A stretch of DNA of 48,431 bases. It comes from an uncultured archaeon. GTDB taxonomy: Archaea; Asgardarchaeota; Thorarchaeia; Thorarchaeales; Thorarchaeaceae. The stretch spans positions 1-48,431 of the forward strand of contig CAZPWM010000016.1 of assembly GCA_964590575.1 (NCBI GenBank), given 5' to 3'. Under the pieces are notes generated by a model. That model had not been told where the DNA came from, searched no databases, and was given only the letters and a program-made list of their open reading frames with translations. Positions 1 through 48,431 of the stretch are shown piece after piece. Made by a program: the position numbers and the translations under genes. Each line of letters begins with the position of its first letter. The stretch's first letter is position 1.

Positions 1-211
1 CGAGACCCGCGACAACCCATATTACTACTGGAATAGCAAGTGGATAGGCTTGAATGAAAGCTAAGATCGATGGGTCGGTGATGAAAGAGCCTAGGTCAAT
101 AAATTCGAAGGCAAGGAATAATCCAATTCCTGCAAATATGGTCGCTATAATTCCGAGAACAATGAAGATTATCGCGAACCACAATATTCTCTGCGCTGTA
201 TCAGTTCTCAT
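1..211 (-). CDS. Membrane protein, partial (runs off the left edge)
   Basis: Manual translation from ATG at 211: MRTDTAQRILWFAIIFIVLGIIATIFAGIGLFLAFEFIDLG...AYPLAIPVVIWVVAGL. Open to the edge, with hydrophobic helices. Not in the ORF track. Confidence 0.65.
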   Translation of the reverse strand, partial: MRTDTAQRILWFAIIFIVLGIIATIFAGIGLFLAFEFIDLGSFITDPSILAFIQAYPLAIPVVIWVVAGL

Positions 212-319
212 TTTTTTCACTTCTTTGATGGTTACACATTGTAACCAGCTTATTATAACCTACGACCTTTATCATAAGTGTTCCTGTAAATTTTCTTCGA
301 TTCACTCGGATGGTCTTAT

Positions 320-1276
320 CTAATTATGATCCATAGTCACGACGACGCATCCTCTCTTGCGGCCAGTTTCGACATATGTGTGAGCTTCAGGAATTTGTTC
401 AAATGAAAAAGTCTTATCGATGACTGATTTGAGTTTTCCAGCTTCCATGAGTTCCTTCAGGAACACAAGGTGTTCAATGTGGTCTTTGCTTTTTCCCACA
501 CCGCCAGAATCTTTGTCGACGTTGAGATAGATTCCTGTTTCTTTCAATGATACTTTTCTTTGTGAAGACGCCATCTTACCTACCGCGTCAAAAACAATAT
601 CATAAGTTTCACCACTTTGAGTGAAATCCTCTTGAGTGTAATCTATTACCTTATTGGCTCCGAGCTCTTTCACCAATTCCAAATTCATTGTACTGCATAC
701 ACCTGTGACCTCTGCTCCAAGGTGCTTCGCAATCTGAACCGCATAAGTTCCGACATTCCCAGAGGCTCCATAGATCAGTATTTTTTGTCCAGGTTGGATG
801 TTACCTTTTTTGAGAATTTTAGCGGCTGTAACTCCTCCTCCAAGAACTGGGACGGCTTGCTCGAAAGACATATTCTCAGGTATTGATGCAATCATACTGT
901 CCTCGGGCATGGATTTGTATTGGGCATAGCCTCCAAGACCATCCCAAAAGGTAGATGCGAATACTCGATCACCAACCTTGAATTTCGTTACATCAGAGCC
1001 TATGGATTCGATTTCACCTGCTACTTCCATTCCTAGTACGTCTTTCTTTGGCTTTGACCAACCTAAGAATAATCGCGCGGCAACCTTCTGACCTGAAGGA
1101 AGATCAAGACCTCGCATTTTGATATCCCCTACTGAAACCGTTGTCACGAAGATTCTGATCAAGACTTCATTGTCTCTAGGGGTTGGTTTTTCTCTTTCTC
1201 TGAGCTCAAGAACTTCTGGAGGTCCATATTTAGTGGTCACGATTGCGTTCATCTTGATAGCCATGTCTGAATTCAT
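320..1276 (-). CDS. NAD(P)-dependent medium-chain dehydrogenase/reductase (quinone oxidoreductase-like)
   Basis: YGPPEVL N-terminus, LGMEVAGEIESIG, ILIYGASGNVG Rossmann motif, LGANKVIDY. No catalytic Zn cysteines evident. Confidence 0.9.
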   Translation of the reverse strand: MNSDMAIKMNAIVTTKYGPPEVLELREREKPTPRDNEVLIRIFVTTVSVGDIKMRGLDLPSGQKVAARLFLGWSKPKKDVLGMEVAGEIESIGSDVTKFKVGDRVFASTFWDGLGGYAQYKSMPEDSMIASIPENMSFEQAVPVLGGGVTAAKILKKGNIQPGQKILIYGASGNVGTYAVQIAKHLGAEVTGVCSTMNLELVKELGANKVIDYTQEDFTQSGETYDIVFDAVGKMASSQRKVSLKETGIYLNVDKDSGGVGKSKDHIEHLVFLKELMEAGKLKSVIDKTFSFEQIPEAHTYVETGRKRGCVVVTMDHN

Positions 1277-1373
1277 TTTGTCTCTGTCCTCCGGTGAGCG
1301 TGTATAACCGCGAATTTTAGCCTAAGACGTGCTATCATAAGTGTTCCTGCTTGTTCCCCCGAATGGGAATCGT

Positions 1374-3083
1374 CTAGAAAAGCATCATTGGTTGACCAAA
1401 TGGATAGAAGCAAATGACCATCCACGCAAACAAGATGCAGTAGAAGACAGTCGATCCAAGAATATTCCGACCTGAATTCATGTAGACCCATGTCGTTAGT
1501 ACCTGTTGAAAGATTATGAATAGAGTCACAGCTGTCAAGGCCAAGGCAACGAAGGACAGAGATACAGATTGCCAGCCAATCATCATAACCGGAATGAATA
1601 CTAGGATATCAATGAGTATTGCAATGATTAGCATTGTGAAGTATTCTCTTAGTCTACCGGAATTTCTGAGGCGCTCCTGAATGAAACCACGAAGATAGAA
1701 CTCCCTTAGGAAAAAGAATGGAAACAAGAGAAATACGAGTGAGAGAATCACTCCGGTTTCTCTCATAGTGGGCATCGAGGCAACTATGCTCCAATCAAAC
1801 ACTGCGATTAATGCAATTACACTAACCATTCCTGCAATGATTCCATACACCAATGAAAGGTAGGGCGAAGTCGATACCATTTCCTCGATTCTTGCTATTA
1901 TACTCTGCAGTTGTAATTTTCTGCTTTTGTATGAAAAGAGGAGGGATACCACTACAACTCCAGTTGCAAGTCCAACAACTTGGCCTGCAAAGACAGAGTT
2001 GAACATAGTAATTGGTGCGACATCCACAAAGTAAGTAGAGAGAGGAATCAAGAGAATAAATCCAAGGAATGCTGCAAGCAAGTAACCTAAAATGGGTCTG
2101 AGGGGGAATTTATCATTCTCTACCAAAGCGCGAGGATGTACTTGAGCTCCTCTGAAGATGTAACTTCCCATATAGGACATGAATGAGAATAGGACGACGA
2201 GTAAACCAAAGAGTGACCCGATGAGCGTTATGATGAGGTACTGCGAAGTCAACTGAATATCCGTTGCTGGTGCTTCATTGAAAGCAGTCTCAAACCATTG
2301 AACTGCTTCATAGATAATTGCGGAATCAATGGGTTCTAAGAGATGCTCTGAGTTCGGGCTTATAGTAACCTTTGTCGCATTTCCGTTGTTAAAATCTCCA
2401 TATAGAGTACCAATCTCAACTTCGTCATATCCAGTGTAGGATCTTAGGAAACTTAGTCCTTCTTCTTGAGTTATCCCTTGGTCGTACAGGGCAAAAGTGG
2501 CAAGCAGGTTCGGTACGTTACTAATATTGCCACTAGAGGAGAACGTGGAAAGTGCTCCAATGGCTACTGTTGCATTGATTCTCGTGGGATTCTGCAGTGC
2601 AGTGAGCATCGAAGTGCCACCACCCATTGAGTGACCAGCAAGTCCTATTCTATCTACAAAACCCAGGTCTTCTAGGTATTCCACTCCAGCGAGCATATCG
2701 AGGACAAGCCCGTTGCTTCGTGCAAAATCGCTCAGATAACCATCTGAAGATCCATGGCCACGGAAGTCGATATTTACGACTACGAAACCTCGTTTCACAA
2801 GCTCAATTGACAATGGCTGCATGTACTGCTTGTTTTCACAGAACCCATGTCCAACTACTATACCTGGACAGTCACTCGAAGTGTCAAGTGGTGTGTATAC
2901 CAGTGCTTGAATGAGAGTCCCATCACTGGACTCAAGTGTATCATGCATGATTGTATAGGGGTGTTGAGGATCAGCATAGAATGTTAAGGAGTAAGTTGAG
3001 ACTACACCAAGAATTAAGACAATGGCACCAACAATTAGTGCCTTTGTTTTTCTACTGGATTTTATCAGCTGGAGTGCGTTCAT
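1374..3083 (-). CDS. Alpha/beta hydrolase fused to a multi-pass membrane domain
   Basis: N-terminal TM, VVGHGF, DFRGHGSS, GHSMGG nucleophile elbow; about 8 C-terminal TM helices. Confidence 0.85.
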   Translation of the reverse strand: MNALQLIKSSRKTKALIVGAIVLILGVVSTYSLTFYADPQHPYTIMHDTLESSDGTLIQALVYTPLDTSSDCPGIVVGHGFCENKQYMQPLSIELVKRGFVVVNIDFRGHGSSDGYLSDFARSNGLVLDMLAGVEYLEDLGFVDRIGLAGHSMGGGTSMLTALQNPTRINATVAIGALSTFSSSGNISNVPNLLATFALYDQGITQEEGLSFLRSYTGYDEVEIGTLYGDFNNGNATKVTISPNSEHLLEPIDSAIIYEAVQWFETAFNEAPATDIQLTSQYLIITLIGSLFGLLVVLFSFMSYMGSYIFRGAQVHPRALVENDKFPLRPILGYLLAAFLGFILLIPLSTYFVDVAPITMFNSVFAGQVVGLATGVVVVSLLFSYKSRKLQLQSIIARIEEMVSTSPYLSLVYGIIAGMVSVIALIAVFDWSIVASMPTMRETGVILSLVFLLFPFFFLREFYLRGFIQERLRNSGRLREYFTMLIIAILIDILVFIPVMMIGWQSVSLSFVALALTAVTLFIIFQQVLTTWVYMNSGRNILGSTVFYCILFAWMVICFYPFGQPMMLF

Positions 3084-3118
3084 AGTTCAACCCAAGCAAT
3101 TAACACAGCATTGGTTCC

Positions 3119-4606
3119 TTATGTTTCTTTTTGCGAATCTCTGTATAGTTTCTGGTAAACCTTGGATTTTTTTCCTTCTCTCTGGAGGCGAATGATGTAT
3201 TCCATTTCTTTCTGTAAGCGTATCTTACCTAATTCGGTCTTTTTAGCAATCCACTCTTTGCCATCTAACTTGTACCATTTCCAGAATGTGATTGCACTAA
3301 TTATGAAACATATTGCGGGAAATAGAGCGAACCCTAACTGTATTCCAAAGATTGCTGAATCTGATTGTACACTCTGGGTATTGTCAAACCCAAATCCACT
3401 AATGACCAGCAAGAATAGTGCGGTAGCTACTGATATTGCTGGTTTTGTAATCAGCGCATTCATGCCCGCATAGGTTGTTTCTCGTCTCTTTCCGGTCAAT
3501 ATCTCATCGTAATCGATTACATCAGACAATAACGGGGACCATATTAGTGTGACCGGGGCAAAACCTATTCCGATAACAACAAGACTGACCATCACTGCAA
3601 TCAACCAGTTACCCGATAGAAACAGCAGAATAAGACCCGCACTCGATAGTAGTAGTCCAATAATATAGACCTGTTTTAGACCTCGTTGTTTCACCATTCT
3701 ATCAGCAAGAAGACTAAACAACAGCATGAGGACAAAAATGACAATCAACGGTACAGATGCCAAAACCCCCTGTAACCTAACAACGTACTGTATGAAATAT
3801 ATCATGCAGCCAGTCACTACAGTAAATGCCATCTCGTGGAAGAAATTCATGGCTTCGAATGCAAGAAATTCCCTATTCTCGAGCGTCTTTACCATGGAAT
3901 CGATAAAGCCCAATGACTCTTCTGTCCTAGCATACTCGTTTTCTGTCAGGGCAAAACTCGAAGCGAATAGAACCGTCCCAGCAACTACTGAAACTAGTAC
4001 CATTACAGGCTGGAATAGAGGATTGAGCTCGGTTGATGTTTCATCCGTGAGCAGGATAAGCGGTAGCACCATCGCAAATAACGCACCAATTGAACCTAAA
4101 ATCACGTTGTATAGGCTGAGATTCGACCTTGCTTCTTGGGTGATGACCATTTCAGCTGGTAGCGCGGTTATGACTAATCCGACCATAGTGAACATAGAAT
4201 CGAATAAGAAGAGGACAAGTAGCAGATTCCAGAACAGAGATATTTGTGCGTTTCCCATAAAAGGGAACCAGCAGATGATAAAGGTAAGTGCATAAAATAG
4301 CGCACCATAACGCAAGACGGGGATGCGCCTGCCAATATCTGTATTGATCCTCTCTTGGAGGATGCCAAATAGAGGATCATTAATAGCATTCCAGAAGGCG
4401 AAAATTAGCCAAGCAAGAGAGATCCATTCTTCGCTTAGCCCTAGCTTGATATTAAAATAGAAAGTGATTGCGGAACCGAGAGCAATAACCTGGAGTAAAT
4501 TAATCGATGCTTGAGAAAGACCAAAGGCTATTTTTGACTTAACAGGTAAACGTTCATCGAAATCAACATTGAGGTCTTTTTTAGCGTCTTCGTCCATATC
4601 TGTCAT
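3119..4606 (-). CDS. MFS transporter, GPH/MelB-like family
   Basis: WNAINDPLFG...GRRIP and SDVIDYDEILTGKRRE motifs; about 12 TM helices. Confidence 0.9.
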   Translation of the reverse strand: MTDMDEDAKKDLNVDFDERLPVKSKIAFGLSQASINLLQVIALGSAITFYFNIKLGLSEEWISLAWLIFAFWNAINDPLFGILQERINTDIGRRIPVLRYGALFYALTFIICWFPFMGNAQISLFWNLLLVLFLFDSMFTMVGLVITALPAEMVITQEARSNLSLYNVILGSIGALFAMVLPLILLTDETSTELNPLFQPVMVLVSVVAGTVLFASSFALTENEYARTEESLGFIDSMVKTLENREFLAFEAMNFFHEMAFTVVTGCMIYFIQYVVRLQGVLASVPLIVIFVLMLLFSLLADRMVKQRGLKQVYIIGLLLSSAGLILLFLSGNWLIAVMVSLVVIGIGFAPVTLIWSPLLSDVIDYDEILTGKRRETTYAGMNALITKPAISVATALFLLVISGFGFDNTQSVQSDSAIFGIQLGFALFPAICFIISAITFWKWYKLDGKEWIAKKTELGKIRLQKEMEYIIRLQREGKKSKVYQKLYRDSQKET

Positions 4607-4779
4607 CTTGGATATTCTCTTAACCTACTATAGGAAACGTAAGATTATCGGAGATAAAAGTCAATTGAACTCCTATCGGAGTTTCTACATTTGGCATCAA
4701 TTTCGAGTATGGTCTATCTGGTTTCGTGTTGCAGCTCTGTTTCGCTAATCAATGAAAACTCGAGAATTCTTTCATAATT

Positions 4780-5211
4780 CTATATCCGTTTCTCGAGCAA
4801 CATCGCAACATCCTCAACAAACTTGGAGCAGTTCTTGAAGGCTCCTTTTTCGAAGGCTTTCTTCACATCTTCATCCGTTAGTAAATCATGGTTGATTAAT
4901 TCTCTACAGATAATTGACCCGTGAATTTTTACGAACTCATCTAGAAGATCTCTCGCTTCTTCATTGACTTTCGTAGAATCTGATCCACCGTATTTAAGTC
5001 CAAGTGACATCAATGCACCGTTTAAAGCTCCACAAATGTTTCCAGTATGAGCTACTCCACCACTGAATGCAGACGATATCTTCATGCATGTATCAAAGTC
5101 AACTTTTCCCTCACTCAGATACTCCCCAAAAGGGGCGAATATTGCTTGCGCACAGTGACCCTTTCTTTTATCCATGATTTCTTTTGCTTTATCAACGAGA
5201 TTTGATTGCAT
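4780..5211 (-). CDS. C_GCAxxG_C_C family putative redox protein
   Basis: HCAQAI, FSGG, ICGALNG, ICREL and NC motifs. Start placed at ATG 5211 (MQSNLV). Confidence 0.85.
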   Translation of the reverse strand: MQSNLVDKAKEIMDKRKGHCAQAIFAPFGEYLSEGKVDFDTCMKISSAFSGGVAHTGNICGALNGALMSLGLKYGGSDSTKVNEEARDLLDEFVKIHGSIICRELINHDLLTDEDVKKAFEKGAFKNCSKFVEDVAMLLEKRI

Positions 5212-5374
5212 AGCTTTTACCCAAGTTACTCCACATAAAAGAATGCTCCCTTGTAAAAATCTCAAACAATGGCAGACACTCAAGAATACATCCCTTTTAC
5301 CAACATCCTGCGTTGAAGTGTACAATTAAATCTCATTCTGAATGATTATTTTGGCATCAAGAAGGTGACCTTAT

Positions 5375-6319
5375 ATGAGGTGGAGAATGAGAGAGTTTCG
5401 CAGTCGAAAGATGCTAAGTGTATTTGTGCTGTCGATTCTGTATCTGATACTTTTTTCACCAGTACCATCCGTCGCTCAAGCCGAACATAGTGATCTGACT
5501 GGTGTCAAGGTTGCTATCTATAATGGAGCTGGTGTGATGTCTTCTAGTCGCATCGCTCTCACTATGATGTTTGAGTGGATGAATGCATCAGTTGCAGATG
5601 TTACAGCTGCTCAAATCATTGATGATACCCTTCATGACTATGACATTCTTGTTATTCCTGGTGGATCAGAAACCACTTGCAGCAGTGAACTTGATTCTGA
5701 AGGAAGAAAGAAGGTCAGGGATTTCATAGCGCAAGGTGGCTCGTACTTTGGGATCTGCGGTGGTGCGACCTTTGGAGCGACGTACTTACATTTAGCCAAT
5801 TGTATTATGAGTCCAGTGAATGAACCAGGTTCAATAATACACGTGACTACAATGAACCTTAACCAATCTTCTACTGGACCTGACCTCTCAGAACTCCCAG
5901 CGAATTTTACCACTATGTATTATGGATCTCAGTACTTTACTCCTCAATATGGAGCGTCCGTACATAAAATTGCGACTTACGATTATAATGACAAAGCCGG
6001 GATGATTGCGTGCAAATACGAGAACGGAACAGTCTTCCTCTCAAGCCCTCATCCTGAATATGAGGAAAATGGTGATAGAGATGGCACTGCATTTTATGAT
6101 TATCTCAATGATCCTGATTCGGAGTGGGACCTTCTCCTCAGGGTTTCAAAGTGGCTTATTGAAGCCTCCTATGTTGAACCAGTAGGTCCAACAACAACAC
6201 CCACTACCAACACCACTACAACCTTCACTCCTGATTTGCCTCTGGTTGCTATTGCTTCAACTGGAGGTGCTATAGTTGTATTGATAGTTGTTGCCCTTTA
6301 TCGGAGAATGCATAAATGA
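5375..6319 (+). CDS. Surface-anchored BPL-N / class I glutamine amidotransferase-like protein
   Basis: Signal peptide, VAIYNG, LVIPGG, YFGICGGA, SPHPE, Thr-rich linker, C-terminal TM followed by RRMHK. Confidence 0.8.
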   Translation: MRWRMREFRSRKMLSVFVLSILYLILFSPVPSVAQAEHSDLTGVKVAIYNGAGVMSSSRIALTMMFEWMNASVADVTAAQIIDDTLHDYDILVIPGGSETTCSSELDSEGRKKVRDFIAQGGSYFGICGGATFGATYLHLANCIMSPVNEPGSIIHVTTMNLNQSSTGPDLSELPANFTTMYYGSQYFTPQYGASVHKIATYDYNDKAGMIACKYENGTVFLSSPHPEYEENGDRDGTAFYDYLNDPDSEWDLLLRVSKWLIEASYVEPVGPTTTPTTNTTTTFTPDLPLVAIASTGGAIVVLIVVALYRRMHK

Positions 6320-6484
6320 AAGACTTAGTTTGATGGTCTTATTTAGTTCGGGATTGTTTCATTGCCGCAAAGGCATTTGGACTAATGGATAAGATAAAAT
6401 AGAATCTCAAGGAGCGGAGAAATGCATACTTCTGTAGTTAGTCATTTTTATAACAGCTAGAGTTTGTGTTTTCCCTGTGATACT

Positions 6485-6952
6485 ATGACCCATCTTGTTG
6501 TATACTTCTCAAGAACTGGCAATAATAGAACTATTGGAGAATCTATTGCAAAGGCACTCTCATGTGATATTGACGAGATTATTGACAAAAAGAATCGCAA
6601 AGGAAAGCTCGGCTGGCTCAAAGCAGGTCGTGACTCGATGGGTGGAAAACTGACTGAGATAGAGTTCCAGAAAAATCCTCAGGAATATGATACGATTATC
6701 ATTGGTGCTCCTATCTGGGCAGGGAATCCTATTCCACCGCTCCGAACATATCTGAACGAAGTTGATTTGAAGGGTAAACGTGTCGCATTCTTCATCTGTT
6801 CATCAACTGATGCATATATAGAGATGTTTCCTCAACTAGAAGCATTAACCCCTGATTCAGACCATATTGGTACATTTGGTATCACTGAAAAAAGATTCAA
6901 AGAAGAGGATTATATCACTGACTTAGAAGCATTTATTGCAAAAATAAAGTAG
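6485..6952 (+). CDS. Flavodoxin family protein
   Basis: VVYFSRTGNN FMN-binding loop, IIGAPIWAG, LKGKRVAFF. Confidence 0.9.
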   Translation: MTHLVVYFSRTGNNRTIGESIAKALSCDIDEIIDKKNRKGKLGWLKAGRDSMGGKLTEIEFQKNPQEYDTIIIGAPIWAGNPIPPLRTYLNEVDLKGKRVAFFICSSTDAYIEMFPQLEALTPDSDHIGTFGITEKRFKEEDYITDLEAFIAKIK

Positions 6953-6960
6953 TATTATGG

Positions 6961-7026
6961 AACACAACAACCACTACCATAACAACCGCAACCACATCCG
7001 GAAGCACAGACTGGTTGCCAAATTGA
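6961..7026 (+). pseudogene. Relic of a Thr-rich linker from a surface-anchored protein
   Basis: One frame reads NTTTTTITTATTSGSTDWLPN*, with no start. Resembles the pre-TM linker of 5375..6319. Confidence 0.4.
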
Positions 7027-7060
7027 TCGAAACTAAATATTCGTTGAAAATATTGGAGAA

Positions 7061-7247
7061 CATACTTAAATGATATGAACCTCCAAGCATAGGAAATGTC
7101 AACCACTCATCCTGACGGTTATCTTGCCACTCCCTCATCGAGCCCCGATACCCCGTTCTGGTACTGCATGCTTGGTGTCATAGCTGTGCTAGCAGTTGTT
7201 TACCTCTATCGAAGAATGCAATGATGATAGACTCTTTTGATGGTCTT
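7061..7247 (+). pseudogene. Chimeric relic: dienelactone hydrolase promoter/5' end joined to a BPL-N-type gene 3' end (42-aa ORF 7096..7224)
   Basis: 7061-7177 aligns with ~11594-11711 (CAT(A/G)CTTAAATGATATGA...ATGTCAACCACTCA...CATGCTTGGTG). 7179-7247 aligns with 6271-6340 (...TATCG(A/G)AGAATGCA...TTTGATGGTCTT). Confidence 0.8.
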
Positions 7248-7260
7248 TTGTAAAGTAAAG

Positions 7261-7286
7261 ATGCAGATTTTGCAGACATCCCTAAA
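7261..7286 (+). repeat. Short copy of the tRNA-Cys upstream repeat
   Basis: ATGCAGATTTTGCAGACATCCCTAAA vs ATGCCATATTTGCCGACATCCTTAAA at ~13247-13272. Confidence 0.5.
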
Positions 7287-7421
7287 TCCAGATTGAGTAA
7301 TATCTGAACTCCACGAATGTTCCAGGAAGAATAAATGCAAGAAAATGCGTTAGTGAACAAGTTTATGGTCACTGGGTTTCAGAATCGACTTAAGGCAGTA
7401 ACCACTCTTTGGGGAATCATC

Positions 7422-8399
7422 ATGAAATCTACAGATAGTACTACAATTCCAGAGATACGCGAGCTAAGGTCAGATGAATCCGATGAATTCGTGACACTCA
7501 TGGAGCTAGCTTTCAAGGACAGCATTGAGGAAGACCGGCTTGACGCAGATGAAGTACGGAAGGTAATGAAGAAGATACGCACGCCTGTCTACAAAGTTCT
7601 TACAAGAGCCATAGGAATGAGGATGGAGTTCTATGTTGCTGAAGTGGAAGACATCATTGCAAGTGGAATTCAATTGAATATTGAGAAGGATGAGGTCTAT
7701 GTGGGTAATCTCATGACACATCCAAAATACCAGCGGCAGGGACTTGCAAGAAAGTTGCTTCATCTAACTTTCAGACGAGCTCGTGAGTTAGATGTGAGGA
7801 AGGTGAGACTTGATGCAAGAGCTGACAATGTCAATGCAGTAAGTCTATACAGCTCGGAAGGTTTCGAGACAACATTTCACTCCGGTCGTTTTGAGTTGGA
7901 CTCTGTGATTGAGAGTACTAAGAGCACTTCTAATGATTTGATTGTCCGCGAAGTCAATAAAATTGCTGTCCCACATATTGACGCAATGCTGGATGATTGC
8001 TTTCCAGCGTCACATCTGGAAGCTAAGGGACGTGAAAAATTCCTCAAGGACTTTATTCCTTCAAGAGCCATACGTTTCTTTGCAGGAAGGCTTGGAGGAC
8101 AGTCAATCCACAACTATAAATTCTATGTGGAGGGAGAGGAGAACCCTCGTGGAATTATCCAAGCATCTCAATCAAGGATTGAACAACGAATTCGCCTTTC
8201 ATCACCGATTCTGTTAGAGAAGGACAACGATTTGCTGTTGGAATTCATCCCGAAGGTTCTCGAAATAGAAACTGGTTATAGCGGAGTAACGACTGCGTCC
8301 ATCAATAGTTCAATGCATCGAACTGATGCTATATCGAAAATTGAGAGCCTTGGTTTCAAGAAATTGCGTGAGAGCATATCTATGACTAAACGACTCTAG
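7422..8399 (+). CDS. GNAT family N-acetyltransferase
   Basis: VGNLMTHPKYQRQGLAR acetyl-CoA motif A and NVNAVSLYSSEGF. Start placed at ATG 7422. Confidence 0.85.
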   Translation: MKSTDSTTIPEIRELRSDESDEFVTLMELAFKDSIEEDRLDADEVRKVMKKIRTPVYKVLTRAIGMRMEFYVAEVEDIIASGIQLNIEKDEVYVGNLMTHPKYQRQGLARKLLHLTFRRARELDVRKVRLDARADNVNAVSLYSSEGFETTFHSGRFELDSVIESTKSTSNDLIVREVNKIAVPHIDAMLDDCFPASHLEAKGREKFLKDFIPSRAIRFFAGRLGGQSIHNYKFYVEGEENPRGIIQASQSRIEQRIRLSSPILLEKDNDLLLEFIPKVLEIETGYSGVTTASINSSMHRTDAISKIESLGFKKLRESISMTKRL

Positions 8400-8406
8400 G
8401 CTATGT

Positions 8407-8469
8407 TTTAGGTGCTGGGCTTACACATCATTCTGTCCATAATACATGCCATTTTTGTCGACATCCTTA
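8407..8469 (+). repeat. 63-bp copy of the tRNA-Cys upstream region
   Basis: Ungapped alignment with 13208-13270, 52/63 identical by manual count. Confidence 0.85.
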
Positions 8470-8518
8470 TATCGAGACTAAGGAATGTTCTCTCAACGGA
8501 GCTGGTTTAGCAGAGGAG

Positions 8519-9373
8519 TTGAAGGAGAATATGGATATTGATGTAGTGAAGCTTAGAGCAGAATATGATAAACCCCATCACCTAATTCAAACGTCAGATG
8601 ATAAAGTTCTGTTCTTACGTAGATGGGTGCCCTCAGTCCCATCAAAAACAGCAATTATCATCTTTCATGGAATTACTGCGTATAGTGGACCCTATGATTC
8701 GTTAGGAAGTCCACTCGCTGAGGCTGGATTTTCTGTGTATGGACTTGATCTACGTGGACATGGTCTTTCTGATGGAGCTAGGGGTGATTGCCCGAGCCAA
8801 ACTCGACTTGTGAATGACTTATGTGAAGCCATCGCCTTTGTCCTAAAACAAGGATTTGAAGGGGTTATTCTCTTAGGGAGTAGTCTAGGTAACCTCGTAG
8901 CATTTGAAGTTCTAGATAATTGCAGTGAGCATGTAACAGGCTTGATTCTACTGAGCCTCGGGAGGACAGCTAAACCTGACGCATACCCCAAAATGTCAAC
9001 TGGAGAGAAATTGAAGACTGTTGGGCAGATAATTTTCGCTAATACGCGTCCAGTCATTGAGTATAAACGGGAGGGAATGGAACGACCAGATGATCCATTG
9101 TTCAATTTCAGATATACGCCCCGTTTTCTGAGAATTCTCAATGCACAGAGATTCATGGATAAGTATCAGTTTCCAGAACAGTTCAAATTCCCAGTTCTCG
9201 TTGGTATTGGGGAACATGATGAGATTTTCTCAGTCGAAACAGCACGTGCCTTCTTTGACGAAGTTCCTAGTGAAAATAAGGAATTCCAGGTAATTCCTGA
9301 AGCAAAGCATGCTGAAACACACGCACTTTGCTCACCTCAGGTAATTGATTGGCTAAAGAAGAATTTCAATTGA
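8519..9373 (+). CDS. Alpha/beta hydrolase (lysophospholipase/monoglyceride lipase-like)
   Basis: IFHGI, DLRGHGLS, GSSLG elbow; Asp (EHDE) and His (AKHA) triad candidates. Confidence 0.85.
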   Translation: MKENMDIDVVKLRAEYDKPHHLIQTSDDKVLFLRRWVPSVPSKTAIIIFHGITAYSGPYDSLGSPLAEAGFSVYGLDLRGHGLSDGARGDCPSQTRLVNDLCEAIAFVLKQGFEGVILLGSSLGNLVAFEVLDNCSEHVTGLILLSLGRTAKPDAYPKMSTGEKLKTVGQIIFANTRPVIEYKREGMERPDDPLFNFRYTPRFLRILNAQRFMDKYQFPEQFKFPVLVGIGEHDEIFSVETARAFFDEVPSENKEFQVIPEAKHAETHALCSPQVIDWLKKNFN

Positions 9374-9398
9374 ACTGTTGGGTAGCAAGTGAGAGTTG

Positions 9399-10949
9399 CT
9401 ATTGTTTCCCATCTGGAAAAGTCTCACGTAGTTCTCGTTTGAGTATCTTCCCTGATATACTACGGGGAAACTCATCGAGAATGAGAACTTGTTGAACTCG
9501 CTGAAACTTTGCTCCAACCCTCTCATTGACCCATTTCATTAGTTCCTCTGGGGTTATCGATATTGAATCTCGTAGTATTACAGCTGCCACAGAAGCCTCT
9601 CCCCATTTTTCATCTGGAACCCCAAAGACTGCTACTTCCTTCACAGATGGATGTTGTGCCACAACCTCCTCGATATCCTTTGGATAGACATTTACTCCAC
9701 CAGAAATAATCATGTCCTTTTTCCGATCCACCAAATTGAGAAAACCATCTTCATCAAGATGACCCAAATCCCCAGAATGAAGCCACCCATCTCTCATGGT
9801 TTCTGCGGTTAATTCAGGGCGTTTGTAGTATTCTGTCATTAATGTGGGTCCTTTTCCTATAATTTCCCCAATCTCTCCAACCGGAACATCTTCGTCATTA
9901 TCATTCACAATTCGCATTTTGAAGAAAGGTGGGGGAATACCTACCGATTGTAGCTTATTGGCACTATGCGTTCTATCTAATACTGTTAGGAAACCTTCTG
10001 TTAATCCATACAGCTCGTAAAACCGATTTGGCAGAAGCTGATTGAGCTTTTCTTTGACATCCATATGTAATGGAGCACCAACAGAGCAGATCATTTCCAA
10101 GGATTCCAAAGCCTCCGCCGAGAAATTCGTGGCATTTAGAATGGCAATTAATTGTGAAGGAACCATAATAACATGAGTGACTTTTTCACGTTGGACTGAT
10201 TCAATGAATTCTTGGGCATCAAACTTGAGTTTTAAAATGAATGTTGCTCCAAGAAACATGGCTGGCATCATAGTAACGAAGGCTCCATTAAACACAATAG
10301 AGCCACTATGAATGATTACACTTTCAGGTGTCATTCTAAAGCTTGATGCAAATAGAGTGGCATAAAACGACCGGACATAATGCGAGAGCACGATGCCCTT
10401 TGGCAGCCCCGTTGTTCCGCTACTATAGATGATATTATAGGGATCATTTTCATCTATTTCTTCAACATCAGGCTCCTTATCGCTAGCTTCTGCTTTGAGT
10501 GATTGATAGTCATTGTACTCCAAATTTGATGAGTCATCAATGAGAACAAATTCATCAACATTAGTCAATTCATGTTTGATCTCTTCTAGAATGCTCATAT
10601 ACTGAGAACTCGTTATGACAATCTTGGCATCAGAATCATTGATGAGTGATTTAAATCCACGACTCATGAGTAATGTACTTAGCGGTACCGATACTGCACC
10701 GATTTTTGCAATAGCCCAATACAGTTCAAGCAATTCAAAACAATTAGGCAGGACAATTGCTATTTTATCTCCCTTTTCTACACCTAAACCACATAGCATA
10801 TTAGCTACGCGATTAACACCCTTGTTAAACTCCTGATATGAAAGTCGGATGTTCTCAACAATTATTCCAAGATGATCTGGACGATATTGAGCATTCCTAG
10901 TCAATAGCATTCCAATGTTAACAGGATGGAACGGAGGAGATTTCGACAT
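9399..10949 (-). CDS. Long-chain fatty acid--CoA ligase / AMP-binding enzyme
   Basis: YSSGTTGLPKG, YGLTE, WLHSGD, DRKKDMIISGGVNVYP, SGKILK. Confidence 0.92.
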   Translation of the reverse strand: MSKSPPFHPVNIGMLLTRNAQYRPDHLGIIVENIRLSYQEFNKGVNRVANMLCGLGVEKGDKIAIVLPNCFELLELYWAIAKIGAVSVPLSTLLMSRGFKSLINDSDAKIVITSSQYMSILEEIKHELTNVDEFVLIDDSSNLEYNDYQSLKAEASDKEPDVEEIDENDPYNIIYSSGTTGLPKGIVLSHYVRSFYATLFASSFRMTPESVIIHSGSIVFNGAFVTMMPAMFLGATFILKLKFDAQEFIESVQREKVTHVIMVPSQLIAILNATNFSAEALESLEMICSVGAPLHMDVKEKLNQLLPNRFYELYGLTEGFLTVLDRTHSANKLQSVGIPPPFFKMRIVNDNDEDVPVGEIGEIIGKGPTLMTEYYKRPELTAETMRDGWLHSGDLGHLDEDGFLNLVDRKKDMIISGGVNVYPKDIEEVVAQHPSVKEVAVFGVPDEKWGEASVAAVILRDSISITPEELMKWVNERVGAKFQRVQQVLILDEFPRSISGKILKRELRETFPDGKQ

Positions 10950-11007
10950 AGATTACCCCTCTAGTGAAATGACCGTAGCATATCCACGATGAAAAACTTT
11001 CCGTAAA

Positions 11008-11436
11008 CTAATCTAAGATAATGGGTGAATCCTGAAAGTACCCCTTGAAAAGTAGAACGATAAGTGGAAGAAGGATGCAGATATCTAGAGCGCTGAGTGG
11101 TAAGAGGAACCAGACTGCAACCAGTGATACTCCTGTAACAAGAAATGCCATCCAAAGTCCCTTCGTTCGATTTAGTAAAATCCAGTATCCTGACCAGATT
11201 CGTAAGCCTGCAAAGAAGAAGAAAATGGGGATGAATATTACAGGCATTGTATGCATGAGCATTCCAACTTCCGTTGTCACTGGAATGAACAATTCAGAGA
11301 TGTTTGGAATCAAGCCTATAGAAATCATGACCATAGCGGCAACATCCATTAGTTCAAACAGCCCGTAGAATAGCTGGAGTACTCCTGCCCAGTACAATGA
11401 CCTATTCTCTCTTATTTTTACATCTACCCAAAACAT
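11008..11436 (-). CDS. Small multi-pass membrane protein
   Basis: Four hydrophobic segments; GGAGG upstream of ATG at 11436. Confidence 0.65.
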   Translation of the reverse strand: MFWVDVKIRENRSLYWAGVLQLFYGLFELMDVAAMVMISIGLIPNISELFIPVTTEVGMLMHTMPVIFIPIFFFFAGLRIWSGYWILLNRTKGLWMAFLVTGVSLVAVWFLLPLSALDICILLPLIVLLFKGYFQDSPIILD

Positions 11437-11607
11437 CCTATAACCTCCTAATGTTTCCCATTCCTTTTCGGATAATACATTATACACCTTTTTTGTTAAT
11501 CCTCAAATGTTTTTCTCATTCTTTCATTCAGCCCTGACGCTATTCTCTTAATCTGTAGTGGCTTTTCACAAGCCTATTGTTGAGGACTTCAGGCATGCTT
11601 AAATGAT

Positions 11608-12333
11608 ATGACAAGCAAGGAGCAGAAAATGTCAACCACTCAACCTGATGGTTATCTTGCTGTTCCTTCGTCCGGCCAAGGTGCTCCGGTCCTAGTACTA
11701 CATGCTTGGTGGGGATTGAATAGAACTATAATGGACATCTGTGATAATCTAGCAAAAGCAGGTTTCCTTTCTTTTGCCCCAGACCTTTATCATGGCAAAA
11801 TCGCAGACACCATTTCCGATGCTGAAGTGTTGAGCTCAGCTCTTGACGATAACTACTTGCAAGCCAAAGCTGAGATTGCCGAGGCAGTCAAATTTCTGTG
11901 TGAAAAGACGGGAACAAAAGGTCGTGATGTATCTGTGGTCAGTTTCTCACTAGGTGCATATTACGCACTGGATATAGCGGCATCGGATCCCGAACACATT
12001 GATTCCGTTGTCTTGTTTTACGGTTCTGGACCTGTCGATCACAGCACATCAAAAGCACGATATCTTGGTCATTTTGCAGAGAATGACCCTTACGAGTCAA
12101 AGGAAAATGTAGAGGAGCTAGAAGAATCGTTGAAGAAGGCTGGTCGCCCAGTGACGTTTTACATCTATGAGAATACTGGACACTGGTTCTTTGAACCCGA
12201 CCGTCAAGACGCCTATGATGAAGCAGCAGCTCAACTAGCTTGGAAACGGACCTTGGAGTTTCTTAACACTACTAAAGGAGACAAGCAGACAAATAGACCG
12301 ATAAGACATGTTCAGAGAATTGACCAGGAATAA
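11608..12333 (+). CDS. Dienelactone hydrolase family protein
   Basis: VLVLHAWWGL, APDLYHG, SFSLG, LFYG, GHWFFE, AAQLAWKRTLEF. Start may be ATG 11629. Confidence 0.9.
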   Translation: MTSKEQKMSTTQPDGYLAVPSSGQGAPVLVLHAWWGLNRTIMDICDNLAKAGFLSFAPDLYHGKIADTISDAEVLSSALDDNYLQAKAEIAEAVKFLCEKTGTKGRDVSVVSFSLGAYYALDIAASDPEHIDSVVLFYGSGPVDHSTSKARYLGHFAENDPYESKENVEELEESLKKAGRPVTFYIYENTGHWFFEPDRQDAYDEAAAQLAWKRTLEFLNTTKGDKQTNRPIRHVQRIDQE

Positions 12334-12412
12334 TAATTGCCATAACCGTTGTTTCAGAAGATCTGAATGCTGCTAAGGATATTTACAAGAGCGTCTTTGT
12401 GATTACCTGAGG

Positions 12413-12436
12413 TTTTGCCGACATCCTAAAAACTAC
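12413..12436 (+). repeat. Short copy of the tRNA-Cys upstream repeat
   Basis: TTTTGCCGACATCCTAAAAACTAC vs TTTGCCGACATCCTTAAAACAAAAAAAACTAC at 13255-13286. Confidence 0.7.
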
Positions 12437-12449
12437 TAATGAGTCAAAA

Positions 12450-12512
12450 ATCTCAGCTGAGATGGTTTGCCGTCAATTTCGGATAATAACAAAACATAAA
12501 CTATTGTCCGAA
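12450..12512. promoter_or_regulatory. Palindromes upstream of the HXXEE gene (candidate operators)
   Basis: Perfect ATCTCAGCTGAGAT (12450-12463) and TTCGGATAATA-N13-TATTGTCCGAA (12478-12512). Confidence 0.4.
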
Positions 12513-12551
12513 TTCTGAATGTATGAACTTGGTTTCTGCGAGGAAAAGAAA

Positions 12552-13205
12552 ATGGGGTTCTTTCGAAATAATTGGTATTATATTGGCGGCATAATCTTTG
12601 TGGCGTTGGCATACTTCATTGGTTTTTTTGATGGCGATATCAGTCCGATACAACGAATCCTGATTTTGAGTTTTATGGCTTTGCTAGTACATCAATTTGA
12701 GGAATATGGCCTTCCGGGCGGCTTTCCTGCCATTTACAATATTGTACTATCGGGAGAAGTTGAGGCACCTGACCGGTACCCGCTAAATAGTAACAGTGCC
12801 TTTATCATCAATGTGTTCCTCGCATATCCGTTGTATATTCTGGCGATTATTTTTCCAGAACTGATTTGGTATGGAATCGCAACAATGTTGTTTGGTATCG
12901 CCCAAATTTTTGTACATGGGTTTGTGGTCAATGCTAAAATGAAGTCGTTCTATAATCCCGGTCTGGGCACAGTCGTTTTCTTGCATATTCCCATTGGGCT
13001 CTATTATTTCTGGTTTATAACTGTAAATGAACTCGTACAACCATGGCACTGGATTGCAGGTCTTATCTGCCTCCCGATATTCGCTTTTCTTGCTATTGCT
13101 CTGCCTTCCAAATTGCTACAGAATAAAGAATCGCCTTATTCATTTTCAGAACCAGAGATGAAAAGATTTAATGTACTGGAAAAGATGACGAATCGGAATA
13201 AATAG
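12552..13205 (+). CDS. HXXEE domain membrane protein
   Basis: LVHQFEEY..PGGF and YNPGL motifs; multiple TM helices. Start placed at ATG 12552. Confidence 0.88.
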   Translation: MGFFRNNWYYIGGIIFVALAYFIGFFDGDISPIQRILILSFMALLVHQFEEYGLPGGFPAIYNIVLSGEVEAPDRYPLNSNSAFIINVFLAYPLYILAIIFPELIWYGIATMLFGIAQIFVHGFVVNAKMKSFYNPGLGTVVFLHIPIGLYYFWFITVNELVQPWHWIAGLICLPIFAFLAIALPSKLLQNKESPYSFSEPEMKRFNVLEKMTNRNK

Positions 13206-13207
13206 CA

Positions 13208-13272
13208 TTTAGGAGTTGAGATCACACTTCCTTCTGTCCAAAATGCATGCCATATTTGCCGACATCCTTAAA
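13208..13272 (+). repeat. tRNA-Cys upstream region (master repeat copy; includes TATA-like CCTTAAAA about 30 nt before the tRNA)
   Basis: Shared with 8407-8469, 12413-12436 and 7261-7286. Confidence 0.75.
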
Positions 13273-13301
13273 ACAAAAAAAACTACCCAAGGGTTAAGCG
13301 A

Positions 13302-13377
13302 GCCGGTTTGGCGGAGAAGTTTACGCGACAGCCTGCAGAGCTGTTCTACCTGGGTGCAAATCCCAGAGCCGGCTCCA
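13302..13377 (+). tRNA. tRNA-Cys (GCA)
   Basis: Acceptor GCCGGTT/AGCCGGC; anticodon arm ACAGC-CTGCAGA-GCTGT (GCA at 13335-13337); T arm CTGGG-TGCAAAT-CCCAG; U discriminator; encoded CCA. Confidence 0.95.
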
Positions 13378-13399
13378 CTTTTCCTAGAGGAATTATTTT

Positions 13400-13777
13400 T
13401 TACCTGACATTGTTGATAGCATTCTTTGCTGTGTCATGTTTGACTTTCATTATATTTGACACTAGAGTGAATTGCCGATTTTGTTGCTGCATGTCCTGTT
13501 GAAGTTGAAGATACTGTAAATTGAATGACTGCTGCATCTTCAGAACTTCTTCCGTTACCTTTTTTTCCTTTAGTAGTTTTTCGCCTAGAATAGACAACTT
13601 CTCAAGTTCTTTACACGAGCTAGCAAGCCATTTATTGTATCGTTCCAGTTCTGACATCTGTCTGCGTTCCAATCCTTTGGGACCTCTTTGTTGCGAAAGT
13701 TTGTGTAGAACCTGTCTTGTTTCCCGAAGTATTTTGACACGTTTTCCTACTAGTCTTCTATCTACCACCGTAACCAC
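13400..13777 (-). CDS. Helical protein with a Gln-rich C-terminal motif (secretion-filament subunit-like)
   Basis: C-terminus SFNLQYLQLQQDMQQQNRQFTLVSNIMKVKHDTAKNAINNVR; coiled-coil character. Confidence 0.65.
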   Translation of the reverse strand: MVTVVDRRLVGKRVKILRETRQVLHKLSQQRGPKGLERRQMSELERYNKWLASSCKELEKLSILGEKLLKEKKVTEEVLKMQQSFNLQYLQLQQDMQQQNRQFTLVSNIMKVKHDTAKNAINNVR

Positions 13778-13887
13778 CTGAAAGTGAACCTGAATGGATG
13801 TGATGATTGAACCATATAATAATCCTTCCAGATTCGTTTTGTATCAATGAAATCAAAACTTCATAGGAGTTATAATGGCAGTCTGCA

Positions 13888-14547
13888 GTGGTAGATTCGA
13901 TTTCCATGCGGGTCAGAAATAACCATACCTATATCTACAGATGCAAGATGTGTGGAAATTGCTGCCGCCATTATTGGGACATAATCCTAACAAAGGAAGA
14001 TGTACTGAAATGGGATCATAATAACAAAGACGAATTTTTGAAACACATTCAGATCAATCCACTATCCATTTCACCTGCAGGTTTAGGTGACTACCCTAAT
14101 GGAGTATCAGTGATAGAAATACCAGGCATAACAGCATCCAAAGTTGAACACAATGAATTCAACAAGTTAGAATTCGAGAAAAGACTCGAGAAGATAAGGA
14201 AGTTTGTACTCGACAACCATGAGTATCTTGGGGAAGGTGCTACCAATCTACCCGTTCATAGTTACTTTTCCTTCCTCTATCCTGTAGATACATACTTTGA
14301 GGAAGTTGGTAACTGGCCCATTCTCAGACCCCGAAGCTTCGTTGTTATGTTAACGGGAATGGAGATGGGTGTGAAATATGTGCTTAGTTTCGACTCTCTT
14401 GGGCAATGCTTCTTTTTGAGAGAAAGCCAATGTTCAATTCAAGAAATAAAACCTGTGGCTTGTCAGGAGTTTCCTTTCGACCAAGATGGATCATTGAGAA
14501 CTGATGAAAGAGTGTTGGATATCTGTCGAGGTATTACCACCCAATAG
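13888..14547 (+). CDS. YkgJ family (CxxCxxCC) cysteine-cluster protein
   Basis: CKMCGNCC...CFFL...CSIQEIKPVACQEFPF...C. Confidence 0.88.
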   Translation: MVDSISMRVRNNHTYIYRCKMCGNCCRHYWDIILTKEDVLKWDHNNKDEFLKHIQINPLSISPAGLGDYPNGVSVIEIPGITASKVEHNEFNKLEFEKRLEKIRKFVLDNHEYLGEGATNLPVHSYFSFLYPVDTYFEEVGNWPILRPRSFVVMLTGMEMGVKYVLSFDSLGQCFFLRESQCSIQEIKPVACQEFPFDQDGSLRTDERVLDICRGITTQ

Positions 14548-14745
14548 AATGGAAAAGAGTCAGTATCGAAACTGATCTATAATACAACTGAATCAAGTTA
14601 GGAACCAACTAATGCCGAAAGCCAATCGATCTTTAGAAACCAATCCCCATTCTCAAGAAATTTGAGTAGGCTTTGAAACCACCGATGAGGTAAAATCAAG
14701 GACCGACACCACTTCTTCTCTTTATCCTAACACTTCCTAGAAGAC

Positions 14746-15390
14746 TCATTCCTTAGTATCATAGGCAAGTCCAACGATAGCAGCTATTGGAATTAACGTG
14801 ACCATCATAACAGAAAGAATTCCTACGATGATGGTTATCAAAGATACTTCCAAAGGCAATCCAAAGATCTGAACACCAACCGTACTCCAGAAAACAATGA
14901 CGAATAGTATCAGCATCCAAGGCCATAGTTTCGCAAGTGAATTTCGAACACCAAATGTGAGATGTACTCTCCACCATGTAAGGGGCTTGTCTATTCTTGT
15001 TGCAGACGCCACAGCTACGATTGAGAGGATGATTGGAGCCATTCCTCCTCCAACAAGAAAAAGTGTCAGAGTCAGAATTAACAGAATGGTTGCACCAAAC
15101 TTTCTTTGAACGAAAACACTTGCCCAGATGATAACAAAAACACTTACAACAATAGCTGAAATTCACGCAATAAGAAAACTAGGAAGAACGGAAAGTGCTC
15201 TCTCACTTGCGCCTTCCCAGAATATGTATGAATCTCCGATAGCATTTATTATAAAACCATTTGTCGGAACATCACCTTGGAGCAGCTCAAAAATACCATG
15301 TTCGATTCCGGCTAATCCAACAAGAACTCCAAAAGTTGAAGTTACAAGTTTTAATGCTCCATTATAAGAAGCTTTTTTTTTCTGATTCAT
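14746..15390 (-). pseudogene. Membrane protein interrupted by an in-frame TGA (15163-15165)
   Basis: ORFs 15163..15390 and 14746..15042 share a frame. Reading through the TGA gives ...PSFLIA*ISAIVVSVFVIIWA...FLVGGGMAP... with no other stop. Confidence 0.8.
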
Positions 15391-15529
15391 TCAATAGCGT
15401 TTAATCCCTCAGGAATTCCTATCAACAAACGTCTCTCATTACCTTTTCCCCCCACTTTCTAATACAACTCGTTCTGTACTTCGTATGAAGGTCTTACAGT
15501 AACAATTATCAATCTGCTTTACTTCACCT

Positions 15530-16102
15530 TTGGTGCGTGGGACAATCTTGGCGAGCATCTTCAATCTCTGGATATTCTATGTTGGTGGGTATGCTATTGT
15601 CTATCCCCTACGTCTCTGGGCTGAGAAAAAGCGGGGATCCCCATTTGAAGATCCAGAACTAACTTCACAAAGAAGAGTGATGATACCTGCAGCGATTTGG
15701 ATGATTAGTGGGTTGTTGATAAGCCTCTTTGTTTCAATTAATTCTGAACTACTATTTTGGCCCGGATTGGTTATTGCTGTAATAGGACTATTCATCGTGG
15801 GCATCGTGTTCTACTCTTTTGCAAACCAACCCGGACTTGCCACAGGAGGAATTCAACAATACTCAAGAAACCCTAACTATATTGGATGGACCATCTATTT
15901 CCTCGGACTAACCTTGATTGGTTGGTCTGAATCAATCTGGAGCATCCTTTTCCTGCTGTACCTGATTTACACAGCTTTGTATCTTCATTGGAATGTTTTG
16001 CATGAGGAGATATTCCTAGCTAATAAGTACGGGGACTCCTACAAAGAATATCTTGAAAGGACACCTAGATACTTTGGTATGCCCAGAAAGCAACAAGAAT
16101 AA
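15530..16102 (+). CDS. Isoprenylcysteine carboxyl methyltransferase / PEMT family protein
   Basis: GGIQQYSRNPNYIG and EEIFLANKYGDSYKEYLERTPRY motifs. Confidence 0.85.
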   Translation: MVRGTILASIFNLWIFYVGGYAIVYPLRLWAEKKRGSPFEDPELTSQRRVMIPAAIWMISGLLISLFVSINSELLFWPGLVIAVIGLFIVGIVFYSFANQPGLATGGIQQYSRNPNYIGWTIYFLGLTLIGWSESIWSILFLLYLIYTALYLHWNVLHEEIFLANKYGDSYKEYLERTPRYFGMPRKQQE

Positions 16103-16111
16103 CGATGATGA

Positions 16112-16137
16112 TACAAACCTCAGAGTCGGCTCTACTT
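16112..16137 (+). repeat. Degenerate copy of the tRNA-Cys 3' end (att-like relic)
   Basis: TACAAACCTCAGAGTCGGCTCTACTT vs TGCAAATCCCAGAGCCGGCTCCACTT (13355-13380), 21/26 identical. Confidence 0.6.
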
Positions 16138-16233
16138 CCTTTTTAGAGATTTACATTGTAAGGACCATTCAGCGCAAAGAAAGATAAGGAAGATAGATGA
16201 ATAATTGAACATCATCTAGGAGCGTGGTCAAAG

Positions 16234-16614
16234 ATGAGCGGGGAACTCCCCAGTTTTGCGAAGTATGTCTTTCTGTTAGGCTTCATAGTGTCCGTGATTA
16301 TGGGCGGCTGGTCTTTTCTATCTCCAGAATCATGGTGTGCTATTACTGAGTGGCCGACTGAAATTGTTTCAGTCCGTGTCGTAGGTGCGCTGCTTCTCAC
16401 TCTCGCAGTTGCTGCAATTCTAGCATTTCGTGCGAAATCATGGAAAGAAGTTGAACTCTATGTCCTGACGATCATTTGCTTTTCAATCCTAGGAGCAGTT
16501 GCAATGGTCTGGGATATTGCAGTCAATGGCCTTCCTCTTATTGGCTTGCTTAATACTGGTCTGCTTGTGCTGTTCTTTGTATTGTACACCTATGTTTACT
16601 ATCGGTGCAAGTGA
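16234..16614 (+). CDS. Small 4-TM membrane protein
   Basis: Four hydrophobic helices; clean ATG-TGA ORF. Confidence 0.7.
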   Translation: MSGELPSFAKYVFLLGFIVSVIMGGWSFLSPESWCAITEWPTEIVSVRVVGALLLTLAVAAILAFRAKSWKEVELYVLTIICFSILGAVAMVWDIAVNGLPLIGLLNTGLLVLFFVLYTYVYYRCK

Positions 16615-16656
16615 AGCTGAGAGAAACTAATATAGCTAGAAACATGACACAAACTC

Positions 16657-16681
16657 TTGGAACCGGTTACTTTGGTTCCAA
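16657..16681. other. Inverted repeat downstream of 16234..16614
   Basis: TTGGAACC-N9-GGTTCCAA. Confidence 0.35.
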
Positions 16682-16808
16682 TGGATAGAAGATATGCTAT
16701 AAGTCTATTTTCTGATTATTGGGGAATTACATAATTCTCTTCATGCGATGTTTCAACATATGCTAACTCTAAAAAGAAAAAGCGTTAGGAGAGAATCTTG
16801 ATATTTAA

Positions 16809-17507
16809 ATGAGCCAAGTACGACTTCAACATGGAAGGGGCAGCTTCTCTGCGTTTACAATCATCGCTTTTGCAATCATTAGTCTATTTTTGCTACAAGC
16901 TATCGGAATAGCTTTTCTGCAACTCGGTATCCCCTTATGGCTCGCAATTCTAATCGTTCCTGGTTCGCTTTTAGGAAGCATGATTAACATACCTTTGTAC
17001 ACAATTAATTCGGACTCTGCTCCTTGCACAGAGGATTCGCATGTACAATATTGGGGGGTTAGCTATCAAGTCTTTCAACCTGAATGTCCCGGCGAGACTC
17101 AAATAAGCATCAATCTTGGTGGGGCTATCATTCCTATTTTTGTGAGTGGTTATCTCATTCTTGTGAATCTAACAGCAGTAGTTCAGTTTATTGTTGCTAT
17201 AACAATCGTCGCTCTTATTGTCCATAGGGTCGCACGAATAGAACCTAATGTTGGTATACTGACTCCTGGATTTCTTCCAGCATTGGCTGCTGTGTTCATA
17301 ACAATCGTGATCTTAGCGATTGCTCCAGGCTCTTACAATGGGTATGCAATTGCCTATGTTTGTGGAACCCTCGGCACCTTGATAGGTGCAGACTTGTTGA
17401 ATCTCAACAAACTATCAAGCCTACGAACAGGAACGGCTTCAATTGGTGGAGCTGGGACTTGGGATGGAGTCTTTCTAACAGGAATATTAGCTGTATTCTT
17501 GCTCTAG
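16809..17507 (+). CDS. DUF1614 family membrane protein
   Basis: GSMINIP, INLGGAIIP, GTLGTLIGADLLNL, SIGGAGTWDGVFLTG. Confidence 0.85.
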   Translation: MSQVRLQHGRGSFSAFTIIAFAIISLFLLQAIGIAFLQLGIPLWLAILIVPGSLLGSMINIPLYTINSDSAPCTEDSHVQYWGVSYQVFQPECPGETQISINLGGAIIPIFVSGYLILVNLTAVVQFIVAITIVALIVHRVARIEPNVGILTPGFLPALAAVFITIVILAIAPGSYNGYAIAYVCGTLGTLIGADLLNLNKLSSLRTGTASIGGAGTWDGVFLTGILAVFLL

Positions 17508-17660
17508 AATGACTATTCCTGCTATCTTTTCCGACTTTTTATCTATGTCCTACCAGTTATTGCTTACATGCACATTGGATTGTCCTTATTCCTCTTGTTG
17601 CTCTTCTTATACTCATAATATGAAGTCAAATTCAAGAAAGTATGAGTTAGTTATTATATA

Positions 17661-17694
17661 GTGCAGGTAATCCATTGATGACCTGCGCCTTTTT
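17661..17694 (+). terminator. Hairpin plus T-tract
   Basis: GTGCAGGT-N12-ACCTGCGC followed by CTTTTT. Confidence 0.45.
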
Positions 17695-17892
17695 CCTCTT
17701 TCGACTGTCTAGCTCTTTCTGAATCAATCCAGGGTTCTGTATTTCCAACACATTTACTCACAAAATCAGTTTGTTCTTTAAGAATTACAAAGTAGTTTTT
17801 TTTGGGTGGAGCAAACCCTTTTCAGTAGGTTTTGGCTTGTGTGTGGATAATGTGAATTGTTTGATTCACACGAAAGGAGGAATTTGAAAAAA

Positions 17893-18684
17893 ATGGAATC
17901 GAGTTCCGGTAAGACAATGGTTGTAGCCATGCTAGTGATTGGACTAGTCGTAGGCTTTGGGCTAGGTGTCTTCACACCAGCCCTGATTGTTCCAGATGAT
18001 TATGATACAATTATGGGACGTGGCACAATTATTGTTGGAACTAACTCAGGTTGGCCGCCATTCGAAATGTTCAATACAACCCTTAATGAACTAGAAGGGT
18101 TTGATATTGACCTTGCTGAATACGTGGCTGCTGCTCTTGGTGTAACTGTTGAATGGGTTGACATGGATTTTGATGCCTTAATTGGTGCATGTCAAGCAGG
18201 AACAATCGATATGATTGCTTCAGCGACATTCATAACTGCGGCGCGTTGTGAAGTGCTTCAACCAGTGACGTGGTATATTAGAACTAACGAGGTCATCGTT
18301 GTTAAAGCAAATTCGAATCTTACTATTACCGACCTTAGCGATCTCGTTGGTATGGATGTAGGAGTTCAAACAGGAACCACTGAAGATGAAGAACTTTCAG
18401 ATATTGCTGGTATGGAAACAACTTTGGTCAGATATCCAGTGGTTGAAACAATGTTTCAAGCCCTAGATGCGGGCACTCTTGATGCTGTCTTCGTTGATGA
18501 GCCTATTGTCGGTTTGTACGGTACTGTCTATAGCCTCAAAATAATATTCACCGTGACTGCACCACCAACTGCATTCTATATACGGTATGGCAGTGATAGA
18601 CTTGCTGGCGCAATAAACGCTGCAATTGCTGATGGATTTGCAGATGGAACAGTAGACGCCCTAATTGCTAAGTGGTTCGGGTGA
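17893..18684 (+). CDS. Polar amino-acid ABC transporter substrate-binding protein
   Basis: N-terminal TM anchor, WPPFE, GFDIDLA, FDALI, VGVQTGT (SBP family 3). Confidence 0.92.
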   Translation: MESSSGKTMVVAMLVIGLVVGFGLGVFTPALIVPDDYDTIMGRGTIIVGTNSGWPPFEMFNTTLNELEGFDIDLAEYVAAALGVTVEWVDMDFDALIGACQAGTIDMIASATFITAARCEVLQPVTWYIRTNEVIVVKANSNLTITDLSDLVGMDVGVQTGTTEDEELSDIAGMETTLVRYPVVETMFQALDAGTLDAVFVDEPIVGLYGTVYSLKIIFTVTAPPTAFYIRYGSDRLAGAINAAIADGFADGTVDALIAKWFG

Positions 18685-18690
18685 TTGTGA

Positions 18691-19383
18691 GTGCAAGAGT
18701 CTGAAGGGCTATTTGAGATCCTCTTATTGATTATACAAAGAGGACTCCCAACGACTCTTGCTCTCACTCTTCTTTCTTTATTAATTGGTTTTCTCGTAGG
18801 AACAGGACTTGCTTTAATGCGCGTTTACGGACCAATTGAATTACGATGGATAGCTGTGGGGTACGAAAAGATATTCAGAGGAATTCCACTGCTTGTTCTT
18901 CTTTTCATTTTTGGGGCTGCAATACTAGGGATGTTTATGTGGGCAGGTTCTGTAACCAATGCATTATTCGTTGCTGCAGTGTTTGCGCTCGCATTAAGGA
19001 GCGCTGCATATCAATCTGAACTATTCCGCGGGGCAATATTGTCAGTCGATCCTGGACAGATGATGGCTGCTAAGTCCATGGGAATGAACGACCTTCAGGC
19101 GACTCGACATATTATCCTACCTCAGGCATTTCGACTCTCTTTACCAGGTTGGACAAATGAATATGCAGTTGTAATCAAGGATTCATCATTAGTAAGTGCA
19201 CTTGGTATAAGTGATATAATGTATCATGCTGAAGCATTCCGATGGACCTACCCCGCCTACTTTCTAGGCATCATCCTAGTGATTTCGATTATTTATTTCG
19301 CCTTTACGTATCCCGTCACTAAATATGTAGGTGAGAGTATGACTACGAGACTTAGACGACTTGGACTCGGAGGTGGCAAGTGA
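18691..19383 (+). CDS. Polar amino-acid ABC transporter permease
   Basis: [39 protein letters not shown]. Confidence 0.92.
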
Positions 19384-20153
19384 TGACAAAGGTCATCGAA
19401 GTACGAGATGTATGGAAAGCATATGATACACTTGAGGTGCTAAAAGGTATATCTTTTGATGTGAATGAAAGGGAAGTAAAAGTAGTCTTTGGCCCCAGTG
19501 GGTCAGGAAAAAGCACCTTACTAAGAGTCATCAACATGCTAACACCTCCTGACAAAGGTGAGGTACTCCTTCGTGGACAAAGTCTTATGGACCCTCAAGC
19601 AAATCTAAGCAAATTACGCACACGTATTGGTTTTGTTTTTCAGAACTTCAATCTCTTTGCACATTTGAAAGCAATAGACAATGTCAGTATCGGTCCTCGT
19701 CTCGTGCTTGGCATGACAAAAGAGGAGGCACAGGATGTTGCATTCAAGGCATTAGAGCACGTTAGGATGAACGATTGGAGTCATCACTATCCAGCTGAGT
19801 TAAGCGGCGGTCAACAACAGCGTATTGGAATCGCACGTTCAATAGCCATGAATCCCGATGTAATTTTATTTGATGAGCCAACATCAGCTCTTGATCCAGA
19901 GCTGATAGGTGAAGTTCTTCAAGTCATGCTTGATATCGCAAAAGAAGGAACAACGATGATAGTTGTTACACACGAGATGGGGTTTGCACGTGCTGTTGCT
20001 GACGAGATGATTTTCATGGATCATGGTGTCATTGTGGAAACAGGCACTCCTCAACATTTCTTCAAGGAACCTAAATCCGAGAGAGCAATAGACTTCCTCC
20101 ACAAGTTGGAGGTCTTATACGGACAAGCAGAGCCTGAGCTTGAGCTAGAATAA
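19380..20153 (+). CDS. Polar amino-acid ABC transporter ATP-binding protein (GlnQ-like)
   Basis: [38 protein letters not shown]. Confidence 0.95.
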
Positions 20154-20167
20154 TTGGAGGAATCCAA

Positions 20168-20938
20168 CTGACAACTACGTCACTAGATTATCTCTTTGGA
20201 ATTCAACAGTCACGAATAGAGCAATATATTCCTGATTTAGTAAATGGATTTCTAATGACGATGGGGTTGTATATATTTGCGCTTGTACTCGGGTTGGGTC
20301 TTGCTTTAATTCTGTCTATTGGTCGACATTATGGCGGTCCCATAATCTCCAGAATTTCCACAGCTTATATTGAGTTTATGAGGGGTACACCCTTACTTGC
20401 TCAGATTCTATTAATCACTTATCTTCCCATAGCGCTTAATTTTTGGTTAGTAGAACAAGGATTGCCCCCAATTGATAACTCATGGCGGATTATTCTTCCA
20501 GATCTTTTTGGAACTCCACGTATCGTTCTAAACAATACAATTCTTTTATGTGCAATTACCCTCGGCTTGAACAGTGGGGCATATCAAGCGGAATTTTTCC
20601 GAGGCTCACTGGCGTCCATATCAGCTGGTCAAACACTAGCCGCCCAATCAGTGGGAATGACGAAGCGTCAAGAAATCAGGCACATTGCCCTCCCTCAAGG
20701 CCTTAGACGCGCAATACCAGCTTGGTCAAATGAAGCAGTTTACCTTCCGAAATATACGACTGTTGCATATTTTGTTGGTGTTCCAGAATTCTTTAGTATG
20801 ATAAAATTAGTAGTATCACGCACCTATCAAGCGCTCTTAGTATATGCTCTGGCCGCTATTGTTTTCCTAGTCGTTATCACTATTATCTCCTGGTTTTTGG
20901 ACTATGTGTATAACCGAGTTAAAATCCCTGGTATGTAA
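20168..20938 (+). CDS. Polar amino-acid ABC transporter permease (second; possible CTG start)
   Basis: MRGTPLLAQ, NSGAYQAEFFRG, IALPQ. Frame open back to CTG 20168 with GGAGG at 20156-20160; the track starts it at 20255. Confidence 0.88.
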   Translation: MTTTSLDYLFGIQQSRIEQYIPDLVNGFLMTMGLYIFALVLGLGLALILSIGRHYGGPIISRISTAYIEFMRGTPLLAQILLITYLPIALNFWLVEQGLPPIDNSWRIILPDLFGTPRIVLNNTILLCAITLGLNSGAYQAEFFRGSLASISAGQTLAAQSVGMTKRQEIRHIALPQGLRRAIPAWSNEAVYLPKYTTVAYFVGVPEFFSMIKLVVSRTYQALLVYALAAIVFLVVITIISWFLDYVYNRVKIPGM

Positions 20939-20975
20939 TCAACTTCAGATAGGACCTATCTCAAGAGATAGTACG

Positions 20976-21797
20976 CTAGAGTTTTCCAACTATTTTCGTT
21001 CCCGCTTTTCGAAGTTTGAACTCTACTTCTTTATACCTCTCTCGAGCCTCTTTTGCTTCTTCCTTCATACCAAGTTTATCAAGAGCCTCAGCTAGAATCT
21101 TCCATGCAATGAACGAATCTGGATTCATCTCGACGGCTTTCCTGTAATAATCTAGACCCACCTTTGTTTCCCCTCTTTTGAAAGCAATCTGACCCAGATA
21201 CATGAGCAATGTAAAATCCTCCGGATCAAGCTCTCGCATTCTTAGGTACATCTTTTCAAGTTCTTGCGTACGGCCAAGTTTCATCAATGCTCTAGCTAAT
21301 CCTTTGTGAATCTCATAGTCATTCGGAAATATGATATCAGCTTGATGAAGAATATCTAATGCGTCTTCCCAATACTCCAGATTGTTATATGCTACAGCCA
21401 ATGAAATCATGGCATCTCGATAGTCTGGTTTGATTGCTAAGCTATGTTTGAATGCTTCAGCTGCATCCCTGTATCTGCTTCCTTGAAGATAAGCAATCCC
21501 CAATCTTGTCCAATATTCATAGTGCCCCGGCTCTTGTTTCAAGCATTTCTCAAGATTCTTGATTGCTGCTTTTGTCTTCCCTTTCAGGATATACAATGAT
21601 CCAAGACCTCCTAATGCTAATGGATAGTCCTTTTCAAGTTTGAAACACTGTTTGAATGCTATCTCTGCATTACTGACTTGTTTTAGTGCTAGGTATACAT
21701 CTCCAAGTCTGAGCCATTTCTCAATGTCATTGGGATTATCTCTAAGCTCCTCTGCAAGTTTCTGAGCCTCATCTTGACTGAAAGTCATGTCATTCAT
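20976..21797 (-). CDS. Tetratricopeptide repeat protein
   Basis: Successive 34-aa units with W..LG..Y......A...F...L...P pattern. Confidence 0.9.
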   Translation of the reverse strand: MNDMTFSQDEAQKLAEELRDNPNDIEKWLRLGDVYLALKQVSNAEIAFKQCFKLEKDYPLALGGLGSLYILKGKTKAAIKNLEKCLKQEPGHYEYWTRLGIAYLQGSRYRDAAEAFKHSLAIKPDYRDAMISLAVAYNNLEYWEDALDILHQADIIFPNDYEIHKGLARALMKLGRTQELEKMYLRMRELDPEDFTLLMYLGQIAFKRGETKVGLDYYRKAVEMNPDSFIAWKILAEALDKLGMKEEAKEARERYKEVEFKLRKAGTKIVGKL

Positions 21798-21883
21798 CCC
21801 GGTATATGACTGTTGTAAGAATCTATCTGACTCATTAGTATTATCTTGCAGTTTGTTTCCCAGAAACTAAGAGAAGTGATGAA

Positions 21884-22852
21884 ATGAAAATCAAATTTGG
21901 AACTCATATAGAACCTCAATTGGGGTATGACTACGAGTCTGCTCTGAATATAGCTTTAGAAGCTGAGAAACTCGGTTACGAGTCATTTTGGTGTAGCGAT
22001 CACTTATTCCTGAATAATAAATCTGAGAATCAGAACTGCATGGATGCATGGAGTCTTCTAGCTGCTCTAGCAGCTGCAACAAGGAAGATTCGTTTCGGTA
22101 CATTAGTCACCTGCAATTCATATCGACATCCAGCCTTACTTGCTAAAATGGTTGCAACGATCGATATGATTTCTAATGGACGTCTATGGTTCGGTTATGG
22201 AGCTGGTTGGAAGGAGAGTGAATACAGCGCATATGGATATCCTTTCCCCAAAATACAAGACCGCATGGACATGATGGAGGAAGCACTACAGATAATCAAG
22301 CTTCTCTGGACTGAACCCTCCCCTAGCTATAGCGGGAAACACTATTCGATAAAGAATGCTTTTTCAGCACCTAAACCAGTTCAGAAACCACATCCTCCTA
22401 TTCTTATCGGTGGCGATGGTGAGAAACGGACTCTTAGAGCTGTAGCAAAGTATGCGGACTACTGCAATCTATTCCTTAAAGCTGACTTCGACCGAAAGCT
22501 GGACGTCCTCAAAGAGCATTGCAACGATGTTGGGAGAAACTATGATGATATCGGAAAGAGTTTGTTTGCTCAAGGATGGCCAGGAGTCTTTGTGACCGAT
22601 AGCCAAGAAGAATTGGAACAGCACTTGAAATGGCGGTCTGATAATCTAGGTGCCTCTAGGGAAGAAGTCCTCGAGAAAGCCCGAAGTAATGCCCCCGGTT
22701 CGTGGGTTGGATATCCTGAGGAGGTCTTAGAACGATTCGAGTATCTCATAAGTCTGGGTTTCGATTTCTTTCAAGTTATGTTTCCTGGAATCGGAGTGGA
22801 ATTTTTAGATGCACAGAAGAAGTTCACCCATCTGGTGATGAAGAAATTATAG
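21884..22852 (+). CDS. LLM-class F420-dependent oxidoreductase
   Basis: WCSDHL, GTLVTCNSYRHP, GRLWFGYGAGW, PKPVQKPHPPILIGGDGEKRTLR. Confidence 0.9.
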   Translation: MKIKFGTHIEPQLGYDYESALNIALEAEKLGYESFWCSDHLFLNNKSENQNCMDAWSLLAALAAATRKIRFGTLVTCNSYRHPALLAKMVATIDMISNGRLWFGYGAGWKESEYSAYGYPFPKIQDRMDMMEEALQIIKLLWTEPSPSYSGKHYSIKNAFSAPKPVQKPHPPILIGGDGEKRTLRAVAKYADYCNLFLKADFDRKLDVLKEHCNDVGRNYDDIGKSLFAQGWPGVFVTDSQEELEQHLKWRSDNLGASREEVLEKARSNAPGSWVGYPEEVLERFEYLISLGFDFFQVMFPGIGVEFLDAQKKFTHLVMKKL

Positions 22853-22865
22853 TGGGCTATGGTGG

Positions 22866-23669
22866 TTAAAACTCATCCAACCCTTGATGATTAATCAATG
22901 TCTTGTAGTACGGATCGAATGAACCTCGAATTCCGCGAGATGCAATTAAACCTCCAACAAACTCATTCAAGGTTTCAGAGAGTTGTAGATAGTCTGAGTT
23001 GCCTTGTTCTCTCAATGCTTCGTTCTCTTCCCCAACTTTCTCGGGGTTTATGTTCATCTCTCTAAGAAGTCGGTCTCGAATCTCCTGATACTCCTTTACG
23101 TGAATGTGTATTCCAAGATTTCTTGCCTTCAATAGTCTAAATCCATTTCCTGTTCTCCATAGGCGAGATACATCGACCCATTCCTTGGTCAATGATGGGA
23201 GTACTTCATCAATCTCATTCAAGACCAGGACAGTTTCATGATGTCGTGCCTGAATTAAATCCGCTGCAATTATTGCGGATCGAGTGGACGAGATTAACGC
23301 GACATCAAAGAAGAGAGTTGACCCGCCTCTCGCAAACTGCATCTTAGCAATCTTCACAAGAACATCGAAAAAACTGTTTGAGGCTTCATGAATACTAGTA
23401 GGCGTGTCTATGCTCAGCAACTCCTCGAAGAGGGTGCAATCAACACCCAGAAGTTCAGGTATACTAAAAGCTGAGAGAACCATATGATGTGTTTTCAACC
23501 AATGTGTCTTATACGACTCCTGACACCCTACTTGGAGCATGGTGACTAGCGTATCCCAATCTTCTCTTGAGAAAATATTTGTCTTCAGAATATTGTCAAT
23601 AGTGTGGCCTAATCAAACTGAATCGTCAATCATGAGTAGTTCGGAAATGATTTCTGCATCAAACGACAT
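22866..23669 (-). pseudogene. Hypothetical protein; probable N-terminus interrupted by an in-frame TGA (23613-23615)
   Basis: Frame of ORF 22866..23540 extends to ATG 23669: MSFDAEIISELLMIDDSV*LGHTIDNILKTNIFSREDWDTLVTMLQVG... Confidence 0.6.
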
Positions 23670-23728
23670 GACTGCAACCAGAAGACATCAGGACTACTTC
23701 TGATTTGTGATATACTTGTGTGAGTTTG

Positions 23729-23763
23729 ATTAGAACATTTATTAGAATAGGATATTATTAGAA
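23729..23763. promoter_or_regulatory. Triple ATTAGAA direct repeat in a divergent intergenic region
   Basis: ATTAGAA at 23729, 23741 and 23757. Confidence 0.35.
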
Positions 23764-23781
23764 TATTATAGGGGTATTACA

Positions 23782-24429
23782 TTGCCAGAGAGTGGAGGCG
23801 AGACTGACGGCCCCACTCCACTTGAGCTCGACATAATGCGCTCATTTGGATGGGCTGTAGTAGAAACAGAGGATGCACTATATCATAGGTATCTCCATCT
23901 ATCAGCTGCTCGTTCTTTAATGCCTGAAATTATTTTCAGGCTGCAGCTTCGGAATATGGAGGCTAAAGGATTTGTATCACCATTGAGCCTACATGGTAAA
24001 AAAGCATACCGTCGTCTTCTTATCGGGAAAGAAATCGGGAGAGAATTGCATCCACAGATTCCTCTTGATGAAATGCGTCTAGCTTTGGGGAGCTTAAACG
24101 CAAAAACCAAAGCGGAAAAAAAGGTACATACCGAAGTCACCACTGAAGTGATTGAGGACTCTGATCTTATTGGTCAGGAGATTCAGCGTGCATTAGAGAG
24201 TTGGATGCTTCGAGACTCCGGTAAAATAAGTAAGGGCGCAGTGCACGCTCACGTGGCAAATATGATGGCAGCTCTTCGAAAATCTGAGGAAGAGCTTTTT
24301 GAGTATGTGCGCATTGAATTACCTGGATTACTAGCTGAGATAGGTCAAATACTAAGAACCTATGGGCCTGAGTTCCTTCTTCTTACACTACGGCTCACTG
24401 AACAAAAGGTACGAAAATATAAGTTCTGA
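23782..24429 (+). CDS. Hypothetical protein, possible N-terminal winged-helix
   Basis: LTPLELDIM-like start (PTPLELDIM) and FRLQLRNMEAKGFVS...KKAYRR resemble WH recognition helix and wing. Confidence 0.6.
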   Translation: MPESGGETDGPTPLELDIMRSFGWAVVETEDALYHRYLHLSAARSLMPEIIFRLQLRNMEAKGFVSPLSLHGKKAYRRLLIGKEIGRELHPQIPLDEMRLALGSLNAKTKAEKKVHTEVTTEVIEDSDLIGQEIQRALESWMLRDSGKISKGAVHAHVANMMAALRKSEEELFEYVRIELPGLLAEIGQILRTYGPEFLLLTLRLTEQKVRKYKF

Positions 24430-24516
24430 TTGTTTCATTTTAATTTGGAAAGCAACAACTGTGCTGAATCCACCTAATTCATTACCTGCCTCTAAGCGAG
24501 TAGGATATGACCTTCA

Positions 24517-25290
24517 ATGATAGTGGATTGGTTTGATAAGGATCGAAGCAGGATACGTCCTCTGTTCAATAATCACACTAGGGCTCGTGCTGTGATCTTC
24601 CCTGCTCTCGATCTGGGACGAGGTAATGTGTGGACTAATTCCCTTGAAGTACCGACAGTTGCTAGACTTCAACTCGCTTTGATAAATGCAGTAGCTGGAG
24701 ATAGTACAAGTCTAGATGCGGAAGAACTCATTCGAATGATTGAGCCCATGCATCTTGTGTTTGGACCTGATGAGAATTGGACCCGAATTATCAAGGACCT
24801 TTGGGGTGAGCGATTGGGTATCCAACCAAGAACAGTATTCTCCCCAGATTCACTAGACCTCGCACATATACAGCATCTTCGAGAGCAACTACCAGATGGT
24901 TATAGTCTGGAGAGAATGGACCTTGAAACACTCAGACGCGTAGACAAGAGGAAAGCAATGCATATCCCCACTTTCTTTGGCAGCTCGGAAGATTTCTACA
25001 AGATGGGTATTGCTTTCTGCATTAAGTATGAAAACACGGTTGTCAGTATGGCCTCCACTTTCACACCCTATACCGACATGTTTGAAATTCAAGTTGACAC
25101 TTTAGATACTGAACACCGAAGGAAGGGATTGGCCACAGTAGTATCAGCTGCGCTTATTGCACATGCCTTGAAGAACGGGATTGTACCACATTGGGATGCC
25201 GCAAACGAGGCTTCAATCCATCTTGCGTTGAAACTTGGTTACACTAACCCTGTCCATTGGGAGGGGTATTACCTCAAGCCATCTGAATAA
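24517..25290 (+). CDS. GNAT family acetyltransferase
   Basis: EIQVDT..EHRRKGLAT, PHWDAANEASIHLALKLGY. Confidence 0.88.
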   Translation: MIVDWFDKDRSRIRPLFNNHTRARAVIFPALDLGRGNVWTNSLEVPTVARLQLALINAVAGDSTSLDAEELIRMIEPMHLVFGPDENWTRIIKDLWGERLGIQPRTVFSPDSLDLAHIQHLREQLPDGYSLERMDLETLRRVDKRKAMHIPTFFGSSEDFYKMGIAFCIKYENTVVSMASTFTPYTDMFEIQVDTLDTEHRRKGLATVVSAALIAHALKNGIVPHWDAANEASIHLALKLGYTNPVHWEGYYLKPSE

Positions 25291-25299
25291 GTTTCGATT

Positions 25300-26382
25300 T
25301 CACTTCTTCCTATTCAAAGCAACAACAAGAACAACTATGATGATGCTTCCTCCTGAAATCGCTGAAATCAGGACCACATCAATAGCCGCAGTTGGCTCTA
25401 ATCCCACCTCAAAGATTTCAGCTTCTTTGACTACTTCAAGTGTTGAATTGGAGTCTTCAACTTCGATGTCCATAACATATCCGCCGTCTTCCATACCGAT
25501 GAAGAAGCCAGTGTAGTTTCCATCTTGGTTACCGTCCTGAAGTTCCACAGTATCAATCAGTGTTCTGTTGCCATAACCATATACTCGCGCTATCACTTCT
25601 TGAACACTTGTTGACAGTATATCGCCAAGGGTATCATTCAAATCGTCGATGACGGCACTTATCGTAAAATTAGTGCCAATAGGTCCCTTGAAAGGAGCTA
25701 GTACCGACTCTGCGACTCTTGACAATCCAAGACATTCCCTGATAACTTCTGCACAGACTTCTGATGTAGAAGCTTCAAGCCATCCCCCTCCACCTGTTCC
25801 TCCACCTGATCCTCCTGTGATTATTGAACCATCTGCAACAGCCTCTACACCTAATACTGTTGTTGCTCCTGCTCCCAACATTTTTGGAGCACTTAACATG
25901 AATTCAACAACCTTACTTCCATTCACGATTTCATTGGCTTCTGCAACAACCCGCGTCCCAGTGCAGATTGAAGCTACTACCAAACCTAGATCAAACGCGT
26001 CTGAAATGAAATTCAATACCACACTACTTCCGATTAAGAACGACCATTGACCACCTGAAGAAACAAGGAGACAATCGAACTGCAAAACCATATCAGTTGT
26101 CATTTCGGATAACAAGAGGTCAGCTACAATTGGTCTTGGTTCCCTGTTTAAGCAAGAATCAATATTGTAGTCAATTGAATATGCAACCGTTGTTACATTG
26201 ACTCCCCACGTTTCAAGATGATCTTTTGCATCGAAGTAGTTCCAGCCAAATCCATCACACACTAATATCAGGACTTTGACATCTGATATGTCCGGTGTAT
26301 CTAATGCGGATACTGAAAGAGGATTCGAGAATGTAAGTCCAAAGACTAGTAGTGTTGTAACTAGCAGCAATTTCCATTTCAT
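25300..26382 (-). CDS. Surface-anchored DJ-1/PfpI family protein
   Basis: Signal peptide, VLILVCDGF, LLVSSGG, VASICTG nucleophile, beta-rich domain, C-terminal TM followed by NRKK. Confidence 0.8.
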   Translation of the reverse strand: MKWKLLLVTTLLVFGLTFSNPLSVSALDTPDISDVKVLILVCDGFGWNYFDAKDHLETWGVNVTTVAYSIDYNIDSCLNREPRPIVADLLLSEMTTDMVLQFDCLLVSSGGQWSFLIGSSVVLNFISDAFDLGLVVASICTGTRVVAEANEIVNGSKVVEFMLSAPKMLGAGATTVLGVEAVADGSIITGGSGGGTGGGGWLEASTSEVCAEVIRECLGLSRVAESVLAPFKGPIGTNFTISAVIDDLNDTLGDILSTSVQEVIARVYGYGNRTLIDTVELQDGNQDGNYTGFFIGMEDGGYVMDIEVEDSNSTLEVVKEAEIFEVGLEPTAAIDVVLISAISGGSIIIVVLVVALNRKK

Positions 26383-26548
26383 ATTAATCGAACATTGGTC
26401 CGATTCCTACTATATTAGGGATAGATTCTACGCTGCACCTAAGAAAAAGGGAATGGCAGCATTATGTATATCTCCAGTTTTCCTAGAGATCCTGACTGAA
26501 TTATTACCAGAGAAGAAGATTCATAGCGCGAGTATTAAAAATGTGAAT

Positions 26549-27304
26549 TTAGTCTTCAAGAATTCTGTACCAGTAAGTGTACATTGTTTTGAATCCCATT
26601 GTCTTGTATAGATTTAATGCAGGAATGTTCTCTGCTTCGACCTGCAAAAAGACTTGTTTAGCTCCAAGGTCTTCACCCCACATTGCAAGTGCGCAGTTCA
26701 CCGACCATGCTACTCCTCGACGCTGGAACTCTGGAAGTGTTCGAATAGAGAATAATCCGAGCCACTCTTCTTCAACCACTCCCAATCCTACACCTGCGAT
26801 ATGTCCATGCATCATAACTCGTGCAATATTCTTGGCTCCTGCAATACGGTGAATGATCTCTCGTCTTACGTCAATTGCTCTTTTCTCTCTCTCTGATTTA
26901 TACATGAGCGTGTTCAGCGAGTCATCGGTGACCTTGAATAGGTCAACTGGCAAACGAGGGTCTAGACATGATACACTCTCAATTGGTGCAGTCTGAACAT
27001 GTGTTACCATTCGCTGTTTGAAACCCTTTTCTTCCAGTATTTCATCAAGTCCTTTTGGTTGACTTGCTGGCGATATTTTGAATGCTGGTGGCGTGTCCCT
27101 TTCCCTGTATAATTCAATTACATAGTCGATCATTTGTTCGATTCCAACTTTGCTCTCCCATCTATATGGAAGAACACAATTAGCCCTCCATGTAACTGCA
27201 TCATTCCAATGGATAATCCATCCTTTGTAATTAACAATCTCTCTCGCAGGCCAACAATGTGATGCCAAGAGTTCTAATTCTCCAATCTCATGCTCTGACA
27301 TCAT
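26549..27304 (-). CDS. GNAT family acetyltransferase
   Basis: WPA..., RAN, TLPEFQRRGVA, LQVEAENIPALNLYKTMGF. Confidence 0.88.
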   Translation of the reverse strand: MMSEHEIGELELLASHCWPAREIVNYKGWIIHWNDAVTWRANCVLPYRWESKVGIEQMIDYVIELYRERDTPPAFKISPASQPKGLDEILEEKGFKQRMVTHVQTAPIESVSCLDPRLPVDLFKVTDDSLNTLMYKSEREKRAIDVRREIIHRIAGAKNIARVMMHGHIAGVGLGVVEEEWLGLFSIRTLPEFQRRGVAWSVNCALAMWGEDLGAKQVFLQVEAENIPALNLYKTMGFKTMYTYWYRILED

Positions 27305-27439
27305 AATCGTTTGATAGTAGTTACTGCCTAAAATCTTGCCTCTTTGCAGCGAAGTGCCAATATTTAGTATCATTATTCTGATTCAGGTGTTGTCCGATAC
27401 ACCACTTGTACCATATAATCCATCAAGCAAAACACCTTT

Positions 27440-29686
27440 GTGATGCCTTCTCATTGTTGGACTGAGGAAGTCGTAGTGAGTCCTGCACTCAACGAGATTG
27501 CATGGTCAATATTGAGTGGTTTCCATAAAACACTCGCTTCCGATTCATCATTACGTTCAAAGAGTACCCTCCAAATAACGGAAGCCTCAAGACTTGCTGG
27601 GCTCACCTATATCTTATCTTCTCAACTAAAGGAGAACTTCTACTCATTTAGCCACCTCTCATATGAGGCTGAGCGTTTAGGAGTATCTCGGGAGGTTGTT
27701 ACGAATCTTGCTAATGAGGTTTTAGACTCATTTAGTTTCCCGATTTCTGAAACGCTTGATACCATTGAACTAGTGACCCTTCTTGGCATTATTCATTCAT
27801 TAGGTTGTTACCATCTTCCCTTAACATATAATGAAGGAACATCTCAGAAACCCCTTGGGGGATATTACACTCCCTCTGTGATTGCCGATTACATTGTTTC
27901 ACTCACATTATCTCCAACATTGGAACGTCTTGCAAAGAATGCATCAAAAAAAGGAGTCGCTGCATTGCAGGAGATTCTTTCTCTTCAAACTCTTGACCCC
28001 GCATGCGGTGCTGGAGTGTTTCTTATTTCGTCAATGAATGCCTACGATAGAGCAATGAAAAAAGGGATACAGAATGCTCTTGATGGCGGCACAAGGCGTC
28101 AAGCGCTTAAAGACTCTGGAGTTTTAGATTACAGACAGAGGATACGTCGCAACATGTATGGCGTTGACATTGACTCTGGAGCTCTTGAGGTGACTGATGT
28201 ATCGCTACGTTTACTCTCTCAGGATCAGATTGGTGGCTTGAATGAATCATCGTTAGGTGATTCGCTCAAACAAGGCAACTCTCTAATCTCTCTAACTGGT
28301 ATGAACGGACAATCTGACCATCGTCATTACTTCTCAAGTTCAGATTCACGTTTGCCTTTTGAGTGGAATGATGAATTTGGTGGAATCTTAGAGAATGGTG
28401 GTTTTCACTTCATTGTGATGAACCCACCCTACGAGCGATTGAAACCGAATCTCGCGGAATTTCTGAGAGAGCGTCTTCTGTCGGGAGAACGAGAAATCCA
28501 CATGGAGAACTTTTCAAAATACAAAGAACAGCTAAGCGAGGATGTCAGATATTTTCGAGATTCAGGTGTGTATCATTTAGGTAACAGATATGCTATAGAT
28601 ACACACAGATTGTTTGTAGAACGTACTCTCCAGTTAGCTCGTGAGGGGGGCACTATTGGTTTCATAGTTCCCTCGACCATTCTTGGTGATCTATCTTCAC
28701 AACCATTGAGATATTCCCTCATCCGAGAAAACAAACTCCGAACAATAGATGATTTTCCCGAAACCTCGCGACTCTTTGAGGGTGTCACTCAATCAGTAAC
28801 TGTGATTACACTTGAACGCGGGGGAACTACTAGATCTTTCTCTGCTAAATTTGGTCTCAAGGATATTGATGAAGCAAAATCAAGAAAACCTATTCATATA
28901 GAAGCTAGGAAGATCGAAAGTGCAGCCGGTCCTTCGTTGTCGATTCCTCAGGTGGATAAAGTTGGCTGGAGATTACTGTACAAGCTTCATAGTCAACCAT
29001 CTATATCATCTCTAAATTGGTTGGCAGTGAAACGAGGTGAGCTAGATCTCACTCTGGACAAGGAGTGCATCACGTATGATCCAACTGCCTTTCGTCTGGT
29101 TAGGGGTTCTAATATCTCTCGATATACATTGAGTGATCGAAAGAATAAACATCCCGAGTATGTAGATATTGAACAACTTAGGACGAAGTTAGGAGAGTCT
29201 CCAAGAGCCAATCACATCCATCGGAATAGAATTGCTTGTCAACAAGTTTCTAATAGGACCCAAAGATGGCGATTGAAGTTTGCATCTATCCCTCCAAATT
29301 TTGTATTAGCCAACTCCTGCAATTATCTAGTTAGCCATGATCATTCTATTAAATCTACTATGTTGCTTCTCCTTGGTATCCTGAACTCCGAATTACTGAA
29401 CTGGAGGTTCAACCTTACAAACACCAACAACCACGTTTCTAATTGGGAGCTTGCGCAATTACCTCTAGTTAACTTGGAGACATCCACGTCCCGCGACATC
29501 AGAGCCCAGCTGATAAAGGAAGTAAGGAAGGTGAAAACGGACGACATCACACCCAGGATTGAGGCTCTAGTCTTTGCTCTCTACGGTTTCTCAATTAATG
29601 AAACAAAGACTCTTTTGGAAATGCGTTTGACCCCGGAACCTGAGATTAGTGCAATTATGAATGAATTACGGTCTCTAGACTTCTGA
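27440..29686 (+). CDS. N6-adenine DNA methyltransferase (gamma class; Alw26I/Eco31I/Esp3I-like)
   Basis: GGYYTP (X), LDPACGAGVFL (I), YGVDID (II), IVMNPPY (IV); C-terminal TaqI-like TRD (NSCNYL...LLGILNSELLNWRF). Confidence 0.88.
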   Translation: MMPSHCWTEEVVVSPALNEIAWSILSGFHKTLASDSSLRSKSTLQITEASRLAGLTYILSSQLKENFYSFSHLSYEAERLGVSREVVTNLANEVLDSFSFPISETLDTIELVTLLGIIHSLGCYHLPLTYNEGTSQKPLGGYYTPSVIADYIVSLTLSPTLERLAKNASKKGVAALQEILSLQTLDPACGAGVFLISSMNAYDRAMKKGIQNALDGGTRRQALKDSGVLDYRQRIRRNMYGVDIDSGALEVTDVSLRLLSQDQIGGLNESSLGDSLKQGNSLISLTGMNGQSDHRHYFSSSDSRLPFEWNDEFGGILENGGFHFIVMNPPYERLKPNLAEFLRERLLSGEREIHMENFSKYKEQLSEDVRYFRDSGVYHLGNRYAIDTHRLFVERTLQLAREGGTIGFIVPSTILGDLSSQPLRYSLIRENKLRTIDDFPETSRLFEGVTQSVTVITLERGGTTRSFSAKFGLKDIDEAKSRKPIHIEARKIESAAGPSLSIPQVDKVGWRLLYKLHSQPSISSLNWLAVKRGELDLTLDKECITYDPTAFRLVRGSNISRYTLSDRKNKHPEYVDIEQLRTKLGESPRANHIHRNRIACQQVSNRTQRWRLKFASIPPNFVLANSCNYLVSHDHSIKSTMLLLLGILNSELLNWRFNLTNTNNHVSNWELAQLPLVNLETSTSRDIRAQLIKEVRKVKTDDITPRIEALVFALYGFSINETKTLLEMRLTPEPEISAIMNELRSLDF

Positions 29687-29738
29687 AACCTAGCAATGTC
29701 TTACAAAGATTTTACATACAACCCGAGACTAGTCGGCT

Positions 29739-30971
29739 GTGAATTCCATCTCTCATGCAGCATTAGAACTAGAAGTAGTTGAAGCATCGAAGATGCTGTA
29801 TAATCATGTGTGTTCTTCCCTAAGCGAGCTTGACATGGAGATGATTCAATCAGTTCCTGCAGGAGGGAACTGGCAAGATATACCCCAGAGAATCATTAGG
29901 AAATCAGCACGACTTACGCAAATTCACAAATCTGGTGGGCGAACAACGTACTATGGGCGTTTGAAGAACAATCTGCCTAGTTATACTATAAACACTTACT
30001 TCAATCGTCCAGGGAATGGGACCTTCATACATCCTGAACAGGACCGACTCATATCAATGCGTGAAGCTGCCCGGCTGCAATCCTTTACAGATAGGTTCAG
30101 GTTCCTTGGGAGTCTAAGTTCAAGATACAAGCAAATAGGAAATGCAGTCCCACCATTGTTAGCACGAGCTGTGGCCAATCTCTTGAAACCTGGTCTCGTT
30201 GTCGATTTATTTTCAGGGGCTGGGGGTCTCTCAGAGGGTTTTGTTCAAGCTGGAAACGAGATAATTCTTGCAACTGACTCCAATTCTAATATGTGCAAGA
30301 CCTATAGCCACAACCATCCAACTACAAAAGTAATCCGAGCTGACCTACATTGCACGAATCAATCAAATGAGCTTCTTGAAGCGATTGAGGGAACACTTAA
30401 TGGAACACATCTGAACACGATAATTGGTGGACCCCCCTGTCAAGGATTTTCTACCGCTGGCAACCGAAATGCATTAGATTCCAGGAACAATCTTGTTTTT
30501 CGAATGCTTGAGTTTGTTGATACATTGATGCCTGATAGTGTTGTAATTGAAAATGTTCCAGGATTACAATGGATGCATCAAGGTCAGGTTATTGATGCAA
30601 TTGTGAAAAAACTTGAAGAATTCGAATATACAGTCATCAGTCTTAAATTACAAGCTGAAGCATTTGGTGTCCCGCAGAGAAGGAAACGTATTTTCATCAT
30701 TGGTCAAAGAAATGGAGAACCTGCTGGTATACCAACTGGTTTTTTTGCCCCCATTATTCGAGGAAAAACTAGAGCTGATACAAAACTCGGTAGTATGGAT
30801 CTGCCACCGCCAATGAGTGTATCTGAAGCGATATCTGACTTGCCAGAGATCACTTCTGGTGGCGGCGAAGAGTTAATCGAGTATTGCGAGAAATGGACCG
30901 AAACAGACTATCAGAAACTAATGCGTGAATCGATAACATATGATGATTTCATCATTAAGAGAACCGAATAA
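29739..30971 (+). CDS. Circularly permuted C5-cytosine DNA methyltransferase
   Basis: TRD and motifs IX/X (RLISMREAARLQSF; KQIGNAVPP) precede motif I (DLFSGAGG), IV (GGPPCQGFS), VI (ENV) and VIII (PQRRKR). Confidence 0.92.
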   Translation: MNSISHAALELEVVEASKMLYNHVCSSLSELDMEMIQSVPAGGNWQDIPQRIIRKSARLTQIHKSGGRTTYYGRLKNNLPSYTINTYFNRPGNGTFIHPEQDRLISMREAARLQSFTDRFRFLGSLSSRYKQIGNAVPPLLARAVANLLKPGLVVDLFSGAGGLSEGFVQAGNEIILATDSNSNMCKTYSHNHPTTKVIRADLHCTNQSNELLEAIEGTLNGTHLNTIIGGPPCQGFSTAGNRNALDSRNNLVFRMLEFVDTLMPDSVVIENVPGLQWMHQGQVIDAIVKKLEEFEYTVISLKLQAEAFGVPQRRKRIFIIGQRNGEPAGIPTGFFAPIIRGKTRADTKLGSMDLPPPMSVSEAISDLPEITSGGGEELIEYCEKWTETDYQKLMRESITYDDFIIKRTE

Positions 30972-31049
30972 GGTTGATTAACGTACTATGACAACCTGCT
31001 AATGAAGAGAACAATCCACTCGCTGTATGATTAAGAGGATGATTCAGAT

Positions 31050-32744
31050 ATGATTGTTAATGCCGTACTCTTTGACCTTCTGGGGTCTAAGGAATTGGCA
31101 TCCTTATCTTTCACTAAAGAGAACTTGTCAGACAAGTTTCTCCAGAGCATTGTAGAAACATACTATAAGCTAATGCAAGAGGATTCTGCTCGAGAATTCG
31201 TTAGCACTGAGATTGAAGAGAAGAGCACATGTATATGCAAAGTGAGTGAGGTTACTATAATCGTAGGTGTTTCAAACAAGGTTCCTATTTCAAAATCTGA
31301 TATTGAACGGATGAAACGTTTCCAAGAAGCTTCAAGCAAGAAGATACAGCAAACATCAGTCAGAGAATTCAAGGATGAATTCGAAGGAATTGCAGACGCG
31401 CTCCTTAGAGAACGGCTCCGCATTTGTTTCATAGCAGGTAACGACCCCTCATATGAAGATAAATCTGGAACTGCAATCGATTCGATTCTTCAGAAACGTG
31501 GACAAAAAGACCGCTCATTCTCTGCACCATTGCAGATTGGCCCGTTTGGTGTTGAAGTAATGCGGATTTCACACGACGAGCTTGTAAAAGTGAATTGGTC
31601 CGATGACCTATCAAGTGTAGCCTTATTCGTACTCATCATCTCCCCTCCACTTCCAACATCTGATAGAGTAGAGCAAATTGTAATGAGAATAAGAGATAAA
31701 TCAAAGTCACGATTAATTGTTGTGCCTGGATCTGATGAACAACTTGAACTTGCCCGTGAGTATGAAGACCTCTATGGATTAGAATTATCAGATGTTTCTT
31801 CCCAACCAACACATCTTCTCCTATCATCGATGGCAATTGCGGGTTTCATTGACATGCATCCTGAATTGGCGTATAAACAATGGCAGATTGATCGATCCAT
31901 TGACTATGTATCATCCCTAGAGGAACCCAAGGTTGATGATGTTGGTCATCAGGCGTTCTTTGTTGTTGACCGAAGAACTGGCGAAGCTGCCTACAGTTAT
32001 TACTATGATGAGAGGTCAAGACTCCTGGAGGTTGCTCCGAATATTGTAGCTGCTATCTCCGCGTTCAAGTTTGACCCTGCAAATCCGGCAGAAACCTCTG
32101 TATTCCGAACTGGGGATTTGAACTACATAACTATTGAACGAGGATACTACGTCTACACATTGATTACTGGTACAGGTGTTGATGTAGAATCTCTGAGAGA
32201 GAGATTCTCTTTTCTTCCTGATCTTTTCATGGATGAAGTACCGGGGCTAGTCGAAGACCCAACGGATCTATTCCGATCTCCCCCGTTCACCTTAAAATTA
32301 CTAGCAACATTGCCTCCTGAGTATCTTCCAACTAGGATGGCACCAGCTCGAAGTAGGGCTCTACTATGGGAGAGGTTTGAGAGTGCGCCTCTTAGGGACT
32401 TTCTCGAGGCTGTATGGAACCGTCTTGATGGTTCTTTGACCATGTCATTGCTTGTACCAGGAAAAGGTCCAGAGATGATACTAGGTGCGATTCATCTTTT
32501 ACATAGGATGGGTGCTATTCACTTTAAACTGAAGATTGGACCCGATGATTATCCGGTTCTACTCAAGGAACCTGATGATGAAATTCTCTCTCTCTATACT
32601 CGAGTTGATGAGATTATTGGTCTTGTTGATGGCAATCGAACTATTGTTGAGATAGCAGATGAACTACGTCTACAGCCAAGTGTCCTTGTGACAGTCTTTG
32701 CAGAATTACACAAACGAGATATTATCACGATTAAAGAAGGATGA
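31050..32744 (+). CDS. Longin-like / degenerate GTPase / longin-like / tandem winged-helix protein
   Basis: Colinear with 32849..34801 but G1/G3/G4 motifs lost; C-terminal VDGNRTIVEIADEL...FAELHKRDII helix-turn-helix. Confidence 0.65.
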   Translation: MIVNAVLFDLLGSKELASLSFTKENLSDKFLQSIVETYYKLMQEDSAREFVSTEIEEKSTCICKVSEVTIIVGVSNKVPISKSDIERMKRFQEASSKKIQQTSVREFKDEFEGIADALLRERLRICFIAGNDPSYEDKSGTAIDSILQKRGQKDRSFSAPLQIGPFGVEVMRISHDELVKVNWSDDLSSVALFVLIISPPLPTSDRVEQIVMRIRDKSKSRLIVVPGSDEQLELAREYEDLYGLELSDVSSQPTHLLLSSMAIAGFIDMHPELAYKQWQIDRSIDYVSSLEEPKVDDVGHQAFFVVDRRTGEAAYSYYYDERSRLLEVAPNIVAAISAFKFDPANPAETSVFRTGDLNYITIERGYYVYTLITGTGVDVESLRERFSFLPDLFMDEVPGLVEDPTDLFRSPPFTLKLLATLPPEYLPTRMAPARSRALLWERFESAPLRDFLEAVWNRLDGSLTMSLLVPGKGPEMILGAIHLLHRMGAIHFKLKIGPDDYPVLLKEPDDEILSLYTRVDEIIGLVDGNRTIVEIADELRLQPSVLVTVFAELHKRDIITIKEG

Positions 32745-32848
32745 CCCACGCACACATAAGGTTCATAGATGGTATGAATAATGAAAAATGCAGGAAAAGT
32801 AGATAACTCCTCACGAAATATCAAGATACAACCCTGAGATGATGAACA

Positions 32849-34801
32849 TTGATACACAACGTGTTACTGATTGAAAAGGCAGATGGTAACGTTGTGGTCA
32901 GAACTAGGTTTTGGAAGATTGATTTCCTCGATCATGATATCCAGGAGTTTCTTGCTGGATATCAAGACCTATACACTACTGAGGGTCTTTCTGAAAACAC
33001 ACCTGTCTTTGTGGCTGAGAAACATAAGGTCTTTCATGGAGCTGTGGATGGCGACATGCTCCTGCTCCTTGTGACAGATGGAAGAGACGAGGACCGAGTC
33101 ATTCAACACCGAGTTCGTGAAGGCGCTGCTCGAGTATCCACAGCTCTTCGTGGAAATAGTATTGGCTATATCCGCGATAATCTGGATGACATATTGGGTG
33201 AGCTCATCTTCACACGATTCAAGGTCAGCTTCGTAGGAAGCGGTGGTGTTGGTAAGAGTACACTGCTCCGACTTCTATTTGGAAAAGAACCTGCACCTGG
33301 AGGTTATGTTCCCACCATCAATGTTGCAGTTGATTCGTCCGAAACAATACAGTTTGGTACGTTCCTTGTAACAGTCTGGGACTTTGCTGGACAGGCTGTG
33401 TTTCAGGACCTCTGGAGCTTTTACTTTTCAGGTACAGATGTAATCTTTCTGATTACGGATTCAAGCTTTAGGAACGTAATGCAGACAAAGTCTCTCTTGC
33501 GTACTATTCGCAAGGAGGCGCCTGCTGTTCCCCTATTCATAATGGCCAACAAACAGGACTTGCCAGAGTCAATGAAAGCTGAAAAAATTAAACGACTTTT
33601 GGGTGCTCCAACCTTTGCTATGGTGGCTACTGACAAGACCAGACGGGAAGAGTTCATCCGACTCATGCTTGAAGTGTCTGCGAAGACTGTAGGAGTTACT
33701 CTACCAGATTTACCAATAAGTGAGATGATAACCGTAAGGAGAGGTTCAGAAGAGATTATACAACCTGGACCTTCTGGAACGCAGACTCCAGCTCCACCTA
33801 GTGGATTCGAAGAGGTTCCATATGCCGAAGGTGGTATAGAAGCCATTAGTAGAACCCCGATTCCAACAACTACTGAAGCAGTCGAAATTGCTGAGGCTGC
33901 AGACAGGGCAGCAGATACTACGTCCCCCCAGCAGATGGTGGCTAAGATTGTACCTGAACACTCAAAGCTTCTTCATTTCTTACTCATTGTGCAGAAAGAG
34001 GGGATGCCTGATGTTGCATATCACTTAAATTACATAGATGATGAGATTGATACAAGTGCTGTTGCTTCTCTGATATCCGCACTTGACTCATTTGGTGGAA
34101 TTGACGCAGAACCTTCTGATGGCACAGGTGTTATAGACGCTCTTGAGACCATTGAACATGAAGGAAATCTTGTCATGGTCGAGAAGTCCAAGCACTTCCA
34201 AATTGCACTTATTGTTACAAATGATAGTGAGGAAGAAGAGCAGCGCAAGATTCTGACTTCTCTCCTATTCGAGATTGAACAGAAATATCAGAATGTTTGG
34301 GACACATGGAATGGCAAGAAATCAACCTTCGAACCATCAGTTTTCGACGTTTTAGCTAAATTACCATTAAAACCGATTAGTTTTGACTATATCATTCGCG
34401 CAAGAGAAGCTGGTAAACCTCTACCATTCGAGAATCGCGAGGTGGGTCAAGCTATTGTTGCGGTAAATAAAGCAATTGAAGGCAGTGACACCATTGGTGG
34501 TCTTGTAAGAAGTCTTGACTTGCCCCGCGAGACCGTTCTTGGTTGCCTTCAGATAATGAACCAATATGGTTGGATCGATTTTAAAATTGATGTTCAACCG
34601 ACTAGTCACCTCAAGAAAATGGGTGTTGTTGACGAAGAGACACAGAAAACTTACGGAACCGTTGTCGTCAAGTTCGTTGACCTCTGTGATGGCACGCTTC
34701 CATTACAAGATGTTGTCCGGAAACTTAACGTCAGTCTACCTGCAATGAAGTTTGTTGCTACAAAGCTAGTACTTGATGGTGTTCTAGAGATAGTCGCCTA
34801 G
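32849..34801 (+). CDS. Multidomain small GTPase (Arf/Ras-like) with longin-like and winged-helix domains
   Basis: GSGGVGKS (G1), YVPT (G2), WDFAGQ (G3), NKQD (G4); longin-like LLIVQKEG...SLISALDSF...IEHEGNLVMVEK...IALIV; C-terminal CDGTLPLQDVVRKL...KLVLDGVLEI. Confidence 0.85.
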   Translation: MIHNVLLIEKADGNVVVRTRFWKIDFLDHDIQEFLAGYQDLYTTEGLSENTPVFVAEKHKVFHGAVDGDMLLLLVTDGRDEDRVIQHRVREGAARVSTALRGNSIGYIRDNLDDILGELIFTRFKVSFVGSGGVGKSTLLRLLFGKEPAPGGYVPTINVAVDSSETIQFGTFLVTVWDFAGQAVFQDLWSFYFSGTDVIFLITDSSFRNVMQTKSLLRTIRKEAPAVPLFIMANKQDLPESMKAEKIKRLLGAPTFAMVATDKTRREEFIRLMLEVSAKTVGVTLPDLPISEMITVRRGSEEIIQPGPSGTQTPAPPSGFEEVPYAEGGIEAISRTPIPTTTEAVEIAEAADRAADTTSPQQMVAKIVPEHSKLLHFLLIVQKEGMPDVAYHLNYIDDEIDTSAVASLISALDSFGGIDAEPSDGTGVIDALETIEHEGNLVMVEKSKHFQIALIVTNDSEEEEQRKILTSLLFEIEQKYQNVWDTWNGKKSTFEPSVFDVLAKLPLKPISFDYIIRAREAGKPLPFENREVGQAIVAVNKAIEGSDTIGGLVRSLDLPRETVLGCLQIMNQYGWIDFKIDVQPTSHLKKMGVVDEETQKTYGTVVVKFVDLCDGTLPLQDVVRKLNVSLPAMKFVATKLVLDGVLEIVA

Positions 34802-34803
34802 AT

Positions 34804-36951
34804 TCATGGCTTAATTATGATTCTTTCCCGATAATCAGGGATGATAATACCTTTAGGGGCTTTCTCAGTGGGAGTATGAACCATGATTTTCTTTCCACTG
34901 CATGAATTGATGTAGGCTTGAAGATTGGATGATGAAGAATGGGCACTTAATCTTGCATAGACTAGCTTGCACTCATGTGGTTCATATCCATGTAGCAAGT
35001 TCCAGCCTGGAGTTCTTGGAGCTAGGTAACCACACAGAATCGTTGCAGCTTTCGGATTGTTTCTCTGCTCGTTGAAATGATGTCTAGCTAATCCTCCCCC
35101 CATCATCCCACCACCTGCAATCAGGACATCATCCTTATCGAGATGCACTTTATTCTTCTTTATGCTCTGCCAGTGTCCTTGAATTCCAACAAGACTCGTT
35201 ATATGATCCGCCATACCTCCCACCATGACGTTACGATTCTTCGTGACTCCCAACGTTTCTAGGATCATGAGAATCTCTTGAGACCGACCAACGGCAAAAC
35301 TCGGAATGATGACAGGTCCATACTTACTAATGATATCACTAATTGTTTCACTAACTTGCTTGCGGTTGAAATCTTCTCTTCCCCAATACGTACCATCGAA
35401 AATTACATAGTCAGAATCCGTTGGAATATTTGCTCCAGGGAAGAGAATTGACTCGTCCATATTGAAATCGCCAGTGTATAGAATTTTCACACCCTCGATG
35501 TCAATGGAGTACGCAGCACTCCCTGAGATATGGCATGCATCAATGGGTGTCACAACAATTCCTGGACCCACCTCACTGCTTTTCCCATATTCCAGTCGGA
35601 CATGATTGTCTACCACTTTCTTGATATTATCTTCACTGTATCTAGAAATCAGATCGAGCTTGTTGTATTTTCTCGGTGGCGCTGGAGTTCCAACCTTGAT
35701 TGCATCATTGAGAAGGACTTTTGTGATGCCTCCCGTTAGACCGACAGAGCACCATTTCCCTTCGAATTTGTCAAAGAGAACAGGAAGCCCGCCTATGTGG
35801 TCCAGATGAGCATGACTCGCCAAGACTGTGTCAATCATCTCAAGTTCTGGAACCCACTCAGGTATCATATGATTAGCTACCGAAATACCAAAGTCAAGAA
35901 GCACTCCGCCAGTATCAGTTTTGATTAATATACCACTTCTCCCGATTCCTGGACCTCCAAGAAAAATAATTTCGATATTTTTTGTTTTATTGGAGTATGC
36001 AACAGAGGGTAATAGCCCCATTCTAAGTTTCTGTGGGATTAGTTCGAATATTACCGGATCGACAGCTTCACCTGGTGGGGGCTTTTTTAACTGCTGAAGC
36101 CGCACGGGTAAGACCGTACCTTTTCGGTTCTGGAACTGACTCTTTTCGAAATGTTTCTTCATTACTTCAATAGAATCACTCACACTCATGTTCTGAGTAA
36201 CCAAATTCTCAGCTTCTAGATAGACACGATCCTTTGCGACTTTTAGCAACTCTGATAGCAACGCATCTGGAGTCCATTCTCTGCAAGCTTCCATGACCTC
36301 CATGAATGGTCTTCCTTCCACTGCTTCTCGAATATACTGTGGATGTCGCGTCAAGGCATCTACAAGTCTCAGTTCTTCTGAATCAAGAACCGATTTGATG
36401 TCAATACCAAAATCATTCCCTATGTCACTGAATAATCCCGGACTAAAGACTGGTGCTCCTAGAAATTGAAGCCAATTCCGGATATCAGACATCGCATCTT
36501 TCGCAGATTCATGTTTTGTTGCTGCAAGAAATACAAGAGCCTTTCGTAGCCAACTCTCGATCTGATTCTGATTCCTGATATGTCTTAGCGAGTATCTATA
36601 GAGATACCTGAAGTCTTCATCAATGTAATTACCAAGAACGAGCCCATACAAACATAATGTCATTGATTGGATGATATCCTCTTGATTTGGATCATCACGT
36701 ATATCTCTGAACATTTCCATCAGAACAACATCAGCTGTTTCTGCTTTGGTGAAACCCGTCGCAGGCATATCCGAGGATTTCGCAACCTCAAAGGCAAGGA
36801 ATTCCCGTGGCTCACCAAATAGTCCCTTCTCATTCAGTACCTTCTTTCCTTTCTTTACCAAATCAATGTCTGAAGTGGCTTGATTGAACAATTTTTTGAT
36901 TACTTTGTTCTTGGTTCTTGGGATTCCTTTCTTTGTGGTCATTGTAATCAC
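34804..36951 (-). CDS. Metallo-beta-lactamase beta-CASP family nuclease with a long N-terminal extension
   Basis: LLDFG, SHAHLDHIG, CHISGS, YTGDF, DGTY, PSFAVGRSQE, GGMMGG, LSAH, MVH. Confidence 0.88.
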   Translation of the reverse strand: MITMTTKKGIPRTKNKVIKKLFNQATSDIDLVKKGKKVLNEKGLFGEPREFLAFEVAKSSDMPATGFTKAETADVVLMEMFRDIRDDPNQEDIIQSMTLCLYGLVLGNYIDEDFRYLYRYSLRHIRNQNQIESWLRKALVFLAATKHESAKDAMSDIRNWLQFLGAPVFSPGLFSDIGNDFGIDIKSVLDSEELRLVDALTRHPQYIREAVEGRPFMEVMEACREWTPDALLSELLKVAKDRVYLEAENLVTQNMSVSDSIEVMKKHFEKSQFQNRKGTVLPVRLQQLKKPPPGEAVDPVIFELIPQKLRMGLLPSVAYSNKTKNIEIIFLGGPGIGRSGILIKTDTGGVLLDFGISVANHMIPEWVPELEMIDTVLASHAHLDHIGGLPVLFDKFEGKWCSVGLTGGITKVLLNDAIKVGTPAPPRKYNKLDLISRYSEDNIKKVVDNHVRLEYGKSSEVGPGIVVTPIDACHISGSAAYSIDIEGVKILYTGDFNMDESILFPGANIPTDSDYVIFDGTYWGREDFNRKQVSETISDIISKYGPVIIPSFAVGRSQEILMILETLGVTKNRNVMVGGMADHITSLVGIQGHWQSIKKNKVHLDKDDVLIAGGGMMGGGLARHHFNEQRNNPKAATILCGYLAPRTPGWNLLHGYEPHECKLVYARLSAHSSSSNLQAYINSCSGKKIMVHTPTEKAPKGIIIPDYRERIIIKP

Positions 36952-37142
36952 ACGAATTCCGCATGCAAATTTGTGTAAGCGCCCTTCTTAGGTGTTACTC
37001 GTTCTTTCTGCTCAAAACCTCTATGAAGTGTGATGTATACTTAAATGGCACCCACGAGTTGGTAAAAGATGCCAAACGAAAAGACCGATGTCAACAGTTG
37101 CCGTTTGGAATTTGATTAAAAGCACTCACACAGAGGTTACAC

Positions 37143-38120
37143 GTGGTGCAATCGATGGCTAGTGACAGCAAGGAACTGCAAGAGAAAATCCTCAAGCTAA
37201 AGAAAGAGCGAAAGGCTCTCATTCTTGCACATAACTACCAAGTCATCGAGATTCAAGAGATTGCTGACTTTGTAGGCGACTCTCTCCAACTTGCTCGGAA
37301 ATCAGCTGAAATTAAGGGGGTCGAGATGATTATCTTCGCAGGAGTGAAATTCATGGCTGAGATGGCAGCAATTCTTTCTCCCGCTATCCCAGTATACATT
37401 CCTGATCCCAAAGCACTCTGTCCTCTTGCTGGGTATCTTGATGCGGAGAAGATTCGTCAGAAGAAAAAAGAATATCCAGGAGTTCCAGTCATTGTATATG
37501 TGAATACCACTGCTGAAGCAAAATCAGAGGCTGATATGATATGCACTTCGGGAAGCGCAGTCGAAGTCGTGGAGTCTCTGGGAGTTAATAGAGTAATTTT
37601 TGGTCCTGATGCAAATCTAGCTGACTATGTGCGCTCTCATACCTCCGTGGAAATCATCGATATTGACAGATCAGGTCACTGCTATGTGCACAATATGTTT
37701 GATTTGAGCATGTTGATTGAATTGAAAGAAAAGTATCCTGACTCAGTCGCGATAGCTCATCCGGAATGCCCGATTGAAATACAAGAACAAGCTGATATGG
37801 TCGGGTCAACTGGGATGATGGCTCGAACGGTTGCAGAATCGGATGCAAAGGTGTTTATAATTGCCACAGAACTGGGAATGATTCAACAGTTGCAGAAACG
37901 GCACCCGGATAAGACCATCATACCCATGTATGATGGAGCTGTCTGTCGTCAGATGAAGAAGCACACACTAGAAAAGATACTGAATGTTCTTGAAAACCTA
38001 CCTCCTGAGAATATAGTCACTGTTCCAGATCCGTTTGTTCCACACGTACGTGAGATTCTTGAAAGGATGAACAAGGTTCGCGGTCAAGGTCCTGCTGTAC
38101 CTGTAGAGGCTCCTTCCTAA
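37143..38120 (+). CDS. nadA: Quinolinate synthase
   Basis: ILAHNYQ, DFVGDSLQL, GVKFMAE, YVNT, CTS, GHCYVH, AHPEC, GST, C..MK. Confidence 0.95.
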   Translation: MVQSMASDSKELQEKILKLKKERKALILAHNYQVIEIQEIADFVGDSLQLARKSAEIKGVEMIIFAGVKFMAEMAAILSPAIPVYIPDPKALCPLAGYLDAEKIRQKKKEYPGVPVIVYVNTTAEAKSEADMICTSGSAVEVVESLGVNRVIFGPDANLADYVRSHTSVEIIDIDRSGHCYVHNMFDLSMLIELKEKYPDSVAIAHPECPIEIQEQADMVGSTGMMARTVAESDAKVFIIATELGMIQQLQKRHPDKTIIPMYDGAVCRQMKKHTLEKILNVLENLPPENIVTVPDPFVPHVREILERMNKVRGQGPAVPVEAPS

Positions 38121-38171
38121 TAGTTACTATGCTGCCATGAAAACAAAGGTCTATATCCCTGATAGCATATA

Positions 38172-40415
38172 ATGATATCATCGTGGAGTGGAGACGCCTG
38201 GATGAGAAAATACGGTCTGAATATCACAAAGGAGCGTATTCTAACACTTTCAATAATCTCTATTGGGTATCTCCTAATTTCCGCAAATCAAGTCTTCATG
38301 AATCCTCCAGTGACTCAATCTGGACTACTTACGTATGAATATACTACACCCATAAATCAGACAGCTAATCATACTGTAATCAAAGAGTCGCTAACATCGA
38401 CAAACTGGGTGCTAATTCAAAATTTTACTCATTATAAGAACTACAACTACTTCCAGATACCCTTCCATGATTATGACCTTGTTGTGTTCAATCTAACCCT
38501 AGAACCCATCAGTGGTGAAAAGGAAGTTCAATTCAGAATATTCCTTGGTGGAGGTGATCCTGAGATTTTCCAAACAATATCAAATCGAACGACTCTTACT
38601 CTTGAGACCGATTTGGCCAATGTGAAGAGTGAACGAGCGGGCTATTGGGTTTTAGATGTAGTTCCCTCAGTGAGTCCAATAGAAGAATTCACTATTCATT
38701 GTCTTGAAGTCTGGGCTTACTCCAGTATCCCACTATGTCCAGTAACTGTCGACATACGATCAACAGATAATGCGAGTCTCTTTGACAATATTTTGCTTGA
38801 AAAATTGGCATACTTTCGTCCAGTGCTAGTACTCTCACTTGAAAACACTAGTTATACAATTGGTAAGCTCTATCCACATACTGCTAATTATTCATACTAT
38901 CTTCGCCCTACCAGGTTAGTCGGTTACGTGGAGTGGAGTTCGATAGCAGGAAGATCCGATATTGAGGTGGACATTGAGGAAAACGAGACTATCTATTGGA
39001 TAATCAATCTCGAATCAGTAAGAATCGATTTGAGTATTGATGTAGATTATCCGTTATATCGGATCAATTGCTTCACAGGTGATACGGTAATCTACGATAT
39101 GTATCTCACTCCCTCTCAGATGCCTGCATCCTTCTACATTCCTTCAATCTATATGGATTTTAGAATATCCTTGGTCAAACTTCTTGACAATAGGTATTCC
39201 AGTCTTATGGACAATCTCTTCTTGGCAGAGAGTATCTTAGATGTGAATGGAACAGCGAATATCCATATTGATGTAGCTTTCAACCATCTATTTGTATTGG
39301 GCCATTATACGATTCTTCACATCATCATCTCCGTGCTTGTGATGTCGCTATTCTTGATTGTTCTTGCGAGACTGTTTCTATATCTTCGAAGCAAATGGCC
39401 AGAATCAAAAAAACGGATAGTTATCGATTTCAGATTGTTCCCAATAGTTCTATTTTGTATTCTTGCTCTTGTTCCATGGTTCTTTTCAACCAGGGTATTC
39501 CATCCTTTTTGGACTGATGATGCTGTTCTAATACATAGCGTATCTCTAGGGCCTCTTCCTATTATGGGTATTTGGACTGAGGGAAGTCCTATCTTTCTTG
39601 CGATACCCAGTCAAGCAATTGAATGGTTCTTCTGGTCTATAATCCTATATTGGCTGCCACTCTTATGGTGCCTGCTCTTCCTTACTACTCCTAGTTACCG
39701 TGGAAATGATTTGTTGATGGGGCTTATCCTATTCGGTCCCGCAATTTTCGGTCTATTTTGGAGCACTCTTTTACCAAATATAACTGATAGTCCAACAATG
39801 TTCTCATTTGCGAATTTCTTAGCTCTCTCTATTCCGATATCATGGTTAATCGGAATCTCGTTAATTAGGAAATACTACGTATTTGGGTTAAATTTTGACA
39901 AACTCAAACGGGATGAACAAAGTTCCAAGGAATTTGAAAAGAGCCCTAAGGTTAGCGATAAATCATATACGCATGACATATTCTTTAGTTTGCAGTTCTA
40001 CTTGTTTGTTATCCTCACTTTATTTACTCCATGCCTTGTTGGTTTCTACTCTAATATTTATTCTACTGAACGTATCTTTGTTGTTAATCCCGTTCAAGTT
40101 ATTTACTACATCATTCCTGACTATGGATATCTTACATATCAGAAACTGGGAGCACTTCTTGTTGGGATTCCCTATGCCATATTTACTATTTTTGCTTTGA
40201 TCTGGGTTTGGCAATGGATGAATGAACAAAAATCGATTATCTGGATCTTCGTTGGAACAGCTATCAGTATTCTTTCAATGTCACCTGGTTTCGCTATTCT
40301 TAGTTTATACTCGGGATGGGGATGGACAATTACATGGGTGCCCATTCCAATAGTCATTGTCTTGATGTTATTGTTTTCCTTTGCTGTTTTGTTACGTGAA
40401 GAGGCTGATTCTTGA
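38172..40415 (+). CDS. Large membrane protein (extracellular beta-rich domain plus multi-TM C-terminus)
   Basis: N-terminal TM, many NxS/T sequons, about 9 C-terminal TMs. Paralog of 44713..46440 (PWFFSTR...GPLP...WT...YWLPL). Confidence 0.75.
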   Translation: MISSWSGDAWMRKYGLNITKERILTLSIISIGYLLISANQVFMNPPVTQSGLLTYEYTTPINQTANHTVIKESLTSTNWVLIQNFTHYKNYNYFQIPFHDYDLVVFNLTLEPISGEKEVQFRIFLGGGDPEIFQTISNRTTLTLETDLANVKSERAGYWVLDVVPSVSPIEEFTIHCLEVWAYSSIPLCPVTVDIRSTDNASLFDNILLEKLAYFRPVLVLSLENTSYTIGKLYPHTANYSYYLRPTRLVGYVEWSSIAGRSDIEVDIEENETIYWIINLESVRIDLSIDVDYPLYRINCFTGDTVIYDMYLTPSQMPASFYIPSIYMDFRISLVKLLDNRYSSLMDNLFLAESILDVNGTANIHIDVAFNHLFVLGHYTILHIIISVLVMSLFLIVLARLFLYLRSKWPESKKRIVIDFRLFPIVLFCILALVPWFFSTRVFHPFWTDDAVLIHSVSLGPLPIMGIWTEGSPIFLAIPSQAIEWFFWSIILYWLPLLWCLLFLTTPSYRGNDLLMGLILFGPAIFGLFWSTLLPNITDSPTMFSFANFLALSIPISWLIGISLIRKYYVFGLNFDKLKRDEQSSKEFEKSPKVSDKSYTHDIFFSLQFYLFVILTLFTPCLVGFYSNIYSTERIFVVNPVQVIYYIIPDYGYLTYQKLGALLVGIPYAIFTIFALIWVWQWMNEQKSIIWIFVGTAISILSMSPGFAILSLYSGWGWTITWVPIPIVIVLMLLFSFAVLLREEADS

Positions 40416-40612
40416 TATTTCACTCATGCTCGATTGGTTATGCCAAATAAACCTAATATCCAGCAGCTCAGATAGATAGGAAATAATGTACTCCCTATGT
40501 CCTGCCTAGTAGTAACTCTAGCTATCAAATATACTAACTATACCACTAAAATCACAAAAGTCAATGGATCTATCAAAGTCTTAATGAATTCCTGAAACAA
40601 TAGGTGACGTAA

Positions 40613-41269
40613 TTATGATTGGACACTAATAATCTCCAAGAGATCCGATAAAGATGTAATCAATTGCTCCTTATGCCCTGCATTTCTAAAATCCTGCTCA
40701 CTGAACAGACCAACACGACCAATGAAATCACAGATGCCTCGTGCTCGTTCATAATCTTTCAAGGAATCCCCAATAAACACCATGTCATAGAAACTCAAAT
40801 TGTACTTTTCATGAATATAGTTGAAGTGGTGAACTCCCTTTTCAAATCCTGGTCTGTAACCCAAGATGCTTTTGAAAAGCCCTTTGATTTCCCGTCGCTC
40901 GAAGTACTCCTCTATAATGGGTTGAAAAGTGGATGAAGATACGAAGATATCAAGACCCATCTCCTTGAGCCTTTTGACAACGCCTACGGTATCTGGAAAG
41001 AGATCTTGTTCAAAGATTCGTTCTATCTTCAGTTGTTCAAACTCTGCAATTGCAGCTTCGTTTCTTAGGTCATCTGGAAAATTCATTTTTATCTGGTGTT
41101 CGTATGGTAACCCAGTAGTAGTCACATAGCGTTTAGTTGCATCTTCCTTCGAAACCCCAAAATGCTTCATCATTATTTCGACGCCGATACTCTGCAGGAA
41201 TGGCATACTATCAGCAAGTGTGCCATCGAAATCGAAAATGACTGCACGACAGGGTATCTTATCCGCCAT
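40613..41269 (-). CDS. HAD family hydrolase
   Basis: IFDFDGTLADS, VSSS, K, FIGDSLKD. Confidence 0.9.
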   Translation of the reverse strand: MADKIPCRAVIFDFDGTLADSMPFLQSIGVEIMMKHFGVSKEDATKRYVTTTGLPYEHQIKMNFPDDLRNEAAIAEFEQLKIERIFEQDLFPDTVGVVKRLKEMGLDIFVSSSTFQPIIEEYFERREIKGLFKSILGYRPGFEKGVHHFNYIHEKYNLSFYDMVFIGDSLKDYERARGICDFIGRVGLFSEQDFRNAGHKEQLITSLSDLLEIISVQS

Positions 41270-41326
41270 TTGACCAACTCGAGAATTAGTAGGTTTTGAA
41301 CACTCTTTAGACGCTTTTGGTGTGGA

Positions 41327-41854
41327 TTAAGAGTGAGTCCCGCTTTTGTAATCATCCATACATCGTTTTATCGTCTGATATGCATCATTCAGTTCCCGAA
41401 ACTTCTTGATCTCCGTAAGACCCCCTTCTTGAATCTTGTAGGTTGCATAGAAGTGTTTTAGTTCATCCATCTGGCTCTGTGGGAGGTCGATGATTGTTTT
41501 CGCATCTCTATAGTAAGGTTCCTTCATCGGGACCGCGATTATCTTGTCATCGATTTTTCCTGCATCATCCATCTCCATGATGCCTATCGGTCTCGCATGA
41601 ACCACACAGGACGTGAAAGTTGGTTCGTTGATAAGTAGAATGACATCCAGAGGGTCACCATCATGGTCCAGTGTCTGAGGGATGAATCCATAATCGAAGG
41701 GAGCGAAGGTATAGAGAACCCTATCCAGCTTGAAAAGATTGAGTTCTGAATCATACTCATACTTATTCTTACTAGCTTTTGTGAGTTCAACAATAACATA
41801 GATCTCGCTTGGTGGATTTGGACCTGGGGGAATGTCGTGCAGATAGTTCGTCAT
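41327..41854 (-). CDS. ppa: Inorganic pyrophosphatase (family I)
   Basis: KYE, LDR, YGFIPQT, DGDPLDV, DDKIIAV. Confidence 0.95.
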   Translation of the reverse strand: MTNYLHDIPPGPNPPSEIYVIVELTKASKNKYEYDSELNLFKLDRVLYTFAPFDYGFIPQTLDHDGDPLDVILLINEPTFTSCVVHARPIGIMEMDDAGKIDDKIIAVPMKEPYYRDAKTIIDLPQSQMDELKHFYATYKIQEGGLTEIKKFRELNDAYQTIKRCMDDYKSGTHS

Positions 41855-41944
41855 TATATCAACGCCATTTACTCTCACATATAGTTCTTATTGAGCTTTC
41901 TCACTTAAGACAACAAGTCTTTATGAGGTCTCATAATTCACTAT

Positions 41945-42511
41945 ATGTGCACGCGATCGGAGGGAACTATTCTGTCTGATGAAGAACTTCTTGACGTTGG
42001 ATCTATGTTTAGAGGGACCGCGACAATTACGCTTGTTGCTGAGATTGTTTCTGCAATAATGATACTTGGTTCTGCAACAGCATACATTCTCAGAGATTAC
42101 GTTTCAATCATTGAGCTGGATATAGCAATCTTCTTGCTGTTAATCGGTGCAATGCTTACTCTCTTCATATTCTTAGGTGCGATTGGTTTCTTTGTCAGGT
42201 TCAACCGCCGCATAGGTCGAATTGTGATTGCTGAGGGTGTGGGTGAGGTTGACCTTAATCGACCTGGTGTAAAGACTGTAGTCATCATCTATGGATTGGC
42301 TGTTGGTTTCATTCTGATATTGGGCATTTACGGTTACTTCCTACTATGGACATACTTCCTTGCCGCACAAGCCGCCACATCACTTAGTTTCTTTGGAATG
42401 TCATTGTCTGTGGGCATCTTCTTCATTGCCCTATTGGTCCAAATCGTAATTACAGTCATTGGCAGAACTGCTACAACAATCATCAGGAAAGTCCTAGCTG
42501 AAGACAACTAG
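41945..42511 (+). CDS. Four-TM membrane protein (possible CTG start at 41972)
   Basis: Four hydrophobic helices; GGAGG at 41959-41963 precedes in-frame CTG. Confidence 0.75.
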   Translation: MCTRSEGTILSDEELLDVGSMFRGTATITLVAEIVSAIMILGSATAYILRDYVSIIELDIAIFLLLIGAMLTLFIFLGAIGFFVRFNRRIGRIVIAEGVGEVDLNRPGVKTVVIIYGLAVGFILILGIYGYFLLWTYFLAAQAATSLSFFGMSLSVGIFFIALLVQIVITVIGRTATTIIRKVLAEDN

Positions 42512-42578
42512 TTGAAGTGCATCCAAAGGGGAGAAGTTTAATTGCTGGTCTGGTTGTGCCAATAAAGCCGGAGACAGA

Positions 42579-43745
42579 ATGATGAAGCTCAAGATTTGGC
42601 AGATGGTTTATCTCATTGGATTCATAATTATCGTTGGCCTCCTCTTACTACAGTTAGTAGGCTTACATTTGGGAGAATATCCCCTTGCCATTGCCGAACT
42701 GTTTGGCGGAATCTTACTGATTGGTGGTGCCTGTGAAGCATTTGTCATTTCAGTTGAGGGTATTGCACATAACTACAAGATGACTGACTATGTGTCTGGT
42801 ATCTATGCAAGTCTTGCAAGTACTATCCCGGAGCTCTCGGTAATTGCTTTTCTTTTACTTGGAGGAAAATATGAATTAGCCTGGGTCCTTGCGCTCGCAA
42901 CTATTTTCATGAACTCGCTTGTATTTGCAGTATATACTCTAATCTTGCCAAAGGATGAAAACGGGAACTACAGGCTTCCTGATGCTATAAACTGGGTTGG
43001 TAGTGAACTGCTCAGCATGGGTGCTGTAATCAGCCTCTCGGTGGGCCTCTCAATGTTGATGGTCTTCGTGTTCGCTATTGAGAATCCATTACTGCCGAGA
43101 CATCTTGAAGCGGGAGAGCTATTTGTTTTTGGAGGGGCGCTTCTAGGAGTTTTCATTGCATATCTATACTGGATAACAAAGTATTATGGAAAAGTAGATG
43201 CTGAGAAGGATACTAAACTTGAGGGTCGTATTCAGAAACATCCCATGACCAGAAAGAAACTCGTGGTCTACATCATTTTTGCTTCCCTTGGAGCACTCCT
43301 TGGAGGCGAAGCACTCTCAGGGTTCGCGCATTTTGCTACAGAAACATTGCACCTTTCTTTTATCCATGCAGCCCTGTTGCTAGTGATATTTGGCGGAACC
43401 CCTGAGTATATCATTGTGGCAAGCAGCCACAGAAAAGACCAGTTAGAAGTTGCACTATCTAATGCATTTGGAGGTATTGTGCAGGTCTTTTTTGTGATCT
43501 TTGGATTCACATTAGTAGCTGCTGGGGTCTCATCCACATTAGCTGGAGTTACTCAAGTAATTCCAATAGACCTCTTCTCAGTGGTCTTACTTTTCTTTGC
43601 ATTTCCTTCGATGTTCATCCTTCGTGTAATAATAACTGACGACTCAAGTGTGAATGCCTTAGAATCGATATCGATGATTGCAGTCTTCATCATGATGCTC
43701 TACATTCTTCTAATGTGGGGGATCTATCCTATCCCAACTGGTTGA
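42579..43745 (+). CDS. Ca2+/cation antiporter (CaCA/NCX superfamily)
   Basis: Two alpha-repeats: ASLASTIPEL and GGTPEY; 10-11 TMs. Confidence 0.82.
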   Translation: MMKLKIWQMVYLIGFIIIVGLLLLQLVGLHLGEYPLAIAELFGGILLIGGACEAFVISVEGIAHNYKMTDYVSGIYASLASTIPELSVIAFLLLGGKYELAWVLALATIFMNSLVFAVYTLILPKDENGNYRLPDAINWVGSELLSMGAVISLSVGLSMLMVFVFAIENPLLPRHLEAGELFVFGGALLGVFIAYLYWITKYYGKVDAEKDTKLEGRIQKHPMTRKKLVVYIIFASLGALLGGEALSGFAHFATETLHLSFIHAALLLVIFGGTPEYIIVASSHRKDQLEVALSNAFGGIVQVFFVIFGFTLVAAGVSSTLAGVTQVIPIDLFSVVLLFFAFPSMFILRVIITDDSSVNALESISMIAVFIMMLYILLMWGIYPIPTG

Positions 43746-43787
43746 AGGGAGTGAGCTCTTGCCTTCAACATTCTCTCTTCGACCTGC

Positions 43788-44024
43788 TCAATAGTGACGA
43801 TACTCACCTAAAGTCTGAACCTTAATGATGCACTCAATGCTAACGAATTCATCGGCATCCTCAGTGTCACCGTGCTTTAGACCGACGATGTCCTCACCAA
43901 CAAATGCTACGCGTCCTTCAGCAATGATCATCATTCCTGGTCCATAGAATCTTATCCGATCTCCCGACTTGGCGGCATCAAGTAAAACACTCCGCAGGGT
44001 CGCATCCTTCACGAAATCCGACAT
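43788..44024 (-). CDS. Small hypothetical protein (possible Sm/SH3-like beta barrel)
   Basis: Helix then beta strands: RIRFY, IAEGRVAFVGEDIVGL, EFVSIECIIKV. Confidence 0.6.
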   Translation of the reverse strand: MSDFVKDATLRSVLLDAAKSGDRIRFYGPGMMIIAEGRVAFVGEDIVGLKHGDTEDADEFVSIECIIKVQTLGEYRHY

Positions 44025-44160
44025 GTTAGAGAATATATACTTCTTCTGACTTAAGGATTAGCAATGCTGTTTGAATTTCTATAACCCTAAAAAAACGCCA
44101 TGTCAACACTCTCTTAACTTATCAAAACAATCCATACGGGGGTTTCATGGAGTTGATTCA

Positions 44161-44436
44161 ATGAAGTATATCATGTTCTGGGAATACGATCCTGCAGATC
44201 ATAATGTCGTGATGGACAAGTTGAAGGAGTTCCGAGGCATCGTTAAAAAGAATCCTAACCAACATGCAAAGTTCATCTCGAAGAACTATGCGATGGTTGA
44301 TGGACCTGAGGGCTTTCAGCTTGTGGAGACTGAGAATCCTGAACACCTTGTCAAGATTACCCGGCATTACCTTCCAGAAGTCAGTTTTAGATTCGCACCT
44401 ATTGTTGAACTTGAAAAAGTCGACCAGAAGGTCTAA
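44161..44436 (+). CDS. DUF3303-like small protein
   Basis: MKYIMFWE...GFQLVETENPEHL...FRFAPIVE. Start placed at ATG 44161. Confidence 0.7.
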   Translation: MKYIMFWEYDPADHNVVMDKLKEFRGIVKKNPNQHAKFISKNYAMVDGPEGFQLVETENPEHLVKITRHYLPEVSFRFAPIVELEKVDQKV

Positions 44437-44458
44437 TAATCAAAAGTGTTGCATATAC

Positions 44459-44654
44459 GAAAAGAGGAAAGCGGTGCATCCCCATAGGAGATGCTCCGAC
44501 TCTCGACATTAAATGATTCCTTCTTGCTTTCCGACCCCTCATAGGCCGCTAGTGCAATGTCTAGCTGCTCCTTGGTCAGACCTGAGTTCATCATGTTTCG
44601 GATTCTGGCCTTGTCACGTGCTACCATCGGGAACACAATGGATGATGCGAGGAT
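44459..44654 (-). pseudogene. Relic 1 of the kbl-type gene 3' end plus terminator
   Basis: 44509-44654 matches 47766-47912: IVFPMVARDKARIRNMMNSGLTKEQLDIALAAYE-(1-nt deletion)-VGKQEGII*. Hairpin 44472-44498 and pyrimidine tail on the minus strand. Confidence 0.92.
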
Positions 44655-44712
44655 TATTTTTGAATCTAAATATCTATAACTCTTCATATTCGAGTTTGTG
44701 TTGTGATGGGCG

Positions 44713-46440
44713 ATGAATAGAGGAGAGCTTCTTTCGAAACTAGAGAAGTCAAAATTCGATCTCGCACTATTAATCATTGTTTTTCTTCTGATATTTTCAA
44801 GTCAGATTCTTACTACACAACTGCTCCGTGGTTATGGTACAATTATAGTTACAGATGGTGCTGCAATTCCACAGGAGAGTAACTACACAATATCAACAGA
44901 ATTTAGTACATCAGTTACAACCGCAGTGGTGTTCAATTATACTCTGGATAAGTACTCTGGAGTATCTTTCAATGTGATTACAGATAATGTTAGTAGATTT
45001 TGCTTCAATATAACACTACAATCTACCCAGAACAATACAGATGTTAATGTATTAGTTGGTCTAGGTTACAGAGAAACATTCGACATTATGGTTGGAACAA
45101 CCCCCACTATTGTTTCGCTTGAGCTAAATATGACCGCTGTTCATTCGAATCCTGGGAATTGGATCCAGCCATGTCGTGTTCTCTTCACGACTGATGTTCC
45201 ACTCGAATTCAAGAATGTCCTTTTATGGGCTGAATTTGATACTCCTGTTTCTCCTGTTATCTTGAATTGGCAGTCGACAGATGGAAACCCCTTATTTGCC
45301 AATCCTTACACATCACAGCTAGGTACATTCAGACCTGAACTCGGAATAAAACGTCAGAATGATAGTTTTTATGATAGTTTTGATGCATTCTTTCAGAATC
45401 GCACATTATACCTACGACCACAGAATTATAGTATGAGAGCTACCTGGGGAGGTGATATTTCTTCTATTCCTGAATTCTATCTATCCATCACTGAGAATTC
45501 TTCGACAATCTGTACCTTGAGAATGAAAGCTGTGAGATTATCCTTCTCAATTGATCAGAAGATACCTTTGATCCATCTGCAGATTATGACTCGGGATTTT
45601 CCTTCCTATTATATCTATAATCTTTACTTTCAAGATTCAGAAAAACCAGAATTCTTGTTTATTCCTCCCATTTATGATGGTATATCGATATGGTTCGATT
45701 CAATGGATCCGCTTTCAAGTAATTTGAGATGGTACGCGGATTGTGGGGCACTTAAAAGCATTCCAGCAAATGGTACATATCATCAGAATATCAAAATCCA
45801 GATGCCTTACTGGTACTTCTTTGGATTTATTGTCACTCAGCTAGATTTCATCCACTTGTCAGTAGCGATGATTCTGTTTTCACTTGTTATTATCAGGACT
45901 TATATCTATCTCAGTCAAAAGAAACCTAGAGGTTCTTGGCGAAACCCTCATTTCATTCCGGCAATCATCTTAGGCTTAACTACCTTCATGCCTTGGTTTT
46001 ATAGCATCCGTGAAACGGTGAATGTTTTCGATACAACAATCCATGTTGCAGCATTTGGTACCTTTCCACTTGTCACGAGCTGGACTGATTCAGGAATTGT
46101 CTTCTTAGACATACCTCCTAGCGGAATCTACTGGGCAATCTTGTCTTTGTTCATGTTCTGGTTTCCATTGATTTGCTTCATATATGGAGCGACTCCTACC
46201 AGGGATTATGAAAAGGAAGCATCAATACTTTTGTTCCTACCATATCTATACCTAATCGCTCTAGAGATTGGACTTGGTAAGCTTTACACGTTTGCATTTG
46301 ACCAAAATTCAGTCATCCCAGTTCTATCCCTATTGATTCCATCACTTACAGTCTCTTACTTAATCCTGAAAGAGTTGATGGATTACGTGAAAAAAGAAAA
46401 AGTGGTGGGCACCTCACAAGACGGTGCTCCACGGCAGTAA
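44713..46440 (+). CDS. Large membrane protein, paralog of 38172..40415 (shorter C-terminus)
   Basis: Shared motifs (SPVILNWQSTDG vs CPVTVDIRSTDN; YLRP; PWFYSIR; GTFP..WT; FWFPL). Confidence 0.78.
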   Translation: MNRGELLSKLEKSKFDLALLIIVFLLIFSSQILTTQLLRGYGTIIVTDGAAIPQESNYTISTEFSTSVTTAVVFNYTLDKYSGVSFNVITDNVSRFCFNITLQSTQNNTDVNVLVGLGYRETFDIMVGTTPTIVSLELNMTAVHSNPGNWIQPCRVLFTTDVPLEFKNVLLWAEFDTPVSPVILNWQSTDGNPLFANPYTSQLGTFRPELGIKRQNDSFYDSFDAFFQNRTLYLRPQNYSMRATWGGDISSIPEFYLSITENSSTICTLRMKAVRLSFSIDQKIPLIHLQIMTRDFPSYYIYNLYFQDSEKPEFLFIPPIYDGISIWFDSMDPLSSNLRWYADCGALKSIPANGTYHQNIKIQMPYWYFFGFIVTQLDFIHLSVAMILFSLVIIRTYIYLSQKKPRGSWRNPHFIPAIILGLTTFMPWFYSIRETVNVFDTTIHVAAFGTFPLVTSWTDSGIVFLDIPPSGIYWAILSLFMFWFPLICFIYGATPTRDYEKEASILLFLPYLYLIALEIGLGKLYTFAFDQNSVIPVLSLLIPSLTVSYLILKELMDYVKKEKVVGTSQDGAPRQ

Positions 46441-46540
46441 TTTATATGATTTTGATTCGTTTTCCAACCTTCTCATAGGCAGCCAGAGCAATGTCTAGCA
46501 GCTCCTTGGTCAGACTAGAGTTCATCCTGTTTCTGATTCT
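46390..46540 (-). pseudogene. Relic 2 of the kbl-type gene 3' end plus terminator
   Basis: 46442-46540 reads RIRNRMNSSLTKELLDIALAAYEKVGKRIKII*. Hairpin ~46402-46432, shared CAGTAAT spacer and T-rich tail. Confidence 0.9.
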
Positions 46541-46656
46541 AGTGAAAGGGCTTCCTACGGATTTGTTATCATAGTCTAGAATATGTATTGCACTGCCATT
46601 TCTTGCGCGAATCTAAATCTCTTTTTATTGATACTAGTTTGACAAGTTGGGTGGAA

Positions 46657-47580
46657 ATGACGCACAGGGAAAGTGGGTCGCTATTAAGCATATTTCTGGT
46701 TATCACGATCGTTGTAGCTCTATCGTATATACCATCTGTTTCCGCTACTGGAACTTCTCAGGATACACGAGATGGATGGGCTGCCATAATGGAGATCAAC
46801 TATTATCCAGAGGGCTGGACAGACATACCCACCAATTATAATGACACACAAAGGTGGGTGGACACACTAAAAACTCTTGGTTGGCAAGAGAGTCATATAC
46901 TGATTGTGAATGAAGCATTTGATCTGGCACAAGTAGTAGAGGCTATTCAATTTCTCATCGATAATACTGACGAGAACGATATTGCACTCCTGTTCATGGC
47001 TGCTCATGGAATGTGGCTGAATAATACAATTGCCCAAAATGATACATTTGTAGACACATGGGAAGAAATCCCTAGTCAGAACAAATTGCTATATATCGAT
47101 TCATGTATAGCTGGAAGATTCACAGAACTGGTTGCGGATGATCCTAATCCTGAGATTGCTATCTCGGCTGTTGGTGCAAATGAATACTCTTGGGCTGGTC
47201 TTGAGGAGGAAGGACTTCCCATAATAGGATCTGTATGGAACTACTTCTTCACAAATGCATTACTCAATATCTCTGCTGATACAGATTCAAATGGTGATGT
47301 GAGTGTAGAGGAAGCGTATGATTTTGCATACCCCCCCACACGCGCATATTATGAAGATTATGTATATCCCTATTCCTCTGAAATAAAACAATTGAACAAC
47401 TTTGTAGCACCTACCCCAGGAATGGACGACAACTACGAAGGAGAGCTTTCACTTCGATTAGAAAGCGCTGCACCGCTTACTGAACCGGTAATGGGCTTTG
47501 ATCTGGGATTTGTAGCTATTCTAGCATTTGCGGGGGTAGTGGTTGTTCTTATTGCAGTTGTTTTAGCAAAGAAACGATGA
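46657..47580 (+). CDS. Surface-anchored caspase-like (clan CD) cysteine peptidase
   Basis: Signal peptide, LLFMAAHG and YIDSCIAG His/Cys dyad, ADTDSNGDVSVEEAY, C-terminal TM followed by KKR. Confidence 0.78.
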   Translation: MTHRESGSLLSIFLVITIVVALSYIPSVSATGTSQDTRDGWAAIMEINYYPEGWTDIPTNYNDTQRWVDTLKTLGWQESHILIVNEAFDLAQVVEAIQFLIDNTDENDIALLFMAAHGMWLNNTIAQNDTFVDTWEEIPSQNKLLYIDSCIAGRFTELVADDPNPEIAISAVGANEYSWAGLEEEGLPIIGSVWNYFFTNALLNISADTDSNGDVSVEEAYDFAYPPTRAYYEDYVYPYSSEIKQLNNFVAPTPGMDDNYEGELSLRLESAAPLTEPVMGFDLGFVAILAFAGVVVVLIAVVLAKKR

Positions 47581-47717
47581 CATCTCTTCTAGATTTAATA
47601 GTTCAGATTAGCTATCTTTGATTAGTTTGAAACCATAACTATACGATGAGCCGTCGCCCCAATACCAGCTAGTGTACTGGTATAGACTCCTTACTGCTAC
47701 TTACTAATTTAAAGGGT

Positions 47718-47753
47718 AAAAACGAGAAGAGGACATCTCGATTTGAGATGTCC
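47718..47753 (-). terminator. Terminator hairpin of the kbl-type gene
   Basis: Perfect stem GGACATCTC-GATTT-GAGATGTCC (47731-47753) followed on the minus strand by TCTTCTCGTTTTT. Confidence 0.7.
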
Positions 47754-47765
47754 AACAGTAATCTT

Positions 47766-48431
47766 CTAAATGATTCCTACTTTCTGTCCGACCTTCTCGT
47801 AAGCTGCTAGAGCAATGTCTAGCTGCTTCTTGGTCAGACCGGAGTTCATCATATTACGAATCCTTGCCTTGTCACGTGCCACCATCGGGAACACGATCGG
47901 CAACGCGAGGATGCCTTCATTGTATAGACCATCGCTGAGAGCTACAGCCTTTGAGCTCTCTCCTGTCATTGCTGGAATGATAGGTGTCTGACTGTTTCCA
48001 GTATCAAAGCCCATTTGTTGGAGCCCCTTGACAAAATACTCCCGGTTCTCCCACAGGGTCTTAACATGTTCCTCTTCATTTTCAAGAATATCAATAGCTG
48101 CGATGCAAGCAGCCGCTGTAGCTGGCGGATGTGAAGCGCTGAGAAGCCAAGAACGGCTCTTGTTCAGAGCATAGTTTACCATATCACGACTGCCTGACAC
48201 ATGACCTCCCATGACCCCGAAGGCTTTTGAGAAAGTGCCCATCTCGAAATGAACATCATGATGAGTGAGGTTGAAGTGTGAAACGATACCTCTACCACCT
48301 TTGCCAAGCACTGCTTCACCGTGGGCATCATCCACATAGATCATTGCGCCATGTGGTTTTGCTGCTTTGACAATCCCATCGAGAGGTGCAATGTCTCCAT
48401 CCATGCTGAAGACTCCGTCAGTGATGACGAG
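47766..48431 (-). CDS. PLP-dependent alpha-oxoamine synthase (glycine C-acetyltransferase Kbl / BioF-like), 5'-partial
   Basis: TDGVFSMDGDIAPL, YVDDAHG, GTFSKAFG (PLP Lys), TPIIP, ARIR. Confidence 0.92.
   Translation of the reverse strand, partial: LVITDGVFSMDGDIAPLDGIVKAAKPHGAMIYVDDAHGEAVLGKGGRGIVSHFNLTHHDVHFEMGTFSKAFGVMGGHVSGSRDMVNYALNKSRSWLLSASHPPATAAACIAAIDILENEEEHVKTLWENREYFVKGLQQMGFDTGNSQTPIIPAMTGESSKAVALSDGLYNEGILALPIVFPMVARDKARIRNMMNSGLTKKQLDIALAAYEKVGQKVGII

Follow-up and report, generated by a model that had tools for sequence, protein, structure and literature searches.

Repeated tRNA-Cys start regions as probable scars of successive gene insertions in a Thorarchaeaceae archaeon

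The tRNA-Cys gene of this uncultured archaeon (Asgardarchaeota, Thorarchaeaceae) closes an array in which six protein-coding frames are interspersed with partial copies of the tRNA's own start region. The window, that is, the whole stretch of DNA analysed (48,431 nucleotides of contig CAZPWM010000016.1), belongs to a metagenome bin (G000) of 194 contigs and 3.40 Mb that is 91% complete; the genomes of the genus, 28 with this one, are likewise metagenome bins. The features of the locus are:

7061..7177, plus strand: stub of a dienelactone hydrolase (DLH) gene, comprising the promoter region and about the first 27 codons; paralogous to 11594-11711 (repeat families D2 and D17, 73-85% identity)
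7269..7304, plus strand: copy 1, probably the oldest stub; core 7269-7284 (TATA-like CCCTAAAT) and 20 nt of leader (repeat and pattern searches)
7335..8399, plus strand: cargo 1, GNAT acetyltransferase of 354 aa (PF00583, 2.7e-12)
8407..8520, plus strand: copy 2; flank of 47 nt (8407-8453), core 8454-8469, leader 8470-8500, tRNA-Cys bases 1-20, degenerate (8501-8520; repeat search)
8519..9373, plus strand: cargo 2a, alpha/beta hydrolase (PF12146, 1e-35)
9399..10949, minus strand: cargo 2b, AMP-dependent ligase (PF00501, 2e-79)
11008..11487, minus strand: cargo 2c, ORF of 159 aa without a Pfam match
11608..12333, plus strand: cargo 2d, intact DLH (PF01738, 3e-40)
12414..12472, plus strand: copy 3; core 12414-12429, leader 12430-12460, tRNA-Cys bases 1-12, degenerate; similarity possibly on to about 12482
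12476..12512, plus strand: hairpin with an 11-bp stem between the tRNA stub of copy 3 and the HXXEE gene (fold of 12414-12518, z = -2.68)
12519..13205, plus strand: cargo 3, probably the newest, HXXEE-motif protein (PF13787, 1e-17)
13208..13301, plus strand: copy 4, the working tRNA-Cys promoter; flank of 47 nt (13208-13254), core and TATA box 13255-13274, leader to 13301 (repeat search)
13302..13377, plus strand: tRNA-Cys (GCA), the anchor of the array (ARAGORN; Rfam RF00005, 53 bits)
7281-7288, 8466-8473 and 12426-12433: TATA boxes of copies 1, 2 and 3

A repeat search of the window finds four same-strand copies of a 20-nt core, at 7269, 8454, 12414 and 13255. The first-pass annotation had seen this recurrence correctly, but had placed two copies at 7261 and 12413, that is, 8 nt and 1 nt off. 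Its longer repeat of 63 nt (8407-8469 against 13208-13270) is recovered with 52/63 positions identical (83%), and every copy does precede a plus-strand gene: GNAT at 7335, the alpha/beta hydrolase at 8519 or 8531, the HXXEE protein at 12519 and tRNA-Cys at 13302. Written as the pattern TTTGYMGACATCCYWA, the 16-nt core has 4 matches in the window against 0.02 expected, a number reached in 0 of 100 shuffles. The whole assembly holds the same number, all at the tRNA-Cys locus, so that the motif is local and not dispersed. Logan contigs of one sequencing run (X1) cover all four copies with no difference from the window; this support is not independent, because X1 is possibly the window's own source. 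A small mobile element with inverted ends TTTAGG...CCTTAAA, which had been offered as an alternative, finds no support: the ends measure 6 nt and the left one is unconserved in relatives, the segments fold like shuffled sequence (z +1.10 and +0.17), and the motif is not dispersed. The many copies and terminal inverted repeats of a MITE or other dispersed repeat are likewise not what is seen, 4/4 genome copies lying at one locus.

The core is the genus-conserved promoter of tRNA-Cys. Across the 28 genomes, 26 of the 27 core matches with at most two mismatches are functional tRNA-Cys promoters or stubs of them, and the core lies 47-48 nt upstream of the tRNA in 15/15 tRNA-Cys loci of relatives. 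Over 18 nt it is (nearly) invariant before tRNA-Cys throughout the genus, with one or two changes in each of five copy 2 orthologues. The copies run beyond the TATA box into the tRNA leader, and copies 2 and 3 continue into the first bases of tRNA-Cys itself. Each displaced leader resembles that of a functional gene elsewhere in the genus: the 20 nt past the core of copy 1 match the leader of G020 at 18/20 positions, copy 2 matches the leader and tRNA start of G016 at 41/50 (50-nt alignment), and copy 3 those of G006 at 36/43 (43-nt alignment), with none of 300 shuffles as good in any of the three comparisons. No tRNA bases are recognisable in copy 1 (7269-7304). The leader of copy 4 is closest to that of G003. 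The additional 47 nt of the 63-nt repeat are an older promoter-proximal flank, which also stands before functional tRNA-Cys genes of other species (G011). The displaced unit is thus larger than the old promoter segment that each insertion had been proposed to leave behind: the promoter part holds, and the unit consists of promoter-proximal flank, BRE/TATA core, leader and up to about 26 nt of tRNA. Stub lengths vary, with 0, 10, about 12-20 or about 26 tRNA bases retained. The hairpin after copy 3 (1 of 200 shuffles of 12414-12518 folds equally well) is not repeated at other junctions, the other inter-gene segments giving fold z values of +1.10, +0.17 and +0.45.

Comparison with relatives bears out the accretion suspected from the window: both pre-insertion states and shared stubs are present in the genus, and gene content varies strongly between species on both sides of tRNA-Cys. 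In G022, promoter and tRNA come directly after a minus-strand gene for a luciferase-like monooxygenase (LLM), an arrangement that is the state before the hydrolase block arrived, and the leader and tRNA start of G022 are identical to the stub of G009 at 46/48 positions. G006 and G009 have, at their outermost stub, a flank that in G011 stands directly before the working tRNA. Such sequences in working position (G022 compared with G009) show the displaced copies to be former tRNA-Cys promoters. Copy 2 is orthologous to the stubs that precede the same hydrolase gene in G006, G009, G018 and G021; the junction is common to these four species and the window genome, with tRNA bases 1 to about 26 retained. 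On these sequence comparisons, the four repeats are very probably one working and three displaced tRNA-Cys transcription start regions, left by at least three successive insertions between the resident promoter and 5′ end and the body of tRNA-Cys. On this reading each block brought a genus-type tRNA-Cys promoter module of its own at its tRNA-proximal end, which now serves the tRNA, and the older module was pushed upstream, directly before the first gene of the inserted block.

Among the 27 other genomes, 5 encode an orthologue of the GNAT protein (76-79% identity), and a decayed core-like sequence follows the GNAT gene in G004. Because the repeat between 7061-7177 and 11594-11711 consists of DLH promoter and first codons, a DLH stub stands before copy 1 as the intact DLH gene stands before copy 3; in G023, too, the GNAT orthologue has a DLH piece upstream. 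The alpha/beta hydrolase likely starts at the ATG at 8531, about 10 nt past the tRNA stub, and its start ATGGATATTGATG aligns in five species; the protein is 92% identical to that of G009 and 76% to that of G006. The ligase is 91-94% identical to genes of G006 and G009, which abut the functional tRNA-Cys promoter there. The 159-aa ORF, by impression a candidate membrane protein, is missing at the corresponding place in these two genomes, and the intact DLH shares 79% identity with a DLH that G006 carries about 9 kb upstream of its array. For the HXXEE protein, the named homologues are all bacterial (54-58% identity), one unnamed protein is 93% identical, and the 27 other genomes of the genus yield a single match (31% identity). 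The stubs are putative promoters that plausibly drive the cargo genes. The only RNA-library run contains contigs from a relative (90-97% identity over the GNAT, hydrolase and ligase genes) and gives no readout of transcription.

From oldest to newest, the most probable order by far is DLH-copy 1; GNAT-copy 2; hydrolase, ligase (with ORF and DLH)-copy 3; and HXXEE-copy 4-tRNA. The HXXEE block next to the tRNA is taken as the newest since it lacks a close counterpart in the other genomes of the genus while blocks farther out are shared: hydrolase and ligase in G006 and G009, stub and hydrolase start also in G018 and G021. Variation reaches the strain level, as contigs of runs X4 and X5 carry a different upstream sequence, the difference lying at 13248, just before the module; between 13251 and 13700 the X4 contig and the window do not differ. 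Plain serial insertion does not suffice: the upstream neighbor of copy 2 is GNAT with the 47-nt flank in the window genome but the minus-strand LLM gene in G006 and G009, and these two genomes share the functional promoter flank and have different leaders. Additional exchange or conversion events at the module thus have to be supposed.

The same footprint, with 5′ stubs upstream and 3′ stubs downstream, occurs at other tRNA genes and at the protein-coding gene kbl; besides kbl and tRNA-Cys, the targets are tRNA-Gly, Lys, Thr, Glu and Leu. Eight 5′ stubs are present on tRNA-Cys contigs, in four genomes, and every one is upstream of the working gene; the three 3′ stubs on tRNA-Cys contigs are all downstream, and both kinds share the strand of that gene. 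At other tRNAs of the window genome 5/5 same-strand partial copies obey this rule; the tRNA-Gly loci of the genus show six 3′ pieces downstream and two 5′ pieces upstream, and the tRNA-Lys loci conform as well. In G006 the whole module is duplicated: 3.3 kb downstream lies another full-length tRNA-Cys, whose promoter is decaying.

Integrases were sought with PF00589 (tyrosine recombinase), PF16795 (SSV-type integrase) and Pfam scans of ORFs, serine recombinases having no separate search. PF00589 has no match in the six-frame translation of the window genome; within the genus it occurs in 8 of 28 genomes (20 loci) and is absent from the other 20, and none of the 20 loci has a tRNA or tRNA piece. 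PF16795 has no match in the 28 genomes. Pfam scans detect no recombinase among the six ORFs of 7335-13205 and five flanking ORFs, the 93 ORFs around the tRNA-Cys loci of relatives, or the 15 and 18 ORFs at other tRNA loci; two TnpB-like ORFs are the only transposon-type proteins at the relatives' tRNA-Cys and other tRNA loci. The sequences abutting the stubs are starts or ends of cargo genes, with no integrase or int fragments, and 0 of 21 viral contigs with the core also carry tRNA-Cys. Because the genomes are metagenome bins, integrase-carrying elements may have dropped out during binning.

The accretion follows from the comparison with relatives, and its mechanism we infer. The favored account, to which we give about an even chance as a whole, combines displaced tRNA-Cys start modules with host homologous recombination (insertion-duplication) at the promoter-tRNA module. 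Each insertion would be a single crossover of Campbell type between the resident module and a module on incoming, probably circular, DNA of related Thorarchaeota. The redundant upstream copy would then erode, losing the tRNA body and retaining the promoter because, in this proposal, it transcribes the captured gene. No dedicated integrase would be needed.

Campbell-type insertion-duplication is the case in which one crossover between a circular DNA and the chromosome duplicates the homologous segment on both sides of the insert without a dedicated recombinase. Homologous recombination is favored here because of the long genus-type module (the incoming flank, core and leader of copy 4 exceed 90 nt), the whole-module duplicate of G006, the footprint at many targets and the varied stub lengths. 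On the other hand, full-module homologous insertion predicts two whole tRNA copies at first, whereas truncated copies prevail here, and every truncation conforms to the pattern expected of att-type partial sites. The run data (contigs only) contain no circular cassette, empty site, joint or other fresh intermediate. The literature searched yielded no precedent for natural repeated docking at a promoter-tRNA module of about 100 nt followed by erosion to promoter stubs.

The main rival, which we consider possible but clearly less probable, is that site-specific integrative elements attaching at the tRNA-Cys promoter and 5′ part left the stubs behind as attL-type scars. These elements would since have lost their integrase, or would be cargo-only cassettes mobilised in trans by an integrase encoded, for example, on an unbinned plasmid or virus. 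The geometry of 5′ pieces upstream and 3′ pieces downstream at tRNA-Cys, at other tRNAs of the window genome and at tRNA-Gly and tRNA-Lys of the genus is what such scars would leave. There is precedent for integration into 5′ halves of tRNA genes (PMC8371274, PMC7253208, PMC3293823) and for tandem accretion with decayed elements in tycheposons (10.1101/2020.12.28.424599). Yet tyrosine recombinases are lacking in the window genome and in 20/28 genomes of the genus, SSV-type integrases in all 28, and none of the 20 integrase loci has a tRNA piece. No integrase fragment lies beside any stub, the hydrolase start codon following its tRNA stub after about 10 nt. The many targets would require many specificities, and the stub ends are not fixed.

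Among known systems, this rival resembles the pTN3-like elements (SSV family, Thermococcales), whose integrases target the 5′ half of a tRNA gene and leave a displaced part that can be read from the old tRNA promoter (PMC8371274, which cites Cossu et al. 2017); PMC7253208 names one 5′-end case, AveSNP6_IE1. As there, the tRNA is interrupted close to its 5′ part, the 5′ piece set apart keeps the native promoter, which can read into the insert, the restored tRNA is served by an insert-borne promoter, and the upstream stubs (8/8 in four genomes) are 5′ parts. The pTN3-like elements differ in that their attP-bearing integrase gene ends up as int(N) and int(C) at opposite ends of the insert, of which there is no trace here (PF16795 0/28), and in that the imported promoter is that of the integrase, whereas here it is a copy of the tRNA-Cys promoter. 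The inserts here are one to four ordinary metabolic genes, with three stacked stubs and in an Asgard lineage.

Similar comparisons hold for other elements. By the Islander-type definition, tRNA-targeting elements leave a displaced piece of the target gene that repeats part of the regenerated gene in direct orientation and shows where the insert ends (PMC4383910, PMC9897764). Copies 2 and 3 fit, keeping 12-20 tRNA bases with leader and promoter on the same strand upstream of the intact gene, but the usual integrase gene near an insert end is not found at the locus. At the tRNA-Thr(GGU) locus of Caldiarchaeum subterraneum, a recombinase gene separates the functional gene from a 5′ fragment that lies 1.8 kb upstream, and the locus is heterogeneous in the natural population (PMC3293823). 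The shared traits are a 5′ tRNA fragment upstream with inserted DNA between and heterogeneity within a natural population; the Caldiarchaeum insert, however, encodes a recombinase and occurs at six genome places (PMC3293823), whereas the present locus lacks a recombinase and its copies are confined to one place. Tycheposon islands of Prochlorococcus share repeated integration at one tRNA with older inserts pushed deeper, partial tRNAs between cargo genes, and niche-adaptive accessory cargo (10.1101/2020.12.28.424599). Unlike the tycheposon islands, which carry integrases, fragmented integrases and a replication module, the present locus has no integrase remnant. Partial tRNAs in tycheposons are generally 3′ pieces, while the scars here are promoter and 5′ pieces lying upstream.

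Tandem segmental duplication in place, in which a unit of DLH, promoter, gene, flank and promoter was copied, its inner gene later replaced and the copies diverged with no imported modules, is improbable. It would explain why the order DLH (or stub), core, ORF and 63-nt segment occurs twice (7061-8469 and 11594-13270), but GNAT and HXXEE belong to unrelated families, the latter without a close counterpart in the 27 other genomes (one 31% match). Moreover, the four copies have different leader types, each found before the functional tRNA-Cys of a different species, and copy 2 with its hydrolase is common to four other species without that unit structure. Less probable still is that the core is a transcription-factor site or shared promoter type that arose by convergence and co-regulates accessory genes and tRNA-Cys: its near-invariance before tRNA-Cys and partial retention in stubs would fit, but the similarity extends through the non-conserved leader into tRNA bases, unlike a binding site, the motif occurs nowhere else in the genome, and two control tRNAs, Lys and Gly, show upstream conservation of comparable length across the genus, so that such conservation is ordinary for tRNA promoters here.

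Homologous recombination at the module may also be part of something broader, which we put forward tentatively: an integrase-free cassette exchange in Thorarchaeota, in which conserved gene ends serve as universal docking modules for the host machinery. Such modules would include the tRNA promoter with the 5′ end, the tRNA 3′ end with its terminator, and even the 3′ end of kbl. A cassette with a module on either side would excise as a circle, pass from cell to cell and insert at the matching module of any relative; displaced tRNA promoters and terminators would be domesticated as expression signals, and some captured genes would be bacterial in origin. Integron cassette arrays, archaeal ones included, stack single-gene cassettes on the promoter-proximal side, the latest arrival beside the insertion point, and depend on IntI and on attC sites that form imperfect hairpins. 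The stacked inserts with the newest next to the insertion point are alike, whereas here there is no IntI (PF00589 has no match in the window genome) and no attC hairpin, and the repeat derives from tRNA promoter and tRNA.

Asgard archaea are studied for their acquisition of bacterial genes, and a concrete, recurrent entry point would make this gene flow testable. The entry point is a tRNA gene whose promoter arrives with every insert and is then, putatively, reused for the captured gene. Annotation is affected too: gene callers pass over the stubs, which are pseudo-promoters and pseudo-tRNA starts and can indicate in what order genes were acquired and where each acquisition ends. Should the process do without a recombinase, additive gene islands would need nothing beyond short conserved housekeeping sequences; if cassette exchange is true, it would be a functional analogue of the integron, built only from housekeeping sequences.

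The single tRNA gene of the window, tRNA-Cys(GCA), stands behind a conserved promoter motif (the core) that recurs upstream of it. The first-pass annotation had reported a 63-nt repeat and a recurring core at this locus, and a repeat search recovers both: 8407-8469 matches 13208-13270 at 83% identity, and four same-strand 20-nt copies of the core start at 7269, 8454, 12414 and 13255. A degenerate 16-mer of the core has 4 matches in the window vs. 0.02 expected, a count reached by none of 100 shuffles; across the whole assembly (3.40 Mb, 194 contigs) it has 4 matches, all at the tRNA-Cys locus. A second repeat, absent from that annotation, pairs 7061-7177 with 11594-11711 (73-85% identity, repeat search) and comprises the promoter and first codons of a dienelactone hydrolase (DLH) gene. 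A DLH stub, that is, a displaced partial copy, therefore precedes copy 1 of the core, as the intact DLH gene precedes copy 3. The copies and the genes between them (the cargo) are as follows:

7061-7177, DLH stub
7269-7304, copy 1, displaced stub
7335-8399, + strand, GNAT acetyltransferase
8407-8520, copy 2, displaced stub
8519-9373, + strand, alpha/beta hydrolase, likely start 8531
9399-10949, - strand, AMP-dependent ligase
11008-11487, - strand, ORF without Pfam match
11608-12333, + strand, DLH (PF01738)
12414-12472, copy 3, displaced stub
12519-13205, + strand, HXXEE-motif protein
13208-13301, copy 4, working promoter
13302-13377, tRNA-Cys(GCA) (Rfam, 53 bits)

Base composition over 5-16 kb (GC 0.38-0.45) carries no foreign signature. 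The interval from DLH to copy 3 (12335-12409) can be read as a short open frame closed by a stop codon; it gives the impression of a glyoxalase/VOC protein N-terminus and may be a gene remnant. Behind the DLH stub, 7178-7225 resembles by eye the 3′ end of a BPL_N-like gene directly before GNAT in a related genome (G004, locus L272); this likeness suggests that a further old junction may lie here. The window's own genome (G000) has tRNA-SeC and TATA-type tRNA promoters, which we take to fit an Asgard archaeon.

The core belongs to tRNA-Cys throughout one genus. Forty-one genomes were searched with the tRNA and its upstream region; 20 gave matches, and among these all matches reaching upstream of tRNA-Cys fall in this genus. 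In 15 genus genomes (15/15 loci) the core lies 47-48 nt ahead of the first tRNA-Cys base, and we therefore identify it as the promoter of this tRNA in the genus. Behind it come a TATA-like CCTTAAA(A/T) and a ~30-nt leader that varies strongly between species. The control tRNAs Lys-ctt and Gly-tcc show upstream conservation of similar length in the genus; thus, a core conserved to this degree is nothing unusual among tRNA promoters there. Allowing up to 2 mismatches, the 18-mer core occurs at 27 places in the 28 genus genomes, G000 included: 17 functional promoters, 9 stubs, and one place in G009 (contig C156, 2 mismatches) which, as apparent coding sequence without leader or tRNA similarity, is taken as chance. 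A metagenome scan for the core returned 118 stretches; of the loci gained from it, nine have the core ahead of tRNA-Cys, each single-copy within at most 2 kb. Metagenome locus L075 matches the window over the compared stretch, its contig starting inside the HXXEE gene.

Past the core, copies 1-3 resemble the leaders and first bases of working tRNA-Cys genes in relatives, and for each copy 0 of 300 shuffles score as well:

Best matches of the sequence past the core to working tRNA-Cys loci of relatives
Copy 1: G020, 18/20 identical, leader only
Copy 2: G016, 41/50 identical, through tRNA base 20
Copy 3: G006, 36/43 identical, through tRNA base 12

The leader types differ among the copies, each type being found before the functional tRNA-Cys of different species: the leaders of copies 1 and 2 resemble those of G020, G016 and G022, that of copy 3 those of G006 and G005, and that of copy 4 those of G003 and G011. 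The extra 47 nt of the 63-nt repeat are promoter-proximal flank, found also before the working gene of G011 and, in G006 and G009, before the outermost stub; at copy 2 in the strain of sequencing run X5 this flank is present in diverged form. A candidate stub in G005 (oriented position 9826) was left out of the counts, as 299 of 300 shuffles score as well beyond the core. Other readings of the repeats fare poorly. The 18-codon minus-strand ORF in both 63-nt copies, with shared start and stop, is attributed to chance (9/18 residues agree vs. 11 nucleotide changes), and its ATG derives from the invariant core. A structured RNA or attC site is rejected: an Rfam search finds the tRNA only, and apart from one hairpin behind copy 3 the folds do not surpass those of shuffles. 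This 11-bp-stem hairpin (12476-12512, z -2.68) lies exactly between the copy-3 tRNA stub and the HXXEE gene, and folding of the inter-gene segments found no counterpart at other junctions.

Comparison with relatives shows a series of insertions, each of which brought in a promoter module (proximal flank, core and TATA box, leader and first tRNA bases) and displaced the old one. A single promoter copy is present in G003, G013, G001, G002 and G022, with at least 6 kb upstream examined; G016 has one tRNA-Cys stub and G009 two. The array of G006 comprises two stubs, the working copy and, 3.3 kb downstream, a second full-length tRNA-Cys with a decaying promoter (contig C25, L027, oriented 16223-16350), in which the TATA box has decayed and the acceptor stem differs at two bases; the interval between the full-length copies contains a 25-nt 3′ stub. 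Stubs orthologous to copy 2 stand ahead of the alpha/beta hydrolase gene in G006, G009, G018 and G021. Together with the window's own these make five orthologues, all of which keep the promoter, the leader (deleted only in G021) and tRNA bases 1 to ~26, and the hydrolase start codon follows ~10 nt past the stub. In G022, a minus-strand luciferase-like monooxygenase gene is followed directly by the promoter and tRNA-Cys, whose leader and tRNA start are identical to the G009 stub at 46 of 48 positions; such a layout would be expected of the locus prior to arrival of the hydrolase-ligase block.

The ligase gene borders directly on the working promoter in G006 and G009, and the leader of G006 is of the type now in copy 3; therefore, the HXXEE block with copy 4 was added last in the window's lineage. 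Cargo distribution agrees with this order: the other 27 genus genomes hold a single HXXEE match (31% identity), while its named homologues are all bacterial (54-58% identity) and one unnamed protein reaches 93% identity. Orthologues of GNAT occur in five other genus genomes, and one of them has a decayed core-like sequence behind it. In runs X4 and X5, contigs depart from the window upstream of 13248, just before the module; from 13251 to 13700 the X4 contig and the window are identical. Upstream of copy 2, G000 has a flank unlike that of G006/G009, and G006 and G009 share a flank before the working promoter despite unlike leaders, so that the data require further exchanges at the module.

The same footprint occurs at other genes. 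In G000, five partial tRNA copies share contig and strand with their tRNA, and all five are either 3′ pieces downstream of it (Thr-tgt, two; Glu and Leu-cag, one each) or 5′ pieces upstream (Thr-cgt, one). Opposite-strand matches (Gly-ccc, one; Gly-tcc, two; Leu-tag, one) were set aside, as they may be pieces of unannotated tRNAs. The DNA between these tRNAs and their pieces encodes a DUF3800 protein, octopine dehydrogenase with a B12-binding protein, an old-yellow-enzyme homologue and a TnpB-like ORF; no integrase was found among the ORFs scanned there. Downstream of tRNA-Thr(tgt) (G000, contig C6, 25816-30288, L267) its last 33-39 nt occur twice more on the same strand (95% and 100% identity), and these two copies bracket the DUF3800 gene and the octopine-dehydrogenase/B12-binding pair. 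TnpB/Cas12f-like ORFs directly adjoin tRNA genes at two loci: one is flanked by tRNA-Thr(cgt) and a 22-nt copy of its 5′ end (G000, contig C11, 27391-29671, L270), the other neighbors a tRNA-Gly in G001 (contig C27, L282). Match tables show 3′ pieces downstream of tRNA-Gly(tcc) in six genus genomes and 5′ pieces upstream of it in two, and tRNA-Lys loci follow the same geometry; one contig of G012 carries three tRNA-Gly(tcc) stubs, each of promoter plus 5′ end. At five genus tRNA-Gly loci with pieces, no integrase is found among 18 ORFs. Downstream of tRNA-Cys, 3′ stubs of 25-34 nt are present in G005, G006 and G011. Two observations concern tRNA-Lys(ctt): in several relatives (G004, G006, G021 and others), and not in G000, a ~30-nt interruption breaks the match behind tRNA base 31, which suggests an intron that may be present or absent within the genus, and G004 has two tandem copies 1.1 kb apart.

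The first-pass annotation had also alluded to a kbl case, and 3′-end repeats are indeed present at the window end. The last ~145 nt of a kbl-type aminotransferase gene (PF00155) recur twice downstream on the same strand (85-89% and 65% identity, repeat search), each copy following an inserted ORF without Pfam match:

44510-44654, - strand, 3′-end copy
44713-46440, + strand, inserted ORF
46472-46588, - strand, 3′-end copy
46588-47580, + strand, inserted ORF
47766-48431, - strand, kbl-type gene

These repeats are the same 3′-stub-downstream footprint as at tRNA genes.

Partial copies at tRNA genes used as insertion sites are well known (PMC9897764), and integration at the 5′ half is known but rare. 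We infer, at about even odds, that the insertions arose by homologous recombination, which would act at the conserved promoter-tRNA module; it is favored over an integrase, a tentative and rather unlikely alternative. An integrase would account for the strict stub geometry and has precedent: pTN3-like enzymes target the 5′ half of a tRNA gene, the displaced part being readable from the old tRNA promoter (PMC8371274), a further 5′-end case is described (PMC7253208), and in Caldiarchaeum a recombinase gene separates a 5′ tRNA fragment from the corresponding gene downstream (PMC3293823). Tandem accretion is described for tycheposons (10.1101/2020.12.28.424599). However, no recombinase is found among 11 ORFs scanned in the window against Pfam (6 of them within 7335-13205) or among 93 ORFs around tRNA-Cys loci of relatives. 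PF00589 has no match in the six-frame translation of G000, and PF16795 (archaeal SSV-type integrase) none in the 28 genus genomes. PF00589 occurs in 8 of the 28, at 20 places, many on short contigs, and was not detected in the other 20; no tRNA or tRNA piece lies within the short flanks fetched at these places. G000 and the other genomes lacking PF00589 matches thus show no XerA-like gene either, even though this search matched all 14 control genomes. As cargo the inserts carry ordinary accessory enzymes (hydrolases, ligase, beta-lactamase-fold, luciferase-like, flavodoxin, GNAT, methyltransferases). A viral or plasmid attP is dismissed: a core scan of viral contigs gave 21 stretches, none followed by tRNA-Cys, which are therefore chance 17-mers. 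No joints, circles or empty sites appear in runs X1, X4, X5 and X20, where only assembled contigs were compared and absence means little.

Homologous recombination fits better because no recombinase was found, the targets are many and different, the stub ends vary (0, 10, ~12-20 and ~26 tRNA bases), the module brought in is long and corresponds to the genus type, and whole-unit duplicates exist (the second tRNA-Cys of G006). The stub geometry could then come from selection: the promoter would be kept where it reads into cargo, and the 3′ end with its terminator behind cargo. Integrase-free stacking of tRNA promoter and 5′ stubs before captured genes was not found described in the literature searched, supplements aside, nor in passages of two Asgard mobile-element papers (PMC8813620, PMC11529989).

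Every stub precedes a + strand gene and retains an intact TATA-like box. In the sole RNA-library run, a relative's contigs cover GNAT, hydrolase and ligase; they are evidence of neither transcription nor starts. Across the five species with copy 2, its core has 1-2 changes in 18 nt, while the leader tolerates variation and even deletion; this pattern suggests that the copy-2 stub may be the promoter of the hydrolase gene. The stub footprint is general in this lineage.

What the first reader, a model, noticed from the sequence alone, without database searches (positions are those of the whole stretch)
44161..48431. Integrase-free cassette array built on displaced 3' ends of a housekeeping gene (kbl-type)
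Seen: the order is [+ DUF3303-like gene] [kbl 3' relic 1] [+ membrane protein] [kbl 3' relic 2] [+ caspase-like peptidase] [kbl]. Each relic keeps its stop codon and its own diverged terminator hairpin. Over the 34 aligned core codons, relic 1 differs from the live gene by 12 synonymous changes and 1 nonsynonymous change (manual count). That indicates the end of a once-functional divergent allele, not a decayed local duplicate. Inference: incoming DNA carrying [cargo gene + kbl 3' end + terminator] repeatedly recombined into kbl, restoring the gene and pushing the old end outward. The result is a protein-coding gene used like a tRNA att site or integron, newest cassette nearest kbl, with no recombinase in the window.
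Basis: partly seen in the sequence, partly recalled or inferred. Interest (0 to 1): 0.85.

Follow-up and report, generated by a model that had tools for sequence, protein, structure and literature searches.

The report
Gene-end displacement array beside kbl
Downstream of a housekeeping gene in a Thorarchaeota (Asgard archaeon) genome, two added surface-protein genes are each followed by a pushed-out old end of that gene; the same pattern recurs at other genes and shows how these archaea stack new genes with no integrase in sight.

Summary
Two 5'-truncated copies of the kbl (BioF/Kbl family) 3' end lie at 44510-44655 and 46443-46539. Each has a stop codon at the homologous place and its own hairpin. 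They separate DUF3303, a 575-aa membrane protein, a caspase-like peptidase and the live kbl.

Related genomes and metagenomes support the displacement reading. Most have an empty site. Three hold the predicted intermediate (kbl, the membrane gene, one relic), in which the sequence matching relic 2 is the end of a live kbl. One genome has only the peptidase cassette, with the same left junction.

DUF3303 has no relic of its own and is the commonest sole occupant of the site. kbl is not a special att site: in this genome 9 genes carry 3'-end relics, always downstream, and at least one gene has the mirror 5' relic.

No tyrosine recombinase, DDE, Y1, Cas1 or Tn7 gene was found in this 91%-complete genome.

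The best fit is homology-driven displacement, as proposed for Rhs and T6SS arrays. A trans-acting integrase is not excluded. This is a new variant of a known kind, of moderate interest.

The parts
43788..44024 (-). 78-aa conserved backbone gene (p78); in 'empty' genomes it lies 58-196 nt from the kbl stop
44161..44436 (+). DUF3303 gene. Commonest sole occupant of the site, variably present, convergent with kbl, with no relic of its own
   Evidence: Pfam PF11746, 41.5 bits; directly adjacent to kbl in 5 of 17 genus genomes; no extra relic at E<0.01
44448..44513 (-). Hairpin and T-rich tract after the stop of relic 1. Same hairpin class as the live kbl terminators of G016 and G020
   Evidence: fold -22.6 kcal/mol, z -3.3; alignment
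44510..44655 (-). Relic 1: the last 146 nt of a kbl allele, 5'-truncated, 84% identical to the live end, with a 1-nt deletion. Its left junction at 44655/44656 is shared with L148 and L137
   Evidence: profile positions 56-202
44656..44712 (+). Upstream region of the membrane-protein gene; carries GAATCTAAATATCT at 44662-44675
44713..46440 (+). Cargo 1 (mem575): 575-aa protein with an N-terminal hydrophobic stretch, many N-x-S/T sites and a hydrophobic C-terminal third. No family hit. Its last ~20 codons are read antisense to the terminator of relic 2
   Evidence: homologs of 50-73% next to kbl in G006, G015, L137, L148
46384..46444 (-). Hairpin and T-tract after the stop of relic 2. Orthologous to the terminator of the live kbl in L148 and L137, with a compensatory stem change in L137
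   Evidence: fold -16.4 kcal/mol, z -2.8; alignments
46443..46539 (-). Relic 2: the last ~97 nt of the kbl allele that came with the mem575 module, cut off by the C14 insertion. Left junction at 46539/46540, shared with G018
   Evidence: X6 record 29; profile positions 103-202
46540..46656 (+). Upstream region of the caspase-like gene; carries GAATCTAAATCTCT at 46609-46622
46588..47580 (+). Cargo 2 (C14): caspase-like peptidase with hydrophobic stretches at both ends. Start is TTG 46588 or ATG 46657
   Evidence: Pfam Peptidase_C14 21.3 bits against a cut-off of 21.4; NCBIfam caspase domain 26.9 bits, below cut-off; homologs in G018 (87%) and G023 (75%) only, i.e. 3 of 28 genus genomes including this one
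47706..47768 (-). Live kbl terminator hairpin (stem-loop 47731-47753) and T-tract. In one search, the 60 nt starting 5 nt before the end of the stop codon are 90% identical to G018, the other C14-cassette genome, and unrelated to G016
47766..48431 (-). Live kbl (BioF/Kbl family PLP acyltransferase), C-terminal 221 codons and stop. The N-terminal 189 codons are on contig C177
   Evidence: Pfam Aminotran_1_2, 122.6 bits; for the full-length ortholog, TIGR01825 scores 500 bits against a cut-off of 535

Best explanation
This is a sequential gene-end displacement array.

What happened:
- Twice, DNA consisting of [a 3' piece of kbl + its terminator + one convergent surface-protein gene with its promoter] recombined into the 3' end of kbl. 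The enzyme gene stayed intact and the previous 3' end was shunted downstream as a 5'-truncated relic.
- The membrane-protein module came first. The caspase-like module came second and cut the former live end down to ~97 nt.

Inferred mechanism: the events are driven by homology, not by a dedicated integrase.
- A fragment or small circle that carries a gene end recombines with the resident gene (Campbell-type single crossover, or homology-anchored illegitimate joining for the founding event).
- Once a cassette is bracketed by the live end and a relic, both flanks are homologous to any naive kbl, so ordinary homologous recombination can spread the module between lineages.
- Selection keeps only insertions that leave an intact gene. 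That explains why relics are gene ends lying on the outer side.

What is shown: the displacement, the order of events and the generality. What is inferred: the enzymology.
For: Displacement and order of events:
- L148 and L137 carry kbl, a mem575 homolog and one relic. Their live kbl end, hairpin and mem575 3' end align base for base with relic 2.
- X6 record 29 matches 46155-46539 (12 differences) and continues as in-frame kbl coding sequence.
- G018 has DUF3303, a relic and C14 then kbl, with the same left junction as relic 2 (profile position 103) but a different, host-type terminator.
- The G015 relic and its flank match the live end of the empty-site genome G024.

Empty sites dominate:
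- 4 of 17 genus genomes are empty and 5 hold only DUF3303.
- 19 of 33 informative metagenome loci are empty and 4 hold only DUF3303.

Relic 1 comes from a once-selected allele: 11 synonymous and 1 nonsynonymous difference in 33 codons.

Generality:
- Of 93 direct-repeat pairs in the genome, 18 have exactly one copy in an ORF of at least 180 aa. They collapse to 16 genes: 9 with a 3'-end copy and the relic downstream (none upstream), 3 with a 5'-end copy and the relic upstream, 1 with a 5'-end copy and the relic downstream, and 3 internal (alignments).
- The live genes include methylmalonyl-CoA mutase, NrdD, AFOR and a ChsH2-like protein.
- C47 is a mirror case: an 88-aa N-terminal relic, then a 1080-aa cargo gene, then the live gene.
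- In relatives, G014 has abutting 3' relics of HAD and its convergent neighbour. The ChsH2-like gene has one complete copy and three further C-terminal fragments downstream on one strand in G001.

Against a fixed att site and integrase:
- Relics start at four different kbl positions: 56/57, 103, 110 and 128.
- In G000 there is no hit to PF00589, PF01797, PF01609, PF01867, PF00665 or PF06527.
- No kbl fragment was found on 15 integrase-bearing loci of relatives, 101.6 kb in all, nor in IMG/VR.

Pervasive homologous recombination at this locus: the window's kbl is 95-100% identical in nucleotides to G016 over most of the region compared (88% in the first 60-nt bin) up to the stop and then unrelated, whereas the next 60 nt are 90% identical to G018.

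The same model, homologous recombination with circular intermediates giving core fragments of variable length, was proposed for Rhs arrays (PMC2935791, passages). Homology-facilitated illegitimate recombination was proposed for T6SS arrays (PMC5361080, passages).
Against: - No circular or excised form and no restored empty site was seen within the same population. Only assembled contigs could be laid, and they showed no such joint.
- The genome is 91% complete and fragmented (194 contigs), and integrases often sit on unbinned mobile contigs. Eight of 28 genus genomes do carry tyrosine recombinases.
- The homologous pieces are short (75-147 nt) and now only 77-90% identical, which is poor substrate for homologous recombination unless identity was higher at the time.
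- The same left junction recurs in different contexts (window, L148 and L137; window and G018). This is equally what a defined mobile unit with an attP would give.
- Inferred crossovers fall within the last ~50 nt of kbl (about 5-27 nt before the stop in the window, 20-50 nt in G015), in a conserved block. That could be a recombinase core rather than merely the best-conserved stretch.
- Six of the 8 genus genomes with an insertion other than DUF3303 at this site have no relic at all, so relic-forming events are a minority route.
- No control genome from another lineage was scanned, so the excess of gene-end relics is judged only against internal classes (5' and internal).
Confidence: 0.6

Rival explanations
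1. Site-specific accretion. Small non-autonomous integrative elements (CIME-like), each carrying a kbl 3' fragment as attP, were inserted by a tyrosine or serine recombinase supplied in trans by an element that is absent from, or not binned with, this genome.
For: [quoted passage not shown] The new copy is nearest the gene and the left junction is conserved between genomes. These are the hallmarks of attL/attR and tandem accretion (PMC5704250, passages).
- Tyrosine recombinases occur in 8 of 28 genus genomes, mostly on small contigs, and G018 and G015, which have kbl relics, are among them.
- There is one resolvase on C123 of G000.
- Inferred crossovers lie in a conserved block near the kbl stop.
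Against: - No PF00589 hit in G000.
- No integrase or integrase fragment in any of the 6 distinct kbl arrays, nor among the 10 ORFs scanned in the 27-kb ChsH2 array of G001.
- Nine different target genes in one genome, plus 5'-end relics, would need many specificities.
- No kbl fragment on 15 integrase loci or in IMG/VR.
- Four different homology start points.
Confidence: 0.25
2. A dedicated but unknown cassette system that recognises the stop-proximal hairpins, like integron attC sites, and uses an unrecognised recombinase.
For: - Every live end and relic is followed by a hairpin whose sequence varies while the fold is kept. One compensatory pair change is seen between the window and L137.
- Both cassette genes carry a shared 14-nt motif 34-37 nt before their ATG. 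It has no other exact copy in the 3.4-Mb genome.
Against: - The hairpins are also present at empty sites and look like ordinary terminators followed by T-tracts.
- The motif match is only weakly significant: 24 of 2000 shuffles reach the score. It was not found upstream of other cargo genes.
- No candidate enzyme is encoded in or beside the kbl array in the window, or in the kbl arrays inspected in L094, L137 and G015.
Confidence: 0.05
3. Local partial duplications of the kbl 3' end that decayed in place, unrelated to gene gain.
For: Short diverged direct repeats can arise by slippage or unequal crossing-over. Relic 2 shows a fairly high nonsynonymous share.
Against: - Relic 1 differs from the live end almost only at synonymous sites: 11 to 1, with 22.8 synonymous and 76.2 nonsynonymous sites. 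By my own arithmetic, at most 1 nonsynonymous change out of 12 under neutrality has a probability near 1e-6.
- Relic 2 is orthologous to live ends elsewhere.
- Relics co-occur with inserted genes: all 6 distinct loci with a kbl relic carry a large inserted gene between the live end and the relic, and none of the empty or DUF3303-only loci in the classified sets has one.
Confidence: 0.03
4. Chimeric assembly of co-occurring strains, which would create false repeats of the kbl end.
For: - The contig ends inside kbl, and the N-terminal half is on C177 with lower identity to G016 (90% against 98%).
- Contigs also break inside kbl in G004, G012, G018 and G022.
- Short Logan contigs do not cover 44425-44449.
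Against: - Independent assemblies reproduce the array: L078 is 100% identical, and X1, X2 and X4 contigs bridge the relic 2 junctions.
- Five other loci from other genomes or metagenome samples show analogous arrays with diverged sequence.
Confidence: 0.02

Closest known systems
Rhs 'C-terminal displacement' arrays (Jackson et al. 2009, PMC2935791; passages read) and orphan modules of CDI and other polymorphic toxins
   Same: An intact gene is followed by a string of dissociated pieces, each starting with a fragment of variable length from the conserved part of the gene. New pieces displace older ones downstream. No integrase is involved. The proposed mechanism is homologous recombination with small circular intermediates, followed by spread through recombination.
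   Different: - There the displaced part is a variable toxin tip of the same protein plus its immunity gene. Here the gene is an invariant metabolic enzyme whose end is replaced like for like, and the novelty lies in separate, convergently transcribed surface-protein genes.
- The host here is an Asgard archaeon, not an enterobacterium.
- Many unrelated genes in one genome show the pattern.
Sequential displacement of T6SS effector-immunity modules in Vibrio cholerae (Kirchberger et al. 2017, PMC5361080; passages read)
   Same: Successive insertions next to a conserved upstream gene push older genes outward. The authors propose a homologous anchor on one side and illegitimate joining on the other, then transfer of whole arrays by homologous recombination. 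They draw an explicit comparison with integrons and found no integrase.
   Different: The cargo there is effector-immunity pairs retained for immunity. The passages I read do not state whether repeated 3' relics of a housekeeping gene with their own terminators occur there.
Tandem accretion of integrative elements and CIMEs at the 3' end of protein-coding target genes (IME review PMC5704250, passages; Pavlovic et al. 2004 seen only as a reference there)
   Same: [quoted passage not shown] Decayed elements without an integrase persist between att sites. A newcomer integrates next to the target gene.
   Different: That process needs a site-specific integrase and a fixed att core. Neither was found here. 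The cassettes are single genes without any element backbone, and 5'-end relics also occur.
Tycheposon islands at tRNA genes in Prochlorococcus (preprint 10.1101/2020.12.28.424599, passages)
   Same: Newly arriving elements push older ones further into the island. Partial copies of the target (tRNA) are scattered through the island. The cargo is niche-adaptive genes.
   Different: The targets are tRNA genes and the elements carry tyrosine recombinases. Remnants there include fragmented integrases, which are absent here.
Integrons
   Same: A linear array of promoter-proximal single-gene cassettes, with the newest nearest the insertion point and a hairpin-forming site with each cassette.
   Different: There is no IntI, no attI and no attC consensus. 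Here the 'site' is the end of a coding gene and each cargo gene has its own upstream region.

Membership tests
Integron | IntI-type tyrosine recombinase next to attI at the head of the array | tested here: not met
   No PF00589 match anywhere in G000; the array is headed by kbl
Integron | An attC recombination site with each cassette | tested here: inconclusive
   A hairpin follows each kbl end, but the same hairpins follow kbl at empty sites and resemble terminators. No attC model was run
Integrative element / CIME accretion by site-specific recombination | Direct repeats (attL/attR) that include the 3' end of the target gene and flank each unit | tested here: met
   Relics of 97 and 146 nt flank both cargo genes
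Integrative element / CIME accretion by site-specific recombination | A cognate integrase in cis or in trans | tested here: not met
   - 0 tyrosine recombinases and 1 small resolvase on C123 in a 91%-complete genome.
- None in the 6 distinct kbl arrays.
- No kbl fragment on 15 integrase loci of relatives
Integrative element / CIME accretion by site-specific recombination | Crossover at one fixed short core; excision to a circle | not testable with these tools
   Crossovers could only be bracketed, to about 5-27 nt before the stop in the window and 20-50 nt in G015. Only contigs, not reads, could be laid
Rhs-type displacement array (homologous recombination, circular intermediates) | An intact gene followed downstream by dissociated fragments that begin with a piece of variable length from the conserved gene | tested here: met
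   Relics start at profile positions 56/57, 103, 110 and 128 of the kbl end and always lie downstream
Rhs-type displacement array (homologous recombination, circular intermediates) | Newer unit nearest the intact gene, older unit shunted outward | tested here: met
   The intermediates L148, L137 and X6 lack C14 and have relic 2's sequence as the live end
Rhs-type displacement array (homologous recombination, circular intermediates) | The displaced part is a variable C-terminal toxin tip with an immunity gene | tested here: not met
   The displaced end encodes the same conserved kbl C-terminus. The cargo is a separate convergent gene with no toxin or immunity family hit
Tn7-like insertion at a conserved-gene att site | TnsB (rve), TnsC and TniQ genes, and insertion downstream of the gene without replacing its end | tested here: not met
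   No PF00665 or PF06527 match in G000. The gene ends are duplicated over 97-146 nt, not a short target-site duplication of about 5 bp
BioF/Kbl family PLP-dependent acyltransferase (the live gene) | Full-length match to the family models | tested here: inconclusive
   - Pfam Aminotran_1_2: 122.6 bits, above cut-off.
- The full-length G016 ortholog scores 500 bits on TIGR01825 (cut-off 535) and 451 on glycine C-acetyltransferase NF005394 (cut-off 460).
- The family is clear; the exact activity (Kbl or BioF) is not
Peptidase C14 (caspase-like), cargo 2 | Match to the caspase domain and a His/Cys catalytic dyad | tested here: inconclusive
   PF00656 scores 21.3 bits against a cut-off of 21.4. AAHG and DSC motifs are visible in the translation; reading them as the dyad rests on recalled knowledge

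The most novel reading that the evidence does not exclude
Thorarchaeota, and perhaps Asgard archaea more widely, build additive genomic islands without integrases. Conserved gene ends act as universal landing pads, and the pushed-out relic doubles as a portable second homology arm. A [gene end + cargo + relic] module then becomes a self-sufficient cassette, dependent only on homologous recombination, that can move between species. This would be a general route of surface-protein gene gain that leaves datable 'fossil' gene ends.
Probability: 0.4. Interest if true: 0.75.

Novelty: new variant of a known kind. Interest (0 to 1): 0.6.

Why it matters
Where accessory genes land is usually explained by integrases at tRNA genes, or by replacement through flanking homology. 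Here an uncultured Asgard lineage shows a third, additive route at ordinary housekeeping genes. It leaves stacked, datable relics of the gene end, and no recombinase was found in the genome.

If the route is homology-driven, three things follow:
- It explains how genomes poor in integrases keep gaining surface and defence genes.
- It gives a simple sequence signature (a 5'-truncated gene end downstream of its intact copy) for finding recent gene gains in metagenome-assembled genomes.
- It extends the Rhs and T6SS 'displacement' principle from toxin genes in bacteria to core metabolism genes in archaea.

It also warns annotators that such relics break assemblies and can be miscalled as pseudogenes.

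Tried and rejected
- Integrase contexts in relatives: self-comparison of 6 integrase-bearing loci (L062-L067) showed no flanking gene-end repeats that bear on the question.
- Free or viral forms: kbl, a degenerate motif from the kbl 3' end, the C14 protein and mem575 found no relative in IMG/VR.
- mem575 against one genome per species found nothing with the pattern method. The ESM Atlas gave no usable hit. Pfam and NCBIfam gave no family. The membrane protein's function therefore stays unknown.
- Older relic beside DUF3303 or beside relic-less insertions: the nhmmer profile found none at E<0.01. Of 165 sequences, 153 showed only the live end and 4 showed nothing.
- Shared 14-nt motif upstream of both cargo genes: there is no other exact copy in the genome, but the local alignment score is reached by 24 of 2000 shuffles and the pattern was defined from these two sites. 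I treat it as unexplained, not as a recombination site.
- The C14 homolog in G023 lies in a different context, without a kbl fragment. This hints at a chromosomal source copy but was not pursued.
- Read evidence for excision or circles: only Logan contigs were available, and no relevant joint was reported. This is no evidence either way.
- Longer repeats (over 400 nt) in the genome are tandem paralogs or internal repeats, not gene-end relics.
- Literature: searches found no description of protein-gene-end relic arrays in Asgard archaea. In the passages read, Wu et al. 2022 (PMC8813620) reports tRNA-integrating elements, and the Tn7 preprint (10.1101/2025.07.27.667033) reports nrdD and tRNA att sites. 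Supplementary files were not opened. Those of the tycheposon and Asgard mobile-element papers might list protein-coding att sites that I could not see.

Full report
**What is there**

The window is a whole contig (G000:C16) of a 3.4-Mb, 194-contig genome that is 91% complete. Record titles of its closest relatives name Candidatus Thorarchaeota, an Asgard archaeal lineage.

On the minus strand, 47766-48431 encodes the C-terminal 221 residues of a BioF/Kbl-family PLP acyltransferase:
- Pfam Aminotran_1_2 scores 122.6 bits.
- The full-length ortholog scores 500 bits on TIGR01825, just under the cut-off.
- The N-terminal 189 codons are on contig C177.

Downstream of kbl lie, in order:
- a caspase-like gene (46588/46657-47580, +);
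- a 575-aa membrane protein without a family (44713-46440, +);
- a DUF3303 gene (44161-44436, +).

**The relics**

blastn of the kbl part against the whole genome finds exactly two more copies of its 3' end:
- 44510-44654: 146 nt aligned, 84%, one gap.
- 46463-46526: 64 nt, 86%.

A profile of 53 live kbl ends sets them at 44510-44655 and 46443-46542.

- Both have TAA at the homologous place. In relic 1 a 1-nt deletion 28 nt upstream breaks the frame.
- Each end is followed by a hairpin: -18.5, -22.6 and -16.4 kcal/mol, with z of -4.7, -3.3 and -2.8.
- In the 33-codon core, relic 1 differs from the live end by 11 synonymous and 1 nonsynonymous change. Over 47 codons the counts are 15 and 6. Relic 2 has 13.5 and 10.5 over 32 codons.

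**Not an artefact**

- A public metagenome contig (L078) is identical across kbl, C14, relic 2 and mem575.
- Logan contigs of three runs bridge the relic 2 junctions without a difference. Two cover relic 1, and one of them runs on into mem575.
- Only about 25-40 nt at the hairpin of relic 1 are uncovered by those short contigs.

**Comparison with relatives**

In 17 same-genus genomes with kbl, the conserved order is Na/Ca exchanger, a 78-aa gene (p78), then kbl. The interval between p78 and kbl falls into four classes:

| State of the p78-kbl interval | Genomes |
|---|---|
| Empty (92-172 nt) | 4 |
| DUF3303 only | 5 |
| Other genes, no relic | 6 |
| Inserted gene with a kbl relic (G018, G015) | 2 |

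Among 33 informative metagenome loci:

| State | Loci |
|---|---|
| Empty | 19 |
| DUF3303 only | 4 |
| 1.3-kb or 2.9-kb insert without a relic | 5 |
| Different gene order | 2 |
| Relic present (one is the window's own population) | 3 |

Across 165 sequences searched with the profile, 8 have a relic. These are 6 distinct loci: the window (identical to L078), G018, G015 (the same contig as L151), L094, L137 and L148.

**The relics are displaced ends**

- L148 and L137 carry kbl, a mem575 homolog (72-73% identity) and one relic, without C14. Their live kbl end, hairpin and mem575 3' end align with relic 2 and its surroundings, including a compensatory stem change in L137.
- One contig of run X6 matches 46155-46539 with 12 differences, then continues as in-frame kbl coding sequence. 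By hand translation it reads FPMVARDKA. This places the C14 junction at 46539/46540.
- G018 has DUF3303, a relic, C14 and kbl. Its left junction is the same as that of relic 2, but its terminator is of the type found next to DUF3303 in uninterrupted genomes.
- In G015 the relic and its downstream flank match the live end of the empty-site genome G024, while the G015 live end differs over its last ~20 nt.
- The window's live kbl is 95-100% identical in nucleotides to G016 over most of the region compared (88% in the first 60-nt bin), up to the stop. Beyond the stop the two are unrelated. The next 60 nt are 90% identical to G018, whose coding part is only 75-93% identical.

Together these results show that modules of [kbl end + terminator + convergent cargo gene] entered at the kbl end. 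The mem575 module came first and the C14 module second. Exchange by recombination continues at this border.

**kbl is not special**

A self-comparison of the genome gave 93 direct-repeat pairs of 45-400 nt less than 12 kb apart. Eighteen have exactly one copy in an ORF of at least 180 aa. They collapse to 16 genes:

| Position of the copy in the gene | Position of the relic | Genes |
|---|---|---|
| 3' end | downstream | 9 |
| 3' end | upstream | 0 |
| 5' end | upstream | 3 |
| 5' end | downstream | 1 |
| internal | downstream | 3 |

- The nine genes with 3'-end relics are kbl, methylmalonyl-CoA mutase (C7), NrdD (C44, two relics), a 227-aa protein (C45), a 379-aa protein (C56), a ChsH2-like protein (C62), a 517-aa protein on C67 (no family scan run; two relics), a 189-aa protein (C98) and AFOR (C175).
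- In 7 of the 9 genes homology ends within 7 nt of the stop codon (21, 42 and 61 nt in C56, C98 and C175). Where the alignments reach the stop, most relics keep a stop at the homologous place, and the C7 relic has an internal one.
- Many of the cargo ORFs begin with a hydrophobic, signal-like stretch. Those scanned include beta-helix/NosD-type proteins, and in the single-cargo cases they are convergent with the live gene.
- C47 is a true mirror case: an 88-aa N-terminal relic (72% identity), then a 1080-aa cargo gene on the opposite strand, then the live gene.

Relatives show the same pattern at other genes:
- In G014, HAD and its convergent neighbour both have 3' relics that abut each other. 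This is the old junction, now flanked by cargo on both sides.
- The ChsH2-like gene has C-terminal fragments in several genus genomes. G001 has the complete copy and three further fragments downstream on one strand over 27 kb. Of the 10 ORFs scanned there, the cargo includes a HerA-like ATPase, an HNH/NUMOD3 nuclease, a TPR protein, a NosD-type protein and an LVIVD-repeat protein, and none is an integrase.

**Recombinases**

- G000 has no match to the tyrosine recombinase, Y1 transposase, DDE_Tnp_1, Cas1, rve or TniQ families. The control genomes gave matches for every family, though none above cut-off for TniQ.
- G000 has one small resolvase on C123 and 15 TnpB-like genes. None of these is on C16.
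- Tyrosine recombinases occur in 8 of 28 genus genomes.
- Fifteen integrase-bearing loci of relatives (101.6 kb) hold no kbl fragment even at E of 10 or less. IMG/VR holds no kbl, kbl-end motif, C14 or mem575 relative.

**Mechanism**

The anatomy is what a single crossover between a circle carrying a gene end and the resident gene would give. A double crossover of a linear [gene end, cargo, relic] module, whose two arms both match the target gene, gives the same product.

Points that favour a general homology-driven process:
- Relics start at four different kbl positions.
- Many unrelated genes are affected, including at 5' ends.
- No element backbone is present.
- Alleles at this locus are a mosaic.

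In that process, selection keeps only insertions that leave an intact gene.

Points that keep a trans-acting integrase alive:
- Left junctions are conserved between genomes.
- Crossovers lie in one conserved block near the stop.
- The homology is short and now diverged.
- The genome is incomplete.

I put homology-driven displacement at about 0.6, site-specific accretion at 0.25, and the rest lower.

**What is known**

- Vibrio T6SS effector-immunity arrays were explained by homology-facilitated illegitimate recombination followed by recombinational spread (PMC5361080, passages).
- CIME accretion (PMC5704250, passages) and tycheposon islands (preprint, passages) give similar stacks by integrases.
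- In the searches and passages I saw, nothing describes relic arrays at housekeeping-gene ends in Asgard archaea. Supplements were not seen.

**Verdict**

- The displacement reading and the order of events are supported.
- The reading of kbl as an att site or integron is not supported.
- The finding widens into a genome-wide and genus-wide process.
- It is a new variant of a known kind. Interest is about 0.6.

Noticed in passing
window 38121-40612 (between the 325-aa gene 37143-38120 and the HAD gene 40613-41269); L037 7226-7632: - A second variable spot: a 747-aa paralog of the mem575 cargo (26% identity) sits here in the window and in some relatives, and is absent in others.
- In G014 both flanking convergent genes have 3' relics that abut at 7365/7366.
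   Followed up: partly
G000 contigs C7 48638-48701, C44 1801-1865 and 3985-4035, C45 16442-16577, C56 7660-7724, C62 14689-14762, C67 10905-10995 and 11922-12151, C98 1069-1134, C175 1-110: 3'-end relics of eight other genes, always downstream of the intact copy. Many of the cargo genes encode proteins with a signal-like N-terminus.
   Followed up: partly
G000 contig C47 319-654 versus 4244-5464: Mirror-image case: a truncated N-terminal copy (88 aa, 72% identity) lies upstream, a 1080-aa gene on the opposite strand lies between, and the intact gene follows.
   Followed up: partly
G001:C10 4962-33032 (L278, L279): - The ChsH2-like gene is followed by three further C-terminal fragments over 27 kb.
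- The cargo includes a HerA-like ATPase next to an HNH/NUMOD3 nuclease, possibly a defence module.
- A 261-aa gene is present twice.
   Followed up: partly
window 7061-7177 / 11594-11711 and 8407-8469 / 13208-13270; tRNA-Cys at 13302-13377: Two pairs of diverged direct repeats (77% and 83%) about 4.5-4.8 kb apart. The second pair ends just before the only tRNA gene of the window.
   Followed up: no
window 44662-44675 and 46609-46622: GAATCTAAAT(A/C)TCT lies 34-37 nt before the ATG of both cargo genes and has no other exact copy in the genome. It is only weakly significant and could be a promoter element.
   Followed up: partly
window 46384-46440: The last ~20 codons of the membrane protein are encoded on the strand opposite the hairpin and T-tract of relic 2. 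The cargo ORF ends inside the displaced terminator, and homologs align over only the first 532-553 of its 575 residues in G006 and G015.
   Followed up: no
window 42579-43745 and its orthologs: The Na/Ca exchanger gene occurs in two allele classes among close relatives: 82-89% against 58-75% amino-acid identity. Neighbouring genes do not split this way, which suggests allele replacement by recombination.
   Followed up: no
window end 48431; G000 C177 3-569; kbl contig ends in G004, G012, G018, G022: Assemblies repeatedly break inside kbl. In G000 the N-terminal half (90% identical to G016) and the C-terminal half (98%) are on different contigs, which hints at co-occurring alleles or a recombination breakpoint.
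   Followed up: partly
G000 contigs C20, C56, C107, C129, C148: Five exact 55-nt repeats, each spaced by 101 nt. They look like assembler artefacts.
   Followed up: no
G000 contig C13 15342-42805: Two tandem giant ORFs (5176 and 3977 aa) with internal repeats. Tandem giant genes in Thorarchaeota are mentioned by Wu et al. 2022 (passage; ORFs).
   Followed up: no
genus-wide (28 genomes): Twenty of 28 genomes show no tyrosine recombinase at all, so a XerA-type enzyme seems absent or too diverged to detect. G000 has 15 TnpB-like genes but no Y1 transposase.
   Followed up: no
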